Assembly: GCA_009842675.1 (NCBI GenBank)
Contig: VYEX01000064.1
Span: forward strand, 2,155-66,154
DNA from: Acidimicrobiia bacterium
Lineage (GTDB): Bacteria > Actinomycetota > Acidimicrobiia > Acidimicrobiales > Bin134
Direction of reading: 5' to 3'
DNA: 64,000 nt
Part shown: in pieces, positions 1-64,000 of the stretch
Numbering within the stretch: position 1 is the stretch's first letter
Layout of the letters: each line of letters begins with the position of its first letter
Program-made: the position numbers and the translations under genes
The notes under the pieces: model-generated
Database searches by the model: none
Told to the model about the DNA's origin: nothing
Seen by the model: only the letters and a program-made list of their open reading frames with translations

Positions 1-85
1 ACTCCTTGTCCCGTCTGCGATTGCCCTTGTCTTTCTTGTCTTATCAGCTCTTCAATCACTTGGAGTCGATCGGGTAGGTCTTGGC

Positions 86-361
86 ATGGCACCGAGACCA
101 GGACCTATCGCAGAAGAGAATGGCGCATCTCAAATTCGAGTCGCTGCACAAGAAGAGGTCAACGCGGCCCCATTTGCAAAATGGACGGCAGGAAAGAAGT
201 TGGATGAATCAAATGCTGCAAGACGTAACTTATCTCGAGCAATTGTTTGGCTCATATTCAATGGCGTAGTCGTTCTTGTAGCGATGTCCCTGTTGCAAAC
301 AGACGACTGCCAAGATCACCAAATCGTCGACAGCGTCGTATTGGAATATAGGGAGTGCTGA
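86..361 (+). CDS. hypothetical small membrane protein (one predicted TM helix)
   Basis: 91-aa ATG ORF in low-GC DNA with many A/T-ending codons. Single hydrophobic helix AIVWLIFNGVVVLVAMSLL. No family recognised. Confidence 0.25.
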   Translation: MAPRPGPIAEENGASQIRVAAQEEVNAAPFAKWTAGKKLDESNAARRNLSRAIVWLIFNGVVVLVAMSLLQTDDCQDHQIVDSVVLEYREC

Positions 362-831
362 AACACCCTACAGGGAGGCGAAATCAGTCATTGGCGTCGT
401 AGCTTCAGATGGCCCACGGTCAGCTAGTTGCAAGTGTCTTTGGCGTTACAGGCACCTAAGTCTGAAATCTCGCTAAGGGATGCCCGTGGCATGCGACAGG
501 TGCCTTCGGAAGTGCACGGCATGCTCGAAGTGCTGTAGCCGTGCTGGGCCCTAGCAATACAGAGACTCAGCAACCAGCGGTCTCTAGCGATGGTTTGCCC
601 AGGGCAGAAAATGCACAGCACGATGCTGGGACCAGCGCGTTCGCGTCGAGGGGATGCACCGGTTGACGAACTGCTGGCAGCGGTGCGCTAGCCGATACAG
701 CAGACGTCAACATCTGCCACCGGCGGCACCATATGGCCCCATAGAATTCGAACGGGCTCATTCCACCCAAACTCAAGCACCACATTTCCGCTGGGCAGAG
801 GGAACTCAGGAGTCCAGAGAAAGGACAGGCA

Positions 832-1206
832 ATGTTTGACATAGACCCACCTCGGAGGATCGAAGTTCTCGAAAGCTTCCCTCATCTCTGGTTTTGGGAG
901 ACCGACGACAGCACCCATACTGGTCCAATCGCCCACCATGCCATCCCGGTCCTGAAGCACGCTGCTGAGGATTGGCGAGAGCATGGATTCAAAGGCCGAC
1001 TCGAAAGATGGTTTGGCGACCTATTCGATCCCAGCGTTGCGGAGTCGGGGCTTGACGACGGTTACGCCGACACTCGTCTGATGGCAAGGGTTCAAACGGC
1101 GGGATTCGCATGGGCTGAGGGCAGGCGCAATCACCCCGCTATTGGCGAGTCGTTCGAGCGCTGGGTAGAAGCAGGAGAGACTTCTTCATACCTCCCAGAC
1201 TGCTGA
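832..1206 (+). CDS. hypothetical protein
   Basis: 124-aa ATG ORF preceded by AGGA about 6 nt upstream. Followed by a hairpin plus T-tract. No family recognised. Confidence 0.4.
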   Translation: MFDIDPPRRIEVLESFPHLWFWETDDSTHTGPIAHHAIPVLKHAAEDWREHGFKGRLERWFGDLFDPSVAESGLDDGYADTRLMARVQTAGFAWAEGRRNHPAIGESFERWVEAGETSSYLPDC

Positions 1207-1266
1207 ATGCCGGACGGTCTGTTTTTCATCCAGCAGTGCCCGAGTCCGGTCATTCTCAGACTGTGG

Positions 1267-1294
1267 AAAACGGCGCGCGTGCGTTTGTCTTTTT
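1267..1294 (+). terminator. candidate intrinsic terminator
   Basis: AAACG..CGTTT stem (extendable with one bulge) around a GC-rich loop, followed by TCTTTTT. Lies in the convergent gap between 832..1206(+) and 1318..1788(-). Confidence 0.35.
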
Positions 1295-1317
1295 GAGTGA
1301 AGAACTGTCAGAGCGAG

Positions 1318-1788
1318 TCAAAGTCGTTTGTTGTTTCCGCAGCGTTCTACTCGGGAAGGGACAAGGCGGCCTTGAAATCTCAGTGATCTGCGCAGTACAT
1401 CTACATTGGCGGTTCGGTTGGCTTTTTTGTTGGCAAACAGGGCGGCTAGTTTGGCGGAACTGAGTGGTGAGAACATCCCGTCACCGGTGATCTTGTCGAT
1501 TCCCGCTTGAACTTGCGGAATCGCACCCTTGTCCATGACATTCTTAATCTCAACCACCAGCCACTCGTAGCCGTTACGGACTTTTCGCAAGATGACCAAG
1601 TCTGGCTTCGGATCGCTTGGGCCGAATGCCGAGCACTTATCACACTCAATCATTAGGCGAAGTCCAAGGATCAATAGCCGGCAGCCCTTATGGGTCACTG
1701 CGATCGGCTGGTCGAAGTTTGCAGAGGCAGTCCGTACGAGGCACCCACAACCGGCATGCAGGTGGCGGATTGCTTGAGGATTGGTCAA
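1318..1788 (-). CDS. minimal PD-(D/E)xK nuclease-like protein, possibly with an N-terminal Cys cluster
   Basis: 156-aa ORF. TTG start overlaps the upstream ATPase stop (TTGA at 1785-1788). Motif E48 ... P62-D63 (KPDLVIL) ... E80-I-K82 (VVEIK) matches the PD-(D/E)xK signature. Cys at positions 14, 16, 36, 49 and 52. The start codon is uncertain. Confidence 0.5.
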   Translation of the reverse strand: MTNPQAIRHLHAGCGCLVRTASANFDQPIAVTHKGCRLLILGLRLMIECDKCSAFGPSDPKPDLVILRKVRNGYEWLVVEIKNVMDKGAIPQVQAGIDKITGDGMFSPLSSAKLAALFANKKANRTANVDVLRRSLRFQGRLVPSRVERCGNNKRL

Positions 1789-3281
1789 TCGAGCATGCCA
1801 ATCAAGCGGGCAGATTCTTCGGTGAGGTCTTCTGCCACCTTGACGAACTCATCTTCAGGGATGCCCCATTGGGGATCAACTTCGACACGTTCTACGGTCA
1901 CCATCTTTTTTGATTCGTTCCGCACGAAGCGGTGGACTGCGAGGTCGTTCACCGCCAGAAAATCGTCTTGGGTATAGGCGGGCGTCAGCTCATCTGATGC
2001 TGATGCCGAAGTTTCGTGGCGCAGGACACAGTTTGAGATTTCATTGAGGAGTATTGAGCTGTGTGTCGCGCAAACGACTTGAACCCCGCAATTTGCCAGG
2101 CGAACGAGTACTCGTCCCATCAACCTGATGGCCTCAGGGTGCAAGTGCGACTCTGGTTCATCAACGATCAACAAATCGCCGGGTGCGAGCAGTCTCTCTA
2201 CCCAGATGGCCAGCGGTGCCAGGTCCGCCACCATTGAAGAGGCATGGCGTATGGCAATGCTGTGGCCGTCCTGCTCGTATGCGAGCGTCGGGACGATTTC
2301 GCCATCTGGTTCTGGGCTGATCGTTCCTTCCATGAGCACCTTGAGCAGTGAAATGGCTGGCATGAGAGCATCTTGTTCTGGTGGTCGTTCCGAGCCGAAG
2401 AAGCTAAAGGGACGGAACCGGCGTCGGGAGCCGTGGCCGAGGACATCGGCTAGCGAAGAAATGAAGTCTAGGGCGACTCCATCTAGGGATGGATCTGCAA
2501 ACGAGGGCAGCCCATAACGTTCCTTTTCTAGTTGAATGCGCAGCTTTACGACATCTGTCCAGGCGTTCAACAGCCCGGAGCGACCTGCTGGAAGATAGTG
2601 AGTATTGCCGCCAAGACGTGCGTCTACAAGAAAACTGTGCCAGTAACCCTGCGTCACAATCCACGCAAGGTGACCGTAGAGGTTAGCTAGCTCTTCGCTG
2701 CCTGTGTCTTGGTCGAACAGTGTCGGCAGTGGGAAAAATTCATCGAATTCCGTCCAATCAATCTCCAGCTCACTGAGGATTCTGCCGACCGGTGCCGTTG
2801 TCCCTCCACTGCCGAACAAGCACACATCAGCACCACCTACCTCCGAACTCTTCACTTCAAAACGAAGACCTTCGCCGTTGCCCCAAGAGGTGATGCGCGT
2901 CAATTCATCTACGCCGAAAGTGGCCTTCAACCTAAGCGAAACTTCACGCCCGGCGTCTTCAAGTCCGCTTCGGAGCGCTTGGGCGACGTAGTCGTGTAGC
3001 TGGACTGGCAGCCCTTGTCTTGCAATTCCATCGTTGACAAGGGCATCGTGACGCTCCCGAGCGAAGGCCTCCAAAGCCGTTCCCTCGTCGTTGCTTAGCT
3101 CCTCGACAGGTCGGGGCATAACACTGCGCACTGCCTGTCGGCACGCATACAGGGCCTGCGCGACGTAGGTCTTGCCGGTGTTGTTCCGGCCGATGAATAC
3201 CGTCAAAGGCCGCAACGCAACTTCACCGTGCTCGACCGGCCCTAGGTGGTCCACGACAAGCTGTAGCTCTGTCTTGCTCAC
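1785..3281 (-). CDS. ABC/SMC-like ATPase of the AAA_15/AAA_21 type
   Basis: 498 aa, GTG start. Walker A GRNNTGKT (aa 31-38). A roughly 330-aa insert is followed by Walker B/D-loop LLIVDEPESHLHP (aa 370-382) and H-loop VCATHS. GC is lower than the backbone. Confidence 0.85.
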   Translation of the reverse strand: MSKTELQLVVDHLGPVEHGEVALRPLTVFIGRNNTGKTYVAQALYACRQAVRSVMPRPVEELSNDEGTALEAFARERHDALVNDGIARQGLPVQLHDYVAQALRSGLEDAGREVSLRLKATFGVDELTRITSWGNGEGLRFEVKSSEVGGADVCLFGSGGTTAPVGRILSELEIDWTEFDEFFPLPTLFDQDTGSEELANLYGHLAWIVTQGYWHSFLVDARLGGNTHYLPAGRSGLLNAWTDVVKLRIQLEKERYGLPSFADPSLDGVALDFISSLADVLGHGSRRRFRPFSFFGSERPPEQDALMPAISLLKVLMEGTISPEPDGEIVPTLAYEQDGHSIAIRHASSMVADLAPLAIWVERLLAPGDLLIVDEPESHLHPEAIRLMGRVLVRLANCGVQVVCATHSSILLNEISNCVLRHETSASASDELTPAYTQDDFLAVNDLAVHRFVRNESKKMVTVERVEVDPQWGIPEDEFVKVAEDLTEESARLIGMLD

Positions 3282-3392
3282 TGCTCGCAGGCTATCGTTG
3301 TCTACAACCAGGCACCACGATGGGAGCAGCGGGGGCGTTGGGAAACTGGTGCCGCGTTATTCGCTTTCCAGTACCTGACCCACTTATGCAAC

Positions 3393-3402
3393 TTTTGCAA
3401 AA
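3393..3402. promoter_or_regulatory. 10-bp perfect palindrome TTTTGCAAAA in a divergent intergenic region
   Basis: Lies in the 250-bp gap between the divergently transcribed ATPase (start 3281) and HsdR-like gene (start 3532). Flanked by a TGCAA direct repeat. Confidence 0.25.
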
Positions 3403-3531
3403 TGGGCACACTGCCTGTTTTGCCGGTATTTCGAGATGGCCTTACTACCTCCCTAGCGGAGTGCGCGGGAGCGGGTATCGACGGGGCATAAGGTGTACGG
3501 GATGTTTCGAAGGCAGGAAGGGTGATGGCTG

Positions 3532-6500
3532 ATGCCCGCTGACGAGGCGGCGTTCGAGGAGCACATCGCCTCGTGGTTGGTGGAGCATGGGGGGTATCGG
3601 CGAGCCAAAGTCGGCAATGCCATGGGAGAGCCGCGCGATTTCGATCCCGGCGCGGGGGTGGATACGGCTGATCTGTTCGAGTTCATTGGGGCGACTCAGG
3701 CGGATCACTGGGAGCGGTTGGTGGAATCGGCTTATGGGGGCGATCCGAACCAGGCGCAGTCGGGATTCGTGCAGCGATTGGCGTCGGAGCTTGACAAGCG
3801 GGGGACGGTGGACGTGCTGCGCCGAGGTGTGGTGGACCGGAATGTCAAGATCCACCTGGCGTACTTCAAGCCAGCCCAGGGTCGCACGCCGGAGCTTGCC
3901 CAGCGGTATGAGGCGAACGTGTTGTCGGTTACCCGGCAACTGCCGTTTGAGCCGGACACGTCCCGAACCGTTGACTTGGGACTGTTCGTCAACGGAATAC
4001 CGGTGGCCACCGCGGAGTTGAAGAACCCGCTCACCGGCCAGACCGTCGAGAACGCCATTGCCCAGTACCGAACCGACCGGCCCTACAACAACAGAACGCT
4101 GGGACGGTTGGGCATGGTGCATTTCGCGGTCGATCCCGCATCGGCGGCCATGACCACCCGTCTGGCTGGTACCCGAACCCGGTTTCTGCCGTTCAACCGG
4201 GGGCACAACTTGGGCGCTGGGAACCCACCCAATCCCGACGGGCACCGCACCGCGTACCTGTGGGAGCAGGTGTGGTCGAGAGATGCATGGATGGACATTC
4301 TGGATCGCTACATCCATGTAGAGAAGCCATCCCGTGGCTCAAAGGCCCGCCCAGAGGTGATATTTCCGAGGTTCCACCAATGGGATGCGGTGCGGCGTCT
4401 TGAGGCCGACGCCAAAGAGCGCGGCGCGGGTCGCAGTTACCTGGTTCAGCACTCGGCAGGGTCGGGCAAATCAAATTCGATCGCCTGGTTGGCGCACCGG
4501 CTATCAAAGCTGCACACCGACGACGACGCCCAAGTGTTCAACAAGGTGGTGGTGATCACTGACCGTGTCGTGCTCGACCGCCAGCTTCAGGACACGATCA
4601 GTCAGTTCGAACACGCCCTTGGTGTGGTGGAGCGAATCGACGAGAACTCGGCTCAGCTGGCAGCGGCTCTTGCTGGTGAACAGGCCCGAATCATCGTCAC
4701 TACGTTGCAGAAGTTCCCGTTCATCATCGACAAGATCGAGTCGCTGCCCGAGCGCAACTACGCCGTGATCGTAGATGAGGCCCACTCGTCGCAGACTGGC
4801 GAGGCGGCCAGGGAGTTGCGTCGGGTGCTGGGCTCGGCCGAGCCCGAGACCGACACGGATATGGAAGCGGGAGAGGTCGAGACGCTGCTCGCCGAGGCGG
4901 TCGCTGCCCGCGGCCGTCAGCCCAACCTGTCGTTCTTCGCCTTCACTGCTACCCCCAAGGGCCGCACCTTGGAACTGTTCGGTGAGGCTGGTGACGGCAG
5001 CAGGCACGAGCCCTTCCACCTGTACCCGATGCGCCAGGCCATAGAGGAGGGCTTCATCGAGGATGTGTTGGCTGGGTATCTGACCTACAACCAGTACTTC
5101 CATCTGGAGAAGGCGATCCTCGACGACCCTGAGTACGACACCGACAAGGCCCGCACTGCGCTTGCCAGATTCGTCACCCTACATCCGGACAATCTGGCGC
5201 AGAAGGCGGAGATCATCGTCGAGCACTTCCGCACCAAGATTGCTCGACAGATGGGTGGCGAGGCCAAGGCGATGGTGGTGTGCTCGTCGCGGCCCCATGC
5301 GGTGCGGATGTGGGAGGCGCTGCGAGGCTACGCCAACAACCTGGGATACGACCTCGGAGTGCTGGTGGCATTTTCGGGCGAGGTCGAAGGGATGACCGAA
5401 TCTAAGGCCAACGGTTTCCCAGAGTCCCAGACCGCGGAGCAGTTCGACACCGACGAGTGGCAGATCATGGTGGTGGCAGAGAAGTTCCAGACAGGTTTCG
5501 ACCAGCCGAAGCTGGTCGCCATGTACGTGGACAAGACCCTCACAGGCCTGGCTGCGGTGCAGACCCTTTCAAGGCTCAATCGCATCCATCCCGATAAGTC
5601 GGGCACTTTCGTGATTGACTTCGTGAACGACGCCCATCAGATCGGCGAGGAGTTCGCGGTGTACCACGGCAAGACCGTCGCACCGCCGACCGATCCCAAC
5701 CTGCTGTTCGACACTCGTCGTGAGCTCGATGGCTTCGGCGTCCTAGATGCCGGAGAGATGCAGCGGGCGGCGACGCTGCTCTTGGGGGAGGGCAACCACG
5801 CTCAAATTGACGCCGCCCTTCAGCCTGCCGCGGACCGGTTCAGGGCGTTGGACGATGACGACCAGGCTGCGTTCCGGGACTCGCTGGCTCGATTTGTGAG
5901 GGTGTACGGGTTCTTGTCGCTGGTCGTGCCATTCCGCAATCCTGAATTGGAGCGCGACTACCTGTTCTGCCGAGCTCTGGCCGCTCTCATTCGGGATCGA
6001 GACCCTGGTGAGAGCATCAACTTGGGCACGGAGGTGGAGCTCACCCATCTTCGGCACGAGATCGCGTTCGAGGGCTCGATCTCACTGCCTGACGGCGACG
6101 GTGAGGTGACCACCATCTACTCCGGTACCGGACCGCTCACCGACCCAGAGGAAGAACGGCTGTCCCAGATCATCGCCCGCCTCAACGAGCGCTTTGGTAC
6201 CGACTGGACCGAAGAGGATCGCTTGGTGTTTGAGGCCGCAGCCGGGGATCTCGTCTCGGACGCCGAGATCCAAAACCAGGCGGTGAATAACGACGAGGTC
6301 ACCTTCCGCACCCACGTTTTCCCGGCGCGCTACGAGAAAGCCCTGTTGTCTCGGATTGACCGCAATAGCGACCTCATCTACGCCTACCTCGACAGCAACG
6401 AGCTTCAGGCCGAGGTCATGGACATCTTTGCCGTCAATGTTCAGAGGCGCGCCGCCGTCGCGAGGCAGCGGACCTGCCCCATAGGCGATCTGCTTGGACC

Positions 6501-6987
6501 AGATCGAGAGTCGTTGTTCTTGGAGTACAAGTCCACCCTCCGCTGGGACATCCGAGAGCAGCGAAGGGGAGGCATTCCTGAGGACGCCGTAATCAAGACC
6601 ATTGCTGGCTTTGCCAACTCCGAGTACGGAGGGACCCTCCTGGTTGGTGTGGCCGACGACGGTTCGATCCACGGATTGGAAGACGACTACGCCACCTTCT
6701 CTCGACGCGGCGAGCGAGGTGACCAAGACCTGTGGGGCCAGCACCTTCAGAATCTGATTCGCAGCCGCCTAGGTGATGCGGTCCTCCCCCTCGTCTCCTG
6801 GGAGTTCCACACTGTCAACGGCAACCATCTAGCCCGAATCAGCATCGACCCATCAGGTTTCCCAGTCCTTGAGCGCAATGATGTAGACGAGATTTTCTGG
6901 CTCAGAACTCCAACTTCTACAATTCCGATTCTTGACTCCAATGAAAGAGATCAAATTCTGACACGTCGATGGGGAAGCCTTACGTGA
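3532..6987 (+). CDS. type I restriction R-subunit-like (HsdR-like) nuclease/helicase fused to a C-terminal AlbA_2 (Schlafen-like) domain
   Basis: 1151 aa, with AGGAAGG upstream of the ATG. Contains the N-terminal nuclease motif VD148LGLF...AE162LK164, helicase motif I HSAGSGKS (aa 307-314) and DEAH (aa 415-418). Also has a HsdR-type C-terminal helical region. The tail from about aa 990 (LFLEYKSTLRW...IAGFANSEYGGTLLVGVADDGSIHGL) is typical of AlbA_2. Confidence 0.85.
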   Translation: MPADEAAFEEHIASWLVEHGGYRRAKVGNAMGEPRDFDPGAGVDTADLFEFIGATQADHWERLVESAYGGDPNQAQSGFVQRLASELDKRGTVDVLRRGVVDRNVKIHLAYFKPAQGRTPELAQRYEANVLSVTRQLPFEPDTSRTVDLGLFVNGIPVATAELKNPLTGQTVENAIAQYRTDRPYNNRTLGRLGMVHFAVDPASAAMTTRLAGTRTRFLPFNRGHNLGAGNPPNPDGHRTAYLWEQVWSRDAWMDILDRYIHVEKPSRGSKARPEVIFPRFHQWDAVRRLEADAKERGAGRSYLVQHSAGSGKSNSIAWLAHRLSKLHTDDDAQVFNKVVVITDRVVLDRQLQDTISQFEHALGVVERIDENSAQLAAALAGEQARIIVTTLQKFPFIIDKIESLPERNYAVIVDEAHSSQTGEAARELRRVLGSAEPETDTDMEAGEVETLLAEAVAARGRQPNLSFFAFTATPKGRTLELFGEAGDGSRHEPFHLYPMRQAIEEGFIEDVLAGYLTYNQYFHLEKAILDDPEYDTDKARTALARFVTLHPDNLAQKAEIIVEHFRTKIARQMGGEAKAMVVCSSRPHAVRMWEALRGYANNLGYDLGVLVAFSGEVEGMTESKANGFPESQTAEQFDTDEWQIMVVAEKFQTGFDQPKLVAMYVDKTLTGLAAVQTLSRLNRIHPDKSGTFVIDFVNDAHQIGEEFAVYHGKTVAPPTDPNLLFDTRRELDGFGVLDAGEMQRAATLLLGEGNHAQIDAALQPAADRFRALDDDDQAAFRDSLARFVRVYGFLSLVVPFRNPELERDYLFCRALAALIRDRDPGESINLGTEVELTHLRHEIAFEGSISLPDGDGEVTTIYSGTGPLTDPEEERLSQIIARLNERFGTDWTEEDRLVFEAAAGDLVSDAEIQNQAVNNDEVTFRTHVFPARYEKALLSRIDRNSDLIYAYLDSNELQAEVMDIFAVNVQRRAAVARQRTCPIGDLLGPDRESLFLEYKSTLRWDIREQRRGGIPEDAVIKTIAGFANSEYGGTLLVGVADDGSIHGLEDDYATFSRRGERGDQDLWGQHLQNLIRSRLGDAVLPLVSWEFHTVNGNHLARISIDPSGFPVLERNDVDEIFWLRTPTSTIPILDSNERDQILTRRWGSLT

Positions 6988-7147
6988 TTTGGGGTTGAGA
7001 AAGCAATTGTAACTGTTATTGTTTTCGCAAAATTGGATGCGGCTTTTCACTCAGACGATAGTTTCGGTTGAAAGCTGTACAATCTGATGACAATACCGCA
7101 ATAATGTTGGAGATTGTTTTCCTACATTTGGCAAGGAGAAAAGGCAT

Positions 7148-7402
7148 ATGGGAGTAATATACACGCAGAATGGAGATCCTCTGGAGGTTAGGGGAAATAA
7201 AATATATAGAAAGGATGGCCGGCAAGTAGCCACACTTAAGGGCAACAAGGCCTTCGGAAGTGACGGCAAGTATATGGGCACAATTGTTGGCGATCGGCTT
7301 ATATTCAGGTCTTCAGATAAGTCCTATCGGGGATCAAGATTCAAACCAGCCATTGGCTCTAGGTTTTCGCGCAGAAAATCAACTCGCTCGCGTCTTCGAT
7401 AG
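7148..7402 (+). CDS. small repeat protein (four beta-hairpin-like repeats of about 15 aa, basic Ser/Arg tail), possibly 4-fold beta-flower-like
   Basis: 84-aa ORF in an AT-rich islet with AAGGAG upstream. Repeats IYTQNGDPLEVRGNK / IYRKDGRQVATLKGNK / AFGSDGKYMGTIVGDR / LIFRSSDKSYRGSRF. Confidence 0.35.
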   Translation: MGVIYTQNGDPLEVRGNKIYRKDGRQVATLKGNKAFGSDGKYMGTIVGDRLIFRSSDKSYRGSRFKPAIGSRFSRRKSTRSRLR

Positions 7403-7464
7403 AGGCTTGCACCAATCACAAATTAGGTTGGCGTGCTTGACTAGGAAACAGGTGCGTCAAGAAT

Positions 7465-8016
7465 TCAAATAGTTTGAGTGCCGTCGACGCCGAGGGCGAT
7501 GGCGAGGACGATGGCGATGCCGCCGAGGAGGCGGGCGGTGACCGAGAGCAGGGGGGTGGGGACGGCTCGGAACCACAGCAGGGCGGCGGTGACCAATGCG
7601 GCCAGCACCACGCCGGCCATGGTGCGGAGGGTGCCGTCGTGGGCGGCGGTGGCCAGCACCACGGCGACGAGCTGGGGGGTGAACAGCACCGTCAGGGCGA
7701 TAAGGGCCACTTGGGTCCCGGCCCGGGGCTCGTCGTGGACGGGGTGGTCGGGCCACACCATCCACCACAGTCCGGCAACGGCGAAGGGCACCGCGGTGGC
7801 TAGCCGCCACGTGCCTGTCGTCACCGACAGGCCGTCGAGGATGGGATCAGCCAGCGCGGCGATCACCCACAGCGCGCCCACCGCGGCAACCACGGCCAGC
7901 GCTACCCGGGGCCGCCACTGATCACGGTTGGAGGGCCGCCAGGCCACGCTCAGCGCGCCCGCGGCCGGGTTGGCCGCGGCCAGCACCATCAACATCACCG
8001 GTCCGAGTCCGCTCAT
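7465..8016 (-). CDS. integral membrane protein (MarC/UPF0056-like, tentative)
   Basis: 183 aa, about 6 hydrophobic helices, high GC3. Last gene of the minus-strand operon 11474..7465. Confidence 0.55.
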   Translation of the reverse strand: MSGLGPVMLMVLAAANPAAGALSVAWRPSNRDQWRPRVALAVVAAVGALWVIAALADPILDGLSVTTGTWRLATAVPFAVAGLWWMVWPDHPVHDEPRAGTQVALIALTVLFTPQLVAVVLATAAHDGTLRTMAGVVLAALVTAALLWFRAVPTPLLSVTARLLGGIAIVLAIALGVDGTQTI

Positions 8017-8097
8017 GCCAACTGCCCTTTCGTGTCAATGGCCTCTTCAATCGAACCGGTTGACGACAATCCGAGTCCGCTCATGGTCTTCCTGCTT

Positions 8098-9225
8098 TCA
8101 TGGCTTGTTTCCTCCGAGGTTGAAACTGACATCGGCCATCAACAGGCCGGAGATGGCGTGCTGCTGGTCGTCCACTCGTGTTTGATCGTCGTAGTACCAA
8201 GCGCCGTCGTCGGCCTGGGCTTCGGCCAAGCGGGCCGCGCCGCACTCCAGCCGATCCCGCAACGGAGCGTCGGCGAGGCGGGGCTCGTTGAGCCAGAGCC
8301 ACTCCAGGGCGCCCAGCCCCTCCAGAATGGTCCCGTAGCCGCCGCCGCGTGGCATGGGCAGATGGGAGATCTTGGCCACGCCCTCCCGCTGGGCGTCCCA
8401 GCGGATCATCTGCCCGAACCGCCCGGCCAAGCGCTCGGCATAGGCCAGGTGGTGGTCTTCCAAGCCCCACTCGGCCGTCTCGCCCAAGGTGTAGGCCGCC
8501 CACTGATCGGGCCATGGCGGAGGCCAAAGCTCTTCCAACTCGTCCCGCTCGGTGGACAGATAGTCCAAGATGGCCCACACCGGGGCATCCCACCCCTCGC
8601 CGGGAAATATCTCGTGCAAGAGCGCCAAACCCCAAGAGGCCTCGCCGGTGGCGAACCGGGACCGCTCCCCGGGCACCGGAGCGCCGGTCTTGGGGTCCCA
8701 GAAATTGAGCATCCCGCCGTCGGGCAGCTGCTGGCCCACCAGGAACCGGCCCAGCGCCCGCATCTCGCCGTCATAGCGGTCATCGCCGGTGAGGATGCGC
8801 CGATGGGCCAGCGACACCAGCGTCAGCGCGGCCGTGCCGGTTTTCACCGGACCTCGGGGCGACAGCGCCGGTCCCATGCCCCCGTTGCTGGTGTCCACGG
8901 CCCGCTCCAACAGGTAGTTCATGCCCCGATCGGCGGCTTCCACTACCTCCTGGTTTTGGCCCTCTTGGACAATGGCCAGCTGGTAGAGCGACATGGTGCC
9001 CCCGGCGTGGCGGACCAGGTTGTACCCCGGCTTCGCTGACTCAATTCGCCGGTCGTACTCGTACAGGTACCGCCCGCTGGGCTCCTGGGTGCGGACGATC
9101 CAGTCGGCCCCGGCGTCGATGGCCGACTGGCCGTCGCCGGGGGAGTAGGCCGGGCACACCTCGGGCGCGGCCAGCGTCACCCGCAACAACGCGGCCATCA
9201 CCACCCACACCACCGCCCAGGCCAT
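8098..9225 (-). CDS. membrane-anchored or secreted protein, possibly an alpha/alpha-toroid (terpenoid-cyclase / prenyltransferase-like repeat) fold
   Basis: The ORF is open to 9444. The ATG at 9225 (MAWAVVWVVMAALL, signal/anchor) avoids overlap with the upstream HTTM gene. Trp/Gly-rich repeats (QQLPDGG, ADDGAWYY). The family call is tentative. Confidence 0.45.
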   Translation of the reverse strand: MAWAVVWVVMAALLRVTLAAPEVCPAYSPGDGQSAIDAGADWIVRTQEPSGRYLYEYDRRIESAKPGYNLVRHAGGTMSLYQLAIVQEGQNQEVVEAADRGMNYLLERAVDTSNGGMGPALSPRGPVKTGTAALTLVSLAHRRILTGDDRYDGEMRALGRFLVGQQLPDGGMLNFWDPKTGAPVPGERSRFATGEASWGLALLHEIFPGEGWDAPVWAILDYLSTERDELEELWPPPWPDQWAAYTLGETAEWGLEDHHLAYAERLAGRFGQMIRWDAQREGVAKISHLPMPRGGGYGTILEGLGALEWLWLNEPRLADAPLRDRLECGAARLAEAQADDGAWYYDDQTRVDDQQHAISGLLMADVSFNLGGNKP

Positions 9226-9278
9226 GAGCCGGCGGGTGGCTCGCCCGGTCCAGAGTCGCCGCAGCGACGACAAAGCGC

Positions 9279-10358
9279 TCACCGGTACCGCCAGAACCGA
9301 GAAAACAGGAAGGTGGCCGGCAGCCGGGTCCGCACGAACTGGCGGGCTTCTCGTCCCTCCAGCACCGTGCCGTCGCGATCCACCATGCTCCACGATGCCC
9401 CTGGCGCCACGGTGATGTCGAACCGGGCCATCCAGTCCAGCCACCGCACCCAGCGACTAGGGGTGACCAGGGTGCGGTCGCGGGTGGAGGGAACTACCCA
9501 CAAGGCCAGGGCGCCGATGGCGATCACGCTGAACACCTGAACGTGGGCGCTCACCTCGATGCCCACGTGGAAGGCCACCGCCACCCACACCGCGGCCAGC
9601 CGGGTTCGGCGGAACCACAGACCGAAGGCGATGAACAGCTCGGTGGCCACCGCGGCTGGTGAAAGCACCCAGTGGAACGCCCGAGCGGTCAGCACGTCCA
9701 AGATGGGGTCGGCCAGCGTGTCGCCTAGGGCGTCGCGCACTTCATGCTGATATCGCACGGTGCGGTCGTGCAGCACCCGACCGCCTACCCAGTCGGGGTC
9801 GATCAGCTTGGAGAACCCCGAGGCGAAGTAGACGACGGCGGCTTCAAACCGCAGCAGCCACAGGGGCCACACCAATCCCCGGTCGTCAGACGGCGGGTGG
9901 CGAAGGGCGTCCAGCGACAGCGCCCGGCCGTTGTCGCACAGGGCCACCCCGGCCAACAGGATGACCAGAAACGCCCGGTTGTGGTGGAAGTGGGTTTGCG
10001 ACAAGAAGAGGTTGTAGGCCACCACCGCGAAGGCGGCCCATGTGGCGGTGCGCGACCACCAGCCCACGGTCATCAGCACTGCGGCGGCCACCCCGACCCA
10101 TAGCAGCGCTACATACAGCCCGGCTGGCGCGTTGGGATACCACGACCACCACGGCTGCTGGAAGCGGTCGTGGTAGGTGATGCCGTCCAGCGCGTCGGCC
10201 AGAAACGGACGCAAGTGCCAGATCACCGACGGACCCAGCACAATGCGCAGCACGGCCACACCCCGCACGCTGGCGGGCTGGTCGAATGCCTCGCTCAGCC
10301 ACCGCTGGTACCTCATCCGCCAGCCGGTGGCCGACGCAGCAGAAGCCGTGGCCGTCAT
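9279..10358 (-). CDS. HTTM domain (vitamin K-dependent gamma-carboxylase-like) integral membrane protein
   Basis: 359 aa. N-terminal VAVLRIVLGPSVIWHL-type HTTM start followed by multiple TM helices. The ATGA overlap with the upstream gene suggests translational coupling. Confidence 0.7.
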   Translation of the reverse strand: MTATASAASATGWRMRYQRWLSEAFDQPASVRGVAVLRIVLGPSVIWHLRPFLADALDGITYHDRFQQPWWSWYPNAPAGLYVALLWVGVAAAVLMTVGWWSRTATWAAFAVVAYNLFLSQTHFHHNRAFLVILLAGVALCDNGRALSLDALRHPPSDDRGLVWPLWLLRFEAAVVYFASGFSKLIDPDWVGGRVLHDRTVRYQHEVRDALGDTLADPILDVLTARAFHWVLSPAAVATELFIAFGLWFRRTRLAAVWVAVAFHVGIEVSAHVQVFSVIAIGALALWVVPSTRDRTLVTPSRWVRWLDWMARFDITVAPGASWSMVDRDGTVLEGREARQFVRTRLPATFLFSRFWRYR

Positions 10359-10849
10359 GGTCCGCCCAGCTCCCGCTCATGGCTGCGGACCACCGTGACA
10401 TAGGGGCCGCGAGCATTGCGGTAGTAAGTGACGGTGGCCTCCAAGTAGAGGGTTTCGGTATCACCGGGGGTGTTGTCGGCCACCCAGTTCAGGGCGTTGT
10501 CCAAGAAGTCCACCACTGCATCCACGCCAGAAAAGGCGTGGCGCTGATGCCATGGAGACCGCAGAGGTCCCCAGTCGATCAGCTCGTTCCAGTGGTAGCC
10601 CTCCCAGCGGCCGTTGGGTACCGGTACTCGCTCGCCGTCGTCCAGAACCCGAACCAGTTCCACTGCATAGGTGCTGGACTCGTTGAACGGCTGGAAGGCG
10701 AAGTAGTTGTGCGGATCCCGGTAGCCATTGGCCACCAGCGCGAGTTGAGCGACCACCACGGCGGCGGCGAACCATCGGGCCCCTCGCCGGCGCCAGAGGG
10801 GGCGGGGCTTGGCCGCCGCCTGTGAGACAGCGTCAGCCGCCGTCGCCAT
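10355..10849 (-). CDS. hypothetical membrane-anchored protein (HTTM-associated)
   Basis: 164 aa. One N-terminal TM helix (WFAAAVVVAQLALVA). Start and stop overlap both neighbours. Confidence 0.45.
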   Translation of the reverse strand: MATAADAVSQAAAKPRPLWRRRGARWFAAAVVVAQLALVANGYRDPHNYFAFQPFNESSTYAVELVRVLDDGERVPVPNGRWEGYHWNELIDWGPLRSPWHQRHAFSGVDAVVDFLDNALNWVADNTPGDTETLYLEATVTYYRNARGPYVTVVRSHERELGGP

Positions 10850-11474
10850 ACCTCTGCTTGTAGGCCTCCAGATCGGGGGGCAGGCGGTCGCGTTTGAGCT
10901 CGGCGAAGTTGTCGTAGGCGGTCAGCCAGCGGGTGTGGCGCCACAGCTCCACCGCCTCTTCGGTCGACTCCGGCGGGTTGCTGATCACCGGGCCGAACAG
11001 CGCTGGGCCTCGGCCGCCTTCTAAACGGATAGTGGGCACCCCGAAGCTGCGGGTCTCGTCGCACAAGATGGTGTGCTCGGACTTCAGCGTCTCCCAGGTG
11101 CTGTCGTCGGCCAGGGCATCATCCACCAGGCTGGCGTCGAATCCGGCGTCGACTGCGGCGGCCTTAATTGTGTCAATCTCATTCACCGACTCCACCAGGT
11201 CGAACACCCGGTGGCCGATGGCCTGGTAGTAGGCGCCGATGCCTTCGTTGCCGCCCACCTCGCGGGCCTTGACCGCGGTGCGCAGCGAGGCCACGCCCAC
11301 TCCCCGGTCAGGGTCAAACTCCTCCATCGGCTTGTCCCAGTTGACGATGGCCAAGGAGAACAGGCCCCAGGTCACGCTCACCTCACCGGCGTCTTCGATC
11401 TGACGAACCCAACGGGCTGTCTGCCAACACCACGGTCAAAGCGGGTCGAAATAAAAGGTGATGGGCTCGCTCAT
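10833..11474 (-). CDS. DsbA/FrnE-like thioredoxin-fold oxidoreductase with in-frame TGA at the first CxxC position (candidate selenoprotein, otherwise a pseudogene)
   Basis: The ATG at 11474 is preceded by GGGAGAG. It reads MSEPITFYFDPL-TGA(11438-11436)-PWCWQTARWVRQIEDAGEVSVTWGLF and continues in frame into the track ORF 10833..11381. The TGA sits where DsbA-family proteins carry the nucleophilic Cys. Confidence 0.55.
11402..11421 (-). promoter_or_regulatory. candidate bacterial SECIS-like hairpin
   Basis: mRNA 5'-GAC AGCCC GUU GGGUU C GUC-3' forms an 8-bp stem (one G-U pair, one bulged C). The G/U-containing apical loop starts 14 nt after the UGA. Confidence 0.3.
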
Positions 11475-11512
11475 CAGGCTCTCTCCCTGTTCCAGTTCAT
11501 CGGACTCTCAAT

Positions 11513-12535
11513 TTAACCCAGGATGACCTCGGCGATGGTCCGCAGCTCGTCTGCCGATCGGGCGCCCACGTTGATGCCGGTGATCGGGCTCTCCTCCCAG
11601 GCCGCCAGCCGGTCGCGGATCCGCTCTGGCGATCCCACCAGGGAGATCTCGTCGGCGAATTGGTCGGGCACCGCGGCAATGGCCTCTTCCCGCCGGCCCT
11701 CAAAGAAGAGGTCTTGGATGTGGTAGGCCTCCTCCTCGAACCCCATCCGGGCCATGAGCTTGGTGTGGTAGTTCTGGCCCTTGGCCCCCATGCCCCCGAT
11801 GTAGAAGCCCAGCGAGGCCTTGGTGGGCAACAGCGCTTCGGCCAGCTCTTCGTCGGAGTTGCCGGTGACCTTGATCGTGGTGTGGACGGTGATCTCGAAG
11901 TCGTCGGAGCGCCCGGCGATCGATTCGGCGTACACCTCGGGGCGGAACGGGGAGTAGTACAGCGGCAGCCAGCCGTCGGCGATTTCCACCGTCTGGGCGA
12001 TGTTCTTGGGACCCTCGGCGCCGATGAAGATGGGGATGTCGGCCCGGGGGGGATGGGTCATGATCTTGAGCGGCTTGCCCAGGCCGGTGTCGCCCTCTCC
12101 CTTGTAGGGGTGGTTGTAGTAGTCGCCCTCGAAGGTCAGATAGCCGTCTCGGGCGAACACCCGCCGCAGGATCTCCACGTACTCCCGGGTGCGGGCCAGA
12201 GGACGGTTGCCGGGTTGGCCGTACCATCCCTCCACCACTTGGGGGCCGGACACGCCCAAGCCCAGGATGAGCCGCTGGTTGGACAGGTGGTCGGCGGTGA
12301 CTGCATGCATGGCCGTTGCCGTGGGGGTGCGGGCGGCCAGCTGCACGATGCCGGTGCCCAAGCGGATGCGCTCGGTGTGGGCGGCCAGCCAGACCAGGGG
12401 CGAAAAGGCGTCGGAGCCCCACGACTCCGCCGTCCACACCGAGTCGTAGCCCATCCGCTCGGCCTCCTGGGTTAGGGGCACGAAGCCCTCCGGCATCCCA
12501 CGGCTCCAATATCCCCAGACCAGTCCGAGTTTCAT
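11513..12535 (-). CDS. LLM-class (luciferase-like) F420-dependent oxidoreductase
   Basis: 340 aa. [10 protein letters not shown]...[16 protein letters not shown]...[16 protein letters not shown] is typical of the family. Confidence 0.8.
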
Positions 12536-12642
12536 GGCGGCGACCCTATCCCGATCACCTGCTGAGACCGTTGTCGGGATTGGGCGCGAGTGCCCCTATC
12601 CGTTTGCCGCTGGCCGTTCCCCGACCGGTAACATGGTTCCCT

Positions 12643-12879
12643 ATGTCCAAGGTCTGCCAGGTGACCGGTCGTCGCCCGTCGTTCGGCAATAACGTGTCCC
12701 ACTCGCACCGCAAAACGCGGCGCCGGTGGAACCCGAACGTCCACAAACACCGCTTCTGGGTACCGTCGGAGAAGCGATGGATCACCCTCAATGTGTCGGC
12801 CAAAGGTCTCAAAACCATCAACAAGCACGGCATCGACAAAGTGGTGGCCCAGATGCGCCAGCGCGGGGAGAAGTTCTGA
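12643..12879 (+). CDS. rpmB: 50S ribosomal protein L28
   Basis: [65 protein letters not shown] is near-colinear with E. coli L28. The internal ATG of track ORF 12316..12879 was used as the start. Confidence 0.9.
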
Positions 12880-12882
12880 GCC

Positions 12883-13044
12883 ATGGCTAGCGACAAACGA
12901 CCGATCATCAAGCTGAAGTCCACGGCGGGAACCGGCTACACCTACGTGACCACCAAGAACCGCATCAACGACCGGGAGCGGATCGAGCTCAAGAAGTACG
13001 ACCCTGTGGCCCGCAAGCACGTCGTGTTCAAGGAGGAGCGGTAG
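12883..13044 (+). CDS. rpmG: 50S ribosomal protein L33
   Basis: 53-aa ORF, below the track cutoff, read directly from the sequence. [53 protein letters not shown]. Starts 3 nt after rpmB. Confidence 0.9.
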
Positions 13045-13067
13045 CCACCGCCGACGACGAGCCCAGG

Positions 13068-13856
13068 GTGCTCCTGACGGCCGCACAGCTGGCCGAACGG
13101 AGAGAGACTTTGACGGCTGCACTGCTGGCCGAAGACCCTGCCCCGCCGCTGTGGCATCTGGTTGACTCCGGCCTCGCCGACGAGATCGTTCCCGAACTGC
13201 CCGCGCTCCGTTTGGAGCAGGACCCCATCCACCGCCACAAAGACGTGCTGGCCCACACCATTGCGGTGGTGGCCAAGACCCGCGCTGACCTGGTTTTGCG
13301 GTTGGCCACGCTGTTCCACGACGTGGGCAAGCCCCGCACCCGCTCCTATGAGCGGGGAACGGTCACCTTCTACCACCACGAGGCGGTGGGGGCCCGCATG
13401 ACCCGCAAGCGCCTCACCGAGCTGGGCTATCCCGAGGAGGTGGTGGACGACGTGAGCGAACTGGTGCGGCTGTCGGGTCGGTTCAAGGGCTACGCCGACG
13501 GCTGGAGCGATGCCGCGGTGCGCCGCTATGCCCGAGAGGCTGGTCCCCTGTTGGGCTACCTCAACGAATTGGTGAGAGCCGACTGCACCACCCGGAACCT
13601 CCAGAAGGCCAACGATCTCCAGCACCATGTCGACGATCTGGAAGCCCGGATTGCCCGACTAGCCGATGAGGAGCGCCGGGCGGCTGAGCGGCCGTTGATC
13701 GACGGCAACGAGGTCATGGAGCGCTATGGAATCGGCCCTGGACCCGAGGTGGGCGCGGCGCTGAAGTTCCTCTTGGAGCTGAAGCGGTCCGAACCCGACC
13801 TGGACCGGCCCGCAACCGAGGCCCGACTCGACGCCTGGTGGGCTGAGAACCGCTAA
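13068..13856 (+). CDS. HD-domain protein resembling the C-terminal half of actinobacterial CCA-adding enzyme
   Basis: 262 aa, GTG start. HRHKDVLAHT...LFHDVGKP HD motif. No nucleotidyltransferase head domain is present upstream. Confidence 0.7.
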   Translation: MLLTAAQLAERRETLTAALLAEDPAPPLWHLVDSGLADEIVPELPALRLEQDPIHRHKDVLAHTIAVVAKTRADLVLRLATLFHDVGKPRTRSYERGTVTFYHHEAVGARMTRKRLTELGYPEEVVDDVSELVRLSGRFKGYADGWSDAAVRRYAREAGPLLGYLNELVRADCTTRNLQKANDLQHHVDDLEARIARLADEERRAAERPLIDGNEVMERYGIGPGPEVGAALKFLLELKRSEPDLDRPATEARLDAWWAENR

Positions 13857-13924
13857 ATCCCCTGGTCAAGCGGTGACATAAAAGTGGGCGGTGGCCGGGC
13901 TAGCCTCCGATCGGGAGTTGTCAA

Positions 13925-15652
13925 TTGGCCGGTCGAATTGTTGTTCTCATAGCAGTTTTGTTGCTGGCCTCGTCCTGTTCTGACCGCTCTGCCGGCCAAC
14001 CGGATTCTCAGCCGACGAGCGCTTCAGAGACTCCCATTCCCTCCGAATCAAGCCCTGCGCCCACGGCAAATCCCACTGCGGTCGCCACTACGCCGGAGCC
14101 GCCTGCGCCCACTGAGGCCCCCACGACGACGGCGGTCCCCGAGTCCACTGCGACACCAGAGCCCACCGCGGCACCCACGCCTACTGCGACGCCCGAGCCG
14201 ACCCCGGCACCCGAACCCACTGAGGCACCCACGCCGACCCCGACGCCCGAGGCGACCCCGACCCCCGAACCCATAGGGGACGATCGCGAGTGCTCGCCAC
14301 AAGTCCCCGACGACTTCCGTCTGTCCACCACCGATCTCGCCCCGGCCAGTGTCCAGATAACGCAGGCGGCCTATAGCTGTGCTCATGAGGTCGGCATTGC
14401 ACTGGCCCGGGACCATGCTGCGATTGCCACACTGGCGTCTCGTGGGGTCAACGGCCCGCTGCTGCTGCTTGAATCGTGGTTCGAACCCGCATTCATGGCC
14501 GAGCTTGGGCGTCTCGCCCCCCAGGTAGTGGTGGTGGCCGGGTTCGAAGAACAGGTCCTCGATACCTCCTTGGCCGACTTCGAATTCGAGCTGATGTCTG
14601 TCGATGAGGAGGCCACGGTGCCTCCCTCCGAAGGGTCCAGCGACCGCATCTGGCTAGTCGGCGATGATGCGCCGGTGGCCACGCTGACTGCACTGGGCGC
14701 CCCAATCGGCGCCCGGGCAGTGATTGTCGGCGGCGATCTGCGAGCCCTTCCTCCCGAGACGATGGAGATGATTCTCGGCGCCTCCCAGGTTGAAGTGCTC
14801 TCCGACCTCGGGGAGGACGCAGACTGGCAGTTGGCGGTGGTCCTCCGGGGCGATGAACTGCCCGGTGGCGGGTGGCTCATGTTCGATGCCGGTTTCAACC
14901 GCCGTCTAGTGGCGATGTACGGACACCCGTCGACGCCAGGCCTCGGGGTGCTGGGCGAGCAGGACGCCGAAGAGGGAGTCGAGCGCCTCCAGACCATCGC
15001 CGAGGGCTACGACGCCGACGGCGCCGTGATACTGCCCACCTTCGAGATCATTGCCACCGTTGCCTCTGCCGGCCCCGGAGAGGACGGGGACTATTCGGCT
15101 GAGACCACCCGGGCTGAGATACGGCCTTGGGTCGAGACAGCGGCGGCCAACGATATGTACGTGGTGCTGGACCTACAGCCGGGGCGAACCGACTACCTCA
15201 CCCAGGCCAAGATCTACGAAGAGTTCCTGCGCCTGCCCAATGTCGGCCTTGCGCTGGATCCCGAGTGGAGGCTCAAGCCAAACGAGGTTCATTTGCGCCA
15301 GATCGGCACGGTCGACGCCGAAGAGATCAACCAGGTTGTCGAGTGGCTAGCCGGAATTGTCCGTGAGGAAGCCCTTCCCCAGAAGCTGCTGATCCTTCAC
15401 CAGTTCCGCTTGCAGATGATCACTAACCGTCATCTGGTTGAGACTCCTCCAGAGCTGGCGGTGTTGGTCCACATGGACGGTCAGGGTCCGGTTCGAGACA
15501 AGATCAACACCTGGAACTTGTTGACCAGACAGCCCGATGCCGGGCAGTTCTATTGGGGTTGGAAGAACTTCTTCGACGAGGACTTCACCATCGCAACCCC
15601 GGATCAAGTACTGGAACTAACCCCCACACCTTTGTTCGTTTCGTTCCAGTAG
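13925..15652 (+). CDS. secreted lipoprotein with Pro/Thr-rich linker; function unknown
   Basis: 575 aa, TTG start. Lipobox LLASSC. A roughly 90-aa PT/PE linker is followed by a globular C-terminal region. Confidence 0.6.
   Translation: MAGRIVVLIAVLLLASSCSDRSAGQPDSQPTSASETPIPSESSPAPTANPTAVATTPEPPAPTEAPTTTAVPESTATPEPTAAPTPTATPEPTPAPEPTEAPTPTPTPEATPTPEPIGDDRECSPQVPDDFRLSTTDLAPASVQITQAAYSCAHEVGIALARDHAAIATLASRGVNGPLLLLESWFEPAFMAELGRLAPQVVVVAGFEEQVLDTSLADFEFELMSVDEEATVPPSEGSSDRIWLVGDDAPVATLTALGAPIGARAVIVGGDLRALPPETMEMILGASQVEVLSDLGEDADWQLAVVLRGDELPGGGWLMFDAGFNRRLVAMYGHPSTPGLGVLGEQDAEEGVERLQTIAEGYDADGAVILPTFEIIATVASAGPGEDGDYSAETTRAEIRPWVETAAANDMYVVLDLQPGRTDYLTQAKIYEEFLRLPNVGLALDPEWRLKPNEVHLRQIGTVDAEEINQVVEWLAGIVREEALPQKLLILHQFRLQMITNRHLVETPPELAVLVHMDGQGPVRDKINTWNLLTRQPDAGQFYWGWKNFFDEDFTIATPDQVLELTPTPLFVSFQ
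14010..14282 (+). repeat. in-frame low-complexity Pro/Thr/Glu/Ala-coding repeats
   Basis: Encodes ...PTANPTAVATTPEPPAPTEAPTTTAVPESTATPEPTAAPTPTATPEPTPAPEPTEAPTPTPTPEATPTPEP. Confidence 0.8.
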
Positions 15653-15679
15653 GGCCTGACCCAGGCTGACAACTCGCCG

Positions 15680-16444
15680 CTAGAGCTGGTCGATGTAGGT
15701 GTCGGTGCCCACCACGGTCTTGTAGAACGGACCGGCCCAGCAAACGCTGGCCAAGCCCGAGCCGTTGACGGCGTCCACATACGATGCGAACGAGTCCCAA
15801 CAACCGTCGGGCTGCTCGTCGCAGAAGAAGATTTGGAGGGTGCGGGCCTCGGTGCCGGTGCCCGAGCCCAGATCCATGGGGGAGTTGGAGGTGATCTCGT
15901 CGCGCTGGCGGGGCTTCCAGGTGGAACCGATGGCCACCGGCGAGCCAGCCATCATCTCGGGCATGGCGGTGTCCCGCAGGAAGGCGTGGAGTTCGTCTTC
16001 GCTCACCCCGTCGGCCCTGTCCATGGCCACCACTCCGATGCCGGCGTAGCCGTGATCGAGGGCCAGCTCCAGGGGCACCGGGTCGCCATCGCGGTAGGCA
16101 GCCCAGCCGACGTCGGCCAAGATGGTGTGGCGGTGGGTGCGCTCAGCGAATCCCCGGTCGTTGGTGTACAGCCAGTGAACCTGGTCGCCAGCCCACTTCC
16201 AGTGCTCCTCGTCGTGGCCGTCGAGCACCCAGTAAACGGCCAGGAATGAGCCGTCGCCGGCCTGCGACACTTCGCCGCTGCCGTCGGTGATGCGCATGTC
16301 CTTGAGCGCCCGGGGGGCCACCCAGCGGGAACCGGCGAACATCCAGGGGCCGATCATGCACCCGGCGTAGAAGTGGTCTCGCTCGTACCAGCGGTTGTAC
16401 TCCTTCTCGTGGCCCGGATTGGGGTCCACAAGGGTGAAGAGCAT
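15680..16444 (-). CDS. conserved hypothetical protein
   Basis: The ATG at 16444 (MLFTLVDPNPGHEKEYNRWYERDHFYAG) has high GC3. The rest of track ORF 15680..17503 runs antisense to the thiolase-like gene. Confidence 0.5.
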   Translation of the reverse strand: MLFTLVDPNPGHEKEYNRWYERDHFYAGCMIGPWMFAGSRWVAPRALKDMRITDGSGEVSQAGDGSFLAVYWVLDGHDEEHWKWAGDQVHWLYTNDRGFAERTHRHTILADVGWAAYRDGDPVPLELALDHGYAGIGVVAMDRADGVSEDELHAFLRDTAMPEMMAGSPVAIGSTWKPRQRDEITSNSPMDLGSGTGTEARTLQIFFCDEQPDGCWDSFASYVDAVNGSGLASVCWAGPFYKTVVGTDTYIDQL

Positions 16445-16510
16445 GCTGCCAACGTGGATGGGATAGTCGTTCACGTCGCCCGAAGATAGCCGTTGCGCTC
16501 TAGTGTCGGC

Positions 16511-17683
16511 ATGGTGAGCAGCCATCCATTCCGCGACAAGGCCGCCATCGCGGGAATCGGCATCACCGATTTGTCCAAGAACTCGGGGGTGAGCACCCTC
16601 ACGCTGGCGCTGCGGGCGATCATGGCTGCCATCGACGACGCCGGGCTCCGCCGGGAGGACATAGACGGAGTGGCCTGCCACCAGGTGCAGGACTCCATCA
16701 CCGCTTCCATCGTGGCCCAGTGCCTGGGGGTGGACGACCTGTCGTGGTTCTGCGACCAGTTCGGCGGCGGCTCCACCTCCCACTCCGTGGTGGGCCAAGC
16801 CGCCAACGCCGCGGCACTGGGACATGCCCGTCACATCGTGGTGTGGCGCTCGATCAACGCCCGATCCGAGCACCGCATGGGCGGCACCGGCCGCCCGCCT
16901 CCGGCCATTGTGGAGACCCAGTACCAGCACCCCATCGGCTGGGTGACCCCGCCGCAGTGGTATGCCATGTTCGCCCGCTCCCACATGAGCCGCTGGGGGA
17001 CAACCTCTGAGGATTTGGGGCGCATCGCCGTCCAGCAGCGGGCCAATGCCGCCCACAACGAGCGGGCCATGATGCGGGCCCCCATGACCATGGACGACTA
17101 TTTGGCTTCCCGGTGGATCGTGGAGCCGTTCCGGCTGTTCGACTGCTGCCTGGAGACCGACGCCGCTGCCGCGGTGGTGATCACCACCGCAGAGCGGGCC
17201 CGTGATCTGCGCCAGCCCCCGGCGCTGATATCGGGGATGACCTGGGGCGGCGGCCACATGATGCACAGCAACCGGGTGCAGGCCGACTGGACCACCTCGA
17301 TTGCCGCCAAGATGGCCCGGAGGCTGTACGACATGGCCGGGGTCGGCCCCGACGACGTTCAGTACGCGTCCCTCTATGATGCCTTCACCCACCTGGTGCT
17401 GGTCCAGGTGGAGGACTACGGGTTCGCCCCCAAGGGCGAGGCGGCGGCGTTCATTGCCGAGGGTGGAACCGCTCCCGGTGGCCGAATACCGGTGAACACC
17501 CACGGCGGATTTCTATCGGAAGGCTACGTCCACGGTCTCAACAACCTGCACGAGGCCGTCCGCCAGGTCCGGGGCGCCGCCGGGCGCTTTCAAGTGCCCG
17601 ATGCCGAGGTGGCCCTGTCCACCGGCCAGCCCGGCTATGTGGCCGGCAACTCCTCGGCCATCATCCTGCGCCGCGATAGCTGA
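16511..17683 (+). CDS. thiolase-like / SCP-x-type lipid-transfer protein
   Basis: MVSSHPFRDKAAIAGIGITDLSKNSG... with C-terminal NTHGGFLSEGYVHGLN. Typical of non-specific lipid-transfer thiolases that pair with DUF35. Confidence 0.75.
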   Translation: MVSSHPFRDKAAIAGIGITDLSKNSGVSTLTLALRAIMAAIDDAGLRREDIDGVACHQVQDSITASIVAQCLGVDDLSWFCDQFGGGSTSHSVVGQAANAAALGHARHIVVWRSINARSEHRMGGTGRPPPAIVETQYQHPIGWVTPPQWYAMFARSHMSRWGTTSEDLGRIAVQQRANAAHNERAMMRAPMTMDDYLASRWIVEPFRLFDCCLETDAAAAVVITTAERARDLRQPPALISGMTWGGGHMMHSNRVQADWTTSIAAKMARRLYDMAGVGPDDVQYASLYDAFTHLVLVQVEDYGFAPKGEAAAFIAEGGTAPGGRIPVNTHGGFLSEGYVHGLNNLHEAVRQVRGAAGRFQVPDAEVALSTGQPGYVAGNSSAIILRRDS

Positions 17684-18926
17684 CCGGCTTCTCTTGTTCC
17701 TGGCGAGCGGCATACCAGGCCGCGGCCGCCGCAGCCACCAGCAGCAGGGCGCTGAGCCCGGCCCAATGGCTCAGCGAGTGAAAGCCGATGTGTTCCATGG
17801 CCACGCCTGAGGACAAACCGGCGACCGCCCCACCACCGGTCATCAGCAAGTCGGCGCCTCCCTGCATCTCCACCCGTTGGGCTACTGGAAACGCGGCGGT
17901 GAGCAGCGCGCTCCCCGCGATCAGCCCGAAGCTCCAACCCAAGCCCACCAGCAGGAGGCCGGCGAACATCCCGGCGCTGTCTTCTGCGCTGTTGTGGGCG
18001 GCAGTCTCCGCGCCGATGCACAGGATCACCCCGCCCAGCGCCACCATCAGGTAGGGGCCGATTCGGTCGACCAGCCAGCCCACGATGGGCGAGAAGGCGA
18101 ACATGCCGATGACGTGGACCGAGATCACCCAGCCGATCACCCGGAGATGGTGATCCCCGTTGTCCATGTGCAGCGGGGTCATGGTCATCACCCCCACCAT
18201 CACCGCCTGTCCGGTGAGCATGGCGATCACCGCCAGCCGGGCCGCGGGCACGGTGGCGATTCGGCGCCCCACCACCCGCAGCGGTGCTGGCCGGGCGGCG
18301 GCTTGGCCCACCGTGCCCAGCACTTCCAGCGGGTCGGGACGCAGCCACACATGGGTGACCATGAGCCCGATGACGAAAAGGACCATTCCCAGCAGATACG
18401 GGCCCGACAGCTCCGGCAGCCCGAAGAACTCAGCCACCGCCGAAGCAGGACCCAGCGCGATGGTTGGCCCGAGAGCCGCGCCGAAAGTTGTCGACCACAC
18501 CAGCATCCCGATGGCCCGGGCTCGGCGATCATCGGGAGCTAGGTTGGCCGAGGCGAATCGGGCCGCCAAGTTGGTGGCGTTGCCCGCGCCGATGCCGATG
18601 ATCCCCACCACCAACAGCGGATAGAAGTCGGCCACCGCGGCCAAGAAGGCGAGGGTGGCACCGACCGTTCCTATCGACCACCCCGCCACCAATCCCCGGC
18701 GGCGGCCCAGGCGGGCCATCCGGCGAGCCAAGGGAACGGTCATCGCCACGCTTCCCACCTGCATCATGGCGGCGGCCACCCCGGCCAGCGTCTCGCTGTC
18801 GGTGATCTCCTTGGCCAGTACCGCGGCGGCCGCAAACCCCGAAGCCATGGCCGCCGAGGTGGGGACCACCGAGGCCATCAACGTCCGAGACGCCCGTTGA
18901 TAGGCGGCTGTTCGCTCTACCGTCAT
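17661..18926 (-). CDS. MFS transporter
   Basis: 421 aa, about 12 TM helices. Contains the ARRMARLGRRRG loop motif. Confidence 0.75.
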   Translation of the reverse strand: MTVERTAAYQRASRTLMASVVPTSAAMASGFAAAAVLAKEITDSETLAGVAAAMMQVGSVAMTVPLARRMARLGRRRGLVAGWSIGTVGATLAFLAAVADFYPLLVVGIIGIGAGNATNLAARFASANLAPDDRRARAIGMLVWSTTFGAALGPTIALGPASAVAEFFGLPELSGPYLLGMVLFVIGLMVTHVWLRPDPLEVLGTVGQAAARPAPLRVVGRRIATVPAARLAVIAMLTGQAVMVGVMTMTPLHMDNGDHHLRVIGWVISVHVIGMFAFSPIVGWLVDRIGPYLMVALGGVILCIGAETAAHNSAEDSAGMFAGLLLVGLGWSFGLIAGSALLTAAFPVAQRVEMQGGADLLMTGGGAVAGLSSGVAMEHIGFHSLSHWAGLSALLLVAAAAAAWYAARQEQEKPVSYRGAG

Positions 18927-19021
18927 ATCAGCGCAACTGGGTTCTTCAGCGTCCTAATGGGAGGGTCTCTCTTGGGAGTTTTTGCTTGGCTTCGGCTCAC
19001 TCTAGTGACAGTCTGGAGCCG

Positions 19022-19453
19022 ATGACCGCCGTTGACCGCCCGGCCGATCAGGCCCCCAAGCCCCGCCCTTATCCCGAGCGGGACTCGGCGCCGTGGTGGG
19101 AGCGCATCAACCAGCACCGCTTCGAGTTGCAGCGTTGCGACGGGTGCGGGGCCTGGCGGTGGCCCCCCCGAGTCATGTGCGGGCGATGTGCCTCCTTCGA
19201 ATTCACCTGGACCCCGCTGTCGGGCCGGGCCACGGTGGAGAGCTGGGTGGTGAACCACCATGCCTTCCTGCCGGGATTCGCCTCCCCCTACACCGTGGTG
19301 CTGGGCCGACTAGAGGAACAAGACGATCTGTGCCTGCCCGCCACCTGGCAAGGCGGCGATGAGCCTGTCGCCGGCCAGCCCATCGAAGTGGCCTTTGAAG
19401 ACCACGTCGACGATGAAGGCCCCTTCACCCTCCTCGCCTGGCGCCCAGCTTGA
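19022..19453 (+). CDS. Zn-ribbon OB-fold protein (DUF35 family)
   Basis: WWERINQHRFELQRCDGCGAWRWPPRVMCGRCASFEFTW. The internal ATG of track ORF 18986..19453 was used as the start. Confidence 0.75.
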   Translation: MTAVDRPADQAPKPRPYPERDSAPWWERINQHRFELQRCDGCGAWRWPPRVMCGRCASFEFTWTPLSGRATVESWVVNHHAFLPGFASPYTVVLGRLEEQDDLCLPATWQGGDEPVAGQPIEVAFEDHVDDEGPFTLLAWRPA

Positions 19454-19549
19454 GCTTCAGAGGCGCAAAGGCTTGCCGTTCGGGGTGACCTAAGCGGGGG
19501 CGGTTGTACTAGATTTCTCGCGGACCCGGAAGACGACTAGGGAGATGCC

Positions 19550-20011
19550 GTGGAAGTAACGGTCACCATAAATGGGGACAGCCACACCCACGATGTAGAG
19601 CCGCGCACGCTGCTGGTTCACTACATCCGCGACGTGGTTGGCCTCACCGGCACCAACATCGGGTGCGACACCTCCTCGTGCGGCGCCTGCACCATTCATG
19701 TGAACGGCGAGTCGGTGAAGTCCTGCACCATGCTGGCTGTGCAGGCCGACGGGCAGGACCTCTTGACTATCGAGGGACTGGCCGACGGCGACGTACTCCA
19801 CCCCATGCAGGAGTCGTTCCGCCAGTGCCACGCTCTCCAGTGCGGCTATTGCACGCCGGGCATGGTCATGGCCGCCGTCTCGCTGCTGGATGAGAATCCC
19901 GATCCCACCGAGCGGGAAGTCCGCATCGGGCTCGAGGGCAACCTCTGCCGCTGCACCGGGTACCACAACATCGTCAAAGCTGTTCTGCACTGCGCGGAGG
20001 CCTCGTCATGA
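19550..20011 (+). CDS. [2Fe-2S]-binding small subunit of a molybdenum hydroxylase (CoxS/CutS type)
   Basis: [10 protein letters not shown] and CGYCTPG...CRCTGY iron-sulfur motifs. GTG start. Confidence 0.9.
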
Positions 20012-20832
20012 TTCCTGCGGCATTCGACTACATCCGGGCCGGATCGGCCGACGAAGCGCTGGCCGCGCTGGCCGAGCACGGCGACGAGGCCAAGCTGCTG
20101 GCCGGGGGTCATTCCCTGCTGCCGCTGATGAAGCTGCGGCTGGCCACCCCCGCGGTTCTGGTGGACATCGGCCGCCTCGACGACCTCAGCTACATCAACG
20201 ACGCCGGCGACCATCTGGCCATCGGCGCCCTTACCCGCCATCGCGACGTGGAGACCAGCGAGCTGGTGCAGTCGCAGGCCGGGCTGCTGGCCGAGGCCAC
20301 CAGCCACGTGGGCGATCCTCAGGTGCGCCACCGGGGCACCATCGGCGGCTCCATCGCCCACGGCGATCCCGCATCCGACCTGCCGTCAGTGATGCTGGCC
20401 ATGCGGGCCACCCTGGTGGCTCGGGGACCGGGCGGCGAGCGGGAGATCGCGGTGGACGACTTCTTCACCGGTTTCTTGGAGACCGCTCTGGGCGACGACG
20501 AACTGCTCACCGAGATTCGGGTGCCCAAGATGCCCGATGCCACATGGGGCTTCCAGAAGTTCAACCGCCGGGCCCAGGACTGGGCCATCGTGGGCGTGTC
20601 GGCCATCGTCGACAACGGCAGCGCCGGCGTGGGGCTGGTGAACATGGACAGCACTCCGGTCCGGGCTGCTGGTGTGGAGGCCGCCCTGTCTGGGGGAGCG
20701 TCGGCCGCCGACGCGGCCGAATCGGCCGCTGAGGGCACCAACCCGCCATCTGACCTGAACGCCGGCCCCGAGTACCGGGAGCATCTCGCCCGGGTGCTCA
20801 CCCGCCGGGCGCTCGAAGCCGCTGGACGCTAA
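20008..20832 (+). CDS. FAD-binding medium subunit of a molybdenum hydroxylase (CoxM/CutM type)
   Basis: [21 protein letters not shown]...[15 protein letters not shown]. Overlaps the upstream stop. Confidence 0.9.
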
Positions 20833-20842
20833 CGCCCAGCCC

Positions 20843-21757
20843 TTGGGCCCTCAGCCCTCATCGGCTGCCGAGGTGGCCGACGGGCTAAAGGGCTGTGACT
20901 ACCTGGCCGACGAGGGGTTGGCCACGGCCGTGTTCTTGGCCATGACCTTGAACCGCCCCCTGCTCCTCGAGGGCGAGCCCGGCGTGGGCAAGACCGAGAC
21001 GGCCAACGCCTTGGCCGTGTGGACCGGCGGAGAGCTGATACGCCTCCAGTGCTACGAGGGCATCGATGTGGCCCAGGCGGTGTACGAGTGGGACTACTCC
21101 CGCCAGCTCCTACACCTGCGCACGGCGGAAGCTACCGGGGGAGCCACCCGAGAGATGGCCGACGCCCTGGAAGACGAGCTGTACTCCGAGCGTTTTTTGA
21201 TCAGGCGCCCCCTGCTGCGGGCCATCGCGGCCTCCGAAGGGCCGCCGCCGGTGCTGTTGATTGACGAGGTCGACCGGGCCGATGACGAGTTCGAGGCCTT
21301 TCTGCTGGAGATCCTGTCCGACTATGCGGTGACCGTGCCCGAGATCGGCCGGTTCGCGGCCGTCACGCCGCCTCGGGTCATCATCACCTCCAATCGCACC
21401 CGCGACGTTCACGACGCCCTCAAGCGGCGCTGTCTGTACCACTGGGTGGAGCACCCCAGCTTCGAGCGGGAGGTGGCCATCATCGGCCGCCGGGCCCCCG
21501 GAGTGAGCGAGTTGCTGGCCCGCCAGGTGGCTGCCGCGGTGGCCGCATTCCGGGAGCTGGGCCTGTACAAGCCCCCCGGTGTGGCCGAGAGCATCGATTG
21601 GAGCCTGGCGCTGGGCCGACTCGGGGCCGCCGAGCTGAGCCCTGAGATTACCCAGGCCAGCCTGGGATCGGTGCTCAAGTACCGGGAAGACCAGCAGCGG
21701 GTAGTCGACCAGGGCATTGGTGGCCTGATCGAACAGGCCATCGCCCGTGCAGGTTGA
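20843..21757 (+). CDS. MoxR-like AAA+ ATPase (CoxD type)
   Basis: Walker A GEPGVGKT and Walker B LLIDEVDR. Confidence 0.85.
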   Translation: MGPQPSSAAEVADGLKGCDYLADEGLATAVFLAMTLNRPLLLEGEPGVGKTETANALAVWTGGELIRLQCYEGIDVAQAVYEWDYSRQLLHLRTAEATGGATREMADALEDELYSERFLIRRPLLRAIAASEGPPPVLLIDEVDRADDEFEAFLLEILSDYAVTVPEIGRFAAVTPPRVIITSNRTRDVHDALKRRCLYHWVEHPSFEREVAIIGRRAPGVSELLARQVAAAVAAFRELGLYKPPGVAESIDWSLALGRLGAAELSPEITQASLGSVLKYREDQQRVVDQGIGGLIEQAIARAG

Positions 21758-22904
21758 CGAGATTGCGGTTGGATTCGTAAATGCGCTGAGAGGCGCGGGC
21801 ATCGACGTGGCCGTGGGGTCGTCGGTGAACTACTACCAGGCGCTCAGCGCGGTGGGCGTGGAGCAGCGCAGCTCGGTGTACTGGGCTGGCCGGGCCACCC
21901 TGGTCACCGAACCCGACGACATTGAGCTCTACGACAAGATCTTCGACGCCTACTACGGCGGACAGCAGCTGGTGGCCACCCCGGTGATGGAAGTGACCCA
22001 GCCCATCACCCTGGTGGTGGACGACGACGGGGACGACGAGACTGAAGGCGACGGGGACGACGAAGACCCCGGCGATCCCACTCTCACGCTGCGGTGGAGC
22101 CGCCACGAGGTGCTGCGCGACAAAGACTTCGCCGATTACGACGACGACGAGCTCGACGAGGCCCACCGGCTCATGGCCGCCATGGCCCGTATTGGCGGCA
22201 CCCGTCGGTCTCGCCGCCGACGCCGCACTCACCGCACCGCTGGGCACCCCGAGCTGCGGCGCACGGTGCGGGCCGCCATCCGCAGCGGCGGAGAGCCGGT
22301 GCGGCGCTGGTACACCGAGCCGGGTGAGCGGCTACGGCGGGTGGTTCTGCTGCTGGACATATCGGGGTCGATGGAGTCGTACGCACGAGCGCTCATCCGC
22401 TTCGTCCATGCCGCGGTGGTGGGTCGGCGCCGAGTGGAGGTGTTCACCATCGGCACCCGGCTGACCCGCATTACCCGTGAGCTTTCGTCGCGAGACCCCG
22501 ACCGGGCGCTGGGTGCGGCCACCGACGCAGTGAGCGACTGGTCGGGGGGCACCCGTCTGGGCGACACCCTGGCCGAGTTCAACGAGCTGTGGGGTATCCG
22601 GGGCATGGCCCGGGGAGCAACCGTGGTCATATTGAGCGACGGCTGGGACAGGGGCAGCCCCGAAGTGATGGCCGAGCAGATGGCCCGATTGCACCGGGTG
22701 ACCCATAGACTCGTATGGGTGAATCCGCTGAAGGCCACCCCGGGCTACCAGCCCCTGGCCCAGGGCATGGCCGCCGCCTTGCCCCATGTGGACGACTTCA
22801 TCGAAGGCCATTCGCTGCAATCGTTGGATCGCCTCGCTGAGGTGCTGGCCGACGACCGGTCTCCGGCCGATGCTCGCCTCATGATTGGAGCAGGCGCAGA
22901 ATGA
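21747..22904 (+). CDS. VWA domain protein (CoxE type)
   Basis: MIDAS motif LLLDISGSM. Acidic N-terminal half. Confidence 0.8.
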   Translation: MQVDEIAVGFVNALRGAGIDVAVGSSVNYYQALSAVGVEQRSSVYWAGRATLVTEPDDIELYDKIFDAYYGGQQLVATPVMEVTQPITLVVDDDGDDETEGDGDDEDPGDPTLTLRWSRHEVLRDKDFADYDDDELDEAHRLMAAMARIGGTRRSRRRRRTHRTAGHPELRRTVRAAIRSGGEPVRRWYTEPGERLRRVVLLLDISGSMESYARALIRFVHAAVVGRRRVEVFTIGTRLTRITRELSSRDPDRALGAATDAVSDWSGGTRLGDTLAEFNELWGIRGMARGATVVILSDGWDRGSPEVMAEQMARLHRVTHRLVWVNPLKATPGYQPLAQGMAAALPHVDDFIEGHSLQSLDRLAEVLADDRSPADARLMIGAGAE

Positions 22905-23215
22905 AAGAAATCCTTTCGGATTTGGACGCTTGGCGGGCCGAAGGCCGACAGGTGGCGCTGGCCCGGGTGGTCAACGTGGAGGGCTCCGGCCCCCGTGACC
23001 CCGGTGCGGCCATGGCGGTCAGCGACAACGGCGACGTGATCGGATCGGTATCGGGCGGATGCGTGGAGGGCGCAGTAGTAGTTGAGGCCCTCGACATCTT
23101 GGAGAGCGGTGAGCGGCGCATGGTCAGCTTCGGCTATAGCGACGACGAGGCATTCGCAGTGGGCCTCACCTGCGGGGGCACGATCCACCTGTTCATCGAA
23201 CCGCTGGACTGGTAG
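22901..23215 (+). CDS. XdhC/CoxI-family N-terminal-domain protein (short form)
   Basis: 104 aa. LARVVNVEGSGPRDPGAAMAV...GSVSGGCVE. Confidence 0.75.
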   Translation: MKEILSDLDAWRAEGRQVALARVVNVEGSGPRDPGAAMAVSDNGDVIGSVSGGCVEGAVVVEALDILESGERRMVSFGYSDDEAFAVGLTCGGTIHLFIEPLDW

Positions 23216-23217
23216 CG

Positions 23218-24018
23218 GTGTCCGAACTCTACGAGCGGCTGCGAGAAGCCATCGTCGACGAGCGGCCAGTGGCACTGGCCACCGTCATCGAGGGCCACAA
23301 CGCCGGGGCCAAACTGGTGGTGGAGCCCGACGGCGACATCATCGGCACCCTGGGCCATGCTGAGCTGGACCGAATCGTGAGTCGAGACGCAGTGGGGGAG
23401 CTGGCTGCCGGTCGCACCGGGGTGCGCCACTACGGTGCCGAGGGCCAGGCCCGAGAGACCGACGTATCGGTGTTCATCGAGTCGTTCTCGCCGCCGCCGA
23501 TCATGCTCGTCTTCGGGGCGGTGGACTTCACCGCAGCGCTGGCTCGGGCTGGCAAGCTGCTGGGGTTCAACGTGATCGTGGCCGACGCCCGCTCGGTTTT
23601 CGCCACCGTCAAGCGGTTCCCCATGGCCGATCGGGTGATGGTGGCCTGGCCCGACGAGGTGTTCGATGCCTACGGCGACCGGCTCGGCCCCCACGATGCG
23701 GTGTGCATCCTCACTCACGATCCCAAATTCGACGTGCCCGCCGTGCAGCGGGCGGTGGCCACCGATGTGGGCTACATAGGAGTCATGGGGAGCCGCCGCA
23801 CCCACGCCACCCGCCTGGAGCGGTTGCACGAGGTGGGAGTAGATCAGAAGGGCATCGACCGGCTCATGGCCCCCATTGGTTTGGACATCGGCTCCCGCAC
23901 GCCCGAAGAGACCGCCGTTTCGGTGTGCGCGGAGATCATCGCCAACCGCACCGGCCACGCCGCTCCTTCGCTGCGCGACAGCGAAGGCCCCATCCATCGC
24001 CCACCGGCTGAGGGATGA
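23218..24018 (+). CDS. XdhC/CoxI-family molybdenum cofactor insertion chaperone (full length)
   Basis: 266 aa. N-terminal XdhC domain plus Rossmann-like LVFGAVDFTAALARAGKLLGF. Confidence 0.8.
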   Translation: MSELYERLREAIVDERPVALATVIEGHNAGAKLVVEPDGDIIGTLGHAELDRIVSRDAVGELAAGRTGVRHYGAEGQARETDVSVFIESFSPPPIMLVFGAVDFTAALARAGKLLGFNVIVADARSVFATVKRFPMADRVMVAWPDEVFDAYGDRLGPHDAVCILTHDPKFDVPAVQRAVATDVGYIGVMGSRRTHATRLERLHEVGVDQKGIDRLMAPIGLDIGSRTPEETAVSVCAEIIANRTGHAAPSLRDSEGPIHRPPAEG

Positions 24019-25331
24019 GGCGCCTCGCCCCGCTGCTGGCGGCGGCGCTGGTGCTCTCGTCCTGTGGCAGCTCCGAACCGGTAGCCGATCCCACCGCGGC
24101 ACCGGTATCGCCCACGGCCACCGCGGTTGTCGATGCGACCGAGGCGCCCGACCCAACCGCGGCGTCCATTCCGGTATCCACTGAGGCGGATTCCACCACT
24201 CCCGCAGCCACACCGGCTCCGATTCCTGCCCTGCCCACACCCCAAGTGATCACCGGAGGCGAAGGGCCCACTGGGGATCTGCTCTACGTGTCGCGTGATT
24301 GGGCCACCGATTGGTCCACTCGCACCATCGACCTCGATGAGCTGCGCATCGGCATCCAGGTGATCCCCATCCGCGACCGCATACCGCCCATCGACAACCC
24401 CGAATTCTCCCCGGCATCGGAGGCTGGGTGGTCGGATCCCGAACCTGGCCTGCTGCTGGTGATGGGGGACCTCGCCCGCTTCTATCCGTTGGCCATGCTC
24501 ATCGTCCATGAGATCGTCAACGACGAGATTGAGGGCCGTCCGGTGCTGGTCACCTACTGCCCACTGTGCAACAGCGCTTTGGTGTTCGATCCGGTGGTCG
24601 ACGGCCAGCGCTTGCGATTCGGCACCTCGGGGCTGCTGCGCAACAGCGACCTGGTGATGTGGGACGACGCCACCGAGTCGCTGTGGCAGCAGATCGGTGG
24701 CGAGGGATTGGTGGGGACCTACGCCGGCCTTCGCCTGGACGTCATCCCGTCGGCCATCGTGTCGTGGGGCGACTTCAAGACCGGCTATCCCGATGGGGTG
24801 GTATTGGTACCGCCCGGCCACCCGGCCAGCAGCTACGGCCGCAATCCCTATGTGCAGTACACCTCCCGGACGTCGCCTTACCCCCGGTTCTTCGACTCCA
24901 CCATTCTGGACGACCGCTATCCCGCCCTGGCGCGCACCGTCGGGGTGACGGTAGACGGCCACAACAAGGCCTACCCGTTCAGCGTTGTGCAGGACAATGG
25001 AGCGGTGAACGACACCGTGGCCGGGGTCCCGGTGGTGGTGCTGTGGTCGCCGGGCACCGCCGATGCGCTGGATTCCCCGATTACCGCCGAAGGGGTGGAT
25101 GTGGGAGCGGCGCTGGCCTTCGACCGGCGGGTGGACGGGGAGCCGTTGGAGTTCACCCCGGTTGGCGATGGCCGATTCACCGACGACCGCACCGGGTCGA
25201 CCTGGAATGTGCTCGGACAAGCGGTCGACGGTGAACTAAATGGCGCCCGGCTCGAGCCGGTGGTGCACACAAACGAGTTCTGGTTCGCCTGGGCTGCGTT
25301 CCACCCCAATGGCGAGGTATTCGGGCCGTGA
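24015..25331 (+). CDS. DUF3179-family lipoprotein
   Basis: Lipobox VLSSC. YCPLCNSALVFD...GTSGLLRNSDLVMWD signature. Start and stop overlap both neighbours. Confidence 0.7.
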   Translation: MRRLAPLLAAALVLSSCGSSEPVADPTAAPVSPTATAVVDATEAPDPTAASIPVSTEADSTTPAATPAPIPALPTPQVITGGEGPTGDLLYVSRDWATDWSTRTIDLDELRIGIQVIPIRDRIPPIDNPEFSPASEAGWSDPEPGLLLVMGDLARFYPLAMLIVHEIVNDEIEGRPVLVTYCPLCNSALVFDPVVDGQRLRFGTSGLLRNSDLVMWDDATESLWQQIGGEGLVGTYAGLRLDVIPSAIVSWGDFKTGYPDGVVLVPPGHPASSYGRNPYVQYTSRTSPYPRFFDSTILDDRYPALARTVGVTVDGHNKAYPFSVVQDNGAVNDTVAGVPVVVLWSPGTADALDSPITAEGVDVGAALAFDRRVDGEPLEFTPVGDGRFTDDRTGSTWNVLGQAVDGELNGARLEPVVHTNEFWFAWAAFHPNGEVFGP

Positions 25332-25885
25332 CCGTTGCCGCAATTTTGCTGGGCGCAGGCGCCGGAACCCGGTTCGGAGGCGACACCCACAAGCTGCGAG
25401 CCCCGTTTCGGGGGCTGACCGTGGTCCAGCACGCCCTGGGCGCCGCGCTGGAGGCCGGGCTCGATGAGGTGTACATCGTGACCGGGGCGGTGGAGCTGCG
25501 CGACCTCATCCCCGACGGCGTGGTGTTGGTGGAAAACCACTCCTGGGAACTGGGCCAGGCCACTTCGCTGCGGGCCGGGGTGTTCACCGCCGAGAACGAC
25601 GGCCACGACGCGGTGGTGATCGGGCTGGGTGACCAGCCCTTGGTGGGCGCCGAGTCTTGGCGGATGGTTGCCGAGGCCGAGGGCGACTTGGTGACCGCCG
25701 TTTACAAGGGCCGCCGCAGCCCTCCGGTGAAGCTGGGAGCGGCGGTCTGGCCGCTGCTGCCCACCAGCGGGGATGTCGGGGCCAGAATGCTCATGCAAAT
25801 GAGGCCTGAGCAGGTTACGGAAGTATCCTGTCCCGGAGAGCCGGTCGATTTTGACACTTTGGAGGATCTGCAAGCATGGAAATGA
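25328..25885 (+). CDS. MobA/MocA-like nucleotidyltransferase (molybdenum cofactor cytidylyl/guanylyl-transferase)
   Basis: AAILLGAGAGTRFGG N-terminal motif. GTG start. Confidence 0.75.
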   Translation: MTVAAILLGAGAGTRFGGDTHKLRAPFRGLTVVQHALGAALEAGLDEVYIVTGAVELRDLIPDGVVLVENHSWELGQATSLRAGVFTAENDGHDAVVIGLGDQPLVGAESWRMVAEAEGDLVTAVYKGRRSPPVKLGAAVWPLLPTSGDVGARMLMQMRPEQVTEVSCPGEPVDFDTLEDLQAWK

Positions 25886-26523
25886 CCAACGAGATCGAAG
25901 TCAACGCTTCGGCCAGCGATGTGTGGGACGCCTTCAATGACGTGGAGCGCATCGCCCCTTGCCTGCCCGGTGCCCAGCTCACCGAGATCGAGGGTGAGGA
26001 GTACCTGGGCGTGGTCAAGGTCAAAGTCGGGCCGGTCAACGCCCAGTACAAGGGCAAGGCCACCTTTGTCGAACGAGATCAAGACGCCCTCAAGGTGGTG
26101 ATCCTGGCCGAGGGTCGCGAGACCCGGGGGCAGGGAAACGCCAGCGCCAACATCACCGCGACGCTGGAAGCGCTGGACGACAATCGGACAAAGGTCGGCG
26201 TCACCACCGACCTCAAGATCACCGGCAAAGTTGCTCAGATCGGCCGCAACCTGATCCCCGACGTGAGTTCGAAGATCATGGATCAATTTGCCGATAATCT
26301 AGAGGCCATGCTTTCAGCCTCCACAGATGATTCTTCCTCCGGCGACGACGCCGCTGGCGATTCAGGCGCCAGCGCGGCATCCCGCCCTGAGCCCGAAGCG
26401 GTTGACTTGCTGGAAGTGGCCGGTCCGCCGGCCGCCAAGAAGTTCGGTCCCATCGCCGGTCTAATCGCCGCTTTGTGGATCGTGAGGAAGATCTTCAAGA
26501 GAAGGAAGAAAAAGAAGGGCTGA
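25876..26523 (+). CDS. SRPBCC protein, CoxG type, with C-terminal TM anchor
   Basis: MEMTNEIEVNASASDVWDAFNDVERIAPCLPGA. C-terminal hydrophobic helix plus a Lys-rich tail. Confidence 0.8.
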   Translation: MEMTNEIEVNASASDVWDAFNDVERIAPCLPGAQLTEIEGEEYLGVVKVKVGPVNAQYKGKATFVERDQDALKVVILAEGRETRGQGNASANITATLEALDDNRTKVGVTTDLKITGKVAQIGRNLIPDVSSKIMDQFADNLEAMLSASTDDSSSGDDAAGDSGASAASRPEPEAVDLLEVAGPPAAKKFGPIAGLIAALWIVRKIFKRRKKKKG

Positions 26524-26978
26524 CCCTTCGCTTGGAAATCGACGAGCAGGTCGAGGCCCTATTGGGCCGCGCCCCCCGGGGTCCCTACGAGGTGGTGGTT
26601 AGAGCCGAGGACGGCACTCCTCGAGTGCTGCGCAACGCTCCCATTTTGGACGACGGCACCCCCATGCCCACCCGCTACTGGTTGGTCGGCCCCGATGATG
26701 TGCTGCGGGTGAGCCGACTGGAATCGGCTGGGGGAGTGCGCCGGGCTGAATCGGCCGTCGATCCCGATGAGCTGGCCGACGCCCATCGCCGCTACGCCAC
26801 CGAGCGGGACGCTGCCATTCCCGAAGACCACCGAGGGCACCGCCCTGCCGCGGGGGTGGGCGGCACCCGCCAGGGAGTCAAGTGTCTGCACGCCCACTAC
26901 GCCTGGTATCTGGCCGGGGGCGACGACCCGGTCGGCCGCTGGGTGGCTGAGATCCTGGAATCCGACGATCTGACATGA
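26475..26978 (+). CDS. DUF501 domain protein
   Basis: PTRYWLVGP...GVKCLHAHYAWYLAGGDDPVGRWV. The start is uncertain. The ATG at 26475 overlaps coxG, and the TTG at 26532 is an alternative. Confidence 0.7.
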   Translation: MDREEDLQEKEEKEGLTLRLEIDEQVEALLGRAPRGPYEVVVRAEDGTPRVLRNAPILDDGTPMPTRYWLVGPDDVLRVSRLESAGGVRRAESAVDPDELADAHRRYATERDAAIPEDHRGHRPAAGVGGTRQGVKCLHAHYAWYLAGGDDPVGRWVAEILESDDLT

Positions 26979-27889
26979 GCGAACCAGTAGTGGCCGCCAT
27001 CGACTGCGGCACCAACTCCACCCGATTGCTGGTCAGCCGGGGCGGCACCGAGCCGCTGGACCGGCTGATGACCATAACCCGCCTAGGGGAGGGGGTGGAT
27101 GAGTCTGGTCGACTGTCCCCTGGCGCCATAGAGCGCACTCTGGACTGCTTGCGCCGCTACCGCCGTGTGATGGATGACCACGGGGTGGAGGCGGTGCGGA
27201 TCACCGCCACCTCGGCGGCCCGGGACGCGGCCAATCGCGAGGAGTTCTTCGACGCCAGCGAGGCGGTTGTCGGCACCCGCCCTGAGCTGCTGAGCGGACT
27301 GGCCGAGGGTCAGCTGTCGTTTCGGGGGGCTACTGCCGAACTCGATCCGGCAATGGGGCCGTTTCTGGTGGTCGACTTGGGGGGAGGGTCGACCGAGCTG
27401 AGCGTGGGCACCACCGTGTGCGAGGCGGCGATGTCGCTGGACGTGGGATGTGTTCGCCTTACCGAGAAATACCTCCACGGCGATCCGCCGCTTCCCGAGG
27501 AGCTGCATGCCTGCATTTCGGTGACCGGCGCTCACCTCGACGACGTCGACCGGGAGATGCCTGCCGCCCGACAGGCCCGGACATTTGTCGGCCTAGCCGG
27601 CACCATCTCCACTGCGGCGGCAGTGGAACAGGGGCTGCATGACTACGACCGGGACAAGATCCATCACTTCGAGCTAACCAAGGCCGCGGCCGAGGATGTG
27701 TTCCGCACTTTGGCTACGGAATCTCGGGCTGATCGGGCGTTCAATCCCGGTCTGGAGTCCGGCAGGGTGGATGTGATCGTGGGGGGCATGGCAATTCTGG
27801 TGAAGATCATGCGGCACTTTGGGTTTGAGTCATGCTTGGTGTCGGAGGCTGACATCTTGGATGGGATGGTGCTGAGCCTGTTGGACTGA
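26975..27889 (+). CDS. Ppx/GppA-family phosphatase
   Basis: VAAIDCGTNSTRLLV and DLGGGSTE motifs. Confidence 0.85.
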   Translation: MSEPVVAAIDCGTNSTRLLVSRGGTEPLDRLMTITRLGEGVDESGRLSPGAIERTLDCLRRYRRVMDDHGVEAVRITATSAARDAANREEFFDASEAVVGTRPELLSGLAEGQLSFRGATAELDPAMGPFLVVDLGGGSTELSVGTTVCEAAMSLDVGCVRLTEKYLHGDPPLPEELHACISVTGAHLDDVDREMPAARQARTFVGLAGTISTAAAVEQGLHDYDRDKIHHFELTKAAAEDVFRTLATESRADRAFNPGLESGRVDVIVGGMAILVKIMRHFGFESCLVSEADILDGMVLSLLD

Positions 27890-27924
27890 GTGCCCCCCAC
27901 GTTGTTGGTACGGAGTTAGTAGGT

Positions 27925-28560
27925 TTGGCGGGAGTGCGGACTTGGTCTCGGATTCGGGGGGCTCGGGAGGGGCAGGTGCTTCGTGGGTCTCGGGTGGAAC
28001 TGCGTCCGCTGATGGAGGCCGATTTCGCTGAGTGGCAGGCCGTGCGCCGGGCCAATAGAGAGTGGCTTACCCCTTGGGAGCCCAAGCCGCCCAGTACCCA
28101 GCCCGATGTAGTGGAAGACCGCTTGGCTTTCGCAGCTCGGTGCAGCGCCCGCGATCGAGAGCGTCAGATGGATGCGGGTTACGGGTTCGGGGTGTTCGCC
28201 GAGGGTTGCCTGGTGGGGGAGATGAACCTGTCGGGGGTGCAGCGGGGCCCGTTTCAAAGCGGCCATGTGGGGTATTGGATCGATCACCGACACGCGGGGC
28301 GTGAGTATGCCCCGGAGGCCTTGGTGGTAGTGCTGGACTGCGCCTTTGAGAATCTGGGACTGCACCGAGTTCAGATCAACATCATTCCCCGCAATCAGGC
28401 CAGCCGCCGGGTGGTGGAGAAACTGGGTATCCGCAACGAGGGGATTGCCCTGCGTTATCTGGAGATCAACGGCCGCTGGGAGGACCACGTTCGCTACGCC
28501 ATCACCTCAGAGGAGTGGCAGGTGCGGGGTCCTGAGCTGGTGGCCGGTTGGATGAACTAG
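27925..28560 (+). CDS. GNAT N-acetyltransferase (RimJ/RimL-like)
   Basis: LRPLMEADFAEWQAVRRANREWLTPWEP...HRVQINIIPRNQASRRVVEKLG. The start is uncertain. Confidence 0.75.
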   Translation: MAGVRTWSRIRGAREGQVLRGSRVELRPLMEADFAEWQAVRRANREWLTPWEPKPPSTQPDVVEDRLAFAARCSARDRERQMDAGYGFGVFAEGCLVGEMNLSGVQRGPFQSGHVGYWIDHRHAGREYAPEALVVVLDCAFENLGLHRVQINIIPRNQASRRVVEKLGIRNEGIALRYLEINGRWEDHVRYAITSEEWQVRGPELVAGWMN

Positions 28561-28564
28561 TCGG

Positions 28565-29323
28565 CTAGCTCGATTTGCTAATGGACTCCTTGAGGGCGGC
28601 CACCCGCTCTTTGAATTCGGGCTGTTTCATCGACCAGGCCTGCGGCTCGACCTCTCGAGCCACCGCAGCCGCGCTGTCGGTGATTGCGCCCATGTCGATG
28701 ATCGTCTGCTTCATGGCCTTGGTGAGCTCCCGCGGCGCACGAGCGGGGCGTCGGGCCATGCGCTGAGCCTCGTCCAAGAGCGCGTCATCGTCCACGCATC
28801 TCCAGGCCAGCCCAATCTCGGCGGCTCGCGGTCCGTCGAGCCTCTCGCCGAACACCACCATGGCCATGGCCGTCTGGCGGTCGCAGATGTTCCGCAGCCG
28901 CCAAGTGTGGCCGCCACCGGGGTGGATGGCGATCTGGAGAAAACGGCTCTCGAACATGGCCGAGCGGCTGGCCAGAATCACATCGCAGGCCAGCGCGAAG
29001 TTCATGCCCGCCCCTACCGCCGGGCCGTTGACCGCGGCCACCGTGGGCAGTGGGCAGAGGGCAACTCTCAGAAATCCGGCGTAGATGGAACTCAGCCTGC
29101 CCGGATCATCGGCAGCCAGCAGCTCGTCCAGGTTGGCCCCCGCCGAAAACGCCGGGGGCGCACCGGTGAGGACCACCGCTCCTACTGACTCATCGGCTTC
29201 CAAGTCGTCGAACACCGCGTCGAGCTCGCGGTTCATCTCCAGGCTGACCGCATTTCGCACCTCGGGATGGTTGAGGGTCACGGTGGCAACACTGTCTTCG
29301 ATCTGGCAGAGCACAAGGGCCAT
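28565..29323 (-). CDS. enoyl-CoA hydratase/isomerase family protein
   Basis: LTGAPPAFSAGANLDEL and AAVNGPAVGAGMNFALACD. Confidence 0.85.
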   Translation of the reverse strand: MALVLCQIEDSVATVTLNHPEVRNAVSLEMNRELDAVFDDLEADESVGAVVLTGAPPAFSAGANLDELLAADDPGRLSSIYAGFLRVALCPLPTVAAVNGPAVGAGMNFALACDVILASRSAMFESRFLQIAIHPGGGHTWRLRNICDRQTAMAMVVFGERLDGPRAAEIGLAWRCVDDDALLDEAQRMARRPARAPRELTKAMKQTIIDMGAITDSAAAVAREVEPQAWSMKQPEFKERVAALKESISKSS

Positions 29324-29360
29324 TCCATGACAATAGAGGTGCAGCGAATAAGTTGGCGCA

Positions 29361-30593
29361 GTGACCGAATCCCGGCATCCTCGACGCGCGCGGCAAGCGC
29401 TGTCGTACCGGAATTATCGCCTGTTCATCTCCGGGGCCCTTGTCTCCAACTCCGGCGTTTGGGTTCAGATGATCGCGTTGGCCTTTGTGATCGAGGATCT
29501 CACCGACAGCGGGACCTGGGTGGGATTGGCCGCCATGATGCAGACACTGCCGGCGGTGTTCTTGGGGATGGTCGGCGGGGCATTGGCCGATCGCTTCCCT
29601 CGGCGGATCTTGCTGACATTCACCAACTTGGCCCAAGCGCTCATCGCCATGGGGTTTGCGGCGATGTGGGCTTCGGGAATCGACCGGCCGGCGGCCTACA
29701 TCGCCCTAGGAGTGGTGAACGGTTGCGTGAACGGCATCCAGCTTCCTGCCTGGCAGGCGTTCGTCAGCGAACTGGTTCCACGCGGCGCCCTGTTGAACGC
29801 CGTCACCTTGAACTCAGCGCAGTTCAACGCCTCTCGAGCAGTCGGACCCATGATCGGTGGGATCGTGCTGGCGATAGGCGGTCCCGGCTGGTGTTTTTTC
29901 ACCAATTCGCTGACGTATGTGCCTGCGGTTTTGGCTCTGGTGCTCATCCAGGTGCCCCGACTGGCTCCATCGGGTGGCGACAGGCCGAATGTACTCAGAG
30001 ATGCCGCGGCCGCAGTGCGCTACGCCGCTGATAATCCCGGCATCCGCCTGTCCATACTGATTGCCGGGGTGATCGCTTTTTTCGGACAGCCGGTCATCCA
30101 CCTGGTGGTCATTTTCGCCAATGACGTATTCAAGGTGGGCGAAACCCAATATGGCATCCTCGCTGCGGCATCCGGAGTAGGAGCGATGCTCAACACCCCG
30201 TTCGTGGCCGGCCGGGGAAGTCGCGTGCCCCGTAGTCGTCTTGTGGGATTCGGCTGGCCGATCTATGGCATCGCGTTGTTGGGATTCGCGCTATCGCCCT
30301 ACTACTGGTTGGCGGTGGTAGCTCTGGCGGCATTGGGAGCATCGCACATCGCTACCGCCGCCACGCTCAATACCGTGATCCAGCTTCAGGTGGAAGAGGA
30401 TTTGCGGGCCAAGGTCTTGGCCCTATACCTCATCACCTTGCTGGCCGGGTTGCCTCTCGGTGCCCAGCTTCAGGGTTTTCTGGCCGACCTGATTGGTCCC
30501 CGCATCGCGGTGGGCGGGGCCGGTGTGCTGTTGGCTGCCACCGCGCTGTGGTGGGTGATCAGCGGCCGAACCAAGGTCCTCGACCGGAATTAG
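29361..30593 (+). CDS. MFS transporter
   Basis: 410 aa, about 12 TM helices. GGALADRFPRR motif. Confidence 0.75.
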   Translation: MTESRHPRRARQALSYRNYRLFISGALVSNSGVWVQMIALAFVIEDLTDSGTWVGLAAMMQTLPAVFLGMVGGALADRFPRRILLTFTNLAQALIAMGFAAMWASGIDRPAAYIALGVVNGCVNGIQLPAWQAFVSELVPRGALLNAVTLNSAQFNASRAVGPMIGGIVLAIGGPGWCFFTNSLTYVPAVLALVLIQVPRLAPSGGDRPNVLRDAAAAVRYAADNPGIRLSILIAGVIAFFGQPVIHLVVIFANDVFKVGETQYGILAAASGVGAMLNTPFVAGRGSRVPRSRLVGFGWPIYGIALLGFALSPYYWLAVVALAALGASHIATAATLNTVIQLQVEEDLRAKVLALYLITLLAGLPLGAQLQGFLADLIGPRIAVGGAGVLLAATALWWVISGRTKVLDRN

Positions 30594-30636
30594 CGCCTAG
30601 AGAAGAAACTGTCACTCCTATCGGGATACTGGATTC

Positions 30637-31068
30637 ATGAAGGAAATCAAGGAGAACCAGACGGCGAGGAAGACGGAGAGCAAGCCAGCGAGCAAGATGG
30701 CCGATGCCCAGGGGATGCGGGTCATTCGCGGCGACAACCAGCGACAGGAAAGCAGCACCGGTCGGTGCCTGGCCTTTGCCGAAGCGGCCCGGCTGCTGGG
30801 AATGACAGCGCGAGGCCAAGCACTGGTCATCCCCAGTTTTCGAAGCCCGCCCCGGGAAGTTGGCCGCCGCCGCACCCTGACCCGCCACGACGACGGTTCG
30901 GTGACCGTCTCGGTGATGGTCCGAAACCGCGTCTGGGAAGCGGTGCTGGCCGACATGATCGAAGGGATAGTGGCGGCCAATCGGATGGACGGCATCGACG
31001 CCGAAGCCCTTCGCGACCATCTCTGGGAGGCCCTGGAGGGAGAATCGGCCCAGCGGGAAGCGGCCTGA
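30637..31068 (+). CDS. hypothetical protein
   Basis: 143-aa ORF with strong G/C third-position bias. Competing ORFs on other frames look like shadows. The start is uncertain. Confidence 0.4.
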   Translation: MKEIKENQTARKTESKPASKMADAQGMRVIRGDNQRQESSTGRCLAFAEAARLLGMTARGQALVIPSFRSPPREVGRRRTLTRHDDGSVTVSVMVRNRVWEAVLADMIEGIVAANRMDGIDAEALRDHLWEALEGESAQREAA

Positions 31069-31123
31069 CCAGCCGACGTCGACAGCAAGGTTCGACACAG
31101 GACCAGCCTAGAATGACCGGGCC

Positions 31124-31525
31124 ATGCTTCTCACTGAGATCGATCACGTTGCCATCGCGGTCCACGACTTGGAGCAGGCCATTTCGTTCTACGAGAAGGC
31201 CTTTGACGCATCGGTGGCGCATCGCGAGATCGTCGAGGGCGATGGAGTGGAAGAGGCCCTTATCAAGGTCGCTGACTCCTATGTCCAGCTCACGGCGGCC
31301 ACTCGGGAGGATTCGCCCGTGGCGAAGTTCCTGGCCAAGCGAGGCGAGGGCATCCATCACATTGGCTACCGGGTGGATGACTGTGCTGCCGCCCTCGAGT
31401 CCATGGTCGCCGCCGGAGCCACCCCCATCGATGCCGAGCCCCGACCTGGCTCTCGGGGCACCACCGTCGCCTTCATCCATCCCAAAGGCGCCTTCGGCAC
31501 CCTGATCGAGCTGGTTCAGGAATAG
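31124..31525 (+). CDS. mce: methylmalonyl-CoA epimerase (VOC family)
   Basis: IDHVAIAVHDLEQAISFYEKAF...GEGIHHIGYRVDD...AFIHPKGAFGTLIELVQ. Confidence 0.8.
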   Translation: MLLTEIDHVAIAVHDLEQAISFYEKAFDASVAHREIVEGDGVEEALIKVADSYVQLTAATREDSPVAKFLAKRGEGIHHIGYRVDDCAAALESMVAAGATPIDAEPRPGSRGTTVAFIHPKGAFGTLIELVQE

Positions 31526-31554
31526 TTCTTCTACCCAGTCCCTAAACTTGACTC

Positions 31555-33684
31555 GTGGCGATGCGACGGGCTGCATTGATTGTGGACGGCATGACCTGTT
31601 CGGCCTGTGTTTCGCGCATTGAGCGCAGCCTGAACGCTGTCGACGGAGTCATCGAAGCACGAGTGAATTACGCCTCGGGTCGAGCTTCGGTGGCTTGCAG
31701 TGAAACCGTCGCCGATTCCCAATTGGAAGCTGCCGTGGTTTCTGCTGGCTACTCGGCCCGCGTGCCCCGAGGTCTCGACGACGAGCTCGACATCCGACCC
31801 CCTGGACTGCGACGGCTGATCGCATCGGCGGTAATGGGCGCCGCGGTGATGCTTCTGACCATGGCGGACTGGCTGGTCTTTGATTTGGGATTCTCGGCGT
31901 CGGACTGGCTGGCCGCAGTCTTGGGCGCGGTGGTGATTTTCTGGTCGGGTTGGGGATTCCACCGGCGGGCCTGGGCGCAGCTCCACCACCGAACTGCCAC
32001 CATGGACACGTTGGTATCGGTGGGCACTGCCTCGTCGTGGGTTTGGTCCACGGTGGTGCTGGCCGCCCAAATCGGCGACGGCCACCTCTACTTTGAGACC
32101 GGATCGGTGATCGTGGTGCTGGTCTTGTTGGGCCGCCATCTGGAATTCCGAGCTCGCCGCCGGTCGGGAGATGCCTTGCGAGCCATGGCCGAACTGGTTG
32201 CTCCCGTTGCTCGCCTCGAAGACGGAACCGATGTGCCGGTGGCCAGCCTGGAAGTGGGCACAAGGTTTGTGGTGCGCCCGGGTGAGAAGATCGCTACTGA
32301 CGGCGTGGTGGTCGACGGTTTCTCGGCGGTGGACATCTCCTTGGTCACCGGTGAGCCGGTGCCGGTGGAGGTTGGTCCTGGCGACGCCGTGCTAGGGGCC
32401 TCGGTCAACGCCAACGGGTCGCTGGTCGTGGAGGCCACCGGGGTGGGTTCCGACACCGTGCTGGCTCGGATCATGCTGCTGGTGGAGCAGGCCCAGACCA
32501 ACCGCACCCGCATCCAGCGATTGGCTGATCGGCTCTCGTCGGTGTTCGTGCCCGCCGCGGTGGTGATTGCATTGGGCACGCTGGTCGGTTGGCTGGTGGC
32601 CGGACAGCCCTCCTCCGAGGCGTTCACGGCCGCGGTGGCGGTGCTGATCGTGGCCTGTCCGTGCGCATTGGGGCTGGCCACGCCGCTGGCGGTGATGGTC
32701 GGCACCGGGCGGGGATCGCAGCTCGGCATCATCCTCAAGGGCGGCGAGATGCTGGAGGACACGCGGGAGCTCGACACCGTGGTCTTCGACAAGACCGGTA
32801 CGGTCACCGAAGCACGCATGGAGGTGGTGGGTATCGATGCTCCGGGGGGGAATCCCGACGAACTGCTGGCCTTGGCCGCATCGGTGGAGGCCCGGTCGGA
32901 GCACCCCATTGGACGGGCCATTGCCGCGGCAACTGACGCGGGGCAAAAGGTCACAGAATTCGAGAATCGTCCTGGTTCAGGGGCGGTCGGCACCGTGGAC
33001 GGCACGGAGGTTCGGGTGGGGAAGCGGGACCTGTTTGACCGGGTGCCCGAGGCGGTTGACTCGGCCGCGGCCGAAGTAGAGGCCATGGGGCGAGTGGCGG
33101 TGCTCGTGGGTCGAAGCCGTGAGGCTGAGGCAGTGATAACCGTGGACGACCGATTGCGGGATTCCGCCCCTGCCGCGGTGGCCGCGCTCAAGTCCCTGGG
33201 ACTCGACACCGTGCTGCTGACCGGGGACCATCCCCGCCGGGCCCAGGCTGCCGGTGACGAGTTGGGCATCGACCGGGTGGTGCCCGGTGTCGGACCCGAC
33301 GGCAAGGCCGCCGAGATCGCCCGCCTGCAAGCCGAGGGTCGCCGGGTGGCCATGGTGGGTGACGGCATAAACGATGCCCCCGCTCTGAGCCAGGCTGACA
33401 TCGGCATCGCCATGGGCACCGGCACCGATGTGGCCGCCGAAGCGGCCGACCTCACCATCATGACTTCTGATCTAGGAGCCGTGGCCGACGCCATCGCCCT
33501 GAGCCGCCGGACCATGAACACCATTCGGGGAAACCTGTTTTGGGCCTTCGTCTACAACACCGCGGCCATTCCCCTGGCCGCGGCCGGAATTCTGGAGCCC
33601 ATGTTCGCCGCCGTGGCCATGGTGGCGTCATCGCTGTTCGTGGTCACCAACAGCTTGCGCCTCCGCCGCTTTGGAAGCAGTTAG
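31555..33684 (+). CDS. heavy-metal (Cu+-type) translocating P1B-type ATPase
   Basis: HMA domain [15 protein letters not shown] motif ([11 protein letters not shown]), DKTGT phosphorylation site and GDGINDAP. Confidence 0.9.
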
Positions 33685-33696
33685 CGGAAAGAACGG

Positions 33697-34761
33697 TCAG
33701 ATTTCGCCGGCCAAGAAGGCCAGGAGCACTTCGTTGGTGCGCTCGGGGTCTTCTTCGGGGATGAAGTGACCGGTGCCGGTAGGGCGGGCCCGGTAGTCGG
33801 GGAAGTGATTGATGAAGGAGTCGGCGTAGGGGTTGCCGCTGGGGATGTGGTCGTCGGCGGGGAATCCGTCTTCAAAGGCCTGGGACATCAAGAACGCCGA
33901 ATACAGGTACAGCGCGGGATGGGGGTAGGTGCGGCCTAGGTCTTCGGGGCCGAACACCGGGAAGATCCCGAAGTCGGGGTGGCTGAATAGCAGGCCGGGG
34001 TGGTTCCACATCTCAGCCACTCGGGCTGGTGTTCGGTACACCAGATTGCCGTCGTCGTCGGGGAAGTGGAACGGCAGGGCATCCCGGTAGTACGAGACGG
34101 CGTGGAAATGCGATCCGGGCTGGTCGAACGCCTTTCGGTAGTGCTCCACATCGTCGGCGTTCCAGTACTTGCTCGGATCCCAGTTGGACATGGCCCGGCC
34201 GGGATCTTGGGCATCGCTGTCGGCCAACGGGGCCTTCCACGGGGAATGGGGTGGCGGACCGTAGCTGCCCTCGATGCCGCCGAAGATCGAGTTGATGAAC
34301 TCGCTGGCGTGGCGCTCCCAGAACTGCTCTGCCTCGGGCTCACACTTGTACCAGTAGCCGTGAATGCCCCACGGAATCCACACCGTGCACAGTGTGTCGA
34401 CCAGCCCTAGCCGGTTGAACCGGTCGGGATACTCCAGGGCCGCCTTGAAGGCAATGATCCCACCCCAGTCGTGGCCCACCAGCGAACAGCGCTCGATGCC
34501 CAGGGCGTCGATGAAGTCCACGATGTCGCGGGCCAACAGATCGCGGGTGACCCGGATGCGGGGCTTGTCGGTGCCGCCGTAGCCCCGGGTGTCGGGAGCG
34601 TAGACCCGGTAGTGCTCGGCTAGCACCGGGATCTGGTGGCGCCACATGTGAGAGGTCTGGGGAAAGCCGTGCAGCAGAACCACCGGGGGTGCCGCCTCGT
34701 CGCCGGCGGCTAGGTAGTGGAACCGCAGACCGGCGGTATCGACGTGGTGGGACTCGATCAT
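33697..34761 (-). CDS. alpha/beta hydrolase (epoxide hydrolase-like)
   Basis: HGFPQTSHMWRHQIP...GHDWGG nucleophile elbow. Confidence 0.75.
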   Translation of the reverse strand: MIESHHVDTAGLRFHYLAAGDEAAPPVVLLHGFPQTSHMWRHQIPVLAEHYRVYAPDTRGYGGTDKPRIRVTRDLLARDIVDFIDALGIERCSLVGHDWGGIIAFKAALEYPDRFNRLGLVDTLCTVWIPWGIHGYWYKCEPEAEQFWERHASEFINSIFGGIEGSYGPPPHSPWKAPLADSDAQDPGRAMSNWDPSKYWNADDVEHYRKAFDQPGSHFHAVSYYRDALPFHFPDDDGNLVYRTPARVAEMWNHPGLLFSHPDFGIFPVFGPEDLGRTYPHPALYLYSAFLMSQAFEDGFPADDHIPSGNPYADSFINHFPDYRARPTGTGHFIPEEDPERTNEVLLAFLAGEI

Positions 34762-34833
34762 GGAAGCTCCTGAAGTGGGGTACCGGGGCTACCCGACTCT
34801 AGAACCGCGCCCAGCAGCGCACAGTATTCGCGG

Positions 34834-35754
34834 ATGGGCGAGACTAGGGAAATGGACTACCAGTACCTGACCTACGAGACGCTGGATGACGGAAAAGTCG
34901 CCCGCATCATGCTGAATCGGCCCGAGGCCCGAAACGCCCAGAACCGAGGAATGCTGGTGGAGCTCAACGAGGCCTTCCTGGTGGCCGAAGCCGACGACGA
35001 CGTGCGGGTGGTGATCCTGGGCGGGGTCGGCCCGATGTTCTCGGCCGGCCATGACATGGGCACCAAAGTGAGCATCGAGGAGCGCATGCCCGGTCCCAAC
35101 CAGCACCCCACCTGGCAGGTCAACGGCGGGCAGCGGCGGGGCTCGGAGAAGCTGATGCTCCAGGAGTGGCACTACTTCTTCGAGAACACCAAGCGATGGC
35201 GCAACCTCCGCAAGATCACCATCGCCCAGGTGCAAGGGCCGGTGCTGGCCGCCGGGCTGATGCTCATGTGGTCGTGCGATTTGATCGTGGGGGCCGAGGA
35301 CGCCTCCTTTGCCGATGTGGTGGGAACCCGATTGGGCATGATGGGGGTGGAGTACTTCGCCCACCCGTGGGAGTTCGGCCCCCGCAAGACCAAGGAGTTG
35401 CTGCTCACCGGCGATTCCATCGACGTCCACGAGGCCCACGCCATGGGCATGGTGGCCAAGGTGTTCCCCAACGAGACCCTTTCGGAGCAGACCTTGGAGT
35501 TCGCTCAGCGCATCGCCGCAGTGCCCACCATGGCCGCGCTGTTGATAAAGGAAGCGGTGAACCAGACCATGGATGCCCAGGGCTTCAACACTGCCCTGTC
35601 GGCGTGTTTCACCCTCCACCAGCTCAATCATTCCCACTGGGCGTCCATCACCAACGGCGAATGGTGGATCGCCACCGAGGAGCACGGTGTGCCCCATTGG
35701 AAGGACGCCCCCAAGGTCCGCCCGGCGGCCAAAACCTCCCCCGGAGGCGGCTGA
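34834..35754 (+). CDS. enoyl-CoA hydratase/crotonase family protein
   Basis: ARIMLNRPEARNAQN...FSAGHDMG. Alternative ATG at 34852. Confidence 0.8.
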   Translation: MGETREMDYQYLTYETLDDGKVARIMLNRPEARNAQNRGMLVELNEAFLVAEADDDVRVVILGGVGPMFSAGHDMGTKVSIEERMPGPNQHPTWQVNGGQRRGSEKLMLQEWHYFFENTKRWRNLRKITIAQVQGPVLAAGLMLMWSCDLIVGAEDASFADVVGTRLGMMGVEYFAHPWEFGPRKTKELLLTGDSIDVHEAHAMGMVAKVFPNETLSEQTLEFAQRIAAVPTMAALLIKEAVNQTMDAQGFNTALSACFTLHQLNHSHWASITNGEWWIATEEHGVPHWKDAPKVRPAAKTSPGGG

Positions 35755-35779
35755 CCGGAAATCAGGCGATAATACGACC

Positions 35780-36757
35780 GTGATCCCAGAGCGCTATTCC
35801 GGCTATGAGGCTCGGCTGCGGGCCGGCGCGGTGGACTTCACCCCGGTTTCTGGCGATGTGACCGCCAACTTGGACAAGCTGACCGGCTGGATTGCCGAGG
35901 CTGCCAGCGCTGGAGTGGGGTTGCTGGTGTTCCCCGAAGAAGCGCTGACCGGGGCGATCCATTGCGACGATTGCGAACGACTGGGCGGGCCGTGCGACCT
36001 GCACCGGTCACTGGCCGAGACCGTGCCCGGGCCGTCGACTGAGGCTTTGGCCCGGTTGGCCGCCGACCACGACATGTACTTGGTGGTGGGCATGATCGAG
36101 CAAGATCCCGAGGATCCAGACGCCCTCTACAACGCCGCCGCGGTTATCGGCCCCGAGGGAATCCTCGGGACCTATCGAAAACTGCACCTGGGCTCGCTCC
36201 CGTTCGTGACTGAGGGCGTGTCGTTTCGGCCCGGAAGCAGCCTGGAGGTCTTTGAGACCCGCTACGGACCCATCGGGGTGCAGATCTGCTACGACTTTTG
36301 GCTCAACCCGGAAGGCAGCCGCCTTCTGGCTCTCCAAGGGGCGAGGATCATCGTCAATCCCACCGCGGCGTTCGCCGGCGGGCCCGACAAGGTGGAGTCC
36401 ATGCGCCGAGTGGCCGCCACCCGAGGGCAGGAAAACTTCGTATTCACCATCTCGGCCAACCAGGTGGGCGGCATCGATAACGGCGAGAGCGTGGAGGACG
36501 GCTTCGACGGGGCGCTACCGGCCAACTACGCCGGCCACAGCCTCATCTGCGGCCCTCACTTTCCCGATTTCAGCCACATCTATGCCGAGGGGAGCGACAC
36601 CGAGGGGCTGGTGGTCGCCGATTTGGACTTCGAGGTGCTCCACCGCTGGGACGACGTGTGCCCGTGGCGGCAATGGCGGGCTACCCACCAGTCGGGCACC
36701 TCGGAGCTGTTCGCCACCGAATTCGCCAAACTTGTCCACGGCCCACCGGCCCAATAG
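35780..36757 (+). CDS. carbon-nitrogen hydrolase (nitrilase superfamily)
   Basis: GTG start just after the upstream stop. Glu (LLVFPEEAL), Lys (YRKLHL) and Cys (VQICYDFW) triad motifs. The upstream part of track ORF 35573..36757 overlaps the previous gene. Confidence 0.8.
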   Translation: MIPERYSGYEARLRAGAVDFTPVSGDVTANLDKLTGWIAEAASAGVGLLVFPEEALTGAIHCDDCERLGGPCDLHRSLAETVPGPSTEALARLAADHDMYLVVGMIEQDPEDPDALYNAAAVIGPEGILGTYRKLHLGSLPFVTEGVSFRPGSSLEVFETRYGPIGVQICYDFWLNPEGSRLLALQGARIIVNPTAAFAGGPDKVESMRRVAATRGQENFVFTISANQVGGIDNGESVEDGFDGALPANYAGHSLICGPHFPDFSHIYAEGSDTEGLVVADLDFEVLHRWDDVCPWRQWRATHQSGTSELFATEFAKLVHGPPAQ

Positions 36758-36769
36758 CGAAGGAGCGAA

Positions 36770-37174
36770 ATGAGCACGGAACCCAAGGTGTTGAAGTTCG
36801 ACGACATCCAGTGGGTGGACGAGTCCGCAAACACCGAAGCTCCTAAGGAGCTGATCGAAGAGGCCAAGAAGCTCGGTGCCGGTCGCAAGCGGGTGGCCCA
36901 AGGCGAGGGGGGTTTCTGGTGCCAGTACAGCACCATGCCCGCTGGCTACCACGTCCCTCCCCACAGCCATGACCAGAACGAGCTGCTGATCGTGGTGTCG
37001 GGTGGGTGCGAGGTGTGGCCCAATGGCGCCGACGGCCCGTCGATGGAGCTGGGGCCGAAGGACTCGGTCATCTTGGCCGCCAACCACAAGTACTCGTTCA
37101 CCTGCGGACCCGACGGCATGGAGTTTTTCGTGATGCGCCCTGGCGACTCGGCATCGTCGTTCGACGAGTCCTGA
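36770..37174 (+). CDS. cupin domain protein
   Basis: GYHVPPHSHDQNELLIVVSG cupin motif. Confidence 0.65.
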   Translation: MSTEPKVLKFDDIQWVDESANTEAPKELIEEAKKLGAGRKRVAQGEGGFWCQYSTMPAGYHVPPHSHDQNELLIVVSGGCEVWPNGADGPSMELGPKDSVILAANHKYSFTCGPDGMEFFVMRPGDSASSFDES

Positions 37175-37216
37175 TCTCCAAGGAGTCAACTCGCGACCGG
37201 CCGCTAGGGTGCCGCC

Positions 37217-38176
37217 ATGGGAAATCGGCTGGACGGCAAAGTGGCAATCGTGACCGGGGCGGGGGGTGGAATTGGGCGGGAGCACGCCCATCTGCTGGCC
37301 TCTGAGGGCGCAAAAGTCCTGGTCAACGACCTGGGTATTCGCAAGACTCCCGAGGGGGTGGCGGCTAATGCCGAACGGGTGGCCGGCGAGATCAACGACG
37401 CCGGGGGCGAGGCGGTGGCCAGTGGCACCTCGGCCACCTGGGACGGCGCGGCCGAAATCGTGCAGCAGGCGGTGGACGCCTTCGGCCGGCTGGACATTTT
37501 GGTCAACAACGCCACCGCTGGGCGCAATAACGACATCTGGCGCTTCACCGAGGAGGAGTGGGACCTCACCGTGGGCGTCAACCTCAAGGGTTACTTCGCC
37601 ATGATCAAGCACGCCGCGCCCCATCTGGTGCAACAGGACACCAGCGTGATCATCAACACCAGCTCGGGTTCGGGCTTCGGCCACCCCTCGCATTGCGCCT
37701 ATTCCGCGGCCAAAGAGGGCGTGATCGGCCTAACCCGCACCGCGGCCCGGGAGCTGGGCCGATTCGGGGTGCGGTGCAACGCCATCCGCCCCCGAGCCGA
37801 AGGGGCCTCCACCGCTGAGTACGCCATCCGCACCGCCCGGTGGACCGACCTCATGGCCCTCACCATGGCCCCCCGAGGCGGCAGCTCAGTCCCGCCCCCC
37901 GACATCAGCGGTGATGCGCTGGCCCCCCGCAAGATCGCCCCGATGGTGGTGTGGCTGTGTACCGACGCCGCCCGCCATGTGACCGGGCGCACCTTCCACA
38001 TCTCCGGCGACGTGGTCAGCCGCCTGAGCGAACCCGAGCGGGAGCTGGCCGTGTACCAAGAAGACGGCCTCACCCTCGACGCCCTCGACGCCCACTACGG
38101 CCGCCACCTCACCGAAGACCTCGCCAACGACTACCTCCTCGAAGACCGCCCCGACCTCCAAGTGTTCGAGCCCTAG
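37217..38176 (+). CDS. SDR-family oxidoreductase
   Basis: VAIVTGAGGGIGRE, NNAT and YSAAK motifs. Confidence 0.85.
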   Translation: MGNRLDGKVAIVTGAGGGIGREHAHLLASEGAKVLVNDLGIRKTPEGVAANAERVAGEINDAGGEAVASGTSATWDGAAEIVQQAVDAFGRLDILVNNATAGRNNDIWRFTEEEWDLTVGVNLKGYFAMIKHAAPHLVQQDTSVIINTSSGSGFGHPSHCAYSAAKEGVIGLTRTAARELGRFGVRCNAIRPRAEGASTAEYAIRTARWTDLMALTMAPRGGSSVPPPDISGDALAPRKIAPMVVWLCTDAARHVTGRTFHISGDVVSRLSEPERELAVYQEDGLTLDALDAHYGRHLTEDLANDYLLEDRPDLQVFEP

Positions 38177-38261
38177 CAGTCGGTTGGTCCGCGGGGTATT
38201 TCCGGCAGGGAGGTCAGGGGGCTGATGCTCTGTCCATTGCTCGCTGCTACGGTCAGCTCCC

Positions 38262-38903
38262 GTGCCAGTTGTTAGGCAGGTTGTCGATCAGAAGTGCTTC
38301 AATCCCGAGGTCTCCTTGCCCTATGAGCTTCGGGTTCATGACTTCACATCGGCAATGCAGGATGTCTACGACTTCTTTTTCGACGTGAACTCGCACCTCA
38401 CAAACAAAGGCCTTGGACGCTTGGAGGACACACTGCGGAAGGCCAATCTGTCCGGGACGCTTTCGGACATGGTCACGGCAAGTCTGGCAAAGCACTCCAG
38501 GGTCCTCACCCAGAACCGCTATCACAATGGGCACCCTGATTTGATCGTCAAGGGCATATTCGCCAACGACTCAGTGAAAGCTGGAGATGAGGGTGTTGAG
38601 ATCAAGACGACGGTGAAGAAGGGCGGGGCAGTTGATACCCACGGCGCGCGAGATCAGTGGCTCTGCGTTTTCGTCTACGAAGCAGACAACGAGACCGAGC
38701 CAGCCATTGATCGCCAACCGCTGAGGTTCACCGAGGTGTACCTGTCGCATGTGCAGATTGACGACTTCAGAAGGAACGATCGAGGCGAACTGGGTACTCG
38801 CACGGCAACTCTCCACAAAGAGGGCATTCAGAAACTGCGCCGCAGCTGGGTTTATCTCGATATGGGATCAGTAGATGACACCGAGTCAGGACAAGGTTCG
38901 TAG
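38262..38903 (+). CDS. candidate type II restriction endonuclease (PD-(D/E)xK)
   Basis: 213 aa in a lower-GC islet, convergent with and overlapping the methyltransferase 3' end. GHPDLIVKG...DEGVEIKTT matches PD...ExK. The start (GTG) is uncertain. Confidence 0.55.
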   Translation: MPVVRQVVDQKCFNPEVSLPYELRVHDFTSAMQDVYDFFFDVNSHLTNKGLGRLEDTLRKANLSGTLSDMVTASLAKHSRVLTQNRYHNGHPDLIVKGIFANDSVKAGDEGVEIKTTVKKGGAVDTHGARDQWLCVFVYEADNETEPAIDRQPLRFTEVYLSHVQIDDFRRNDRGELGTRTATLHKEGIQKLRRSWVYLDMGSVDDTESGQGS

Positions 38904-39910
38904 TCCTTCAGCAACGGGATGGCAGCTTTGGCCAACTGCAAATACTCAGGATCAGACTCCACTCCAGTGCTTGCGTAGCCGATGTGCTCGGCTGCTGCGA
39001 TAGTAGAGCCGGATCCTGCGAACGGATCGAGAACAACTCCCTCTCCCATCGGCAAGATTGCCCGTACTGCTTGACGCAGAAAAGCCTGCGGCTTGAGGCT
39101 GGGGTGGGGAGCTAGTCGCCGTTCATCTGGCCGGGTCGGTGCAGATGCAATCACATCGCCAAACGGTCGATCGGATGAGATGCGCCTCAGTCCTCCAGTT
39201 CCCCACTTGCGCAAGTTGTCCTGCACCCGACCAGCCAACGGCTTGCGGAACAGTAGCCAAGGCTCCCATTTCGACCTTGGCATGACGGTCACGTCAGGGA
39301 ATTCCTCATGGGCGTTCTTTGGGCGATCACCGCCCCGCATCGTCATCACAAGCCTGACGACCTCTCCCCTCCTTTCGAAACCGGAACGGCACACCGCTAC
39401 AGCCACCCGGTGCGAAAGGAGGGGATTCGACGCAACAAGTACATGGGCGCCAGGCACCAGTGTAGGAAGGAGGGCGTCTGCCCAAGAGGAGAAGAAGCTG
39501 TCAAGAGCATCAAGATCTGATGCGGTCAGCGTGGTGAACCTGGGCACTGGTGATCGCTGGTGGCCGTCGAACGCAGGCGGGAGACGCCACACGCCTCCCC
39601 GGCCACGGCGGAGTTTTCGCTGCTGCTCTGGCTGATATTCCACAAGGCCGTAGGGGGGGTCGGTGACCACCCCATGAATCGAATTCGCGGGTTGGTCAGC
39701 CAGCCAGTCCAAGCAGTCGCCGTGAAACAACGAGGCTCGCCCGACCTGATAGGCGGGGGTCCATACTGGACTGAATGCTGCTTCAGCCGAGTTGATAGAC
39801 GCCACGCTGCACTCTCCTGAACTGCTTGGCTGGCCCTGTGTTGAGGTTGAGGTAGCTGCGAACGGACGACCCAGCGACTCTGGTTCCAAGTCGAGCTTCA
39901 ACTGCGGCAT
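38852..39910 (-). CDS. beta-class DNA methyltransferase (N6-adenine or N4-cytosine)
   Basis: Motif IV VVTDPPYG lies N-terminal to motif I VLDPFAGSGST. Alternative GTG start at 39805 with AGGAGA upstream. The long form overlaps the wHTH ORF by 128 nt. Confidence 0.85.
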   Translation of the reverse strand: MPQLKLDLEPESLGRPFAATSTSTQGQPSSSGECSVASINSAEAAFSPVWTPAYQVGRASLFHGDCLDWLADQPANSIHGVVTDPPYGLVEYQPEQQRKLRRGRGGVWRLPPAFDGHQRSPVPRFTTLTASDLDALDSFFSSWADALLPTLVPGAHVLVASNPLLSHRVAVAVCRSGFERRGEVVRLVMTMRGGDRPKNAHEEFPDVTVMPRSKWEPWLLFRKPLAGRVQDNLRKWGTGGLRRISSDRPFGDVIASAPTRPDERRLAPHPSLKPQAFLRQAVRAILPMGEGVVLDPFAGSGSTIAAAEHIGYASTGVESDPEYLQLAKAAIPLLKDYEPCPDSVSSTDPISR

Positions 39911-40022
39911 GGATTTCCTTCACGCTCATTGGAATTCCAGCGCTGGCTAGCGCATCACCAACGGCGTCACGCACCTGGCCAGGCCTCAGGCGATTCTGTG
40001 TAGAGGGGGAAGCTACGACCAC
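39783..40022 (-). CDS. small winged-helix DNA-binding protein (Mrr_N/HARE-HTH-like), candidate R-M controller
   Basis: 79 aa, GTG start. MSVKEIHAAVEARLG...SSVRSYLNLN...FRRVQRGVYQL pattern. Lies immediately upstream of the methyltransferase. Confidence 0.5.
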   Translation of the reverse strand: MVVASPSTQNRLRPGQVRDAVGDALASAGIPMSVKEIHAAVEARLGTRVAGSSVRSYLNLNTGPAKQFRRVQRGVYQLG

Positions 40023-40034
40023 GGAACTACCGTA

Positions 40035-40048
40035 GACGTCTAGACGTC
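40035..40048. promoter_or_regulatory. perfect 14-bp palindrome GACGTCTAGACGTC (candidate operator)
   Basis: Lies 13 nt upstream of the wHTH ORF start. Also readable as the direct repeat TAGACGTC x2. Confidence 0.35.
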
Positions 40049-40162
40049 AAAAGTGGTGGATCACGCGACCGCGAAACCAGTGTACGAAAGTGGAGTGACA
40101 CTTCAGCTCAGCGAGGGTGCGGTTCGAGGGGTTAGCTACGCTGGGGGAGTGATGCGAGGGGC

Positions 40163-40651
40163 GTGCCGATGATCACGGGGATGAACCATGCGGTGCTGTA
40201 TGTGCGGGATGCCCGGCGCCAGCAGCAGTTCTATGCCGATGTGCTGGGGTTTGAGACCATTATCGACGAGCCGGGGCAGTTCGTGTTCATGCGGGCCCCG
40301 GCGTCGGAGAACCACCACGACATCGCCTTTTTCTCCATTGGCGACGGGGCCGAGCCGTCGTCGGCTGGCCGCCGCTCGGTGGGGATGTATCACATCGCCT
40401 GGGAGGTGCCGACCCTGGAGGAGTTGGCCGACATTCGTCAGCGGCTGGTGGACGCGGGCGCCCTGTACGGCGAGAGCGACCACGGAGCCAACAAGAGTCT
40501 CTATGCCAAAGACCCCGACGGTCTGGAATTCGAGGTGATGTGGCTGGTTCCCGCCGAGCACTGGGGCGACGAGGAGAACCAGGCCATAATTCGCCCCTTG
40601 GATCTGGCCCACGAGCAGCGCCGCTTTGCCGCCCTGGCTGCCGACGAATAG
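40163..40651 (+). CDS. VOC-family protein (glyoxalase / extradiol dioxygenase-like)
   Basis: MNHAVLYVRDARRQQQFYADVLGF...HHDIAFF...YHIAWEV. Confidence 0.75.
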   Translation: MPMITGMNHAVLYVRDARRQQQFYADVLGFETIIDEPGQFVFMRAPASENHHDIAFFSIGDGAEPSSAGRRSVGMYHIAWEVPTLEELADIRQRLVDAGALYGESDHGANKSLYAKDPDGLEFEVMWLVPAEHWGDEENQAIIRPLDLAHEQRRFAALAADE

Positions 40652-40669
40652 ATACTTGAGATCACCGCT

Positions 40670-41053
40670 ATGAATCTGACCAACCAATACTGCTACTTCT
40701 ACGACGACGACCTGTTCGTGGACACCGACCGGGACGGATTCCGGCGTCGGGTCATTACCGGCGACGGGCTCCAGCTCTGCTTCTGGCGCATCGCCGGAGG
40801 CGCTACCGGATCATTTCTGCACCGCCACGAAGACCATGAGCAGCTCGGCATCATCGTGCGGGGCAAGCTCGACTTCCGCATCAACGACGACCCGGACAGC
40901 GAGGAGCGGGTGGTTCTGGGCGAGGGCGAGGCGTATATCGCACCCAAGGGGGTGTGGCACGGAGATTCGGTGTTCATCGGCGACGACGAGTACGGGGAGT
41001 GCTGGATTCTCGACGTGTTCACCCCGCCCCGCGACGACCTGCTTGCCGGCTGA
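40670..41053 (+). CDS. cupin domain protein
   Basis: SFLHRHEDHEQLGIIVRGKL...APKGVWHGD. Confidence 0.6.
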   Translation: MNLTNQYCYFYDDDLFVDTDRDGFRRRVITGDGLQLCFWRIAGGATGSFLHRHEDHEQLGIIVRGKLDFRINDDPDSEERVVLGEGEAYIAPKGVWHGDSVFIGDDEYGECWILDVFTPPRDDLLAG

Positions 41054-41056
41054 ACT

Positions 41057-43162
41057 ATGTCGGATTGGCGTCTGGCAGTTGATATCGGGGGCACGTTCAC
41101 CGATGCGGTGCTGTTGGATGCCGCCACCGGCGCGGTAACGGTCAACAAAGCCCTCACCACCCCGGCCGCCCCCCTCGAGGGGGTGCAGGCCGCGGTTGGC
41201 CAGTTGCTGGGCCGGGCTGGAGTAGCCCCTGGCGAGATCACCGCCCCCATCGTGCATGCCACCACGCTCATCACCAACGCACTCATCGAGAACAAGACCG
41301 GTCGAGCTGCCCTGGTCACCACCACCGGATTCGGCGACACCCTGCTGATCCGCGACGAGCACCGCTACGACATGTACGACCTCCAGATCGAGTTCCCCGA
41401 TCCCCCCATCGCCCGGGAGCTCACCTTCGAGATCGATGAGCGCACCGCGGCCACTGGACAGGTGCTGGACGTGCCGTCTCCCGAGGCCATCGCGGCGCTG
41501 GTACGAGAGCTGGAGGCGGCCGGGGTCGAATCGGTGGCGGTGTGCCTGCTCAACTCCTACGTCAATCCGTCCAACGAGCGGCTGCTGGCAAGCGAGTTGC
41601 GCCGAGAACTGGGGGTGCCGGTTTGCGCCTCGGCCGACATCTCGCCCCAGATCCGGGAATACCCCCGCATGATCACCGCGGCCTGCAACGCTGCCACCAT
41701 GCCGATCATTGGGCCGTACTTGGACGAGCTCCAGAAGTGGCTCTCGTCTGAGGGGTTCGGCGGGTCGGTGTTGATGATGCTGTCCAATGGGGGAGTGGTG
41801 TCGGCCGACGACGCGGCCGCCGCTCCCATAAGGCTGGTGGAGTCGGGCCCGGCGGCCGGGGCGCTGGCCGCCCGGTGGTTCGCCCGCCGCATGGGAGAAG
41901 ACCGGTTGTTGGCCTTCGACATGGGCGGCACCACCGCCAAGGCCACCTTGGTGGAAGAAGGCGAACCGGCGCTGACCACCACCTTCGAGGTGGCCCGCCG
42001 CTACCGGTTCAAGAAGGGATCGGGCTTTCCGGTTTCGGTGCCCTCGGTGGATTTGGTGGAGATCGGCGCGGGCGGTGGCAGCCTGGCTCACCTCGACCAA
42101 TTCGGCCTGCTCAAGGTGGGGCCTGAGTCATCGGGCGCCGATCCTGGTCCGGCGTGCTACGGCCAGGGTGGCGATCAGCCCGCGGTGACGGATGCCGATG
42201 TGGTGCTGGGTCTGCTGGACCCCGACGCCTTTTTGGGCGGCGACATGCCCTTGGACGCCGGGCTGGCCCAGTCGGCCATTGAGCCCTTGGCCGACGGTCT
42301 CGGCCTGTCATCTATTGACACCGCTGCGGGGATGTACGAGGTGGTGAGCCAGAACATGGCCGCCGCCGCCCGCATGCACGCCGTGGAGCGGGGGGTGGAT
42401 CTGCGAGGGGTGACCGTGCTGGCCTTCGGCGGGGCTGGGCCGCCCCATGCCTGTCGGGTGGCCGAGCTGCTGGACTCGGATCGGGTGGTGTTCCCGGTGA
42501 ACGCCAGCGTGCTGTCGGCATTCGGAACCCTGGTCTCGCCGGTGAGGATCGACCTGGCCCGTTCCATGCCGGTGAAGCTGGCTGAAGTGCACCCCGCTGA
42601 GAGGGACGGCCTCTTGGACGAACTGCGGGAGGAAGGCCGCCGGGTGCTGCTCAGCGCCGGTGTGCCCGAGGCCGATATCAGATTCCGCTATGGCATCGAC
42701 GCCCGTTACACCGGCCAGGGCAACGAGATCACCGTCAGGGTAGGCGAAGGGGATGCCTGGACAGCCCGTGACGATGAGGTAATCGGGGCGTTCGAGTCGG
42801 AATATCGCCGTATCTACGGTATGACCATCGACGATGTGCCCATCGAGGTGGTCACCTGGCGGCTCTCAGCCCGAGCCGATCCGGCCGAGATAACCGCGGA
42901 TGATTCCGAGGCGCCGCCATCGGCAGGCGATGGTCCGCCCCAGCCTGCTTCGACCCGCACCGCGGTATTCGGGCGAGAGCAACACGCGGTAGAGGTGCCG
43001 GTGTACCGCCGGGCCGACTTGGCTATCGGTATGTCGTTTCCCGGTCCGGCCTTGGTCGAAGAACGGGAGACAACCTCGGTCATTCGTCCCGGTTGGCGGG
43101 TTTCGGTTGCTTACGACGCTTGTCTCGTCGCGGTCCGCGATCAAAGACCGACTCCCACATAA
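41057..43162 (+). CDS. hyuA: hydantoinase/oxoprolinase A-type subunit
   Basis: WRLAVDIGGTFTDAVLLD and LAFDMGGTTAK motifs. 701 aa. Confidence 0.85.
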   Translation: MSDWRLAVDIGGTFTDAVLLDAATGAVTVNKALTTPAAPLEGVQAAVGQLLGRAGVAPGEITAPIVHATTLITNALIENKTGRAALVTTTGFGDTLLIRDEHRYDMYDLQIEFPDPPIARELTFEIDERTAATGQVLDVPSPEAIAALVRELEAAGVESVAVCLLNSYVNPSNERLLASELRRELGVPVCASADISPQIREYPRMITAACNAATMPIIGPYLDELQKWLSSEGFGGSVLMMLSNGGVVSADDAAAAPIRLVESGPAAGALAARWFARRMGEDRLLAFDMGGTTAKATLVEEGEPALTTTFEVARRYRFKKGSGFPVSVPSVDLVEIGAGGGSLAHLDQFGLLKVGPESSGADPGPACYGQGGDQPAVTDADVVLGLLDPDAFLGGDMPLDAGLAQSAIEPLADGLGLSSIDTAAGMYEVVSQNMAAAARMHAVERGVDLRGVTVLAFGGAGPPHACRVAELLDSDRVVFPVNASVLSAFGTLVSPVRIDLARSMPVKLAEVHPAERDGLLDELREEGRRVLLSAGVPEADIRFRYGIDARYTGQGNEITVRVGEGDAWTARDDEVIGAFESEYRRIYGMTIDDVPIEVVTWRLSARADPAEITADDSEAPPSAGDGPPQPASTRTAVFGREQHAVEVPVYRRADLAIGMSFPGPALVEERETTSVIRPGWRVSVAYDACLVAVRDQRPTPT

Positions 43163-43191
43163 CAATCTCAACCAGAAACCAGAGCAGTTCT

Positions 43192-44802
43192 ATGAGCAAA
43201 ACCAAAGCAAGTCCTGACGAAGCCTCTTCCTACGACCCCATTCAACTGGAAATCCTGTGGCAGTCGCTCATTTCGGTGGTGAACGAACAGGCTCGGGCTC
43301 TCCAGCGGGCCGCGTTCAGCCCCATCGTGCGGGAGGCCGGCGATCTGGCCAACGCCGTGTTCGACAAGCGGGGCCGCATGGTGGCCCAAGCAGTGACCGG
43401 CACACCCGGACACATCAACTCCTTGGCCATCGGCGCGGCCAACATGCTGGACGAGTTCCCCCCCGAATCCCTCGAGCCCGGCGACGTTCTGGTTACCAAC
43501 GACCCCTATCTGACCGCGGGTCAGTTGCTGGACGTAACCGTGCTGGTTCCGGTGTGGCGCGCTCCGGCCGCCGGGGGCGATCCCGTGCCCATCGCCTACT
43601 TCGGCTCCACCATCCATCACACCGATGTCGGCGGCTATGGCATCGGCGCCGGGGCCCGGGACTGCTTCGAAGAGGGCTTGTGGATCCCCATCTGCAAGCT
43701 CATGCGGGCTGGCGAGCGCAACGAAGACGTGTGGAAGTTCATCCTGTCCAACGTCCGTCAGCCCGACCATATGGCCGGCGATCTGCACGCCCAGATGGCC
43801 TCGGGAGAGGTGGGGGCCCAGCGCCTCGGCGCGTTGTGTGATTCCTACGATCTTGACGACATCGAGGACTTGGCCGACGAGATCATCGATCGCTCCGAGG
43901 CGGCCACCCGGGCCAGCATCGCCGAGTTGCCCGCTGGCGAATATCAGGCCGACGCGGTGCTGGATCTGGCCGACGGCAGCCGAATCGACATCGTGTGCTC
44001 TCTGCGGGTGGACCCCGACGCCGGTGAGATCTTCGTTGACTACGACGGCTCGTCTGAGGCCAGCCCGTGGGGCATCAACGTGGTGCGCAACTACACCCAC
44101 GCCTACACCACGTTTACCGTGCGCTCGGTGCTGAACCCCGAGATTCCCAACAACCACGGCAGCCTGGCCCCCATCAAAATGGCTGCCCCCGAGGGATCGA
44201 TCGTCAACGCGGTGCTGCCGCAGCCGGGTACTGCCCGCCACGTGGTGGGGATGTTCTTGCCCAATGCCCTGCTCAAGGCCTTGGCCCAGGTCAAGCCGGA
44301 GGAGTCCATGGCCGAGGGGGCGGGTGCGGTATGGACCATGCAGGTGAGTGGCAACCACGACGACGGAACCCCGTTTATCACCGCCATGTTCACCTACGCC
44401 GGAGGAGTGGGAGCCCGGGCCACCAAGCCGGGCTTAGATGCCTGCTCCTATCCCACGGGGGTGAGCGCGGTGCCCATCGAGGTGGTGGAGGCCTCCGCGC
44501 CGGTGCGCTTCACCCGCAAAGCACTGCGCCCCGGCTCGGAAGGGTCGGGCGCCCAGCCCGGCGGCAAGGGCCAGACCATCGAGTTCAGCGTGGACACCTC
44601 TCGCCCCTGGCTGCTCAACGCGGTCACCAGCCGCCTGTCCGACCCGCCGCAAGGCATCTTCGGTGGGAACCCGGGCGAGGCGGGGTCGTTCCAAGTCAAC
44701 GGCGAGCCGGTCACCACCCAGAGCCGCATCACCCTCGATCCCGGCGATGTGGTGCGCCTCGACCTGCCCGGCGGTGGAGGCTACGGACCTCCCGATGACT
44801 GA
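43192..44802 (+). CDS. hyuB: hydantoinase B/oxoprolinase-type subunit
   Basis: YDPIQLEILWQSLISVVNEQARALQRAAFSPIVREAGDLANAVFD. The internal ATG of track ORF 43093..44802 was used as the start. Confidence 0.85.
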   Translation: MSKTKASPDEASSYDPIQLEILWQSLISVVNEQARALQRAAFSPIVREAGDLANAVFDKRGRMVAQAVTGTPGHINSLAIGAANMLDEFPPESLEPGDVLVTNDPYLTAGQLLDVTVLVPVWRAPAAGGDPVPIAYFGSTIHHTDVGGYGIGAGARDCFEEGLWIPICKLMRAGERNEDVWKFILSNVRQPDHMAGDLHAQMASGEVGAQRLGALCDSYDLDDIEDLADEIIDRSEAATRASIAELPAGEYQADAVLDLADGSRIDIVCSLRVDPDAGEIFVDYDGSSEASPWGINVVRNYTHAYTTFTVRSVLNPEIPNNHGSLAPIKMAAPEGSIVNAVLPQPGTARHVVGMFLPNALLKALAQVKPEESMAEGAGAVWTMQVSGNHDDGTPFITAMFTYAGGVGARATKPGLDACSYPTGVSAVPIEVVEASAPVRFTRKALRPGSEGSGAQPGGKGQTIEFSVDTSRPWLLNAVTSRLSDPPQGIFGGNPGEAGSFQVNGEPVTTQSRITLDPGDVVRLDLPGGGGYGPPDD

Positions 44803-46318
44803 TCCGGCCACCTTTTCGTCCGTTTGGGAACGAGCGGTCGAACGTGGTGGCGATGCCGCCTTCTTGATCTTTGAGCGGCCCGACGGGACCACTGCAACCT
44901 GGACCTACGAGCAGTTCGACGCGGCTGTCACCGATGTGGCCGCCGGGCTGATCCAGCAGGGGGTGGTTCCCGGCGATTCGGTGCATCTGGCGCTGACCAA
45001 CACGCCGGCATTCGTGGCCCTGTGGCTGGCCGCCAACCGGTTGGGGGCGTGGATCGTGCCGTCCGATCCCATGGGCAAGGCGCCAGAGTTGGCCGACCAC
45101 ATCGAGCGCACCCGGCCCAAGGCCGGCTTTTGCGCCACCAGCCGAGCCGATGTCTACCGCCAGGCTGCCGCAGTGAGTCCCGATTTGGCCATCACCGAGT
45201 TAGACGAAGCCGGCGGCAGCCTCGATGCGCTGATGGGGAATGCCCGAGTGGACTGGCCCGCGGCGGATATTCGGGACCGGGCCGCGGTCATGTTCACCTC
45301 GGGAACCACCGGGCGGCCCAAGGGGGTGGAGATCACCCAGGCCAACTACGCCTTTTGCGGCCAGGTCATGGCCGAGCGAGCCGACTTGGCCCCCGAAGAC
45401 CGCCAGTTGGTGGTGCTGCCTCTGTTCCACGCCAACGCCCAGTACTACTCCTTTGCCTCAGCCATCTGGACTGGAGCCTCAGTGGCCCTGATGCCCGCCT
45501 TCTCAGCCAGCGGATTCCTGGCCCAGGCCGCCCGCCACCGGGCCACCTGCGCCAGCCTGTTCGCCGCTCCGATGCGGATGATCCTGGCCCGGGGGGCTCC
45601 GGTCGACGGGGTGGGGCTGCGACACTGCTGGTACGCCCAGAACATCGCCGATGATCAGTATGAAACCCTGACTGCATGGTTGGGGTGTCGTCCTCGCCAG
45701 CTCTACGGCATGACCGAGACCATCCCCGCCGTGCTCACCGAGCCAGCCGACAATCCCGTGCCGTCGTCCATGGGCCAGGTCACTCCCGGCTGCCAGGTGA
45801 TCGTGCGAGATGGCCAGGTGATGGTCGGGGGAGAGCCTGGCATGACGCTGTTCGCCGGTTACCTCGACGATCCCGACACCACCGCGGCTTCGTTCACCAA
45901 CGACGGCTGGTTCTGCACCGGCGACCGGGCTCGCGTAGACGAGGACGGTCGCCACTACTTCGACGGCCGCCACTCCGACGTGCTCAAGGTGGCGGGTGAG
46001 AACGTGTCCATCGTTGAGGTGGAATCGGTGCTGACCAGCCACCCCGCAGTGCTGGAAGCCGCAGTGGTGGGGGCCCCCGATCCGATACGCGACGAGGTAC
46101 CGGTGGCCTTTGTGGTTCCCGCCGATCCGGCCACGCCTCCGACCGATGACGAGCTGTCATCCTGGTGCCAAGACCGGCTGGCTAAAGCCAAGCTGCCCCG
46201 CTCGTTTACCCTTATGGAAGAGTTGCCTCGAACCAGCGTCGGGAAGATCCGCAAGTTCCTGCTACGGCAAGAGGCAAAAGACCAAAATCAAGCCCCACAA
46301 GAGGCCACGAGGAGGTGA
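44795..46318 (+). CDS. AMP-dependent synthetase/ligase (acyl-CoA synthetase family)
   Basis: MFTSGTTGRPKGV and GDRARVDEDG motifs. The ATG overlaps the hyuB stop. Confidence 0.85.
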   Translation: MTDPATFSSVWERAVERGGDAAFLIFERPDGTTATWTYEQFDAAVTDVAAGLIQQGVVPGDSVHLALTNTPAFVALWLAANRLGAWIVPSDPMGKAPELADHIERTRPKAGFCATSRADVYRQAAAVSPDLAITELDEAGGSLDALMGNARVDWPAADIRDRAAVMFTSGTTGRPKGVEITQANYAFCGQVMAERADLAPEDRQLVVLPLFHANAQYYSFASAIWTGASVALMPAFSASGFLAQAARHRATCASLFAAPMRMILARGAPVDGVGLRHCWYAQNIADDQYETLTAWLGCRPRQLYGMTETIPAVLTEPADNPVPSSMGQVTPGCQVIVRDGQVMVGGEPGMTLFAGYLDDPDTTAASFTNDGWFCTGDRARVDEDGRHYFDGRHSDVLKVAGENVSIVEVESVLTSHPAVLEAAVVGAPDPIRDEVPVAFVVPADPATPPTDDELSSWCQDRLAKAKLPRSFTLMEELPRTSVGKIRKFLLRQEAKDQNQAPQEATRR

Positions 46319-46322
46319 TCGA

Positions 46323-47510
46323 ATGACCATGTTGACCGGCGAGTTGCTGGACTCGTTCGAGGACTCCATCACCGACGTGGCCACCGCAGTGACCCTTCCT
46401 CCTGAGATCTACACGTCCGAGGAGTTTCTGGCCTTCGAGCGTCTGGCGCTGTTCGAGCACGAATGGTGCTGCGTCGGGGTGGCCAGTCGCATTCCTGAAA
46501 CCGGTGACTGGTTCACCGCCACGGTCAGCACCGAGCCCATCATCGTGGCCCGCCAAAGGGACGGCAGCATCGCCGCATTCTCGGCCATCTGCCGCCACCG
46601 GGGCATGCAGGTGGCGGAGGGCGAGGGCAACAGCCGCTCGTTCCGGTGCCCGTATCACCACTGGAGCTATCGACTGGACGGTCGCCTGATGGGTGCCCCG
46701 GCGATGGAGCAAACCGAGGGATTCGAAAATGACGATTGGGGCCTGCCTAATTTGTCCGTGGAGCTGTGGCACGGGTTCATCTTCGTCAACTTCAACCCCG
46801 AAGCCCCTCCGCTGGCTCCCACCCTTGAGCGGTACGAGCCCTACCTGGCCAACTACGAACTCGACAACTGCGTGTGTCCGGGCACCTTCACCCTCGAAGA
46901 CCTGCCCTGGAACTGGAAGGTCATGTTCGAGAACTTCAACGACGGCTACCACGCCAACCGCCTCCACCAGGTGATCCAGGACTTCTGCCCCTCGGAGATG
47001 GCCCGATTCCCGGTGCCGTGGTCGGATGACTCCAACGTGATCTTCCGGGAGAACGGCTACACCCATATCGACGGCGGCTTCAACGCCACCCGCAAGGCCC
47101 TTCTGCCGGTGTTCCCCAAGCTCACCGAAGAAGAGCGGTGGCGGTCGACCTTCGCGCTGATCCCACCCACCCTGTGCTTTGGCACCGCTCCTGACATGGC
47201 GTTCTTCTTCATCGTGCGGCCCACCTCGGCCGAGACCATCGACGTGGAGATCGGCTACCTGCTGCATCCCACCTCGCTGGAGCACCCCATGTTCGACCAC
47301 TTGTTCCAGGCCAGCGACGACGGTGTGCAGATCTTCGTGGCCCAAGACCAAGACGCCACCACCAAGGTGCAGCGGGGCCTGCGGTCCCGATTTGCGGTGC
47401 GGGGACGGTACTCCTGGCAGGAGGAGTCCCATGTGCAATTCAACCGCTGGCTGGTGCAGCGCTACCGCCAGCACTGGCCAACAGGCACAGAATCTTCTGA
47501 CGGGGCATGA
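46323..47510 (+). CDS. Rieske [2Fe-2S] aromatic-ring-hydroxylating oxygenase alpha subunit
   Basis: CRHRG...CPYHHW Rieske motif. The internal ATG (MTMLTGELL) of track ORF 46110..47510 was used as the start. Confidence 0.85.
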   Translation: MTMLTGELLDSFEDSITDVATAVTLPPEIYTSEEFLAFERLALFEHEWCCVGVASRIPETGDWFTATVSTEPIIVARQRDGSIAAFSAICRHRGMQVAEGEGNSRSFRCPYHHWSYRLDGRLMGAPAMEQTEGFENDDWGLPNLSVELWHGFIFVNFNPEAPPLAPTLERYEPYLANYELDNCVCPGTFTLEDLPWNWKVMFENFNDGYHANRLHQVIQDFCPSEMARFPVPWSDDSNVIFRENGYTHIDGGFNATRKALLPVFPKLTEEERWRSTFALIPPTLCFGTAPDMAFFFIVRPTSAETIDVEIGYLLHPTSLEHPMFDHLFQASDDGVQIFVAQDQDATTKVQRGLRSRFAVRGRYSWQEESHVQFNRWLVQRYRQHWPTGTESSDGA

Positions 47511-47561
47511 TTAAGGCCCTGGATTGATCGACAAGAGATCGCCCAAACAGGAGGGGAATCC

Positions 47562-48845
47562 ATGACCAAGCGAACTGACGGCCGACTAAGGCTCTTGATG
47601 GTGCTGGCAGCGCTGCTGTCAGTGCTGGCCCTAGTGGCCGCCGGCTGTGGGAACGACGACGATGACGACGGGGGCGCGGCGGTCGAAGCGCCTGCTCCGG
47701 AGCCGATGGACGACGAGCCCATGGACGAAGAGCCGATGGACGACGAACCAGAACCCGAACCGGAGCCGATGGACGACGAACCAGAACCCGAACCGGAGCC
47801 GATGGACGACGAAGCAGAACCCGAGCCTACTGAGCCGCCGATGGTCACGGAACTGCAAGCGTTGTTGGACACCTTCGACGCCAACGGCGACGGCACCCTC
47901 ACCATCGGGGTGGCGGCCGCCGGGCCTCGCGACGACCAGGGCTACTACCAGTCGCTGGTTGACTTCGCCGAGGAGTTCTCCGCTGAGAACGGGTTCGCCC
48001 CACCCATCGTGAGCGACAACATCGGCGCTGCCGAGGCTGCCCAGGCGATGTCCGATCTGGCATCGCAAGGAGTGGACATAATTTTTGTCGGAGCTAGCGA
48101 GATTGCCGAGCCACTGCCCGACCTCACCGCGCAGTACCCCGACATCTTCTGGTACTGCAACTGTGGGGCCGGGTTTGAAGGGGAAACTTCCGGATTTGCC
48201 CAGGCCAACGACTGGGGGTCGGCCATTCACTACACCGCGGGCGTGGCCATGGGAGCGGCGTTGCAGGATCACGGCGGAGATACCGCGGTGTTCTTGGGCT
48301 GCTGCGACCTCGGCTTCGAGAAAGAGGCATATAACGCCACTGTGTATGGTCTCCAGTCGGTGGACCCGTCGTTCACCATGGAGTACGTGGCCACCGGCGC
48401 CTTCCCGTTCGACTTCGACAACTCGGCCAACGCCACTGCCGCACTCACAAACGCTATCGCCGAAGGCGCCACCTTGGCCTATGCCTATCTGGGCGGGGCG
48501 CTGAACCCGGTTGGCCAGCTGGCCACCGACGAGGGGATCGCAGTATTCGCTGCCGGTCCCGCCGACATCTGCTCCCGCGATGACGGGATAGAATGGACGG
48601 GAAGCATCGTGTTTGACGGCGGGCGATACGCCCTGCAAGTGCTACCTCGTATCATCTCCGGTGACCTTACTGAAGGATCTACCTATACGTTCCCAACCGA
48701 ACGTGGGCTCAACGGCGGCGAGTTGTGCAACCCGTCAACGGCGGCCGAAGCGCTGCTGGCTGATGCCTTCGAAGCGGTTGCCACCGATGTAGAATTGGAA
48801 GGCGTGCTCGGCGGGATCACCGGCGAGGCTTTCGGCGGCGGGTGA
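47562..48845 (+). CDS. BMP-family ABC transporter substrate-binding lipoprotein
   Basis: Lipobox LVAAGC, acidic repeat linker, then LTIGVAAAGPRDDQGYYQS. Confidence 0.75.
   Translation: MTKRTDGRLRLLMVLAALLSVLALVAAGCGNDDDDDGGAAVEAPAPEPMDDEPMDEEPMDDEPEPEPEPMDDEPEPEPEPMDDEAEPEPTEPPMVTELQALLDTFDANGDGTLTIGVAAAGPRDDQGYYQSLVDFAEEFSAENGFAPPIVSDNIGAAEAAQAMSDLASQGVDIIFVGASEIAEPLPDLTAQYPDIFWYCNCGAGFEGETSGFAQANDWGSAIHYTAGVAMGAALQDHGGDTAVFLGCCDLGFEKEAYNATVYGLQSVDPSFTMEYVATGAFPFDFDNSANATAALTNAIAEGATLAYAYLGGALNPVGQLATDEGIAVFAAGPADICSRDDGIEWTGSIVFDGGRYALQVLPRIISGDLTEGSTYTFPTERGLNGGELCNPSTAAEALLADAFEAVATDVELEGVLGGITGEAFGGG
47700..47828 (+). repeat. 33-bp in-frame tandem repeat (about 3 to 4 copies) encoding EPMDDEPEPEP
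   Basis: Units begin at 47730, 47763 and 47796 (GAGCCGATGGACGACGAACCAGAACCCGAACCG). A degenerate copy starts at 47700. Confidence 0.85.
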
Positions 48846-50503
48846 CCGACGCAACGACCGAATTGACAGGTGCCGGGGGGTCTGACCCCTCGGTGCCTGC
48901 GGTCGAACTTGTCGGCATCACCAAGCGCTTTGGGGGGATCATCGCCTGCGATCAGGTTGATCTGACCCTGCACCGGGGCCGCATCCACGGCATTTTGGGC
49001 GAGAACGGCGCCGGCAAGTCCACGCTGATGAAGGTGCTCATCGGCCTTGTGCTGCCCGACGCCGGCTCGGTCCGCATCGACGGCCAGCCCCGCACCATTC
49101 ACGATCCCCTGGCCGCGGCTGCCCTGGGCATTGCCATGGTTCACCAGCACTTCAGCCTGGTCGACCAGCTCTCGGTGTGGGAGAACGTCGCCCTTGGCGA
49201 GGAGGGTCGGCTGAAGTCGGGGGGAGTGCGCGACCGGGTGGCGGCCATCAGCCAGCAGTACGGCCTGGAGATCGATCCTGACGCCCGAGTGGGCGAACTC
49301 ACCGCCGGGCTGCGCCAACGGGTGGAGATCATCAAGTGCCTGCGCCGCGACCCCCACATCCTGGTGTTCGACGAGCCCACCTCGGTGCTCACCCCCGAGG
49401 AGTCGGAGCAGCTTTTCGGCACGCTGAGAGAGGTGGTGGCCGCTGAAGGCCGAGCCGTCGTGCTGGTCAGCCACAAGCTGGACGAGGTGCTGCACGCCAC
49501 CGACGAGATCACCATCATGCGCCAAGGCCGGGTGGTGGATCACCGGCCCACCCAAGAAGCCGACGCCCGCAGTCTGGCCCGGGCCATGGTGGGCCGAGAG
49601 GTGTCTCTGCGCTCGGAGCGGGCCGCCTTCGGGCTGGCTGACATCGAGGAGGCTGAGGAGGCTAACCAGGAAGCCGAAGTCGGTTTTCGTGCAGATATCG
49701 ACAAGGCGACCGATGTAGACGCAGAGGACTGGCAGCCGGCGGGGGTAACGAAGTCGGATGAGCCGGTCATGCGGATTGAGGGAGTCTCGGTGCGGGGCCG
49801 GGGCGGAGCCCGGCTGCTGGACGACATCAGCCTGGATCTTCGTGCCGGTGAGATCGTGGGCGTGGCTGGCGTAGAGGGCAACGGTCAGCGCACGCTGGGC
49901 GATCTGCTATCCAGCCTCGTTCGGCTGAACACCGGCCGTGTGGTGGTCAACGACAAAGAGGTGCCCACCGGCTCTCCCGGTGCCATGGCCAAGGCCGGGG
50001 TGGCGGTGATCCCCGAAGACCGCCACGACTCCGGCGTGGTCTTGGACATGACGGTGGCCGAGAACCTGCTCATGGTGGACCCTCACCGGGTGGCCCGCCA
50101 CGGTGTCATGGACAAGGCTCAGACCACCGAGCTGGCCCAGAAGATGATCGAGGAATTCGACATCGGCTGTTCCGGCCCCGATGCCCCGCTCTGGTCGCTA
50201 TCGGGCGGCAACCAGCAGCGGGTGGTGCTGGCCCGCGAACTGGCCGCCGAACCCGATGTGCTGATAGCGGCGCAGCCCACCCGGGGACTGGATGTGGGGG
50301 CCATCGAGTACATGACCGATCGGCTGCGCCAGACGGCGATTGACGGTGTGGCCGTGCTGTTGATCTCCAGCGAGCTGGAGGAGATCCTCGATCTGGCCGA
50401 CCGCATCGTGGTCATGTCTCGGGGCCGTATTGTTGGTGAGCTCTCCCACGACGACGCCAACCTCGAAACCCTCGGATTGCTGATGGGCGGTAGCGAGGCA
50501 TGA
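48842..50503 (+). CDS. ABC transporter ATP-binding protein (duplicated NBD)
   Basis: Contains GENGAGKST, LSAGLRQR-type signature motifs and a second LSGGNQQR signature. GTG start overlaps the upstream stop. Confidence 0.9.
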   Translation: MTDATTELTGAGGSDPSVPAVELVGITKRFGGIIACDQVDLTLHRGRIHGILGENGAGKSTLMKVLIGLVLPDAGSVRIDGQPRTIHDPLAAAALGIAMVHQHFSLVDQLSVWENVALGEEGRLKSGGVRDRVAAISQQYGLEIDPDARVGELTAGLRQRVEIIKCLRRDPHILVFDEPTSVLTPEESEQLFGTLREVVAAEGRAVVLVSHKLDEVLHATDEITIMRQGRVVDHRPTQEADARSLARAMVGREVSLRSERAAFGLADIEEAEEANQEAEVGFRADIDKATDVDAEDWQPAGVTKSDEPVMRIEGVSVRGRGGARLLDDISLDLRAGEIVGVAGVEGNGQRTLGDLLSSLVRLNTGRVVVNDKEVPTGSPGAMAKAGVAVIPEDRHDSGVVLDMTVAENLLMVDPHRVARHGVMDKAQTTELAQKMIEEFDIGCSGPDAPLWSLSGGNQQRVVLARELAAEPDVLIAAQPTRGLDVGAIEYMTDRLRQTAIDGVAVLLISSELEEILDLADRIVVMSRGRIVGELSHDDANLETLGLLMGGSEA

Positions 50504-51591
50504 CGAGGGGGGCGCGGCTGACTGAGTGGGTGGCCCTTTACGCCCTCAGCGTTGCCGTGGCCCTGGCCCTGGCCAGCGTGATTGTGGAGGCCACGGGGGG
50601 CGACTGGTGGCCGGTGGTGGAGGCCCTGGTGGACGGCAGCATTCTGGCGCCCGGCCGGTGGGGAGGGACTCTGGGCATCGCGGCACCCCTGCTCTTGGTG
50701 GCCTTGGGCACGGTGATCTCGTCCAAAGCCGGCTTGATCAACATCGGCCAAGAGGGCCAACTGCTGGTCGGTGCGGCAGTGGCGGTGTATTTCAGCTTCC
50801 TTATCGGCGGACCCGGCCCGCTGAACGTGGTGCTGTTGCTGCTCTTCGGTGCTCTGGGCGGGGCGGCGTGGGCTTCCATATCCGGACTGCTGCGCTTCTG
50901 GCGGGGGGTGCCTGAGGTACTGAGCACCCTGCTGTTGGTGTTTGTTGCCCTTCAAGCGGTGGGTTACGGCCTGAAGTGGCAGTGGTTGCTGCTGGCCGAC
51001 GAGGCCAGTCGGGGAAACCGGAATCTGGTGAGCGAGCAGCTGGCCAAAGACAACCGGATCCCTCGTCCCGACATATTCGGCAATGAGTTCCCCATCACCG
51101 TCTATGTGGCGTTGGCCCTGGCTTTGGCGGTGGCTTACGTGCTGGCCCGCACGGTGTGGGGCTTTCGGCTGCGAATGCTGGGCCACAATCCCCGGGCCGC
51201 CCAGCGAGCCGGGGTGTCGTCCACGGTCTACGGAGCGACCGCCCTGGCCATTGGCGGAGCCTTTGCCGGATTGGCCGGAGCGGCCATGTTCGCCGGCGGT
51301 GGCTTCTCGTTCGGCAACTTCCGGCTGGTGCCCGGATTCTCCGACAACATTGGTTGGACCGGACTGCTAGTGGCCCTGTTGGCCCGAGAGCGGGCGTTGC
51401 CCGCAGTGGTGGCCGCCTTCGTTTTCGCGGGTTTGCGGAACGGGGCCGGCTTTGTGAATAGCACGGGGGTGGAGAGCCGCATCACCGATGTGGTGCAGGG
51501 TCTCTTGGTGCTGGCCCTTCTGGTTCCTCCCGCGGTGGTCTTCCTGCGGGATCGTCGTCGGGCCCGAGCTGCGGCTACCGAGAGGGTGTGA
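50500..51591 (+). CDS. ABC transporter permease
   Basis: 363 aa, multi-TM. Translationally coupled to the ATPase. Confidence 0.8.
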   Translation: MTRGARLTEWVALYALSVAVALALASVIVEATGGDWWPVVEALVDGSILAPGRWGGTLGIAAPLLLVALGTVISSKAGLINIGQEGQLLVGAAVAVYFSFLIGGPGPLNVVLLLLFGALGGAAWASISGLLRFWRGVPEVLSTLLLVFVALQAVGYGLKWQWLLLADEASRGNRNLVSEQLAKDNRIPRPDIFGNEFPITVYVALALALAVAYVLARTVWGFRLRMLGHNPRAAQRAGVSSTVYGATALAIGGAFAGLAGAAMFAGGGFSFGNFRLVPGFSDNIGWTGLLVALLARERALPAVVAAFVFAGLRNGAGFVNSTGVESRITDVVQGLLVLALLVPPAVVFLRDRRRARAAATERV

Positions 51592-51595
51592 TGTT

Positions 51596-52534
51596 GTGCT
51601 GATTGACTTCTTCACCGCGGTGGGCGATGTGCTGTCCAGTGAGTCCACCTACATCAATGGAGCGCTGTTTGCCGCGCTGCTGGCCTACGCAGCCACTGGG
51701 GAGTGGGTGGCAGAGCGCTCGGGAACCTTGAACATCTCGGTGGAGGGGATGCTGTTGAGCGGGGCCTTCGCGGGGATTCTGGGGTATCACATCTCGGACT
51801 TGATCGTGGTGGGCCTGGTCTTCGGCGTGATCGGCGGAATGCTTATCGCCGCAGTGCAGGCCGAGATGAGCCACCGCCTCAGCGCCGACCAATTCGTGGT
51901 CGGCCTTACCCTCAACATTTTGGTGTTCGGCTTGGTTGGATTCCTGGATCGAGAAATCGAGCCCCAAGCCCTACGGGCCTCAACGGTGGAGATTCCAGTT
52001 CTGGTAGACATCCCCCTGATCGGACAAGCGCTGTTCGGGGAGCCGTGGCCGTTCTACCTCCTCTATGTGCTGGTGCCGGTGTCGTGGTGGCTGGTGTACC
52101 GCACCCGTTGGGGGTTGGAGCTGCGGGCCGCGGGGGAGAATCCCCAGTCGGCCGATGTCAGCGGCATCGACGTAAACCGCCGCCGCCGCCAATCGATTTA
52201 CTATGCCGGGTTCACGTCCGGGCTGGGTGGGGCCTATTTCTTGTTCGCTCGGATCGCTGCGTTCGACGATTCCGTTATCGGCGGCCAGGGATTCATCGCC
52301 ATCGCCGCGGTGATCTTCGGCGGCTGGACGCTGTGGGGCACCATGGCGGGCTGCGTGTTGTTCGCCGGGGCCCTCTCGTTCCAGTTGTCGCTGCAAGGGC
52401 TGGGCTACGAGCTCAACACCGAGCTGTTGCAGGCCCTGCCTTATCTGGTCACCATCGGGGCCATGGCCATTTTCGCCAAACGAGTTCGACCGCCCGCTGC
52501 TTTGGCCCGACCGTTCATCCGCGGTCTCAAATAG
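51596..52534 (+). CDS. ABC transporter permease
   Basis: GTG start 5 nt after the upstream stop (VLIDFFTAV...). The part of the track ORF upstream of this start overlaps the preceding permease. Confidence 0.8.
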   Translation: MLIDFFTAVGDVLSSESTYINGALFAALLAYAATGEWVAERSGTLNISVEGMLLSGAFAGILGYHISDLIVVGLVFGVIGGMLIAAVQAEMSHRLSADQFVVGLTLNILVFGLVGFLDREIEPQALRASTVEIPVLVDIPLIGQALFGEPWPFYLLYVLVPVSWWLVYRTRWGLELRAAGENPQSADVSGIDVNRRRRQSIYYAGFTSGLGGAYFLFARIAAFDDSVIGGQGFIAIAAVIFGGWTLWGTMAGCVLFAGALSFQLSLQGLGYELNTELLQALPYLVTIGAMAIFAKRVRPPAALARPFIRGLK

Positions 52535-52560
52535 ACAGGCCGAGACGAAGGAGAACGGCG

Positions 52561-53595
52561 ATGAAGGCGATGCGATACCACGAGCCCGGCGGACCCGAGG
52601 TGCTCTGCTACGAGGAGGTGCCCGACCCCGAGCCCGGCCCGGTGGACGTGGTGGTGGACGTGGTGGCCACCGCGCTCAACCGACTGGACGTGGTGCAGCG
52701 CAATGGTTGGTTCACCATGCCCGGCTTCACCCTCCCCCACATTGCCGGCATGGATGTGGCCGGGGTGGTCTCGGAGGTGGGCTCTGAGGTTGATGGGATT
52801 GCCGTGGGCGACCGTGTAGTGGTGGACCCGTCGCTGGCCGGGGTGGACGATCGCTCCAAGTTGGGCGGCCGGGGCGATCTCTATGGGGAGCTGGGCATCA
52901 TCGGGGCCACGGTCGACGGGGGCTACGCCGAGCGTTGCCTGGTGCCGGCCTCGCACGTCTACCCAGTGCCCCACGCCATGTCGCTGGAGGCGGCCGCCAC
53001 CTTCCCCACCTGCTACCTCACCGCCGCCCACGGGCTGTTCGAGGTAGGCGGCCTTGCCGCAGACGAGACGGTGATGATCCATGCGGCCGGGTCGGGAGTA
53101 TCGGTGGCCGCCATCCAGTTTGCCGTGAATGCCGGTGCCACCGTGCTGGCCACCGCAGGCACCGACGAAAAGTGCCAGCGGGCTCTTGAGCTGGGGGCCT
53201 CCCATGCGCTGAACAATCGGACCGGTGATGTGACCGCTTGGGCTCGGGAGCTGACCGCCGGAGCGGGGGTGGACATGGTGTTCGACCACGTGGGAACAGC
53301 GTTGTTCGGCCCGTCGCTGTTCGCGTTGAGAATCGGCGGTCGGTTGGTGAACTGCGGCAATTCCTCCGGCGACGAGGCGGTCATCCCGTCGCTGGGCTAC
53401 TTGTACCACTCCGGCATCAAGATCCTGGGTTCCGATCCCTATCGCCCCGAAGAGTTCGGCCCGGCATGGGAGACCTTTTGCGCCGACGGTTTCACTGCCG
53501 CGGTCGATTCGGTGTTCGATTTGGCCGACGCCGCCGACGCCCAGGCCAAGATGCTGGCCAGCGACTTCTTCGGCAAGATCCTGCTGAAGCCCTGA
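52561..53595 (+). CDS. zinc-type alcohol dehydrogenase / quinone oxidoreductase family protein
   Basis: MKAMRYHEPGGPEVL... and AAGSGVSVAAIQFA Rossmann motif. The internal ATG of track ORF 51703..53595 was used as the start. Confidence 0.85.
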   Translation: MKAMRYHEPGGPEVLCYEEVPDPEPGPVDVVVDVVATALNRLDVVQRNGWFTMPGFTLPHIAGMDVAGVVSEVGSEVDGIAVGDRVVVDPSLAGVDDRSKLGGRGDLYGELGIIGATVDGGYAERCLVPASHVYPVPHAMSLEAAATFPTCYLTAAHGLFEVGGLAADETVMIHAAGSGVSVAAIQFAVNAGATVLATAGTDEKCQRALELGASHALNNRTGDVTAWARELTAGAGVDMVFDHVGTALFGPSLFALRIGGRLVNCGNSSGDEAVIPSLGYLYHSGIKILGSDPYRPEEFGPAWETFCADGFTAAVDSVFDLADAADAQAKMLASDFFGKILLKP

Positions 53596-53619
53596 TTCAA
53601 GGCGAGATGCGGAGCCAAA

Positions 53620-54732
53620 GTGGCTGATTCCCCGTATCCCGAACTGAAGAAGTCGCATGTTCCCGAGCGTGTGGGCCGCCCCTGGACCGACTACAAGCCC
53701 CCACCGTCGGCCCCAGTGTGGGCGGTGATCAGCGGTTTCGGCTCGTTTCACGTATTGGCGGCGGCCCTTGAGCTAGGGGTGTTCGACGCATTGGCCGACA
53801 GGGGGGCAACTCCCGGAATTCCCCCTACGGTGACCGCCGAAGAACTGGCAGAGGAATTGGAGGCGTCGTCTCCTCACTTGGAGGCCCTTCTCGACTCCCT
53901 GGCGGTGCTCGGGTTGTTGGAACGAGTGGGTGGCCGATACGGCCTGAACGACACTGCGGCCCGCTATCTGACCACCGACGGAGCGGCGTCGATGGCTTCG
54001 CTGGTGCCAGTGGCTCCCGGCCCGCTGGGCAATTGGTCCCGGTTGGCCGACACCATCCGGGCGGGCCAGCCTGCCGAGCCGATCGACGACGACCCGGCCG
54101 ATTTCTACCGACCCCTGGTGGAGGGCACGTTCACCACCATGCTCCGGGCCGCCACCCGGGCCGACTTCCAGGTGCGCTACAGCGCCCTGGAATCCCCTCG
54201 AGTGCTGGATCTGGGGGCTGGCGGCGCGCCGTGGGCCATCGCCGTGCTCAAGGCCTGCCCCGGGGCTACCGCGGTAATCAACGACCTCGACGGAGTGATA
54301 GACGTGGCCCAGCGCACCACCGCCGAATACGGCGTGGCCGACCGCTGCGAGTTCCGCCCCGGCGACTTCCACACCATCGAAATCGAATCCGAGGGTTACG
54401 ACATCGTGGTGCTAGGCCATGTCTGCCGCACCGAAGGCCCCAGCGGCGCCCAACAACTCATCGCCCGAGCAGTCGATGCGCTGCGCCCCGAGGGACGACT
54501 GCTACTGGCCGACTACTTTGTGGCCCCCGAGCCCCAGTGGAGCCCCCACAGCGTGCTCATGGGCATGACCATGATGGCCAGCACCATCAACGGCTTCGGC
54601 ATCACCGCCGCCCAAGTCGCCGAATGGCTGGCGGAAACAGGCTTTGAAGCGATCCGCCTAATAGAACCCATTGGTCATCAATACGCATACGTTGCCACCA
54701 AGTCCCGCCGACCTCCAGGAGGATCACTATGA
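53620..54732 (+). CDS. class I SAM-dependent (O-)methyltransferase with N-terminal dimerisation/wHTH domain
   Basis: VLDLGAGGAPWAIAV SAM motif. GTG start. Confidence 0.7.
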   Translation: MADSPYPELKKSHVPERVGRPWTDYKPPPSAPVWAVISGFGSFHVLAAALELGVFDALADRGATPGIPPTVTAEELAEELEASSPHLEALLDSLAVLGLLERVGGRYGLNDTAARYLTTDGAASMASLVPVAPGPLGNWSRLADTIRAGQPAEPIDDDPADFYRPLVEGTFTTMLRAATRADFQVRYSALESPRVLDLGAGGAPWAIAVLKACPGATAVINDLDGVIDVAQRTTAEYGVADRCEFRPGDFHTIEIESEGYDIVVLGHVCRTEGPSGAQQLIARAVDALRPEGRLLLADYFVAPEPQWSPHSVLMGMTMMASTINGFGITAAQVAEWLAETGFEAIRLIEPIGHQYAYVATKSRRPPGGSL

Positions 54733-56117
54733 CCGAGCACATAGACACGCTGATCAAGGGCTGGTACGTGGTCACCATGAACCCGACCCGCGACATCATC
54801 AGGCATGGCGCGGTGGCCGTCCGCGGCAACCAGATCGTCGATGTGGGCAAAGCCTCCGACCTGGAGGCCCGCTACCAGGCGGCCGAGACGGTGGGCGGCG
54901 ACCGGTTCGTGGTCACCCCGGGGCTGGTCAACACCCACATCCACATCACCGGCGAGCCCCTCACCAGGGGCTATGTGCCTGACGACACCCCGTTCGAGGA
55001 GAACGTGTTTCAGTGGCTGTGCCCGCTTTATTCGGTTTACACCGCCGAGGAGGAGCGACTGTCAGGCCAACTCGCCGCGGTGGAGATGCTCAAGTCGGGT
55101 ACTACCTGCTTCTTGGAGGCGGGCACGACCCGCTTCGTCGACGAGGTGATAGACGGCTTGGACGAAGCCGGCATCCGGGGCCGCATTGGCAAGTGGGTGT
55201 GGGATCTGCCGCCCGAGCCCAGCGTGTACCGCCAGGACACCGACGAGGCCATCGCCAACCTGCGCGACACCGTCGAGCGGTTCAAGGGCGCGGCGGGGGG
55301 AAGGCTGGGGGCATGGTCGATGGTGGTGGGCCACACCACCTGCTCTGACCCCCTGTGGCAGGCCGCCCGGGCCACCGCCGATGAATTCGAGGTGGGACTC
55401 AGCTTCCACATGTCTCCGGCCACGTTGGATCCCGATACCTTCATAGCTGCGTTCGGCCAGCGGCCCATGGTGCACCTCCATGAGCTGGGGGTGCTGGGCG
55501 ACGACACCGCCATCACCCATTGCGTGCACGTCGATGACCAGGAGATCCAGCTTCTGGCCGGGGCGGGATCGACAGTGGTCCACTGCCCAACCACCGCGCT
55601 GAAGGTGAGCTACGGCGTTACCCAGATCGGCAAGATGCCCGAGATGGTCACCTCCGGGGTGAACGTGAGCCTGGGCACCGACGGGAACAACGCCTCCAAC
55701 TACTCCGATCTGATGCGGGCCACCTATCTGGTGGCTGGGCTGTTCAAAGACGCTCGCATGGACCCGCAGATGTTCCCCGCTGAGAAGGCCTACGAGATGG
55801 CCACGTTGGGCGGGGCACGCACCATGCTGATGGAGGATCAGATCGGTTCGCTGGAGCCGGGCAAGCTGGCCGACGTGGTGATGCACGACGCCGACCGACC
55901 GGAGTGGCGTCCCCTCCTCAACGTGATGAACCAGCTCGTGTGGTCAGCCGACGGCCGGGGCGTTCACACCGTGTTCGTAGACGGTCAGAAGGTGGTGGAG
56001 GGTGGCCGCATGACCACCATCGACGAAGACACCCTCTACGCCCGTTGTCAAGAGGCCGGAGAGGCCGTGGTGGGACGCTCCGGTCTTCCCGACAAGGCGA
56101 AGTTCCCCGTCTGGTAG
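54729..56117 (+). CDS. amidohydrolase (cytosine/guanine deaminase / chlorohydrolase-like)
   Basis: GLVNTHIHI metal-binding motif. Also HCVH and GTDG. Confidence 0.8.
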   Translation: MTEHIDTLIKGWYVVTMNPTRDIIRHGAVAVRGNQIVDVGKASDLEARYQAAETVGGDRFVVTPGLVNTHIHITGEPLTRGYVPDDTPFEENVFQWLCPLYSVYTAEEERLSGQLAAVEMLKSGTTCFLEAGTTRFVDEVIDGLDEAGIRGRIGKWVWDLPPEPSVYRQDTDEAIANLRDTVERFKGAAGGRLGAWSMVVGHTTCSDPLWQAARATADEFEVGLSFHMSPATLDPDTFIAAFGQRPMVHLHELGVLGDDTAITHCVHVDDQEIQLLAGAGSTVVHCPTTALKVSYGVTQIGKMPEMVTSGVNVSLGTDGNNASNYSDLMRATYLVAGLFKDARMDPQMFPAEKAYEMATLGGARTMLMEDQIGSLEPGKLADVVMHDADRPEWRPLLNVMNQLVWSADGRGVHTVFVDGQKVVEGGRMTTIDEDTLYARCQEAGEAVVGRSGLPDKAKFPVW

Positions 56118-56120
56118 GGG

Positions 56121-57788
56121 CTAGGAGTACAGCTCGCGCTTGACCACTTTGCCAGCAGGATTGCGAGGCAAGGGGATGGGGCGGATCTCCCAGAGGGTGG
56201 GGATCTTGTAGGGGGCCAGGACCTCTTTACACCATGCCGCCAGATCGTCGGCGTCGGCCACGGCGGCGTCGTTGAGCACCACCACGGCTTTCACCTCTTG
56301 GCCCATCTCGGGGTGCTCGACGCCGAACACCGCCGACTCAGCTACCGACGGATGGGCGTCGAGGCGGTATTCGATCTCGATGGGGTAGATGTTCTCGGCG
56401 TTGCGCAGGATCATGTCCCGGGCCCGGGAGTTGATGTAGAGGTAGCCGTCATCATCGAAGAAGCCGATATCGCCGGTGTTGAGCCACCGATCCCTGTTGA
56501 TGGTCGCCGCCGTGGATTCGGGATCGTTCCAGTATTCGAGCATTGTGTAGGCACTGCGGCACCAGATGTCGCCCTCTTGTCCAGTGGGGAGCGCCTGGCC
56601 GTCGGGGCCGCGGATCTCGGCTTCGAATCCGATGGCCACCCGTCCGCAGGAGGTGGGGCGCTCCCGGTACTCGGCGCCTCCGATGGTGGCGACCACCGCC
56701 ACCGACTCCGACGATCCGTAACCCATCCCCACCGCGGGCGCGGCGTTGGGGAAGGCCTGGCGCATGAGGTCTTGCACTGCCGGACTGGCCGGGGCGCCGC
56801 CGAAGCCCACGTTGACCACACTGGAGGTGTCGAACTCCGAGAAGCGGGGGTGGTTCACCAGTCGGGAGCCGATGCTGCCCAGGGCGGCGAAAGAGGTCAC
56901 CCCTTCGTCTTGGATGAGCTGGAGCACCGCCTCAGGATCGAATCGGCCCCGGCGGTACACGATCTTGCCCCCGGTAACCATGCTGATGAGCGTGGTGCCG
57001 TACAGCCCCGACACGTGGAACAGCGGCGAGGTGCCCAACGTGACCGACTGGGCCGGCGGGCTGGGCGCCGAGCCCTCGTCGGCAGGGGGGTTAGTGCGCA
57101 TCTCGGCGAACACCCGCACCGCGCCGTTCATCATGGTGGACTGCACAAAACCAATCAGCCCCCGATGCGTGGCTACCGCCCCTTTGGGGCGCCCGGTGGT
57201 GCCGCTGGTGAACAGGATCACCGAGGGGTCGTCCTCGGCTAGTGGGACGTCGATGTCGTCAAGAGCGGTACCCGCACCGGCAGCGATGAAGTCGGCCCAG
57301 TCGTCTTCGATCACCAGGCACGGGGCATCCGTGTCGCCCTTGCCGGAGCGCTCCAGGCGAGGACGGTCGGCGATCACCAGGGCGGGGTCGCTGAGCGCAG
57401 TGGCGTAGTCCACCTCGTCGGTGGTCCACCAGCCGTTGTAGGCCGACACGATGGCGCCGATGCTGGTGGCCGCGAAGAATGACACCACCCACTCGGGGCA
57501 GTTGGCGGCGAAGATGGCCACCCGGTCACCGTGGCCGATGCCCCGCTGCTGCAATGCGGAGGCCGCGGCCGCTACTTGGGCTATGAAGTCGTCGAAGGTG
57601 TGCCGCTGATCTTCCAGCACCAGGAATTCCCGGTCGCCGAAGTTGGCAGTGTTGGCCACCATCTCCCGCAGCGATCGCATCCGAGCGGAAAAAACCGCGG
57701 CCGGTTGTCCCAACACTTCCTCGGTGGTCAGTTCGAACAGCCCGCCGGGCCCGGTCAGCTCTTGGATTACTTCCTCTCGAATACCCAC
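56121..57788 (-). CDS. AMP-binding acyl-CoA synthetase
   Basis: ILFTSGTTGRPKGAV and GDIGFFDDDGYL motifs. Confidence 0.85.
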   Translation of the reverse strand: MGIREEVIQELTGPGGLFELTTEEVLGQPAAVFSARMRSLREMVANTANFGDREFLVLEDQRHTFDDFIAQVAAAASALQQRGIGHGDRVAIFAANCPEWVVSFFAATSIGAIVSAYNGWWTTDEVDYATALSDPALVIADRPRLERSGKGDTDAPCLVIEDDWADFIAAGAGTALDDIDVPLAEDDPSVILFTSGTTGRPKGAVATHRGLIGFVQSTMMNGAVRVFAEMRTNPPADEGSAPSPPAQSVTLGTSPLFHVSGLYGTTLISMVTGGKIVYRRGRFDPEAVLQLIQDEGVTSFAALGSIGSRLVNHPRFSEFDTSSVVNVGFGGAPASPAVQDLMRQAFPNAAPAVGMGYGSSESVAVVATIGGAEYRERPTSCGRVAIGFEAEIRGPDGQALPTGQEGDIWCRSAYTMLEYWNDPESTAATINRDRWLNTGDIGFFDDDGYLYINSRARDMILRNAENIYPIEIEYRLDAHPSVAESAVFGVEHPEMGQEVKAVVVLNDAAVADADDLAAWCKEVLAPYKIPTLWEIRPIPLPRNPAGKVVKRELYS

Positions 57789-57868
57789 GGCTCAGAACCC
57801 TAATCAGTTGCTGTCGTTCGACCGGCTTCGACGGGCTGAACTATGGCTAAAGGCTCTATCGTTGGACC

Positions 57869-59044
57869 ATGACCGAAGTCGTCATCGTCGAAGCCGTTCG
57901 CTCCCCGGTGGGCAAGCGAAACGGCGGCTTGTCCTCAGTACATCCCACCTCGCTGCTCAGCCAGGTGCAGTCTGCCGCAGTCGAGCGTTCGGGCATCGAT
58001 CCCGCCGCCATCGGCCAGGTAGTGGGCGGCTGCGTCGACCAAATCGGGGCCCAGGCCATGAACGTGGTCCGCACCGCGTGGCTCACCGCCGGGCTTCCCG
58101 AGGAAACGGCGTGCAGCACGGTGGACTCCCAGTGCGGCTCGTCGCAGCACGCGGTCAACCTGGGCTACAGCCTGGTGAAGTCTGGGATGGAGGACACGGT
58201 GTTGGCCTGTGGGGTGGAGAGCATGAGCATCGTGCCCATCGGTTCGAACGCCACCGCCGAAGGAGTGGGCCGGCCGGTGACCCGCGACTATTTCGCCCAC
58301 TACGAGTTCACCTCCCAGTTTGAGGGCGCCGAGCGGATGGCCGACAAGTGGGGCATCACCCGGGAGGACTGCGACCACTTCGGTCTCTCCTCGCAACAGC
58401 GGGCGGCCCGGGCCTGGGACGAGGGCCGGTTCGAAACTCAAATCGTTCCCATCGAGGCCCCGGTGCTGGACGAGGATGGCAAGAGGATTGACGAGACGGT
58501 CACCGTCAGCGTGGATGAGGGCCTCCGAGAGACCACCCTGGAAGGGCTGGCCACCCTCAAGCCGGTGGCCCGGCCCGACGGAGTCCACACCGCGGGGTCG
58601 TCATCGCAGATCTCCGACGGGGCTGGCGCGGTGTTGATGACCACCGCGGAGCGGGCCGAACAACTCGGCCTCACTCCTAGAGCCCGTGTGGCGGAGACTT
58701 GCCTGGTGGGGTGCGACCCGGTGCTGATGCTGGAGGGCCCGATTCCGGCCACCCATCGGCTGCTGAAGCGGTCCGGGCTTGCGATGGACGACATCGACGT
58801 GGTGGAGATCAACGAGGCGTTTGCCTCGGTGGTGCTGTGCTGGGCCGCGGACTTGGAGCCCGACATGGAACGGGTCAATCCCAACGGCGGCGCCATCGCC
58901 CTGGGTCACCCGCTGGGGGGAACTGGATCGATCTTGGTGACCAAGGCGCTGCATGAACTTGAGCGCACCGATGGCCAGTGGGGCCTGATCACCATGTGCT
59001 GCGGAGGCGGCTTGGGTACCGGGACCCTGATCGAAAGGCTCTGA
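57869..59044 (+). CDS. acetyl-CoA C-acyltransferase (thiolase)
   Basis: VIVEAVRSPVGKRNG. Active-site regions NEAFA, GHPLG and CCGGGLG. Confidence 0.9.
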   Translation: MTEVVIVEAVRSPVGKRNGGLSSVHPTSLLSQVQSAAVERSGIDPAAIGQVVGGCVDQIGAQAMNVVRTAWLTAGLPEETACSTVDSQCGSSQHAVNLGYSLVKSGMEDTVLACGVESMSIVPIGSNATAEGVGRPVTRDYFAHYEFTSQFEGAERMADKWGITREDCDHFGLSSQQRAARAWDEGRFETQIVPIEAPVLDEDGKRIDETVTVSVDEGLRETTLEGLATLKPVARPDGVHTAGSSSQISDGAGAVLMTTAERAEQLGLTPRARVAETCLVGCDPVLMLEGPIPATHRLLKRSGLAMDDIDVVEINEAFASVVLCWAADLEPDMERVNPNGGAIALGHPLGGTGSILVTKALHELERTDGQWGLITMCCGGGLGTGTLIERL

Positions 59045-60195
59045 TGGCCACCGACGCCGGTTTGGCCGACGAGCTGGTCGACGCCATCCGGACCTGGGTG
59101 GAACGCGAAGTCATCCCCAACGCCTCCGACCTTGAGCATGCTGACGAGTTTCCCGAGGCGATGTTCGCTCAGATGTGCGAATTCGGCCTGTTCGGGGCCA
59201 CCATCCCTGAGAACTACGGCGGTTTGGGGTTGGACGCCACCACGTATGCCCGCATCATCGAGGAGCTCTCCCGGGGATGGATGTCGCTGGCCGGCATCCT
59301 CAACACCCACAAAATCGCCGCCACCATGATCGGGCGCTACGGCACCGACGAGCAGCGGGATCGCTTCTTGCCCCGCATGTGCGATGGGTCGTTTCGATCG
59401 GCATTCTCGCTGTCGGAGCCCGACGCGGGAAGCGACACCCGCAACATCCGCTGTCGGGCCGTGCCCGACGGCGATGAGTGGATTGTCAACGGCACCAAGA
59501 TGTGGGTGACCAACGGCATGCGGGCCCAGATGGTGATGCTGCTGGCTCGTACCCCTGACGAACGCATCACCTGTTTCATCGTGGAGAAGGAGCCAGGGCC
59601 GGGCATCGACGGCCTCACCGTGTCTCGCACCATCCCCAAGCTGGGCTACAAGGGCGTGGAAACCGTGGAAATGTCCTACACCGACTTCCGGGTGCCCGAC
59701 GCCAACGTGCTCGGCGGACCCGACGGCGTGGGCCACGGCTTGGGCTATGCCCTTTCGGCTCTGGAGCTGGGGCGGATCAACATCGCCGCCCGGGCGGTTG
59801 GGGTGGCCCAAGCCGCTCTGGAAGCGGCCATGAAGTACGCCCAGGAGCGGGAGACGTTCGGACGGCCCATCTACGACCACCAGGCCATCGGTTTCAAGCT
59901 GGCCGAGATGGCCACCAAGCTCCACGCCGCCCGGCTGATGACCTACGACGCCGCCCGCCGCTATGACTCCGGGGAGCGCATCGACCTGGAGGCGGGCATG
60001 GCCAAGCTGTTCGCTTCTGAGGCCGCCTTTGAAATCGCCTCCGATTCACTGCGCATTCACGGGGGAAACGGCTACACCGAGGAATACCCGGTTGAGCGCT
60101 ACTTCCGGGACACACCCCTCATGATCATCGGTGAGGGGACCAGCGAAATCCAGAAGATGGTGATCGCCCGCCAACTGCGCGATCGGTATTCATAG
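59044..60195 (+). CDS. acyl-CoA dehydrogenase
   Basis: The ATG overlaps the thiolase stop. GWMSLAGILNTH and IGEGTSEIQ motifs. Confidence 0.9.
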   Translation: MATDAGLADELVDAIRTWVEREVIPNASDLEHADEFPEAMFAQMCEFGLFGATIPENYGGLGLDATTYARIIEELSRGWMSLAGILNTHKIAATMIGRYGTDEQRDRFLPRMCDGSFRSAFSLSEPDAGSDTRNIRCRAVPDGDEWIVNGTKMWVTNGMRAQMVMLLARTPDERITCFIVEKEPGPGIDGLTVSRTIPKLGYKGVETVEMSYTDFRVPDANVLGGPDGVGHGLGYALSALELGRINIAARAVGVAQAALEAAMKYAQERETFGRPIYDHQAIGFKLAEMATKLHAARLMTYDAARRYDSGERIDLEAGMAKLFASEAAFEIASDSLRIHGGNGYTEEYPVERYFRDTPLMIIGEGTSEIQKMVIARQLRDRYS

Positions 60196-60247
60196 TGATG
60201 ATTGCCCGTAGACGACTCTTCAATTTGGATTCTTGAGAGGACGAACA

Positions 60248-61471
60248 GTGACCGAGATTTCTGAGGATCAACTGCGTCAAGAGGTGCGAGATCTGCTGGC
60301 TGACGTCGATCCCGCAAAGGCCACGCAGTACGAGTTCCGAGGTGCTCAATTCGACCGAGGCCTGTCCCGGGTCGACTTCCCCGAAGGCAAGGGCGGGCTG
60401 GGCTTGTCGCCCAAGGCCCAAACCGTGGTGGACGAGGAACTGCGCAAGGCCAGCCACTATTGGCACGATCTGAACGTCAATCCCATTGGCATCGGCATGG
60501 GCGCTCCCACCGTGTTGGCCCACGGCACCGAGGAGATGCACCACCGTCTGCTGCGGCCGCTGTTCACCGGCGAGGAGATCTGGTGCCAGATGTTCAGCGA
60601 GCCCAGCGCGGGCTCTGATGTGGCCGGATTGGCCTCTCGAGCCGAGCTCGACGGCGACGAATGGGTGGTCAGCGGCCAAAAGGTGTGGACCTCACTTGCT
60701 CATCGGTCCCGATGGGGAATGCTGGTGGCCCGCACCGACCCCGACGCCCCCAAGCACCGGGGACTCACCTATTTCGTGCTCGACATGACGCTGCCGGGAG
60801 TGGAGGTTCGTCCCCTGTACCAGATCACCGGTGAGGCCGAATTCAACGAGGTCTTCCTGAATGAAGTCCGAATCCCCGACTCCATGCGGCTGGGGGAGCG
60901 GGGCCAAGGGTGGAATGTGGCCATTACCACCCTCATGAACGAGCGAGTGGCGCTGGGCGGCGGGGTCCCTGAACGGGGCAGCGGGCTCATTGGCATCTTG
61001 GTGTCGGCTTGGGAGCAGCTGCGGGACCAAGCCAATGGCCAAGATGATGTGCGCCGCCGGGTGCTGCGGGATCGAGTAGTCCGGTTGTGGACCGACGCCG
61101 AGGTCTTGCGGCTCACCAACTGGCGGGCTCGCACTCTGTCGTCGGCCGGTACACCCGGCCCCGAGGGATCGGTGGGCAAAGCGGTGTCAGCTGAACTGAA
61201 CCAGCGAATCTATGAGTGCCTGATCGATGTGATGGGGTCAGAAGCCATGCTGTTCCCCCAGGGATATCCGATGTCGAGGCCCGAACAATCTGAAGAGTAT
61301 TCCCTTCGGACCACCCCGCCGGTCAAGGGCTTTCTGCGGTCGCGGGCCAACACCATTGAAGGCGGAACGGCTGAAGTGATGCGCAACATCTTGGGTGAGC
61401 GGGTGCTCGGCCTACCCAAGGAGCCCGGTGTCGACAAGAACACCCCATGGAGTGAGATCCCCCGCAACTGA
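60248..61471 (+). CDS. acyl-CoA dehydrogenase family protein
   Basis: GTG start with GAGAGGA upstream. WCQMFSEPSAGSD and IEGGTAEVMRNI motifs. Confidence 0.85.
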   Translation: MTEISEDQLRQEVRDLLADVDPAKATQYEFRGAQFDRGLSRVDFPEGKGGLGLSPKAQTVVDEELRKASHYWHDLNVNPIGIGMGAPTVLAHGTEEMHHRLLRPLFTGEEIWCQMFSEPSAGSDVAGLASRAELDGDEWVVSGQKVWTSLAHRSRWGMLVARTDPDAPKHRGLTYFVLDMTLPGVEVRPLYQITGEAEFNEVFLNEVRIPDSMRLGERGQGWNVAITTLMNERVALGGGVPERGSGLIGILVSAWEQLRDQANGQDDVRRRVLRDRVVRLWTDAEVLRLTNWRARTLSSAGTPGPEGSVGKAVSAELNQRIYECLIDVMGSEAMLFPQGYPMSRPEQSEEYSLRTTPPVKGFLRSRANTIEGGTAEVMRNILGERVLGLPKEPGVDKNTPWSEIPRN

Positions 61472-61483
61472 AAGGGCGTAGCA

Positions 61484-61855
61484 ATGGTAGATGCACAGCA
61501 CATGCGCACTGTGATGGAGAAGTACGCCGCCGCGGTAAGCGCAGGGGACAAAGAGGCGATTGTGTCGTTTTACGCCCCCGACGGATCGTGCCAAGTGCCC
61601 GTTGGCGGGCCGGTGCACCAGGGGATCGACGCCGTTCGGGCCTTCTATGAGGGCAACGAGCTGGCCGAAACCTTGGTGTTGACCGGACCAGTACGGGTGG
61701 CGGGCCAGGAGGCCGCCGCCCCGATGGTGGCCCATGTTTGCTTCGACGGCGTGAACTATGAGCTCGATGTGGTGGACGTAGCCGTGTTCAACGACGACGG
61801 TCTTCTGACCTCGCTGCGGGCGTTCTACTCGCTCGACGATCTGCGTGCTGTTTGA
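61484..61855 (+). CDS. SnoaL/NTF2-like (ketosteroid isomerase-like) protein
   Basis: 123 aa. YAAAVSAGDKEAIVSFYAPDG pattern. Confidence 0.6.
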   Translation: MVDAQHMRTVMEKYAAAVSAGDKEAIVSFYAPDGSCQVPVGGPVHQGIDAVRAFYEGNELAETLVLTGPVRVAGQEAAAPMVAHVCFDGVNYELDVVDVAVFNDDGLLTSLRAFYSLDDLRAV

Positions 61856-62567
61856 GCAGCTGAAGAAGCGGCGGCGGTTGTTACTGTGGCTGGCGGCGCT
61901 GGGATTGCTGTTGGGTTGGAGCCTTACTTGGGCGCTTGACTCGCCGCAGCGGCCGGTGTTGGCCGAGCGTGACGACATTCGGGCCGCGGCCGTTCACATC
62001 AGCGGCGTGGCCTGCGGCCAATTCAGCGAGGGGAGCGGCTTCGCCGTGGAATCCGGCCTCGTGCTCACCAGCGCCCACGTGGTGGCCGGAGTCGAGGAGA
62101 TAAAGGTGAGTGCGCCCGATGGGAGTTCAGGCCAAGGCGTTTTGGTGGGGTTCGATCCAGGAAGGGATGCCGCGGCGATATCGGTGTCAGGTTTGGGGCT
62201 TTCCCCAGTAGCGATGGCCCCGGTCGTCGCCGTCCAGGCCGATGAGGGCGATGTCGGCACGGTGGATCGCGATACCGGCTTGGAGTTCGAGCCCTATCGG
62301 GTTCTTCGTCGTATACCAGCCTCGGGCGTCGACATCTATGAAGAGGAGGCGGAGAACCGCTACTTGTTGGAGGTCCGCTCTCTGCTCGCCGCCGGCGACT
62401 CAGGCGCCGCGCTGGTGAATGTGGACGGCGAGGTGGTGGGCATGGTCTATGCCGTCGCCCGAGGCCAGCGGGACCAGGCCTACGCCCTTGATCGAAACGA
62501 GATCGTCGATTTCCTGGCCGAGATAGACCGAACCCCGCTTCCCATCCCGCCCTGCCACGCGCTGTAG
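61845..62567 (+). CDS. membrane-anchored trypsin-like (S1) serine protease
   Basis: N-terminal TM helix. GSGFAV...LTSAHVV (His) and GDSGAALV (Ser) motifs. Confidence 0.75.
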   Translation: MLFEQLKKRRRLLLWLAALGLLLGWSLTWALDSPQRPVLAERDDIRAAAVHISGVACGQFSEGSGFAVESGLVLTSAHVVAGVEEIKVSAPDGSSGQGVLVGFDPGRDAAAISVSGLGLSPVAMAPVVAVQADEGDVGTVDRDTGLEFEPYRVLRRIPASGVDIYEEEAENRYLLEVRSLLAAGDSGAALVNVDGEVVGMVYAVARGQRDQAYALDRNEIVDFLAEIDRTPLPIPPCHAL

Positions 62568-62601
62568 GAGATGGGGCGGCCGATAGGGCTAGTCTCATGC
62601 G

Positions 62602-63231
62602 ATGCCTGTGGACTTGGACGAGCTACTTTCTCCGTCGCACTCCGCCGTGGTCACCATGGAGTGCCAAAGAGGGGTGATCGGTGACATGGCCTCCATGGGA
62701 GGCCTGCGGGATGTGATGCTGGACCGAGGGGCCATCGACGCCGGCGCCCGGCTGTGCGCTGGCGCCCGGGCCGCGGGAGTGCCTGTGGTGCACTGCCTGG
62801 CCCACTTCCGGGCCGACCGGGCCGGGAGCGTTGCCAACTGCCGAATGCTGGCGGCGTCGGCCAAGATGAGCGAGCAAAACGGGGGCCTGCTAATCGGATC
62901 GGAGTCGGCCGAGGTCATCCAGGAGTTCGACCCCCAGCCATCCGACATCGAGATCGCCCGCTGGCACGGCATGTCCCCGTTCGTCGGGACCTCGCTCGAC
63001 CAAACCCTGCGCAACTTGGGGGTTACCACCGTGGTAGCCGCCGGGGTATCCCTGAATGTGGGAGTGATGGGGCTGGTGATCAACGCCGTGGACTACGGCT
63101 ACCAGGTGGTGTTGGCCGGCGATGCGGTGGCCGGTATACCGGCCGACTACGGCGACGCGGTGATGCACAACACCATGGCCTTTCTCACCACGATGCTCAC
63201 CGTGGAAGACATCGTGGCCCGTTGGGCATGA
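62602..63231 (+). CDS. isochorismatase-family cysteine hydrolase
   Basis: VVTMECQRGV... and VVAAGVSLNVGV motifs. Confidence 0.75.
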   Translation: MPVDLDELLSPSHSAVVTMECQRGVIGDMASMGGLRDVMLDRGAIDAGARLCAGARAAGVPVVHCLAHFRADRAGSVANCRMLAASAKMSEQNGGLLIGSESAEVIQEFDPQPSDIEIARWHGMSPFVGTSLDQTLRNLGVTTVVAAGVSLNVGVMGLVINAVDYGYQVVLAGDAVAGIPADYGDAVMHNTMAFLTTMLTVEDIVARWA

Positions 63232-63761
63232 CCGAAGCAGAACAGGCTGGTGATGATCGGGCCGCCGATAATCCGGCGGCCGCTGTTGCTGATCGGGCCG
63301 CCGATAATCCGGCGGCCAATAAGAAGGTTGTAGAGCGCTTGGTGCGCGACATCGTGAACGGCGGGCAGGTTGACTTGCTCGAAGAGGTGCTGGCCGACGG
63401 CTTTGTCGCCCATGGCGTGGGGTCCGGTCCCTCCGGCCCCGACGGAATGCGCCGGCTGATCGACACATGGCGCGCTGCTTTTTCCGACTGGCAAGACCAC
63501 ATCGACGAGATGGTGGCTGAAGGCGACCTGGTGGTGCTCAAGATCTCGGCCCGAGGCACTCACGATGGACCACTGTTGGGCATCGAACCCACCGGCGAGG
63601 CCGTCCAGTGGGGCATGATCGAGATGGTGCGCCTCGCCGACGGGAAGATCACCGAACAGTGGGGGTACTCCGACTTTGCCGAAGTGGTGCGTCACCTCCG
63701 TAAAGTTGCGGCGGCACAATCCGAACAGCAATCTCAATACCAATCTGACCAGGAGGCTTGA
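63228..63761 (+). CDS. SnoaL-like ester cyclase family protein
   Basis: The ATGA overlaps the upstream stop. NKKVVERLVRDIVNGGQVDLLEEVLADGFVAHG...GKITEQWGYSD. Confidence 0.7.
   Translation: MTEAEQAGDDRAADNPAAAVADRAADNPAANKKVVERLVRDIVNGGQVDLLEEVLADGFVAHGVGSGPSGPDGMRRLIDTWRAAFSDWQDHIDEMVAEGDLVVLKISARGTHDGPLLGIEPTGEAVQWGMIEMVRLADGKITEQWGYSDFAEVVRHLRKVAAAQSEQQSQYQSDQEA
63255..63317 (+). repeat. 27-bp direct repeat (two copies, 36-bp period) inside the CDS
   Basis: GATCGGGCCGCCGATAATCCGGCGGCC occurs at 63255-63281 and 63291-63317. Encodes DRAADNPAA twice. Confidence 0.85.
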
Positions 63762-63763
63762 CC

Positions 63764-64000
63764 ATGGCCGATACCTCACCTGTCCCCGACTATGCCGGAC
63801 TCATGCGGCTCGACGATAAGGGCTTCATTGTGCTGGGCGCTGGCCAGGGCATGGGACGTCAGTCCTCGCATGCCCTTGCCCAGATGGGGGCCAAGGTGTT
63901 CTGCGTGGACCTAGAGCAGGACCGGGCCGAACAGGTGGCCAACGAGGTGGACGGCATTCCGTGGACATCCGATATCACCAAGCGGGAAGACGTTCAGGCA
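63764..64000 (+). CDS. SDR-family oxidoreductase (5' partial, runs off the window)
   Basis: ATG with AGGAGG upstream. FIVLGAGQGMGRQ glycine-rich motif. Confidence 0.7.
   Translation, partial: MADTSPVPDYAGLMRLDDKGFIVLGAGQGMGRQSSHALAQMGAKVFCVDLEQDRAEQVANEVDGIPWTSDITKREDVQA

Follow-up and report, generated by a model that had tools for sequence, protein, structure and literature searches.

An ABC ATPase and a small Cys/His-rich nuclease encoded by coupled genes in an Acidimicrobiia genome: a probable divergent anti-phage module of the PD-T4-4 / PDC-M47 / WonAB class

Results

Two overlapping genes in low-GC DNA

The window analysed here is a stretch of 64,000 nucleotides from an Acidimicrobiia bacterium (assembly GCA_009842675.1, contig VYEX01000064.1). 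Near its beginning lie two minus-strand genes: gene A, encoding an ABC-type ATPase, and, directly downstream, gene B, encoding a small predicted nuclease (Table 1). The TTGA overlap between the stop of the ATPase gene and the start of the 156-aa ORF, described in an earlier note on this DNA, can be read in the sequence. The note had also pointed to low local GC and to a defence-like neighbour, and both are present. GC is 54.5% in positions 1-2000 and 58.2% in positions 2001-4000, compared with ~62-69% from 8 kb on, and the adjoining ORF 3532..6987(+) is HsdR-like with a C-terminal SLFN_AlbA_2 domain. A scan of 1100-3700 for the sigma-70 consensus returned no site. A 124-aa ORF at 832..1206(+) was considered as a third component and rejected, as it is missing beside a 91%-identical copy of the pair (locus L083).

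Table 1. Features of the gene pair and its upstream region (window coordinates; residue conservation in gene A refers to an alignment of 34 homologues)
Feature	Coordinates	Strand	Remarks
Gene B: 156-aa Cys/His-rich PD-(D/E)xK (restriction-endonuclease-fold) protein, predicted effector nuclease	1318..1788	-	ORF with TTG start
Catalytic core P62-D63 ... E80-I-K82 ... Q92 (gene B)	1513..1605	-	from conservation and AF2 model
N-terminal His/Cys module H11, C14, C16, C36, C49-D50-x-C52 (gene B)	1633..1758	-	with C150, predicted metal-binding site
TTGA start/stop overlap (translational coupling)	1785..1788	-	junction ...ctc gaT TGA cc..., 4 nt shared
Gene A: 498-aa ABC-type (OLD/SMC-like, AAA_21/AAA_15) ATPase, distant PD-T4-4_A homologue	1785..3281	-	ORF with GTG start
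C-terminal extension of the ATPase, aa 425-498, past the ABC core	1788..2009	-	P470, W472-G-I474, E476, E478 invariant
H-loop, C404-ATHS408	2058..2072	-	C404, T406, H407, S408 invariant
Walker B / D-loop, L370-LIVDEPESHLHP382	2136..2174	-	L371, P376, E377, H379, H381, P382 invariant; D374, E375 at least 90%
Y229-LPAGRSG motif	2577..2597	-	Y229, L230, P231, G233, R234, G236 invariant
Walker A, G31-RNNTGK37-T38	3168..3191	-	G31, N33, N34, T35, G36, K37, T38 invariant
Divergent intergenic region, 250 bp, between the ATPase gene and the HsdR-like gene	3282..3531	.	presumed promoter region

The ATPase is a distant relative of PD-T4-4_A

The split ABC/SMC-type head earlier ascribed to the 498-aa protein is borne out by its motifs, which lie where they had been reported, by Pfam (AAA_21, E 1.7e-18; AAA_15, E 5.8e-15) and by the alignment of 34 homologues from which residue conservation was read and in which S348 is also invariant. 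In PADLOC, the first of 125 matches was PD-T4-4_A (PDLC04033, E 2.7e-39, 133.6 bits) and the second-best model was PDC-M47A (E 5.9e-28). Defence ATPases account for all of the best HMM matches (PD-T4-4_A, PDC-M47A, NsnB, AriA, Old and GajA), and among curated housekeeping families none matched near its cut-off. The 133.6 bits against the PD-T4-4_A model come from two partial stretches, whereas bona fide PD-T4-4_A proteins score >360 bits over the full length. Profile-profile alignment (hhalign) of the gene A family with PD-T4-4_A of an E. coli plasmid gave a probability of 99.6% (E 2.3e-24) over 439 columns, covering the full length including the C-terminal extension. On these profile scores, gene A is a distant branch and not a close member of PD-T4-4_A.

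The AF2 model of the ATPase (pLDDT 79, pTM 0.82) has PtuA, Rad50 and SMC heads as its closest solved folds. Among PDB sequences, the ATPase profile matched only OLD and PtuA, both weakly, and we therefore conclude that there is no close solved structure. In the hhalign comparison, the Y229-LPAGRSG motif pairs with 'hRSsLLnhW' of E. coli PD-T4-4_A; judging by the motif order and spacing given in PMC12137116, R234 probably corresponds to WonA R182 of the Q-loop region. The C-terminal extension aligns with the end of the PD-T4-4_A model (profile 292-452 of 460), with 'DPQWGIPEDEF' aligned to 'D-KYGINQEIF' of the E. coli protein. From the WonA model in the same paper, we infer that this extension may be a docking platform for the nuclease.

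Gene B encodes a minimal PD-(D/E)xK protein with a His/Cys module

Gene callers shorten gene B to 111 aa by starting at M46 (P0002; L081/L082). The N-terminal 45 aa are conserved and the TTG start is therefore correct. Relatives of gene B comprise 11 close homologues and 101 representatives. D63 is present in all of 55 partner ORFs from many phyla, and E80, K82 and Q92 are each kept in at least 90% of them; among 85 representatives of the Cys-rich branch (50% identity level) P62/D63 are kept in 85/85, E80 in 83/85, K82 in 77/85 and Q92 in 83/85. Across these alignments, conservation of the PD-(D/E)xK motif is far beyond chance. The 'E...PD...ExK' signature proposed earlier stands for P62-D63 and E80-I-K82 and falls for its first residue: the position of E48 is mostly D, also S or A, and the invariant acidic residue nearby is D50, within C49-D-x-C52. 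Likewise, the five cysteines reported before the motif (C14, C16, C36, C49 and C52) were found again, and a sixth conserved cysteine, C150, and H11 have to be added. In the same 85 representatives, H11 is conserved in 70, C14 in 63, C16 in 70, C36 in 76, C49 in 80, D50 in 85, C52 in 78 and C150 in 74, and bona fide PD-T4-4_B sequences are without the cysteines of this module, which probably binds metal.

The best of five AF2 models of gene B has a pLDDT of 80.4 and a pTM of 0.82; mean pLDDT values of the five were 80, 62, 62, 48 and 44, so that only one is confident. In this model, D63 stands at the start of strand 64-70, strand 73-82 closes with ExK, and helix 89-102 contains Q92. The top PDB folds in Foldseek are all PD-(D/E)xK nucleases (FokI, Bse634I, AddB, Can2, EcoO109I and SwaI). 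The matches are weak, with the restriction endonucleases FokI and Bse634I closest, the best (FokI) at E 0.042, probability 0.90 and TM 0.42, and no match at E<=0.001. Foldseek against viral structures (BFVD) was uninformative, and the gene B profile found nothing meaningful among PDB sequences.

Searches with both proteins, as the earlier note had proposed, matched the ATPase (PD-T4-4_A in PADLOC, AAA_21 in Pfam) and left its partner unmatched. The gene B product matched no Pfam, NCBIfam, PADLOC or PHROGs family, its sole Pfam line (Ets, E 0.021) being spurious, and in PADLOC no model, those of PD-T4-4_B and PDC-M47B included, gave a match even at E<=1. Its nearest relatives show marginal PD-T4-4_B/PDC-M47B matches only (E 0.0003-0.05). 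TOPRIM and HNH domains found no match in either product (Pfam, NCBIfam, PADLOC).

The two genes stay paired across many phyla

A homologous small ORF lies directly downstream at 69 of the ~78 evaluable loci with an ATPase homologue, and all such ORFs form one family; co-occurrence of homologues, which the note had proposed to test, was found. These loci span many bacterial phyla and include one archaeon. The identical 4-nt overlap (offset -3) recurs at 18 related loci, and most others have a gap of 0 to 14 nt. Identity matrices of the ATPase and its partner are correlated (r=0.76, Mantel p=0.001, 61 loci): ATPase and partner diverge together, as one unit.

The partner family also ties the pair to named systems. 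Of its 55 members, PDC-M47B matches 25 (best 2e-71) and PD-T4-4_B matches 18. Stepwise hhalign comparison connects the near branch to intermediates (98.0%, E 3e-13) and these to the group with PD-T4-4_B (96.6%, E 7e-10), and the direct comparison of the near branch with the group including PD-T4-4_B gave 89.1% (E 2.3e-6). With E. coli PD-T4-4_B alone, A5 reached E 0.0022 at 13% probability. An alignment of the near branch with a far group dominated by Poribacteria had a probability of 16% and is superseded by the stepwise comparison. Bona fide PD-T4-4 pairs occur on an E. coli plasmid and in a P2-like Vibrio phage (A 364-614 bits, B 63-147 bits). Judged by these profile comparisons, both genes are homologous to bona fide PD-T4-4 genes, the link being clear for the ATPase and remote for the nuclease.

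The Cys-rich branch comprises ~100 clusters at 50% identity, mostly from metagenome-assembled genomes of sponge symbionts and from other uncultured lineages, one of them archaeal. In the viral contigs searched, we found distant relatives only and none of the Cys-rich branch. Tiny Col-type plasmids carry relatives of the pair as their main cargo, and a relative is also present in a P2-like phage; many related loci are chromosomal, among housekeeping genes and with no mobility genes nearby.

Genomic surroundings

At L083, the 91%-identical pair stands beside HsdM/HsdS, a DNA methyltransferase, a BrxC/D-like ATPase and an ISL3 transposase, and at L003 an 82%-identical HsdR is found beside a divergent version of the pair. 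We rejected a general link to type I restriction: when HsdR, HsdM and HsdS were searched by tblastn against the fetched loci, only L003, L083 and, with a weak HsdM-like match, L074 were found, and the association is therefore not general. A location of the family in defence islands across genomes, which the note had proposed to test, did not hold up either. A Pfam survey of 131 flanking ORFs of related loci returned mostly housekeeping families, for example a recurring LepA / metallo-beta-lactamase locus, and enrichment in defence islands was discarded. Because the survey had no control set, it gives weak support only. AAA_21, SLFN_AlbA_2, methyltransferase and integrase genes were few among the 131 ORFs.

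Comparison with known systems

PD-T4-4 was found in E. coli by selection for phage resistance (Vassallo 2022, PMC9519451) and has been classed as a PD-(D/E)xK nuclease-NTPase system (bioRxiv 2025.07.10.664194). The present pair resembles it in the order of ATPase then small nuclease, tightly coupled on the same strand, in a full-length homology of gene A that includes the C-terminal extension, in a D..(E/D)xK..Q nuclease core connected by profile-profile comparison, and in having relatives on mobile elements. In contrast, gene A is ~21% identical with longer inserts (498 aa versus ~460 aa), and gene B is shorter (156 aa versus ~200 aa), carries the His/Cys module and a C-terminal RCG motif, and is unmatched by the B model. 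The pair occurs in high-GC Acidimicrobiia and sponge-symbiont lineages, whereas PD-T4-4 is found in enterobacteria and vibrios. PDC-M47 (A/B), a computational candidate in PADLOC, shares the architecture and its A model matches gene A, but its B model does not match gene B; a literature search for PDC-M47 found no paper with that name.

In PMC12137116, WonAB of the V. cholerae WASA-1 prophage is described as an ABC ATPase with a small PD-(D/E)xK nuclease, and an operon from Krishnan et al. 2020 ('OLD-ABC ATPase + novel REase') is said there to have the same architecture. Likened by this published description, WonAB and the present pair both have an ABC ATPase with all catalytic motifs, a PD-(D/E)xK variant of ~16-17 kDa directly downstream, an ATPase C-terminal extension and similar motif spacing (K34/E300/H333 of WonA versus K37/E375/H407; K71 of WonB versus K82). 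WonA is, however, shorter between motifs, and the available text of PMC12137116 mentions no Cys/His module for WonB. According to that paper, WonAB function requires the ATPase motifs and the nuclease Lys, the WonA C-terminal extensions are predicted to bind WonB, and homologues occur mainly in Gram-negative bacteria.

PARIS (AriAB), Septu/retron PtuAB, Gabija GajA and OLD likewise couple a nuclease effector to an ABC-ATPase sensor, and gene A falls into one broad clade with these sensors, with HMM matches to AriA, Old, GajA and PtuA, but their effectors are TOPRIM or HNH proteins, unlike the small stand-alone PD-(D/E)xK protein here. Several of these systems act on tRNA. The earlier view of HNH, TOPRIM and helicase proteins as the sole partners in ATPase-led systems is incorrect, as PD-T4-4, PDC-M47 and WonAB use a small PD-(D/E)xK nuclease. 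Such systems have already been named, and the pairing is therefore not undescribed. Assignment to a named system, which the note had held would speak against a novel module, largely succeeds at the level of class; at the level of this branch it fails, the PADLOC B models finding no match.

Discussion

Based on our results, we propose that the pair is an anti-phage module of the PD-T4-4 / PDC-M47 / WonAB class, in which an ABC ATPase and a small restriction-fold nuclease would act by abortive infection, and we put the probability of this reading at about 0.78. What is new, as far as sequence can tell, is a small divergent subtype with a conserved His/Cys module in the nuclease. WonAB, as described in PMC12137116, is the best mechanistic model at present, namely abortive infection via translation arrest.

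By analogy with WonAB, and more loosely with PARIS, Septu/retron-Eco7 and OLD, the ATPase would dimerise head-to-head around two ATP (K37, R234, E375, H407), and its C-terminal extension (~425-498) would keep the small nuclease inactive or unstable. A phage-derived cue, sensed via the inserts of the ATPase, may then set off an ATP-dependent change by which the nuclease (D63, E80 and K82, with D50 and Q92) is licensed. Once licensed, the nuclease would cut nucleic acid and stop the infection, probably by abortive infection; RNA of the translation machinery, either tRNA or rRNA, would be a likelier target than bulk DNA. The His/Cys module probably holds a structural metal (Zn, possibly Fe-S) that would steady this unusually small nuclease.

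The choice of target separates this proposal from its best-surviving alternative, a restriction-like system aimed directly at DNA. In such a system, the ATPase would recognise or translocate on foreign DNA and the PD-(D/E)xK subunit would cut phage DNA while the host is spared, and the orphan HsdR-Schlafen protein might co-operate. The classical role of the PD-(D/E)xK fold is that of a DNA endonuclease, and type II restriction enzymes head the structural matches of gene B; type I restriction components stand beside the pair in the window and at L083, and the 82%-identical HsdR at L003 accompanies a divergent pair. Several PD-(D/E)xK nuclease-NTPase systems degrade DNA in vitro, but EcPD-T4-4, which forms higher-order complexes, cut 0/11 DNA substrates in vitro (bioRxiv 2025.07.10.664194), and toxic WonB stops translation while genomic DNA stays intact (PMC12137116). 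Moreover, type I restriction genes lie near only three of the searched loci (L003, L083 and, weakly, L074), and we consider direct DNA targeting unlikely.

A more elaborate version of the proposed anti-phage module would make the Cys/His-rich branch a functionally distinct subtype. The six Cys and one His would then form a Zn/Fe-S centre with a role beyond fold stability, for example redox or metal gating of the nuclease, or replacement of part of the ATPase-dependent licensing. Horizontal transfer would have carried this subtype among sponge-symbiont Acidimicrobiia, Dehalococcoidia and an archaeon, and the subtype might co-operate with the HsdR-Schlafen fusion. We regard this extension as speculative and quite unlikely.

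It is very unlikely that the pair is instead an addiction or toxin-antitoxin-like cassette of a mobile element, with a nuclease toxin and an ATPase controller serving to maintain the element. The low-GC DNA, apparently of foreign origin, and the relatives on tiny Col-type plasmids and in a P2-like phage are compatible with a mobile cassette, yet many related loci lie in chromosomes among housekeeping genes, with no mobility genes close by. The Pfam label AAA_21 refers to a putative AbiEii / type IV TA toxin, and overproduced WonB is toxic; against this, PMC12137116 excludes a simple antitoxin (sequestration) model for WonAB, WonB being toxic only with active WonA, and PD-T4-4 itself came from a phage-resistance selection (PMC9519451). 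A non-immune housekeeping pair for DNA repair or recombination (a RecF/RecN/SbcCD-like ABC ATPase with a nuclease) would fit the resemblance of the ATPase model to Rad50 and SMC heads, but it is hardly credible given the patchy spread over phyla and domains, the atypical local GC and HMM matches that are best to defence ATPases throughout, with no curated housekeeping family near its cut-off.

The pair opens no new category of immunity. Our findings indicate that a whole Cys-rich branch of PD-T4-4 / WonAB-type systems slips past the PADLOC nuclease models tested here, and that gene callers often choose the wrong start for its small nuclease gene. Being very small and carrying a putative metal site, the nuclease could lend itself well to biochemical and structural work, and a model of the Cys-rich nuclease would improve censuses of defence systems in high-GC and symbiont genomes.

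Two conserved, overlapping genes

The earlier note had described two translationally coupled ORFs. Both are present where it placed them (see table), with the ATPase TGA stop and the TTG start of the small ORF sharing four bases at the junction gaTTGAcc. Automatic gene calls begin the small ORF at M46, yielding 111 aa (P0002, the window's own call; L081/L082), a start that loses the conserved H11/C14/C16/C36 region. Yet the 45 N-terminal residues that gene callers leave out are conserved, and the conserved 156-aa form begins at the TTG overlapping the ATPase stop.

The ATPase (gene A) carries all motifs previously named for it, as read from an alignment of 34 sequences (33-91% identity). Pfam matches it to AAA_21 (E 1.7e-18) and also to AAA_15, and its structural model (pLDDT 79) resembles PtuA of Septu and retron-Eco7, Rad50 and SMC heads. 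In the partner (gene B), the proposed nuclease signature held for P62-D63, E80-I-K82 and the five cysteines before them, but not for E48, which varies, D50 being the invariant acidic residue instead; conserved H11 and a sixth cysteine, C150, extend the motif set.

Features of the window and conservation within the two proteins (gene A, 34-sequence alignment; gene B, cluster representatives)
Feature	Location	Strand	Details
124-aa ORF	832-1206	plus	converges on pair
Gene B, 156-aa small ORF	1318..1788	minus	TTG start; downstream of gene A
Gene A, 498-aa ATPase ORF	1785..3281	minus	GTG start
HsdR-like 1151-aa protein	3532..6987	plus	HSDR_N, SWI2_SNF2/ResIII, T1R_D3; divergent from pair
84-aa ORF	7148..7402	plus	internal repeats; sub-threshold Pfam Bflower (4-fold beta flower family) match, E 0.001
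Walker A, G31-RNNTGK37-T38	gene A		invariant or at least 90% conserved
Y229-LPAGRSG conserved motif	gene A		invariant or at least 90% conserved
Walker B / D-loop, L370-LIVDEPESHLHP382	gene A		invariant or at least 90% conserved
H-loop, C404-ATHS408	gene A		invariant or at least 90% conserved
C-terminal extension with P470, W472-G-I474, E476, E478	gene A		invariant or at least 90% conserved
P62 / D63	gene B		85/85
D50	gene B		85/85
E80	gene B		83/85
Q92	gene B		83/85
C49	gene B		80/85
C52	gene B		78/85
K82	gene B		77/85
C36	gene B		76/85
C150	gene B		74/85
C16	gene B		70/85
H11	gene B		70/85
C14	gene B		63/85

A first search returned 296 relatives of the ATPase, far more than for the partner, for which a word-indexed search gave no more than 11 homologues; of the ten other than the window's own 111-aa call, seven are 156 aa long with full query coverage. 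When 1.84 billion cluster representatives were searched exhaustively with a profile, 101 matched at E<=0.001, and residues were counted in the 85 with a length of at least 135 aa. The simplest reading of the conserved His/Cys module is a putative structural metal site.

The best AF2 model of gene B (pLDDT 80.4, pTM 0.82; the other four were poorer) has strands at 43-48, 64-70 and 73-82, a helix at 89-102 and a strand at 113-120. Its top PDB matches, FokI, Bse634I, AddB, Can2, EcoO109I and SwaI, are all PD-(D/E)xK nucleases, at weak scores (best E 0.042, probability 0.90, TM 0.42). In one large Poribacteria-type partner subfamily (A6 alignment, e.g., locus L064:9374-9967), the catalytic ExK is E-T-Q, a Lys-to-Gln substitution, while D and E remain invariant; this branch may differ in its chemistry or activity.

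Pairing across genomes

One genome per GTDB species was scanned for ATPase homologues, giving 80 loci, many of them in sponge-symbiont metagenome-assembled genomes (Acidimicrobiia, Dehalococcoidia, Poribacteria); the remaining hosts include a Thermoproteota archaeon, Clostridia, Fusobacterium and Planktothrix. At about 78 loci that could be evaluated, an ORF of 140-230 aa has its start no more than a few bases from the ATPase stop, and 18 loci have the 4-nt overlap seen in the window. An iterative HMM search from the window partner's family placed 69 of these downstream ORFs in one family. Aligned, 55 of the 69 have a mean identity of only 14%; D63 never varies among them, and E80, K82 and Q92 each reach 90% conservation or more. 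Pairwise identities of ATPase and partner are correlated (r=0.76, Mantel p=0.001, 61 loci): the pair is passed on and diverges as one unit. The small ORF is genuine, both as a gene and as the partner of the ATPase, and the pair is real and clearly under selection.

Relationship to PD-T4-4, PDC-M47 and WonAB

The top PADLOC match of the ATPase is PD-T4-4_A (PDLC04033; E 2.7e-39, 133.6 bits), followed by PDC-M47A, NsnB, AriA, Old and GajA. Its family profile aligns with E. coli PD-T4-4_A over 439 columns (probability 99.6%, E 2.3e-24), the RS-LLN-W motif and the C-terminal extension both included. Gene B has no match to the PADLOC models even at E<=1, and its closest relatives of ~150-160 aa have only marginal PDC-M47B or PD-T4-4_B matches over the catalytic core; across the partner family, 25 of 55 match PDC-M47B (best 2e-71) and 18 of 55 match PD-T4-4_B. 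Stepwise profile-profile comparisons link the window's nuclease branch to an intermediate group (probability 98.0%, E 3e-13, 125 columns, C-terminal RCG motif included) and this group to that with bona fide PD-T4-4_B (96.6%, E 7e-10, 82 columns); the direct comparison gave 89.1% (E 2.3e-6, 56 columns).

Two bona fide PD-T4-4 pairs served as references (A proteins 364-614 bits, B proteins 63-147 bits). One is essentially the sole cargo of the 4.8-kb E. coli Col-type plasmid pSCU-105-5 (L084), and the other lies between cI and integrase in the P2-like Vibrio phage 1.202.O (L085). The 4.3-kb K. pneumoniae plasmid pKPN6 (L155) carries a candidate pair in the ATPase-plus-hypothetical layout of pSCU-105-5. 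All three are annotated merely as 'AAA family ATPase' or 'AAA domain protein' plus 'hypothetical protein'.

PD-T4-4 was found in E. coli by functional selection (PMC9519451) and was classed as a PD-(D/E)xK nuclease-NTPase system that builds higher-order complexes (bioRxiv 2025.07.10.664194). The paper on WonAB of V. cholerae (PMC12137116) describes an ABC ATPase with a 16-kDa PD-(D/E)xK variant, and ties it to PD-T4-4 and to the 'OLD-ABC ATPase + novel REase' operon of Krishnan et al. 2020. The window pair shares this architecture as described.

The two window genes are homologous to their PD-T4-4 counterparts. Compared with the known class, the ATPase is longer with larger inserts and the nuclease is shorter, with a conserved His/Cys module and a C-terminal RCG motif that are both missing from bona fide PD-T4-4_B. 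As an ABC ATPase with a small PD-(D/E)xK nuclease is already known from PD-T4-4 and WonAB, we conclude that the window pair is a distant branch of the PD-T4-4 / PDC-M47 / WonAB class, and the claim of an undescribed two-gene system therefore fails.

Genomic surroundings

The pair does lie in DNA of lower GC, as had been noted (54.5-58.2% over window 1-4000 vs about 62-69% from 8 kb onward), and the defence-like neighbour proved to be an HsdR-like protein with a SLFN_AlbA_2 (Schlafen/AlbA_2) domain fused at its C-terminus (aa 993-1129). No HsdM or HsdS was found by tblastn in window 1-20000, and the protein is thus apparently an orphan fusion of an R subunit. Three related loci, too, are flanked by SLFN_AlbA_2 genes. 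In a 4.0-Mb genome (L083), a 91%-identical pair adjoins HsdM/HsdS, an N6_N4 methyltransferase, a BrxC/D-like ATPase and an ISL3 transposase. At another locus (L003:1-2034), an HsdR 82% identical to the window's stands beside a pair only 46% (ATPase) and 35% (nuclease) identical, which suggests that the pair is swapped as a cassette at a hotspot adjoining a conserved hsdR. Family-wide, the flanks are for the most part housekeeping genes, type I restriction genes are seldom near, and viral contigs hold distant relatives only.

At window 6750-7500, where the HsdR-like gene gives way to DNA of 62-74% GC, GC falls sharply to about 45%; this dip, which holds the 84-aa ORF, may mark the island boundary. 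Left of the pair, two ORFs of 255 and 305 aa run past the window edge (L081:3687-5361), and the low-GC island therefore extends past the window start. These two and the 124-aa ORF have no match in Pfam, PADLOC or PHROGs, and are not conserved beside the 91%-identical pair.

Proposed mode of action

The window pair is very probably an anti-phage module. Homology to the two PD-T4-4 genes, conserved coupling, co-divergence and conserved catalytic residues were observed; the steps of the mechanism we propose are modelled on WonAB and, at a greater distance, on PARIS, Septu/retron-Eco7 and OLD. The C-terminal extensions of an ATPase dimer with bound ATP would retain the nuclease, a cue from the phage would set off ATP-dependent licensing, and the nuclease (D63, E80 and K82, with D50 and Q92) would then cut nucleic acid, aborting infection. 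For WonAB, dimerised WonA C-terminal extensions are the predicted WonB binding site, defence is lost in ATPase-motif mutants and in WonB K71A, WonB turnover is Lon-dependent, and defence is abortive, with translation halted and DNA intact (PMC12137116); PD-T4-4 cut none of the tested DNA substrates in vitro (bioRxiv 2025.07.10.664194). Because of these WonAB and EcPD-T4-4 data, the target would probably be RNA of the translation apparatus, and we regard direct DNA restriction as unlikely. That the pair is a plasmid or element addiction cassette is considerably more doubtful still, and a role in housekeeping repair is scarcely credible. What is new in this class is a divergent subtype with a Cys/His-rich minimal nuclease, overlooked by the PADLOC nuclease models.

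Follow-up and report, generated by a model that had tools for sequence, protein, structure and literature searches.

The hsdR-SLFN locus

Close to the left end of the 64-kb stretch of acidimicrobial DNA analysed here (the window) lies an intact open reading frame with an ATG start, the 1151-aa product of which is confirmed to combine the R subunit of type I restriction enzymes with a Schlafen/AlbA_2 domain at its C-terminus (hereafter hsdR-SLFN). The gene, its domains and its immediate surroundings comprise the following features.

1318..3281, minus strand: cargo, a 498-aa AAA_15/AAA_21 ATPase and an overlapping 111-156-aa ORF (Pfam, PADLOC)
3282..3531, no strand: intergenic region flanked by the divergently oriented cargo ATPase operon (minus) and hsdR (plus)
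3532..6987, plus strand: hsdR-SLFN gene (ORF; Pfam, NCBIfam and PADLOC REase_I matches; homologue architecture; fold match)
3904..4170, plus strand: PD-(D/E)xK nuclease core, HSDR_N, residues 125-213, with D148/E162/K164 (PF04313)
4366..5676, plus strand: SF2 translocase motor including T1R domain 3, residues 279-715 (Pfam)
5677..6486, plus strand: all-helical HsdR C-terminal region, residues 716-985 (AF2 model, EcoR124I alignment)
6487..6984, plus strand: prokaryotic Schlafen (AlbA_2) domain, residues 986-1151 (PF04326, motifs, model)
6890..7445, no strand: low-GC segment made up of ~95 nt at the 3' end of hsdR and a ~470-bp AT-rich insertion (comparison with locus L058, GC profile)
7148-7402, plus strand: 84-aa ORF inside the AT-rich insertion

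The cargo ATPase, with PD-T4-4_A as its top PADLOC match, and the overlapping small ORF recur as a pair, at 46-50% identity, in the cargo upstream of hsdR at four other loci (L014, L018, L028 and L043); in L018, the pair sits between hsdMS and hsdR. A Shine-Dalgarno-like GGAAGGG is located 9-15 nt 5' of the hsdR ATG; a search of 3282..3531 for a sigma-70 consensus found none, and, judging from the divergent layout, the promoter of hsdR itself must lie in this region. The right flank, with a 183-aa gene and HTTM, Rv2466c-like, luciferase-like, L28/L33 and HD genes, is identical in L058, the closest orthologous locus, and is syntenic in L004, L041, L029 and L038, all four of which have hsdMS upstream.

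Queried by tblastn with HsdM of the family and a panel of 24 HsdS proteins, the 64-kb window gave no match to hsdM or hsdS, in agreement with the initial annotation, but hsdR adjoins the left edge, with 3.5 kb of upstream sequence in view. The contigs carrying the exact protein show 3.5-5.65 kb upstream of the gene, and neither hsdM nor hsdS is found within the 5.65 kb on the longest of them. The lone type II-like methyltransferase noted earlier corresponds to the PF01555 (N6_N4_Mtase) gene at 38852-39910 on the minus strand, the only methyltransferase among the ORFs scanned at 34.8-40.7 kb.

Domain architecture and selection

The layout first read from the sequence, a PD-(D/E)xK nuclease, SF2 motifs, a helical region and an AlbA_2 domain, is borne out by a Pfam scan in which HSDR_N (PF04313; residues 125-213, E 4e-13), SWI2_SNF2/ResIII/DEAD (279-513) and T1R_D3-like (641-697) exceed their gathering cut-offs, and SLFN_AlbA_2 (PF04326; 993-1129) reaches 46.7 bits where 25.3 would suffice. 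In the alignment of 59 homologues, the nuclease residues D148 and E162-L-K164, as well as GSGKS (310-314) and DEAH (415-418), show no variation; motor motif VI, QTLSRLNR (677-684), is invariant or nearly so. The top PDB match, both by sequence and by fold (E 3e-13 for the latter), is the HsdR subunit of EcoR124I, with an alignment covering at most 831 columns.

The protein shares with EcoR124I and EcoKI HsdR the PD-(D/E)xK nuclease, the SF2 motor with GSGKS and DEAH, T1R domain 3 and the helical C-terminal region, and differs from them in the extra C-terminal Schlafen/AlbA_2 domain of ~165 aa. Residues 716-985 are helical in the AF2 model and, by analogy with EcoR124I, are presumed to be the region that assembles with the methyltransferase. 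The match to the NCBIfam hsdR model TIGR00348 (aligned to residues 126-715) reaches 181.5 bits, below the trusted cut-off of 284.55, yet the protein matches PADLOC REase_I with E 1.4e-38; judged by these scores, it is a member of a divergent HsdR subfamily. In comparisons of the window with its relatives, dN/dS is 0.08 for the nuclease core, 0.077 for the SF2 motor, 0.064 for the helical C-terminal region and 0.089 for the Schlafen domain, which is under purifying selection.

The Schlafen domain as a predicted effector

Prokaryotic Schlafen nucleases are defined by an Ex4(E/D)xK motif and an (S/G)AFAN Schlafen box (PMC13056530; bioRxiv 10.64898/2026.05.29.728809), and pSlfn proteins with Ex4(E/D)xK cut tRNA in phage defence (PMC13056530, PMC13462974, bioRxiv 10.64898/2026.05.29.728809). 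AlbA_2 domains can also be plain DNA or RNA binders, such as the SAMD9 DBD.

The C-terminal domain of hsdR-SLFN, as initially assigned, is a true AlbA_2/Schlafen fold, given both its PF04326 score and its structural matches. The C-terminal 177 aa give a confident model (pLDDT 87.6) with a Schlafen C-lobe-like fold, which retrieves 3lmm (7.5e-7), 7ksp (3.8e-5), SLFN11 7fex (4e-5) and SLFN13 5yd0 (8e-5) in Foldseek, and resembles DIP2311, an AlbA_2 protein from bacteria, the AlbA_2 domain of SAMD9 and the N-domains of SLFN11/13/12/5/14. The Ex4ExK motif is E993-SLFL-E998-Y-K1000 (nt 6508-6531), with conservation of at least 90-98% for E993, E998 and K1000 in the homologue alignment; the Schlafen box is AGFAN (A1025-G-F-A-N1029), and F1027, N1029 and D1042 are invariant.

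Because the Ex4ExK motif, the AFAN box and the invariant Asp are all present, dN/dS is 0.09 and the fold is SLFN11/13-like, the domain probably acts as an effector RNase and does more than sense passively. The earlier label of a nucleic-acid-sensing domain is, accordingly, probably too weak for a domain that keeps the catalytic Ex4ExK of Schlafen tRNases (PMC13056530). By extension from the characterised relatives, the domain would cleave RNA with the help of metal ions, and its substrate would most likely be tRNA, as for pSlfn, Cash and SLFN-pAgo.

An unlikely alternative, which nevertheless deserves some weight, is a type I R subunit in which AlbA_2 is a non-catalytic module for nucleic-acid binding or regulation, which might serve as a DNA clamp, as a sensor of ssDNA or RNA, or in assembly or restriction alleviation. 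The match with the highest TM-score is the DNA-bound SAMD9 domain (7ksp, TMq 0.64), as such a role would suggest, and several mammalian SLFNs that lack the catalytic residues act without nuclease activity (PMC13462974). An accessory modulator would also fit the existence of an hsdR allele without AlbA_2 that is still linked to hsdMS (L034); from the persistence of this linkage in domain-less alleles, it follows that AlbA_2 is dispensable for restriction as such. However, Ex4ExK and D1042 are kept down to ~61% identity among the homologues, and to ~42% in the domain-only alignment, which would be unexpected if binding alone mattered, and the characterised prokaryotic Schlafen domains with Ex4ExK are tRNases.

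The 3' end of the gene

The AT-rich turn reported near the end of hsdR is real: GC is 0.45 in the final 135 nt compared with 0.62 in the gene body. Identity to L058 falls from ~0.9 to 0.67 at 6892-6951, the segment at ~6975-7445 is missing from L058, and the 183-aa gene is again ~0.9 identical; nucleotide identity to seven relatives was considered as well. There is a genuine junction ~95 nt before the stop codon, continuous with the 470-bp insertion, and the recombination junction proposed initially near the 3' end is borne out. This junction is a mosaic of 3'-end alleles with a downstream insertion and not the point of domain fusion; it is no evidence of a recently fused AlbA_2 domain. HsdR-AlbA_2 fusions are still found among homologues of 54% identity and in different phyla. 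The low-GC segment forms the right end of the island.

Linkage to hsdM and hsdS across the family

The fusion family includes more than 100 full-length homologue clusters of common architecture, mostly from sponge-associated Acidimicrobiia. The best 120 homologues all belong to this HsdR family, with eight short ones either giving no PF04326 match or ending before the domain; AlbA_2 is also found on other HsdR clades (P0375, P0401).

At the 40 genome loci where the complete 10-kb upstream flank is available, a conserved hsdM-hsdS pair is present upstream, on the same strand, within 10 kb in 22 and at the flank edge in four more, and the remaining 14 appear 'empty'. In the two 'empty' loci that were followed further, L012 and L018, hsdMS lies 19.4 and 25.4 kb upstream, respectively, with variable defence and toxin-antitoxin cargo in between. 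Overall, the hsdM-hsdS...hsdR loci are split by 0-25 kb of variable cargo: L025, L045, L049 and L023 are compact operons, and L002, L003, L057 and L058 have the order hsdM-hsdS-cargo-hsdR. In L058 (93% identity and the same right-flank synteny), the order is PNPOx-hsdM-hsdS-cargo-hsdR and hsdMS is located 6.3-9.5 kb upstream of hsdR. The linked hsdM consists of HsdM_N and N6_Mtase, and the linked hsdS of Methylase_S. At least five distinct chromosomal settings show the linkage of hsdMS with hsdR, and the divergence of HsdM correlates with that of HsdR (Spearman 0.89). In L036, PNPOx, usually a left-flank gene, is downstream of hsdR, and no hsdS was detected beside the cargo operon that abuts hsdS in L057; this locus may truly be without hsdMS.

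The gene was originally described as an orphan that would be a stand-alone and modification-independent translocating nuclease in which AlbA_2 senses foreign nucleic acid and no M or S subunit is needed. Restriction enzymes that unite nuclease and helicase in a single polypeptide are known: SauUSI (type IV) and the type ISP enzymes LlaGI and LlaBIII, which this model resembles, combine a nuclease, an SF2 helicase and an extra C-terminal domain in one chain. The negative searches in the window and on the longest contig, the upstream intergenic region that hsdR has to itself, divergent from its neighbour, and the 12 related loci with no hsdMS within 10 kb, along with L036, which looks rearranged, also speak for this model. 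It is nonetheless quite improbable. SauUSI and type ISP enzymes carry their own target recognition (SRA-like DUF3427, or MTase-TRD) and hsdR-SLFN carries none: no MTase, TRD, SRA, PUA or DUF3427 was found in the protein with Pfam, NCBIfam and PADLOC. A modification-independent translocating nuclease could not spare the host chromosome. Moreover, the upstream view ends at a contig edge, the nearest relative's orthologous locus has hsdMS, the family includes compact hsdM-hsdS-hsdR operons, and a survey of how often the fusion lacks M/S partners finds hsdMS within or at 10 kb in 26 of the 40 loci and farther upstream in both tested 'empty' ones. At the family level, the fusion is normally the R gene of hsdM-hsdS...hsdR loci, contrary to the initial description.

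That the gene is a decaying remnant with no current function, left after the loss of hsdMS, is very hard to credit: no hsdMS is visible, related islands contain relic hsdR fragments, and some MAGs have frameshifted copies (L021, L038, L044, L046, L047 and L051), but the 1151-codon ORF is intact with all its catalytic motifs, dN/dS is 0.06-0.09 in all four domains, and many of the frameshifts come from long-read MAGs and may be assembly errors.

Relationship to known systems

Like pSlfn, Cash and SLFN-pAgo, hsdR-SLFN has a single-lobed PF04326 domain with Ex4(E/D)xK and the AFAN box, fused to a larger protein and found in defence islands. Most characterised members have the domain at the N-terminus, with Ig-like, Csx15, GHKL-ATPase/pAgo or DUF262 modules as partners, whereas in hsdR-SLFN it is C-terminal and the partner is a complete HsdR. 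The published pSlfn text mentions Schlafen fusions to R-M methyltransferases and to HsdS; no Schlafen-HsdR fusion was found in the main text of these accounts. The nearest AlbA_2 relatives outside HsdR (P0427, P0481, P0395 and P0372), of the same AlbA_2 subfamily, are likewise C-terminal on DNA-restriction proteins, in GmrSD_N(DUF262)-EVE-AlbA_2 and Eco57I-type IIG-AlbA_2 fusions; their DNA-targeting partners are different and none are type I motors. DUF262-pSlfn is among the named architectures (PMC13056530).

A functional analogy can be drawn with PrrC/EcoprrI and RloC, in which a tRNA-targeting nuclease is coupled to a type I enzyme; PrrC is a tRNase that guards a type I system as a fail-safe and is coupled to it physically and genetically (PMC12707154). 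The analogy does not extend to homology: PrrC and RloC, of the ABC-ATPase/HEPN type, are not Schlafen domains and occur as proteins of their own that are not fused to HsdR, and no PrrC/RloC-type domain (ABC-ATPase N-domain, anticodon nuclease) was found in hsdR-SLFN with Pfam, NCBIfam and PADLOC. Finally, unlike in classical type I loci, cargo of up to 25 kb often lies between hsdMS and hsdR in this family.

Proposed mechanism

The preferred reading, held to be probable though well short of secure, is that hsdR-SLFN is the R subunit of a three-gene type I R-M system with a built-in Schlafen effector, and that hsdMS lies beyond the left end of the window. The gene is most likely not an orphan: its counterparts in related genomes stand at the end of a methylase-specificity-cargo-restriction island, and hsdM/hsdS of this genome are most likely more than 5.6 kb upstream, outside the window on its left side and outside all available contigs. 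Against this reading, hsdM/hsdS themselves are not seen with this gene, the contigs ending 3.5-5.65 kb upstream. The 12 other 'empty' loci, the arrangement in L036, the TIGR00348 score below its cut-off, the ability of AlbA_2 domains to be plain binders and the hsdMS-linked allele without AlbA_2 also count against it.

Under this scheme, the family would ancestrally have had a compact hsdM-hsdS-hsdR operon, and a hypervariable block of defence and toxin-antitoxin genes would have been inserted between hsdS and hsdR in many genomes. The Schlafen domain would give the restriction complex a second effector, which would stay inactive as long as HsdR is at rest. It would be activated by the meeting of two single-lobed Schlafen domains, possibly when HsdR motors engage or collide on unmodified DNA or, alternatively, when an anti-restriction protein jams the complex. 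The outcome would be a halt of translation that backs up DNA cleavage, an in-cis analogue of PrrC/EcoprrI. A fuller version, a two-output type I enzyme in which the HsdR Schlafen tRNase would be licensed by pairing, so coupling DNA restriction in cis to translation shut-off, and in which the conserved hsdMS and hsdR genes would act as homology arms to frame and exchange the hypervariable cargo cassette, is put forward tentatively, as a conjecture that may well prove wrong.

Implications

The case of this gene indicates that 'orphan' verdicts cannot be trusted at the edge of a window. Defence genes of sponge-associated Acidimicrobiia could be mined with the hsdMS...hsdR frame, which encloses variable cargo, as a practical marker, and the compact operons (L025, L045) and the domain-less control allele (L034) offer natural test material. 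Passages in recent papers describe prokaryotic Schlafen nucleases as often associated with R-M and leave their activation there unexplained. If the Schlafen tRNase is active, the hsdR-SLFN family would be the first known type I enzyme with an abortive-infection effector inside the restriction subunit and, if true, this would link classical R-M with the newly recognised prokaryotic Schlafen nucleases.

Domain architecture of the HsdR protein

The hsdR gene (3532–6987, + strand) is one uninterrupted ORF of 1151 codons that starts with ATG and is preceded by the ribosome-binding motif GGAAGGG. A sigma-70 scan of the upstream region (3282–3531) detects no promoter, and a 70-aa ORF (3320–3532) that overlaps the hsdR start codon was judged spurious, as it has no family match and lies inside the divergent promoter region. 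The domain scan that the initial annotation had proposed as a check places HSDR_N, an SF2 motor, a T1R_D3-like domain and SLFN_AlbA_2 in the protein, each exceeding its own gathering score.

Pfam domains of the HsdR protein
residues 125–213: HSDR_N
residues 279–513: SWI2_SNF2/ResIII/DEAD
residues 641–697: T1R_D3-like
residues 993–1129: SLFN_AlbA_2

Residues 126–715 match the NCBIfam hsdR model TIGR00348 with 181 bits, below the trusted cut-off of 284, and REase_I is the only matching PADLOC model; judged by these two scans, the protein is a divergent member of the hsdR family. EcoR124I HsdR is the sole significant sequence match in the PDB and is also the best fold match (E = 3e-13) of the full-length AF2 model, despite the poor quality of the latter (pLDDT 61.6, pTM 0.32), which makes the inter-domain geometry unusable and leaves the model of the C-terminal part as the only trusted one. 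Modelled alone, the C-terminal 177 residues yield a confident structure (pLDDT 87.6, pTM 0.86). When the C-terminal domain is compared with PDB sequences by phmmer, all matches are insignificant (SLFN11, E = 1.1), so that a fold comparison was needed; in it, this structure matches DIP2311, a bacterial AlbA_2 protein, the AlbA_2 domain of SAMD9 and the N-domains of SLFN11, 13, 12, 5 and 14. The original description of the protein, a type I R subunit ending in an AlbA_2 domain, is borne out by the intact ORF, the four Pfam domains and the confident AlbA_2/Schlafen fold match.

Linkage of hsdR to hsdM and hsdS

The best 120 database homologues of HsdR (61–93% identity) all belong to the same HsdR family; 105 of these are 1130–1200 aa long, and all but 8 short ones match PF04326. 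When one genome per species is scanned, 48 loci are obtained, nearly all in Acidimicrobiia MAGs, several of which carry sponge-symbiont names (Candidatus Poriferisocius, Spongiisocius). Of the 40 loci whose 10-kb upstream flank is complete, 22 have both hsdM and hsdS upstream, with the end of hsdM 1.2–8.6 kb from the start of hsdR, 4 have hsdS or hsdM right at the flank edge, and 14 have neither within 10 kb. Both of the ‘empty’ loci that were followed farther, L012 (OZ244898) and L018 (OZ242337), contain hsdM 19.4 and 25.4 kb upstream of hsdR, respectively, in the same orientation and separated from it by RES/HEPN, TIR, DUF3644, HicAB and AAA-ATPase genes.

In loci L002 and L003, genes for HsdM (600–670 aa, HsdM_N + N6_Mtase) and HsdS (Methylase_S) are located upstream on the same strand, with toxin–antitoxin or defence genes between hsdS and hsdR; L023, L025, L045 and L049 are compact or nearly compact operons, and in L026, a shorter locus, hsdMS lies directly downstream of hsdR. 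The linkage is seen in five or more unrelated chromosomal settings (ilv genes, topA + dnaX, paaX, gyrAB, and an HTTM cluster as in the window), and the divergence of HsdM tracks that of HsdR (Spearman 0.89 over 153 pairs, uncorrected for phylogeny). The HsdR family is encoded together with hsdM and hsdS.

The linked HsdM of L004 (1844–3844) and its homologues is unusually long (672 aa); its N6_Mtase match stops near residue 453, and Pfam matches nothing in the ~200 residues from there to the C-terminus. A conserved coding segment of ~55 aa is located immediately upstream of hsdR in L011, L013, L019, L039, L043 and L044, precedes hsdM instead in L004 (1081–1266) and is absent from the window. 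In L002, this segment may correspond to a 60-aa gene predicted ahead of hsdR; it could encode a small regulator.

The truncated upstream edge of the island

To the right of hsdR, the gene order (183-aa ORF, 375-aa ORF, HTTM, Rv2466c-like, luciferase-like, L28, L33, HD) is the same in the window and in L058, the locus of the closest database relative of the protein (93% identity). L058 has the layout PNPOx–hsdM–hsdS–six cargo genes–hsdR–183 aa, where the cargo is the variable set of defence and toxin–antitoxin genes between hsdS and hsdR. L004, L029, L038 and L041 share this right flank, all four with hsdMS 6–10 kb upstream. By synteny, the island of L058 is also that of the window, which shows its right end with different cargo. 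Positions 1–7450 of the window are a low-GC island (0.54–0.63 vs ~0.66 in the rest of the window), with the cargo (0.54–0.56) below the GC of hsdR itself.

No homologues of HsdM or HsdS are detectable across the 64-kb window, and the initial annotation interpreted hsdR as an orphan that encodes a single-protein, modification-independent system. This interpretation is unsupported, as only 3.5 kb of the window precede hsdR, and both the family and the orthologous locus carry hsdMS; the orphan status is largely an artefact of the window edge. The exact HsdR protein is present on three assemblies, all of which break 3.5–5.65 kb upstream of hsdR, as would be expected in a strain-variable cargo or hsdS region. 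In look-ups with this protein and with the leftmost complete ORF of the window (691–984, − strand), no returned contig reaches farther than 5.65 kb upstream. The most upstream DNA comes from L001/L054, ending 5.65 kb before hsdR, and the 2.1 kb that these add beyond the window contain three ORFs with no informative Pfam match. Three HsdM clusters that are 91–92% identical to the HsdM of L004 lead to further examples of the island, including L056, where the contig breaks directly after hsdM; none of the three comes from sample ERZ23491927. It is likely that hsdMS lies upstream of hsdR in this genome.

L036 speaks for an HsdR that stands alone, as hsdMS is absent from the 10 kb around it. The cargo operon of L036 is that of L057 and L058 but lacks an adjoining hsdS, and PNPOx, the flank gene, is found downstream of hsdR instead; hence L036 may be a true hsdMS-less case, and such derivatives of the island may exist. 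As a model for the window protein, the stand-alone HsdR is unlikely.

Recombination at the ends of hsdR

The GC content of the last 135 nt of hsdR is 0.45 vs 0.62 in the gene body, and over the last 150 nt, nucleotide identity to seven close relatives is 0.64–0.74, down from 0.83–0.93. In the comparison with L058, identity drops at ~6890, ~95 nt ahead of the stop codon, and a ~470-bp segment (~6975–7445, GC 0.37–0.48) is missing in L058, where the 183-aa gene directly follows hsdR. Inside this insertion is an 84-aa ORF (7148–7402, + strand) preceded by a strong RBS, AAGGAG. The match of this ORF to the 4-fold beta-flower family (PF21784, E = 1e-3) stays below threshold, and none of the fetched loci contains a homologue. 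The recombination junction surmised from the AT-rich 3' end is therefore real, but it is not the point at which AlbA_2 was fused, because the encoded tail (FWLRTPTST...RRW) is still homologous to all relatives; rather, the low-GC insertion either came with a homologous hsdR 3' end of its own or overwrote the existing one.

Relic hsdR fragments accompany the full gene, within or beside the islands, in four other loci:

L018, 3158–3529
L024, 8112–8309
L039, 16006–16338
L042, 10001–10255

They comprise AlbA_2-coding 3' pieces (residues 965–1085 and 1038–1148) and 5' pieces (residues 2–90), and look like traces of earlier recombination events at either end of the gene. These relics suggest that recombination at the conserved ends of hsdR is a regular route of cargo exchange.

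Conservation and modularity of the Schlafen domain

Recent reports define prokaryotic Schlafen nucleases by a Gly/hydrophobic core together with two motifs, Ex4(E/D)xK and the (S)AFAN box, and show that these enzymes cut tRNA during phage defence, often once oligomerisation has brought two single-lobed domains together (PMC13056530, PMC13462974, bioRxiv 10.64898/2026.05.29.728809). The corresponding motifs of HsdR are E993-SLFL-E998-Y-K1000, A-G-F-A-N (1025–1029), GGTLL and D1042, and their residues are invariant (D1042 among them) or at least 90% conserved in 59–105 homologues. In a domain-only alignment that extends down to ~42% identity, K1000, F1027 and N1029 are invariant, E998 and D1042 are at least 90% conserved, and E993 drops off the conserved list. 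In the phmmer alignment (SLFN11, E = 1.1), D1042 is offset by no more than one residue from the SLFN11 segment GVDD, which carries the third catalytic acid; a correspondence between the two is suggestive only.

Nei–Gojobori dN/dS across eight close relatives
nuclease: 0.082
motor: 0.077
helical region: 0.064
Schlafen domain: 0.089
last 22 residues of HsdR: 0.29

The Schlafen domain is under selection as strong as the remainder of HsdR. The protein is a bona fide, selected R subunit with intact DNase, motor and Schlafen catalytic sites, and is unlikely to be a remnant. The main alternative to a catalytic role is that the Schlafen domain merely binds nucleic acid.

The domain is modular, given that alleles without it, split versions and appendages of other proteins all occur. 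The hsdR allele of L034 (10001–12928) lacks the Schlafen domain, as it ends at residue 978, but retains hsdMS ahead of it. In the putative split versions (protein clusters P0082 + P0133 and P0046 + P0208), seen in two other genomes, a truncated HsdR is paired with a separate AlbA_2-only ORF of ~140–190 aa because the two lie on contigs of identical length; the splits may be genuine or due to frameshift errors. Outside this HsdR family, the domain has its nearest relatives at the C-termini of other proteins, where they are appended to other HsdR clades, GmrSD_N-EVE proteins, an Eco57I-type IIG enzyme and an AAA_22 ATPase. A 658-aa fragment, P0377, combines T1R_D3, SLFN_AlbA_2 and Peptidase_S24 (LexA-like autoprotease) in one chain and would be an HsdR–Schlafen fusion with an extra C-terminal self-cleaving module.

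Published Schlafen surveys catalogue 55 pSlfn architectures, report that more than half of the defence-linked homologues accompany R-M systems and other nucleases, and mention fusions to methyltransferases and HsdS; an HsdR–Schlafen fusion was not found described in their main text.

Cargo and other defence modules

Defence-related features of the window
1318–3281, − strand: AAA_15/AAA_21 ATPase (498 aa) and overlapping 111–156-aa ORF (Pfam, PADLOC)
38262–38903, + strand: 213-aa ORF without Pfam match, convergent with or overlapping the PF01555 gene
38852–39910, − strand: PF01555 N6_N4 DNA methyltransferase (Pfam)

The best PADLOC match of the 498-aa ATPase is PD-T4-4_A (E = 2.7e-39); the overlapping ORF has no matches, PADLOC models included. 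The pair recurs at 46–50% identity in the cargo of L014, L018, L028 and L043 and is probably an independent two-gene defence module. The ATPase was rejected as a partner of HsdR, as in relatives it lies inside the cargo at a variable distance (1.8–8 kb). The type II-like methyltransferase of the initial annotation is the PF01555 protein, the only one among the ORFs scanned at 34.8–40.7 kb of the window; it lies in a low-GC patch (38262–39910, 0.58–0.60 vs ~0.66) and, with the 213-aa ORF, may form a small type II R-M pair.

The four-gene minus-strand cargo operon common to L057 (4177–8385), L058 (3740–7948) and L036 (1137–5357) encodes proteins of ~260–295 aa, ~386 aa (BrxC/AAA_22/NACHT-like ATPase), 341 aa and ~416 aa (N6_N4 methyltransferase-like), and looks like an uncharacterised methyltransferase-containing defence module.

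A possible mechanism and its implications

An ordinary type I R2M2S1 complex would act on unmodified DNA, with the Schlafen domain of HsdR as a latent RNase, probably a tRNase, activated by the pairing of two such domains. Pairing might be triggered when HsdR subunits converge in translocation or collision or, alternatively, when the complex is trapped by a phage anti-restriction protein; the resulting translational arrest would back up DNA cleavage. A precedent, by analogy and not homology, is PrrC, a tRNALys anticodon nuclease whose gene lies within the type IC EcoprrI locus and which the T4 inhibitor Stp unleashes (PMC12707154). The interest of the family lies in a widespread, uncharacterised type I system whose R subunit carries a Schlafen domain predicted to be catalytically intact, and which borders a variable defence cassette on one side.

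Follow-up and report, generated by a model that had tools for sequence, protein, structure and literature searches.

This locus raises the question of whether a TGA codon at the active site of a DsbA-like gene ends translation or encodes selenocysteine (Sec). A first-pass annotation of the stretch of DNA analysed here (64,000 nt, hereafter the window) had proposed that the codon is recoded and that the gene is a candidate UxxC selenoprotein. The analysis of the gene, its orthologues and the RNA downstream of the codon makes it highly probable that this is a real selenoprotein, the Sec form of an Rv2466c-like thiol reductase, with UPWC in place of CPWC. Four features of the sequence comparisons strongly favour this reading of the candidate: alternation of Sec and Cys codons, purifying selection both 5' and 3' of the UGA, frames free of further disruption, and extra downstream nucleotide constraint in Sec forms only.

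An Rv2466c-like gene with an in-frame UGA

On the minus strand, the codons run ATG (11474-11472) AGC GAG CCC ATC ACC TTT TAT TTC GAC CCG CTT TGA (11438-11436) CCG TGG TGT TGG CAG. The frame that opens with ATG 11474 reads MSEPITFYFDPL, then the TGA, then PWCWQTARWV. The complete open reading frame (11474..10833, minus strand) comprises 213 codons with a single internal TGA at 11438-11436, and it is uninterrupted afterwards. The recoding site and the run-on into the 182-aa open reading frame of the annotation track lie exactly where they had been placed, and the GGGAGAG reported before the ATG, a putative Shine-Dalgarno sequence, can be read at 11487-11481. The internal TGA is one base away from TGC or TGT.

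The 182-aa frame had been said to lack the active site altogether. Indeed, the UPWC codons lie 5' of its GTG at 11381, so that the truncated product loses the CxxC motif. This GTG start is an artefact of taking the UGA as a stop. The 11 codons left out by gene callers, SEPITFYFDPL, correspond to the first beta-strand region of the thioredoxin fold. The positions of all features are listed in Table 1.

Table 1. Features at and around the in-frame UGA, with their positions in the window.
Feature	Position	Strand	Basis or remark
Full CDS of the Rv2466c-like (Mrx2/DsbA-like) protein	10833..11474	-	Translation, Pfam, alignment with Rv2466c structures
True start ATG, 12 codons 5' of the UGA	11472..11474	-	Kept in 35/35 unique Poriferisocius-group sequences
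Shine-Dalgarno-like GGGAGAG, 6 nt 5' of the ATG	11481..11487	-	Sequence inspection
11 codons SEPITFYFDPL	11439..11471	-	Mostly synonymous change compared with 13 orthologues
In-frame UGA, putative selenocysteine codon, equivalent to Cys19 of Rv2466c	11436..11438	-	Sec/Cys alignment
Redox motif U-P-W-C (TGA CCG TGG TGT)	11427..11438	-	Translation, alignment with orthologues and Rv2466c
36 nt 3' of the UGA, constrained at the nucleotide level in Sec forms, containing the candidate SECIS	11400..11435	-	Synonymous-site and lineage comparison
Hairpin GACAGCCC[GUU]GGGUUCGUC, 8 bp with one bulged C	11402..11421	-	Folding
GTG start of the 182-aa track frame (10833..11381)	11379..11381	-	Start not conserved; GTA in 2/35 relatives
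Terminal stop TGA of the Rv2466c-like gene	10835-10833	-	Translation
Upstream co-directional gene, luciferase-like (LLM) oxidoreductase	11513..12535	-	Pfam PF00296, 218 bits
Downstream 164-aa protein of no assigned family	10355-10849	-	17-nt overlap with the Rv2466c-like gene
HTTM-domain membrane protein	9279-10358	-	4-nt overlap with the 164-aa gene

Family searches were run with Cys substituted for the in-frame stop. The protein matched PF22234 (Rv2466c-like, mycothiol-dependent nitroreductase/mycoredoxin-2) with 97.5 bits at a cut-off of 27, where residues 12-195 were aligned with profile positions 1-180 of 180. A second match, to the general DSBA domain (PF01323), reached 41.2 bits (cut-off 25.6), and the motif in the protein is UPWC. 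In NCBIfam, no model matched the Rv2466c-like protein. Furthermore, residues 6-200 aligned with the Mycobacterium tuberculosis Rv2466c structures 4ZIL, 4NXI and 5XUR at E=5e-28 (1e-34 with the family profile). The stretch FDPL-C-PWCW was identical in this alignment, and the residues that follow (WQT/WIT) were identical or similar. Because of this identity, the UGA is assigned to the position of Cys19. In Rv2466c, Cys19 makes the first nucleophilic attack and reacts with mycothiol, and Cys22 resolves (PMC11841060). The proposal that the stop codon replaces the nucleophilic Cys of the CxxC motif agrees with these results, as the residue opposite the UGA is the first Cys of CPWC both in Cys-form relatives and in Rv2466c.

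The earlier family label, DsbA/FrnE-like, holds for its first half only. The DsbA-like part is supported by PF01323, whereas FrnE structures matched the subfamily profile only marginally (E=0.004, 19.8 bits, ~60 residues). Since FrnE is such a marginal match, Rv2466c-like is the more accurate description, and the family is that of Rv2466c-like/mycoredoxin-2 proteins. The product is predicted to be a 213-residue cytoplasmic thiol-disulfide reductase in the Rv2466c/mycoredoxin-2 branch of the DsbA-like thioredoxin superfamily.

The stop of the LLM gene is separated by 38 nt from the ATG of the Rv2466c-like gene, and the arrangement with an upstream LLM gene is repeated in two other loci (L001 and L002). 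The synteny of the HTTM gene is also present in one of these (L001). Because their ends overlap, the Rv2466c-like gene, the 164-aa gene and the HTTM gene are probably one operon, at least in the Poriferisocius group. A scan of the 64-kb window for other genes with coding sequence on both sides of a TGA found none besides the target.

Conservation of the UGA among orthologues

We compiled orthologues from one genome per species, which gave 80 loci, and added loci from JGI metagenomes, 76 of which were scorable. The codon was TGA in 53 and TGC or TGT in 27 of the species-representative loci. Among the scorable metagenome loci, seven had TGA, all in the same clades, and 66 had Cys codons. The alternation between Cys and Sec that an alignment of orthologues had been expected to reveal was therefore seen across about 150 sequences. 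The closest relatives in the databases were all N-terminally short (164-197 aa, with differing starts), and distant relatives were full length with CPWC. The DNA of three short relatives had TGA at the same codon, in one case at only ~59% protein identity.

All TGA forms came from uncultured sponge-associated Acidimicrobiia, and their identity to the window protein ranged from 98% down to 53%. They comprised a Ca. Poriferisocius group (85-98% identity to the window), a Ca. Spongiisocius-like group (56-59%), two lineages of lower GC content (L054 and L062; 53-55%) and a separate lineage (L066). The window DNA was 96.6% identical to the Ca. Poriferisocius chromosome OZ242341.1. Complete chromosomes with the TGA form also include OZ242355.1, NZ_OZ241965.1 and OZ220474.1, as well as the Spongiisocius-type OZ242194.1 and OZ220687.1. 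In a neighbour-joining tree, one large Sec clade held a single nested Cys form (L039, from the Poriferisocius genome OZ244918.1), while L066 and L093 made up a second, small Sec clade. The distribution follows the classic Sec/Cys pattern and involves at least two transitions and one reversal. The base immediately before the codon was U in 49 of the 53 unique Sec forms compared to 2 of the 25 Cys forms, and both flanking bases of the UGA, U(-1) and C(+1), were conserved.

The coding sequence was maintained on the 5' side of the UGA as well. In comparison with 13 orthologues, the 11 codons preceding the UGA showed mostly synonymous changes, and the FYFDP core was retained in all groups, down to 53% overall identity. 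Each of the 11 orthologues examined had exactly one in-frame stop within a complete frame of 210-237 aa. Moreover, TGA is the stop codon of 25 of the 39 confident open reading frames in the window, so that a genome-wide reassignment of the code does not apply. From this pattern of conservation, the gene appears to be translated through the UGA and is neither truncated nor decaying.

Two readings in which the gene is not recoded have to be weighed against these observations. If the UGA were a genuine stop, the gene would either be a decaying pseudogene or produce a functional truncated protein that starts at an internal GTG or ATG and has no CxxC motif. This would agree with TGA being the normal stop codon of the genome and with the truncated products that gene callers yield in all public assemblies. 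Yet the internal starts picked by the gene callers vary between genomes (products of 164-197 aa) and are not conserved, the start of the track frame being GTA in 2 of 35 relatives. In contrast, lineages with identities as low as 53% retain the 12 upstream codons, the start and the PWC residues, and most of the changes there are synonymous. Without its N-terminus, the thioredoxin fold aligned to Rv2466c would also lack its first strand and its active site. Further frame disruptions in relatives, which the first-pass annotation had named as a sign of pseudogene decay, were present in none of the orthologues examined. We therefore regard a genuine stop as very unlikely. An error of sequencing or assembly, with TGC as the true codon, would take only the one base by which TGA and TGC differ. 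However, the same TGA occurs in >60 independent assemblies from differing projects and host samples, with synonymous substitutions in the flanking sequence that are not the same from one to another. These independent assemblies effectively refute an error, the chance of which is negligible.

The downstream RNA and the decoding machinery

The first-pass annotation had pointed to a possible SECIS, a hairpin that folds as GAC-AGCCC-GUU-GGGUU-C-GUC. This hairpin begins 14 nt after the UGA and its apical loop GUU begins 22 nt after the UGA. Its folding energy was -7.2 kcal/mol (z = -2.1), and 7 of 200 shuffled sequences folded equally well. In most Poriferisocius sequences the stem is lengthened to 11 bp (11427-11400), as CUGGC-A-GA-CA-GCCC[GUU]GGGU-UC-GUCAG. 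The published bSECIS criteria were satisfied by all 48 of 48 Sec forms, but also by 23 of 25 Cys forms. Because the Cys forms pass too, these criteria do not discriminate in this GC-rich gene. The hairpin is present at the position given and fits the published model.

Other searches for structure gave similar results. The hairpin is partly dictated by the residues A/S/F-R/K-W-V, which translate into xCC-xGx-UGG-GUx, and its stability was not higher than that of synonymous recodings, with the exception of one Spongiisocius-type sequence (P=0.006). Over the 63 nt that follow the UGA, structure did not exceed that of shuffled sequences (z about 0), and a permissive Rfam scan of positions 11300-11520 returned nothing relevant. 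RNAalifold found no robust covariation among 22 diverse Sec forms. It did propose a weak helix in these sequences (CCNUGG with CCGY..GG, -4.4 kcal/mol), which was not accepted as a SECIS because Cys forms encode it too.

The nucleotide sequence itself was more informative. Codons +5 to +12 were nearly invariant at synonymous sites within the Poriferisocius group. The rare codons ACA, CGT, GTT and CGT, which account for 4.0%, 6.1%, 7.8% and 6.1% of their synonymous sets, respectively, were fixed in 34-35 of the 35 sequences of this group. Rare codons also occurred in the flanks (CTT, 3.8%, and CCA, 6.4% of their synonymous sets). At the single variable site, the exchange between ACA and ACG preserves pairing with U.

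A Sec lineage and its Cys sister provide a direct contrast. Divergence was measured against a Poriferisocius reference. The Sec form L038 differed at only 1 of the 36 nt that follow the codon, at 29.1% divergence over the rest of the gene (P=6.7e-5). In contrast, its sister L039, a Cys form, had 7 differences in 36 nt at 29.3% divergence over the rest of the gene (P=0.13); among them are three amino-acid substitutions at sites that do not vary elsewhere in the group. Likewise, the ratio of divergence in the 36 nt to that of the gene was 0.19-0.41 in Sec pairs sharing the local peptide, compared to 0.60-0.65 in comparable Cys pairs. A comparison of all Sec-Sec with all Cys-Cys pairs showed no global difference in downstream divergence, since the sequences that follow the UGA differ between the two big Sec groups; the informative comparisons are those within groups. 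As the Poriferisocius and Spongiisocius groups have no downstream sequence in common, the element is lineage-specific. Most likely, a SECIS-like element lies within 11400-11435, an identity suggested by the constraint on these nucleotides, and the GCCC[GUU]GGGU hairpin is the best candidate SECIS.

Genes for Sec insertion were searched for near the locus and in published data. The 64-kb window contained no tRNA, no relevant Rfam match, no selA, selB or selD and no tRNA-Sec, and a six-frame motif scan of the window for SelA, SelB and SelD signatures was negative. ARAGORN applied to 32 related loci found only tRNA-Arg(CCT). In symbionts of the sponge Aplysina aerophoba, SelA and SelB co-occur in most bins, and they are rare in free-living relatives (Slaby 2017, PMC5649159). 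For bin134, a Sva0996 Acidimicrobiia MAG that carries a TGA form with 92% identity (locus L013), the COG counts are SelD=1, SelA=0 and SelB=0 (Slaby et al. 2017, Table S4). The other Acidimicrobiia bin of that study has all three of SelA, SelB and SelD (Slaby et al. 2017). In another order of Acidimicrobiia, the complete genomes all have selA, selC and selD, with a divergent SelB that falls below annotation thresholds (bioRxiv 10.64898/2026.04.03.716425).

The absence of SelA and SelB from bin134 is genuine evidence against the Sec reading, and it lowered our confidence in that reading, which is nevertheless high. Bin134, the only annotated genome of the lineage, consists of 224 contigs and is about 90% complete. 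The genes selA and selB are usually adjacent, and one missing contig could remove both. Most simply, the absence would reflect an incomplete MAG or divergent genes.

The same observation bears on a further reading, according to which the UGA is translated without the canonical SelA/SelB/tRNA-Sec pathway. This could involve near-cognate read-through in the weak-termination context U-UGA-C (inserting Trp or Cys), a tRNA-Sec-like tRNA that inserts Cys, or strongly divergent machinery. Conservation on both sides of the UGA argues for read-through by whatever means, U(-1) and C(+1) are conserved, in the sole annotated genome of the lineage SelD is listed but neither SelA nor SelB, and the bSECIS criteria, RNAalifold and the recoding and shuffle tests yielded no discriminating SECIS. 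However, Trp at the position of the nucleophile would inactivate the enzyme, and a change of one base would suffice to encode Cys directly. Because Cys is only one base away, the long-term retention of TGA in >50 species makes sense only if its product is better than Cys. Moreover, the MAG is incomplete, SelB can escape annotation as in the other order, and the UGA-specific constraint on the downstream nucleotides is what a SECIS predicts. We thus consider non-canonical decoding improbable. The more specific variant, in which Poriferisocius-type symbionts as a whole decode the UGA without canonical SelA and SelB, by divergent or novel Sec machinery or by dedicated non-Sec recoding, is slightly less probable still.

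In the preferred reading, that of a selenoprotein, the ribosome would start at ATG 11474 and reach the UGA at 11438-11436. An mRNA element in the ~36 nt directly 3' of the UGA would recruit SelB with Sec-tRNA(Sec), and Sec would be inserted in place of termination. The selenolate at position 13 would then attack substrate disulfides or mixed disulfides, as the Cys19 thiolate does in Rv2466c, and Cys16 would resolve the selenenylsulfide in a monothiol/dithiol exchange cycle. We infer both the insertion of Sec itself and the presence of selA, selB and selC in this genome.

Significance and comparison with known systems

These results would add the Rv2466c/mycoredoxin-2 branch to the DsbA-like proteins that exist as UxxC selenoproteins. 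The Cys homologue Rv2466c is the activator of antitubercular prodrugs. The gene has been mis-called as an N-terminally truncated 'hypothetical protein' without its active site in >50 public genomes, which come from abundant sponge symbionts. A selenoprotein specialist will find the result unsurprising, but it is useful for annotation. Furthermore, a Sec lineage and a Cys sister that are equally diverged, with the downstream RNA preserved in the Sec lineage only, constitute a natural experiment, and this contrast between L038 and L039 can be used for defining an actinobacterial SECIS. The gene is also consistent with the enrichment of Sec machinery that has been reported for sponge symbionts, in which selenium is a likely factor in redox defence. 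In the literature searched, no paper tied Rv2466c to selenocysteine, or selenoproteins to sponge Acidimicrobiia, and a cluster look-up in public sources gave no names for the truncated products.

The precedent cited in the first-pass annotation, DsbA-like selenoproteins from metagenomic surveys, is well founded. DsbA-like UxxC proteins have been recognised as a selenoprotein family, predicted by computation, ever since the survey of the Sargasso Sea (PMC1088965), and they are listed under PF01323 as 'DsbA-like form 1' in a 2026 catalogue (PMC13188914). The present gene shares with this family the DsbA-like thioredoxin fold, Sec as the first residue of the CxxC motif, and its discovery through Sec/Cys homology instead of through experiment. 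In contrast, the published family was defined via COG2761 (FrnE type), and FrnE is only a marginal match here. Hence, the UxxC DsbA-like kind of selenoprotein is already known, and the Rv2466c-like branch is, judged from the FrnE structures, distant in sequence from FrnE/COG2761.

The Cys-form orthologues, found in Ilumatobacteraceae, Euzebyaceae, Nitriliruptorales, Egibacteraceae and one Ca. Poriferisocius lineage (L039/P0005), resemble the Sec forms in being full length, with 45-74% identity. They have in common the CPWC context and the C-terminal motifs TRSFGVPTI, FGPVISNP and NFxELKRDR. Unlike the Sec forms, they have TGC or TGT at the active site, the preceding base is rarely U, and the 36 nt after the codon show no special conservation. 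M. tuberculosis Rv2466c/Mrx2 belongs to the same family (PF22234), with ~195 residues aligned and an identical FDPL-x-PWCW. The window protein differs from it in having Sec (UGA) for Cys19, and identity over the aligned region is only about 30-35%. The two also differ in their hosts, here uncultured sponge-associated Acidimicrobiia, and in their gene neighbourhoods, which in the window consist of the LLM oxidoreductase, this gene, the 164-aa protein and the HTTM protein.

Nucleotide context of the UGA codon

The comparison of orthologue loci (L001-L093) revealed a conserved context around the UGA codon. The base directly before UGA, at codon -1 (window 11439-11441), was U in 49 of the 53 unique Sec forms, whereas just 2 of the 25 Cys forms had U at this position. 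In the Sec forms this U arises via four codons (CTT, ACT, GTT and ATT), the majority of which are rare in the window's genome. The C after UGA was invariant, and together with the preceding U it yields a U-UGA-C context that may play a role in weak termination or recoding efficiency.

Possible loss of the Sec trait, and Sec machinery listed for a MAG

Only one locus within the large Sec clade, L039 (OZ244918.1, 2.93 Mb), carried the Cys form. Its chromosome is the smallest among the Poriferisocius chromosomes listed, and its local GC content was much lower (48.8% vs ~66%). Moreover, the putative SECIS region downstream of the codon was decayed in comparison with the sister lineage L038. This pattern may mean that a lineage undergoing genome reduction has lost the Sec trait.

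The TGA form was carried by bin134, a Sva0996 sponge-symbiont MAG (locus L013), for which SelD is listed while SelA and SelB are absent from the listing (PMC5649159 Table S4). SelD without SelA and SelB would mean that the MAG is incomplete, that its SelD is an orphan, or that the machinery is divergent.

Gene neighbourhood and other clusters in the window

The linkage between the selenoprotein gene and the HTTM gene was retained in the Poriferisocius locus L001, and was not kept in the Spongiisocius-type locus L003. A gene for tRNA-Arg(CCT) was located a short distance 3' of the selenoprotein gene in Sec lineages of the Spongiisocius type and in those of lower GC content; the Poriferisocius-type loci scanned were without tRNA-Arg(CCT) near this gene.

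Features in the window and tRNA genes at other Sec loci (L numbers)
Feature	Position	Strand	Remark
164-aa protein, no Pfam match	within 9279-10849	minus	directly 3' of selenoprotein gene, ends overlapping
HTTM-domain (vitamin-K-carboxylase-like) membrane protein	within 9279-10849	minus	3' of 164-aa gene, ends overlapping
ORF, no Pfam match	8098-9444		next after HTTM gene
ORF, no Pfam match	7465-8016		next after HTTM gene
Putative large helicase-like protein, resembling type I restriction enzyme R subunit	3532-6987		
Putative AAA-ATPase-like ORF	1785-3281		
Putative DNA-methyltransferase-like ORF	38852-39910		
Possible endonuclease	38262-38903		adjoins methyltransferase-like ORF
Putative cluster like aerobic CO-dehydrogenase/xanthine-dehydrogenase small and medium subunits	within 19550-23215		
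Putative MoxR-type AAA, VWA and XdhC-like accessory genes	within 19550-23215		after dehydrogenase-like subunits
tRNA-Arg(CCT)	L003 4591-4665	opposite to selenoprotein gene	
tRNA-Arg(CCT)	L054 2219-2293	opposite to selenoprotein gene	
tRNA-Arg(CCT)	L059 3248-3322	opposite to selenoprotein gene	
tRNA-Arg(CCT)	L062 2159-2233	opposite to selenoprotein gene	

Likenesses of the ORFs at 1318-6987, 38262-39910 and 19550-23215 were judged by eye from their translations. The putative helicase-like, AAA-ATPase-like and methyltransferase-like ORFs and the possible endonuclease (1318-6987, 38262-39910) would be in keeping with the enrichment of defence genes that has been reported in sponge symbionts.
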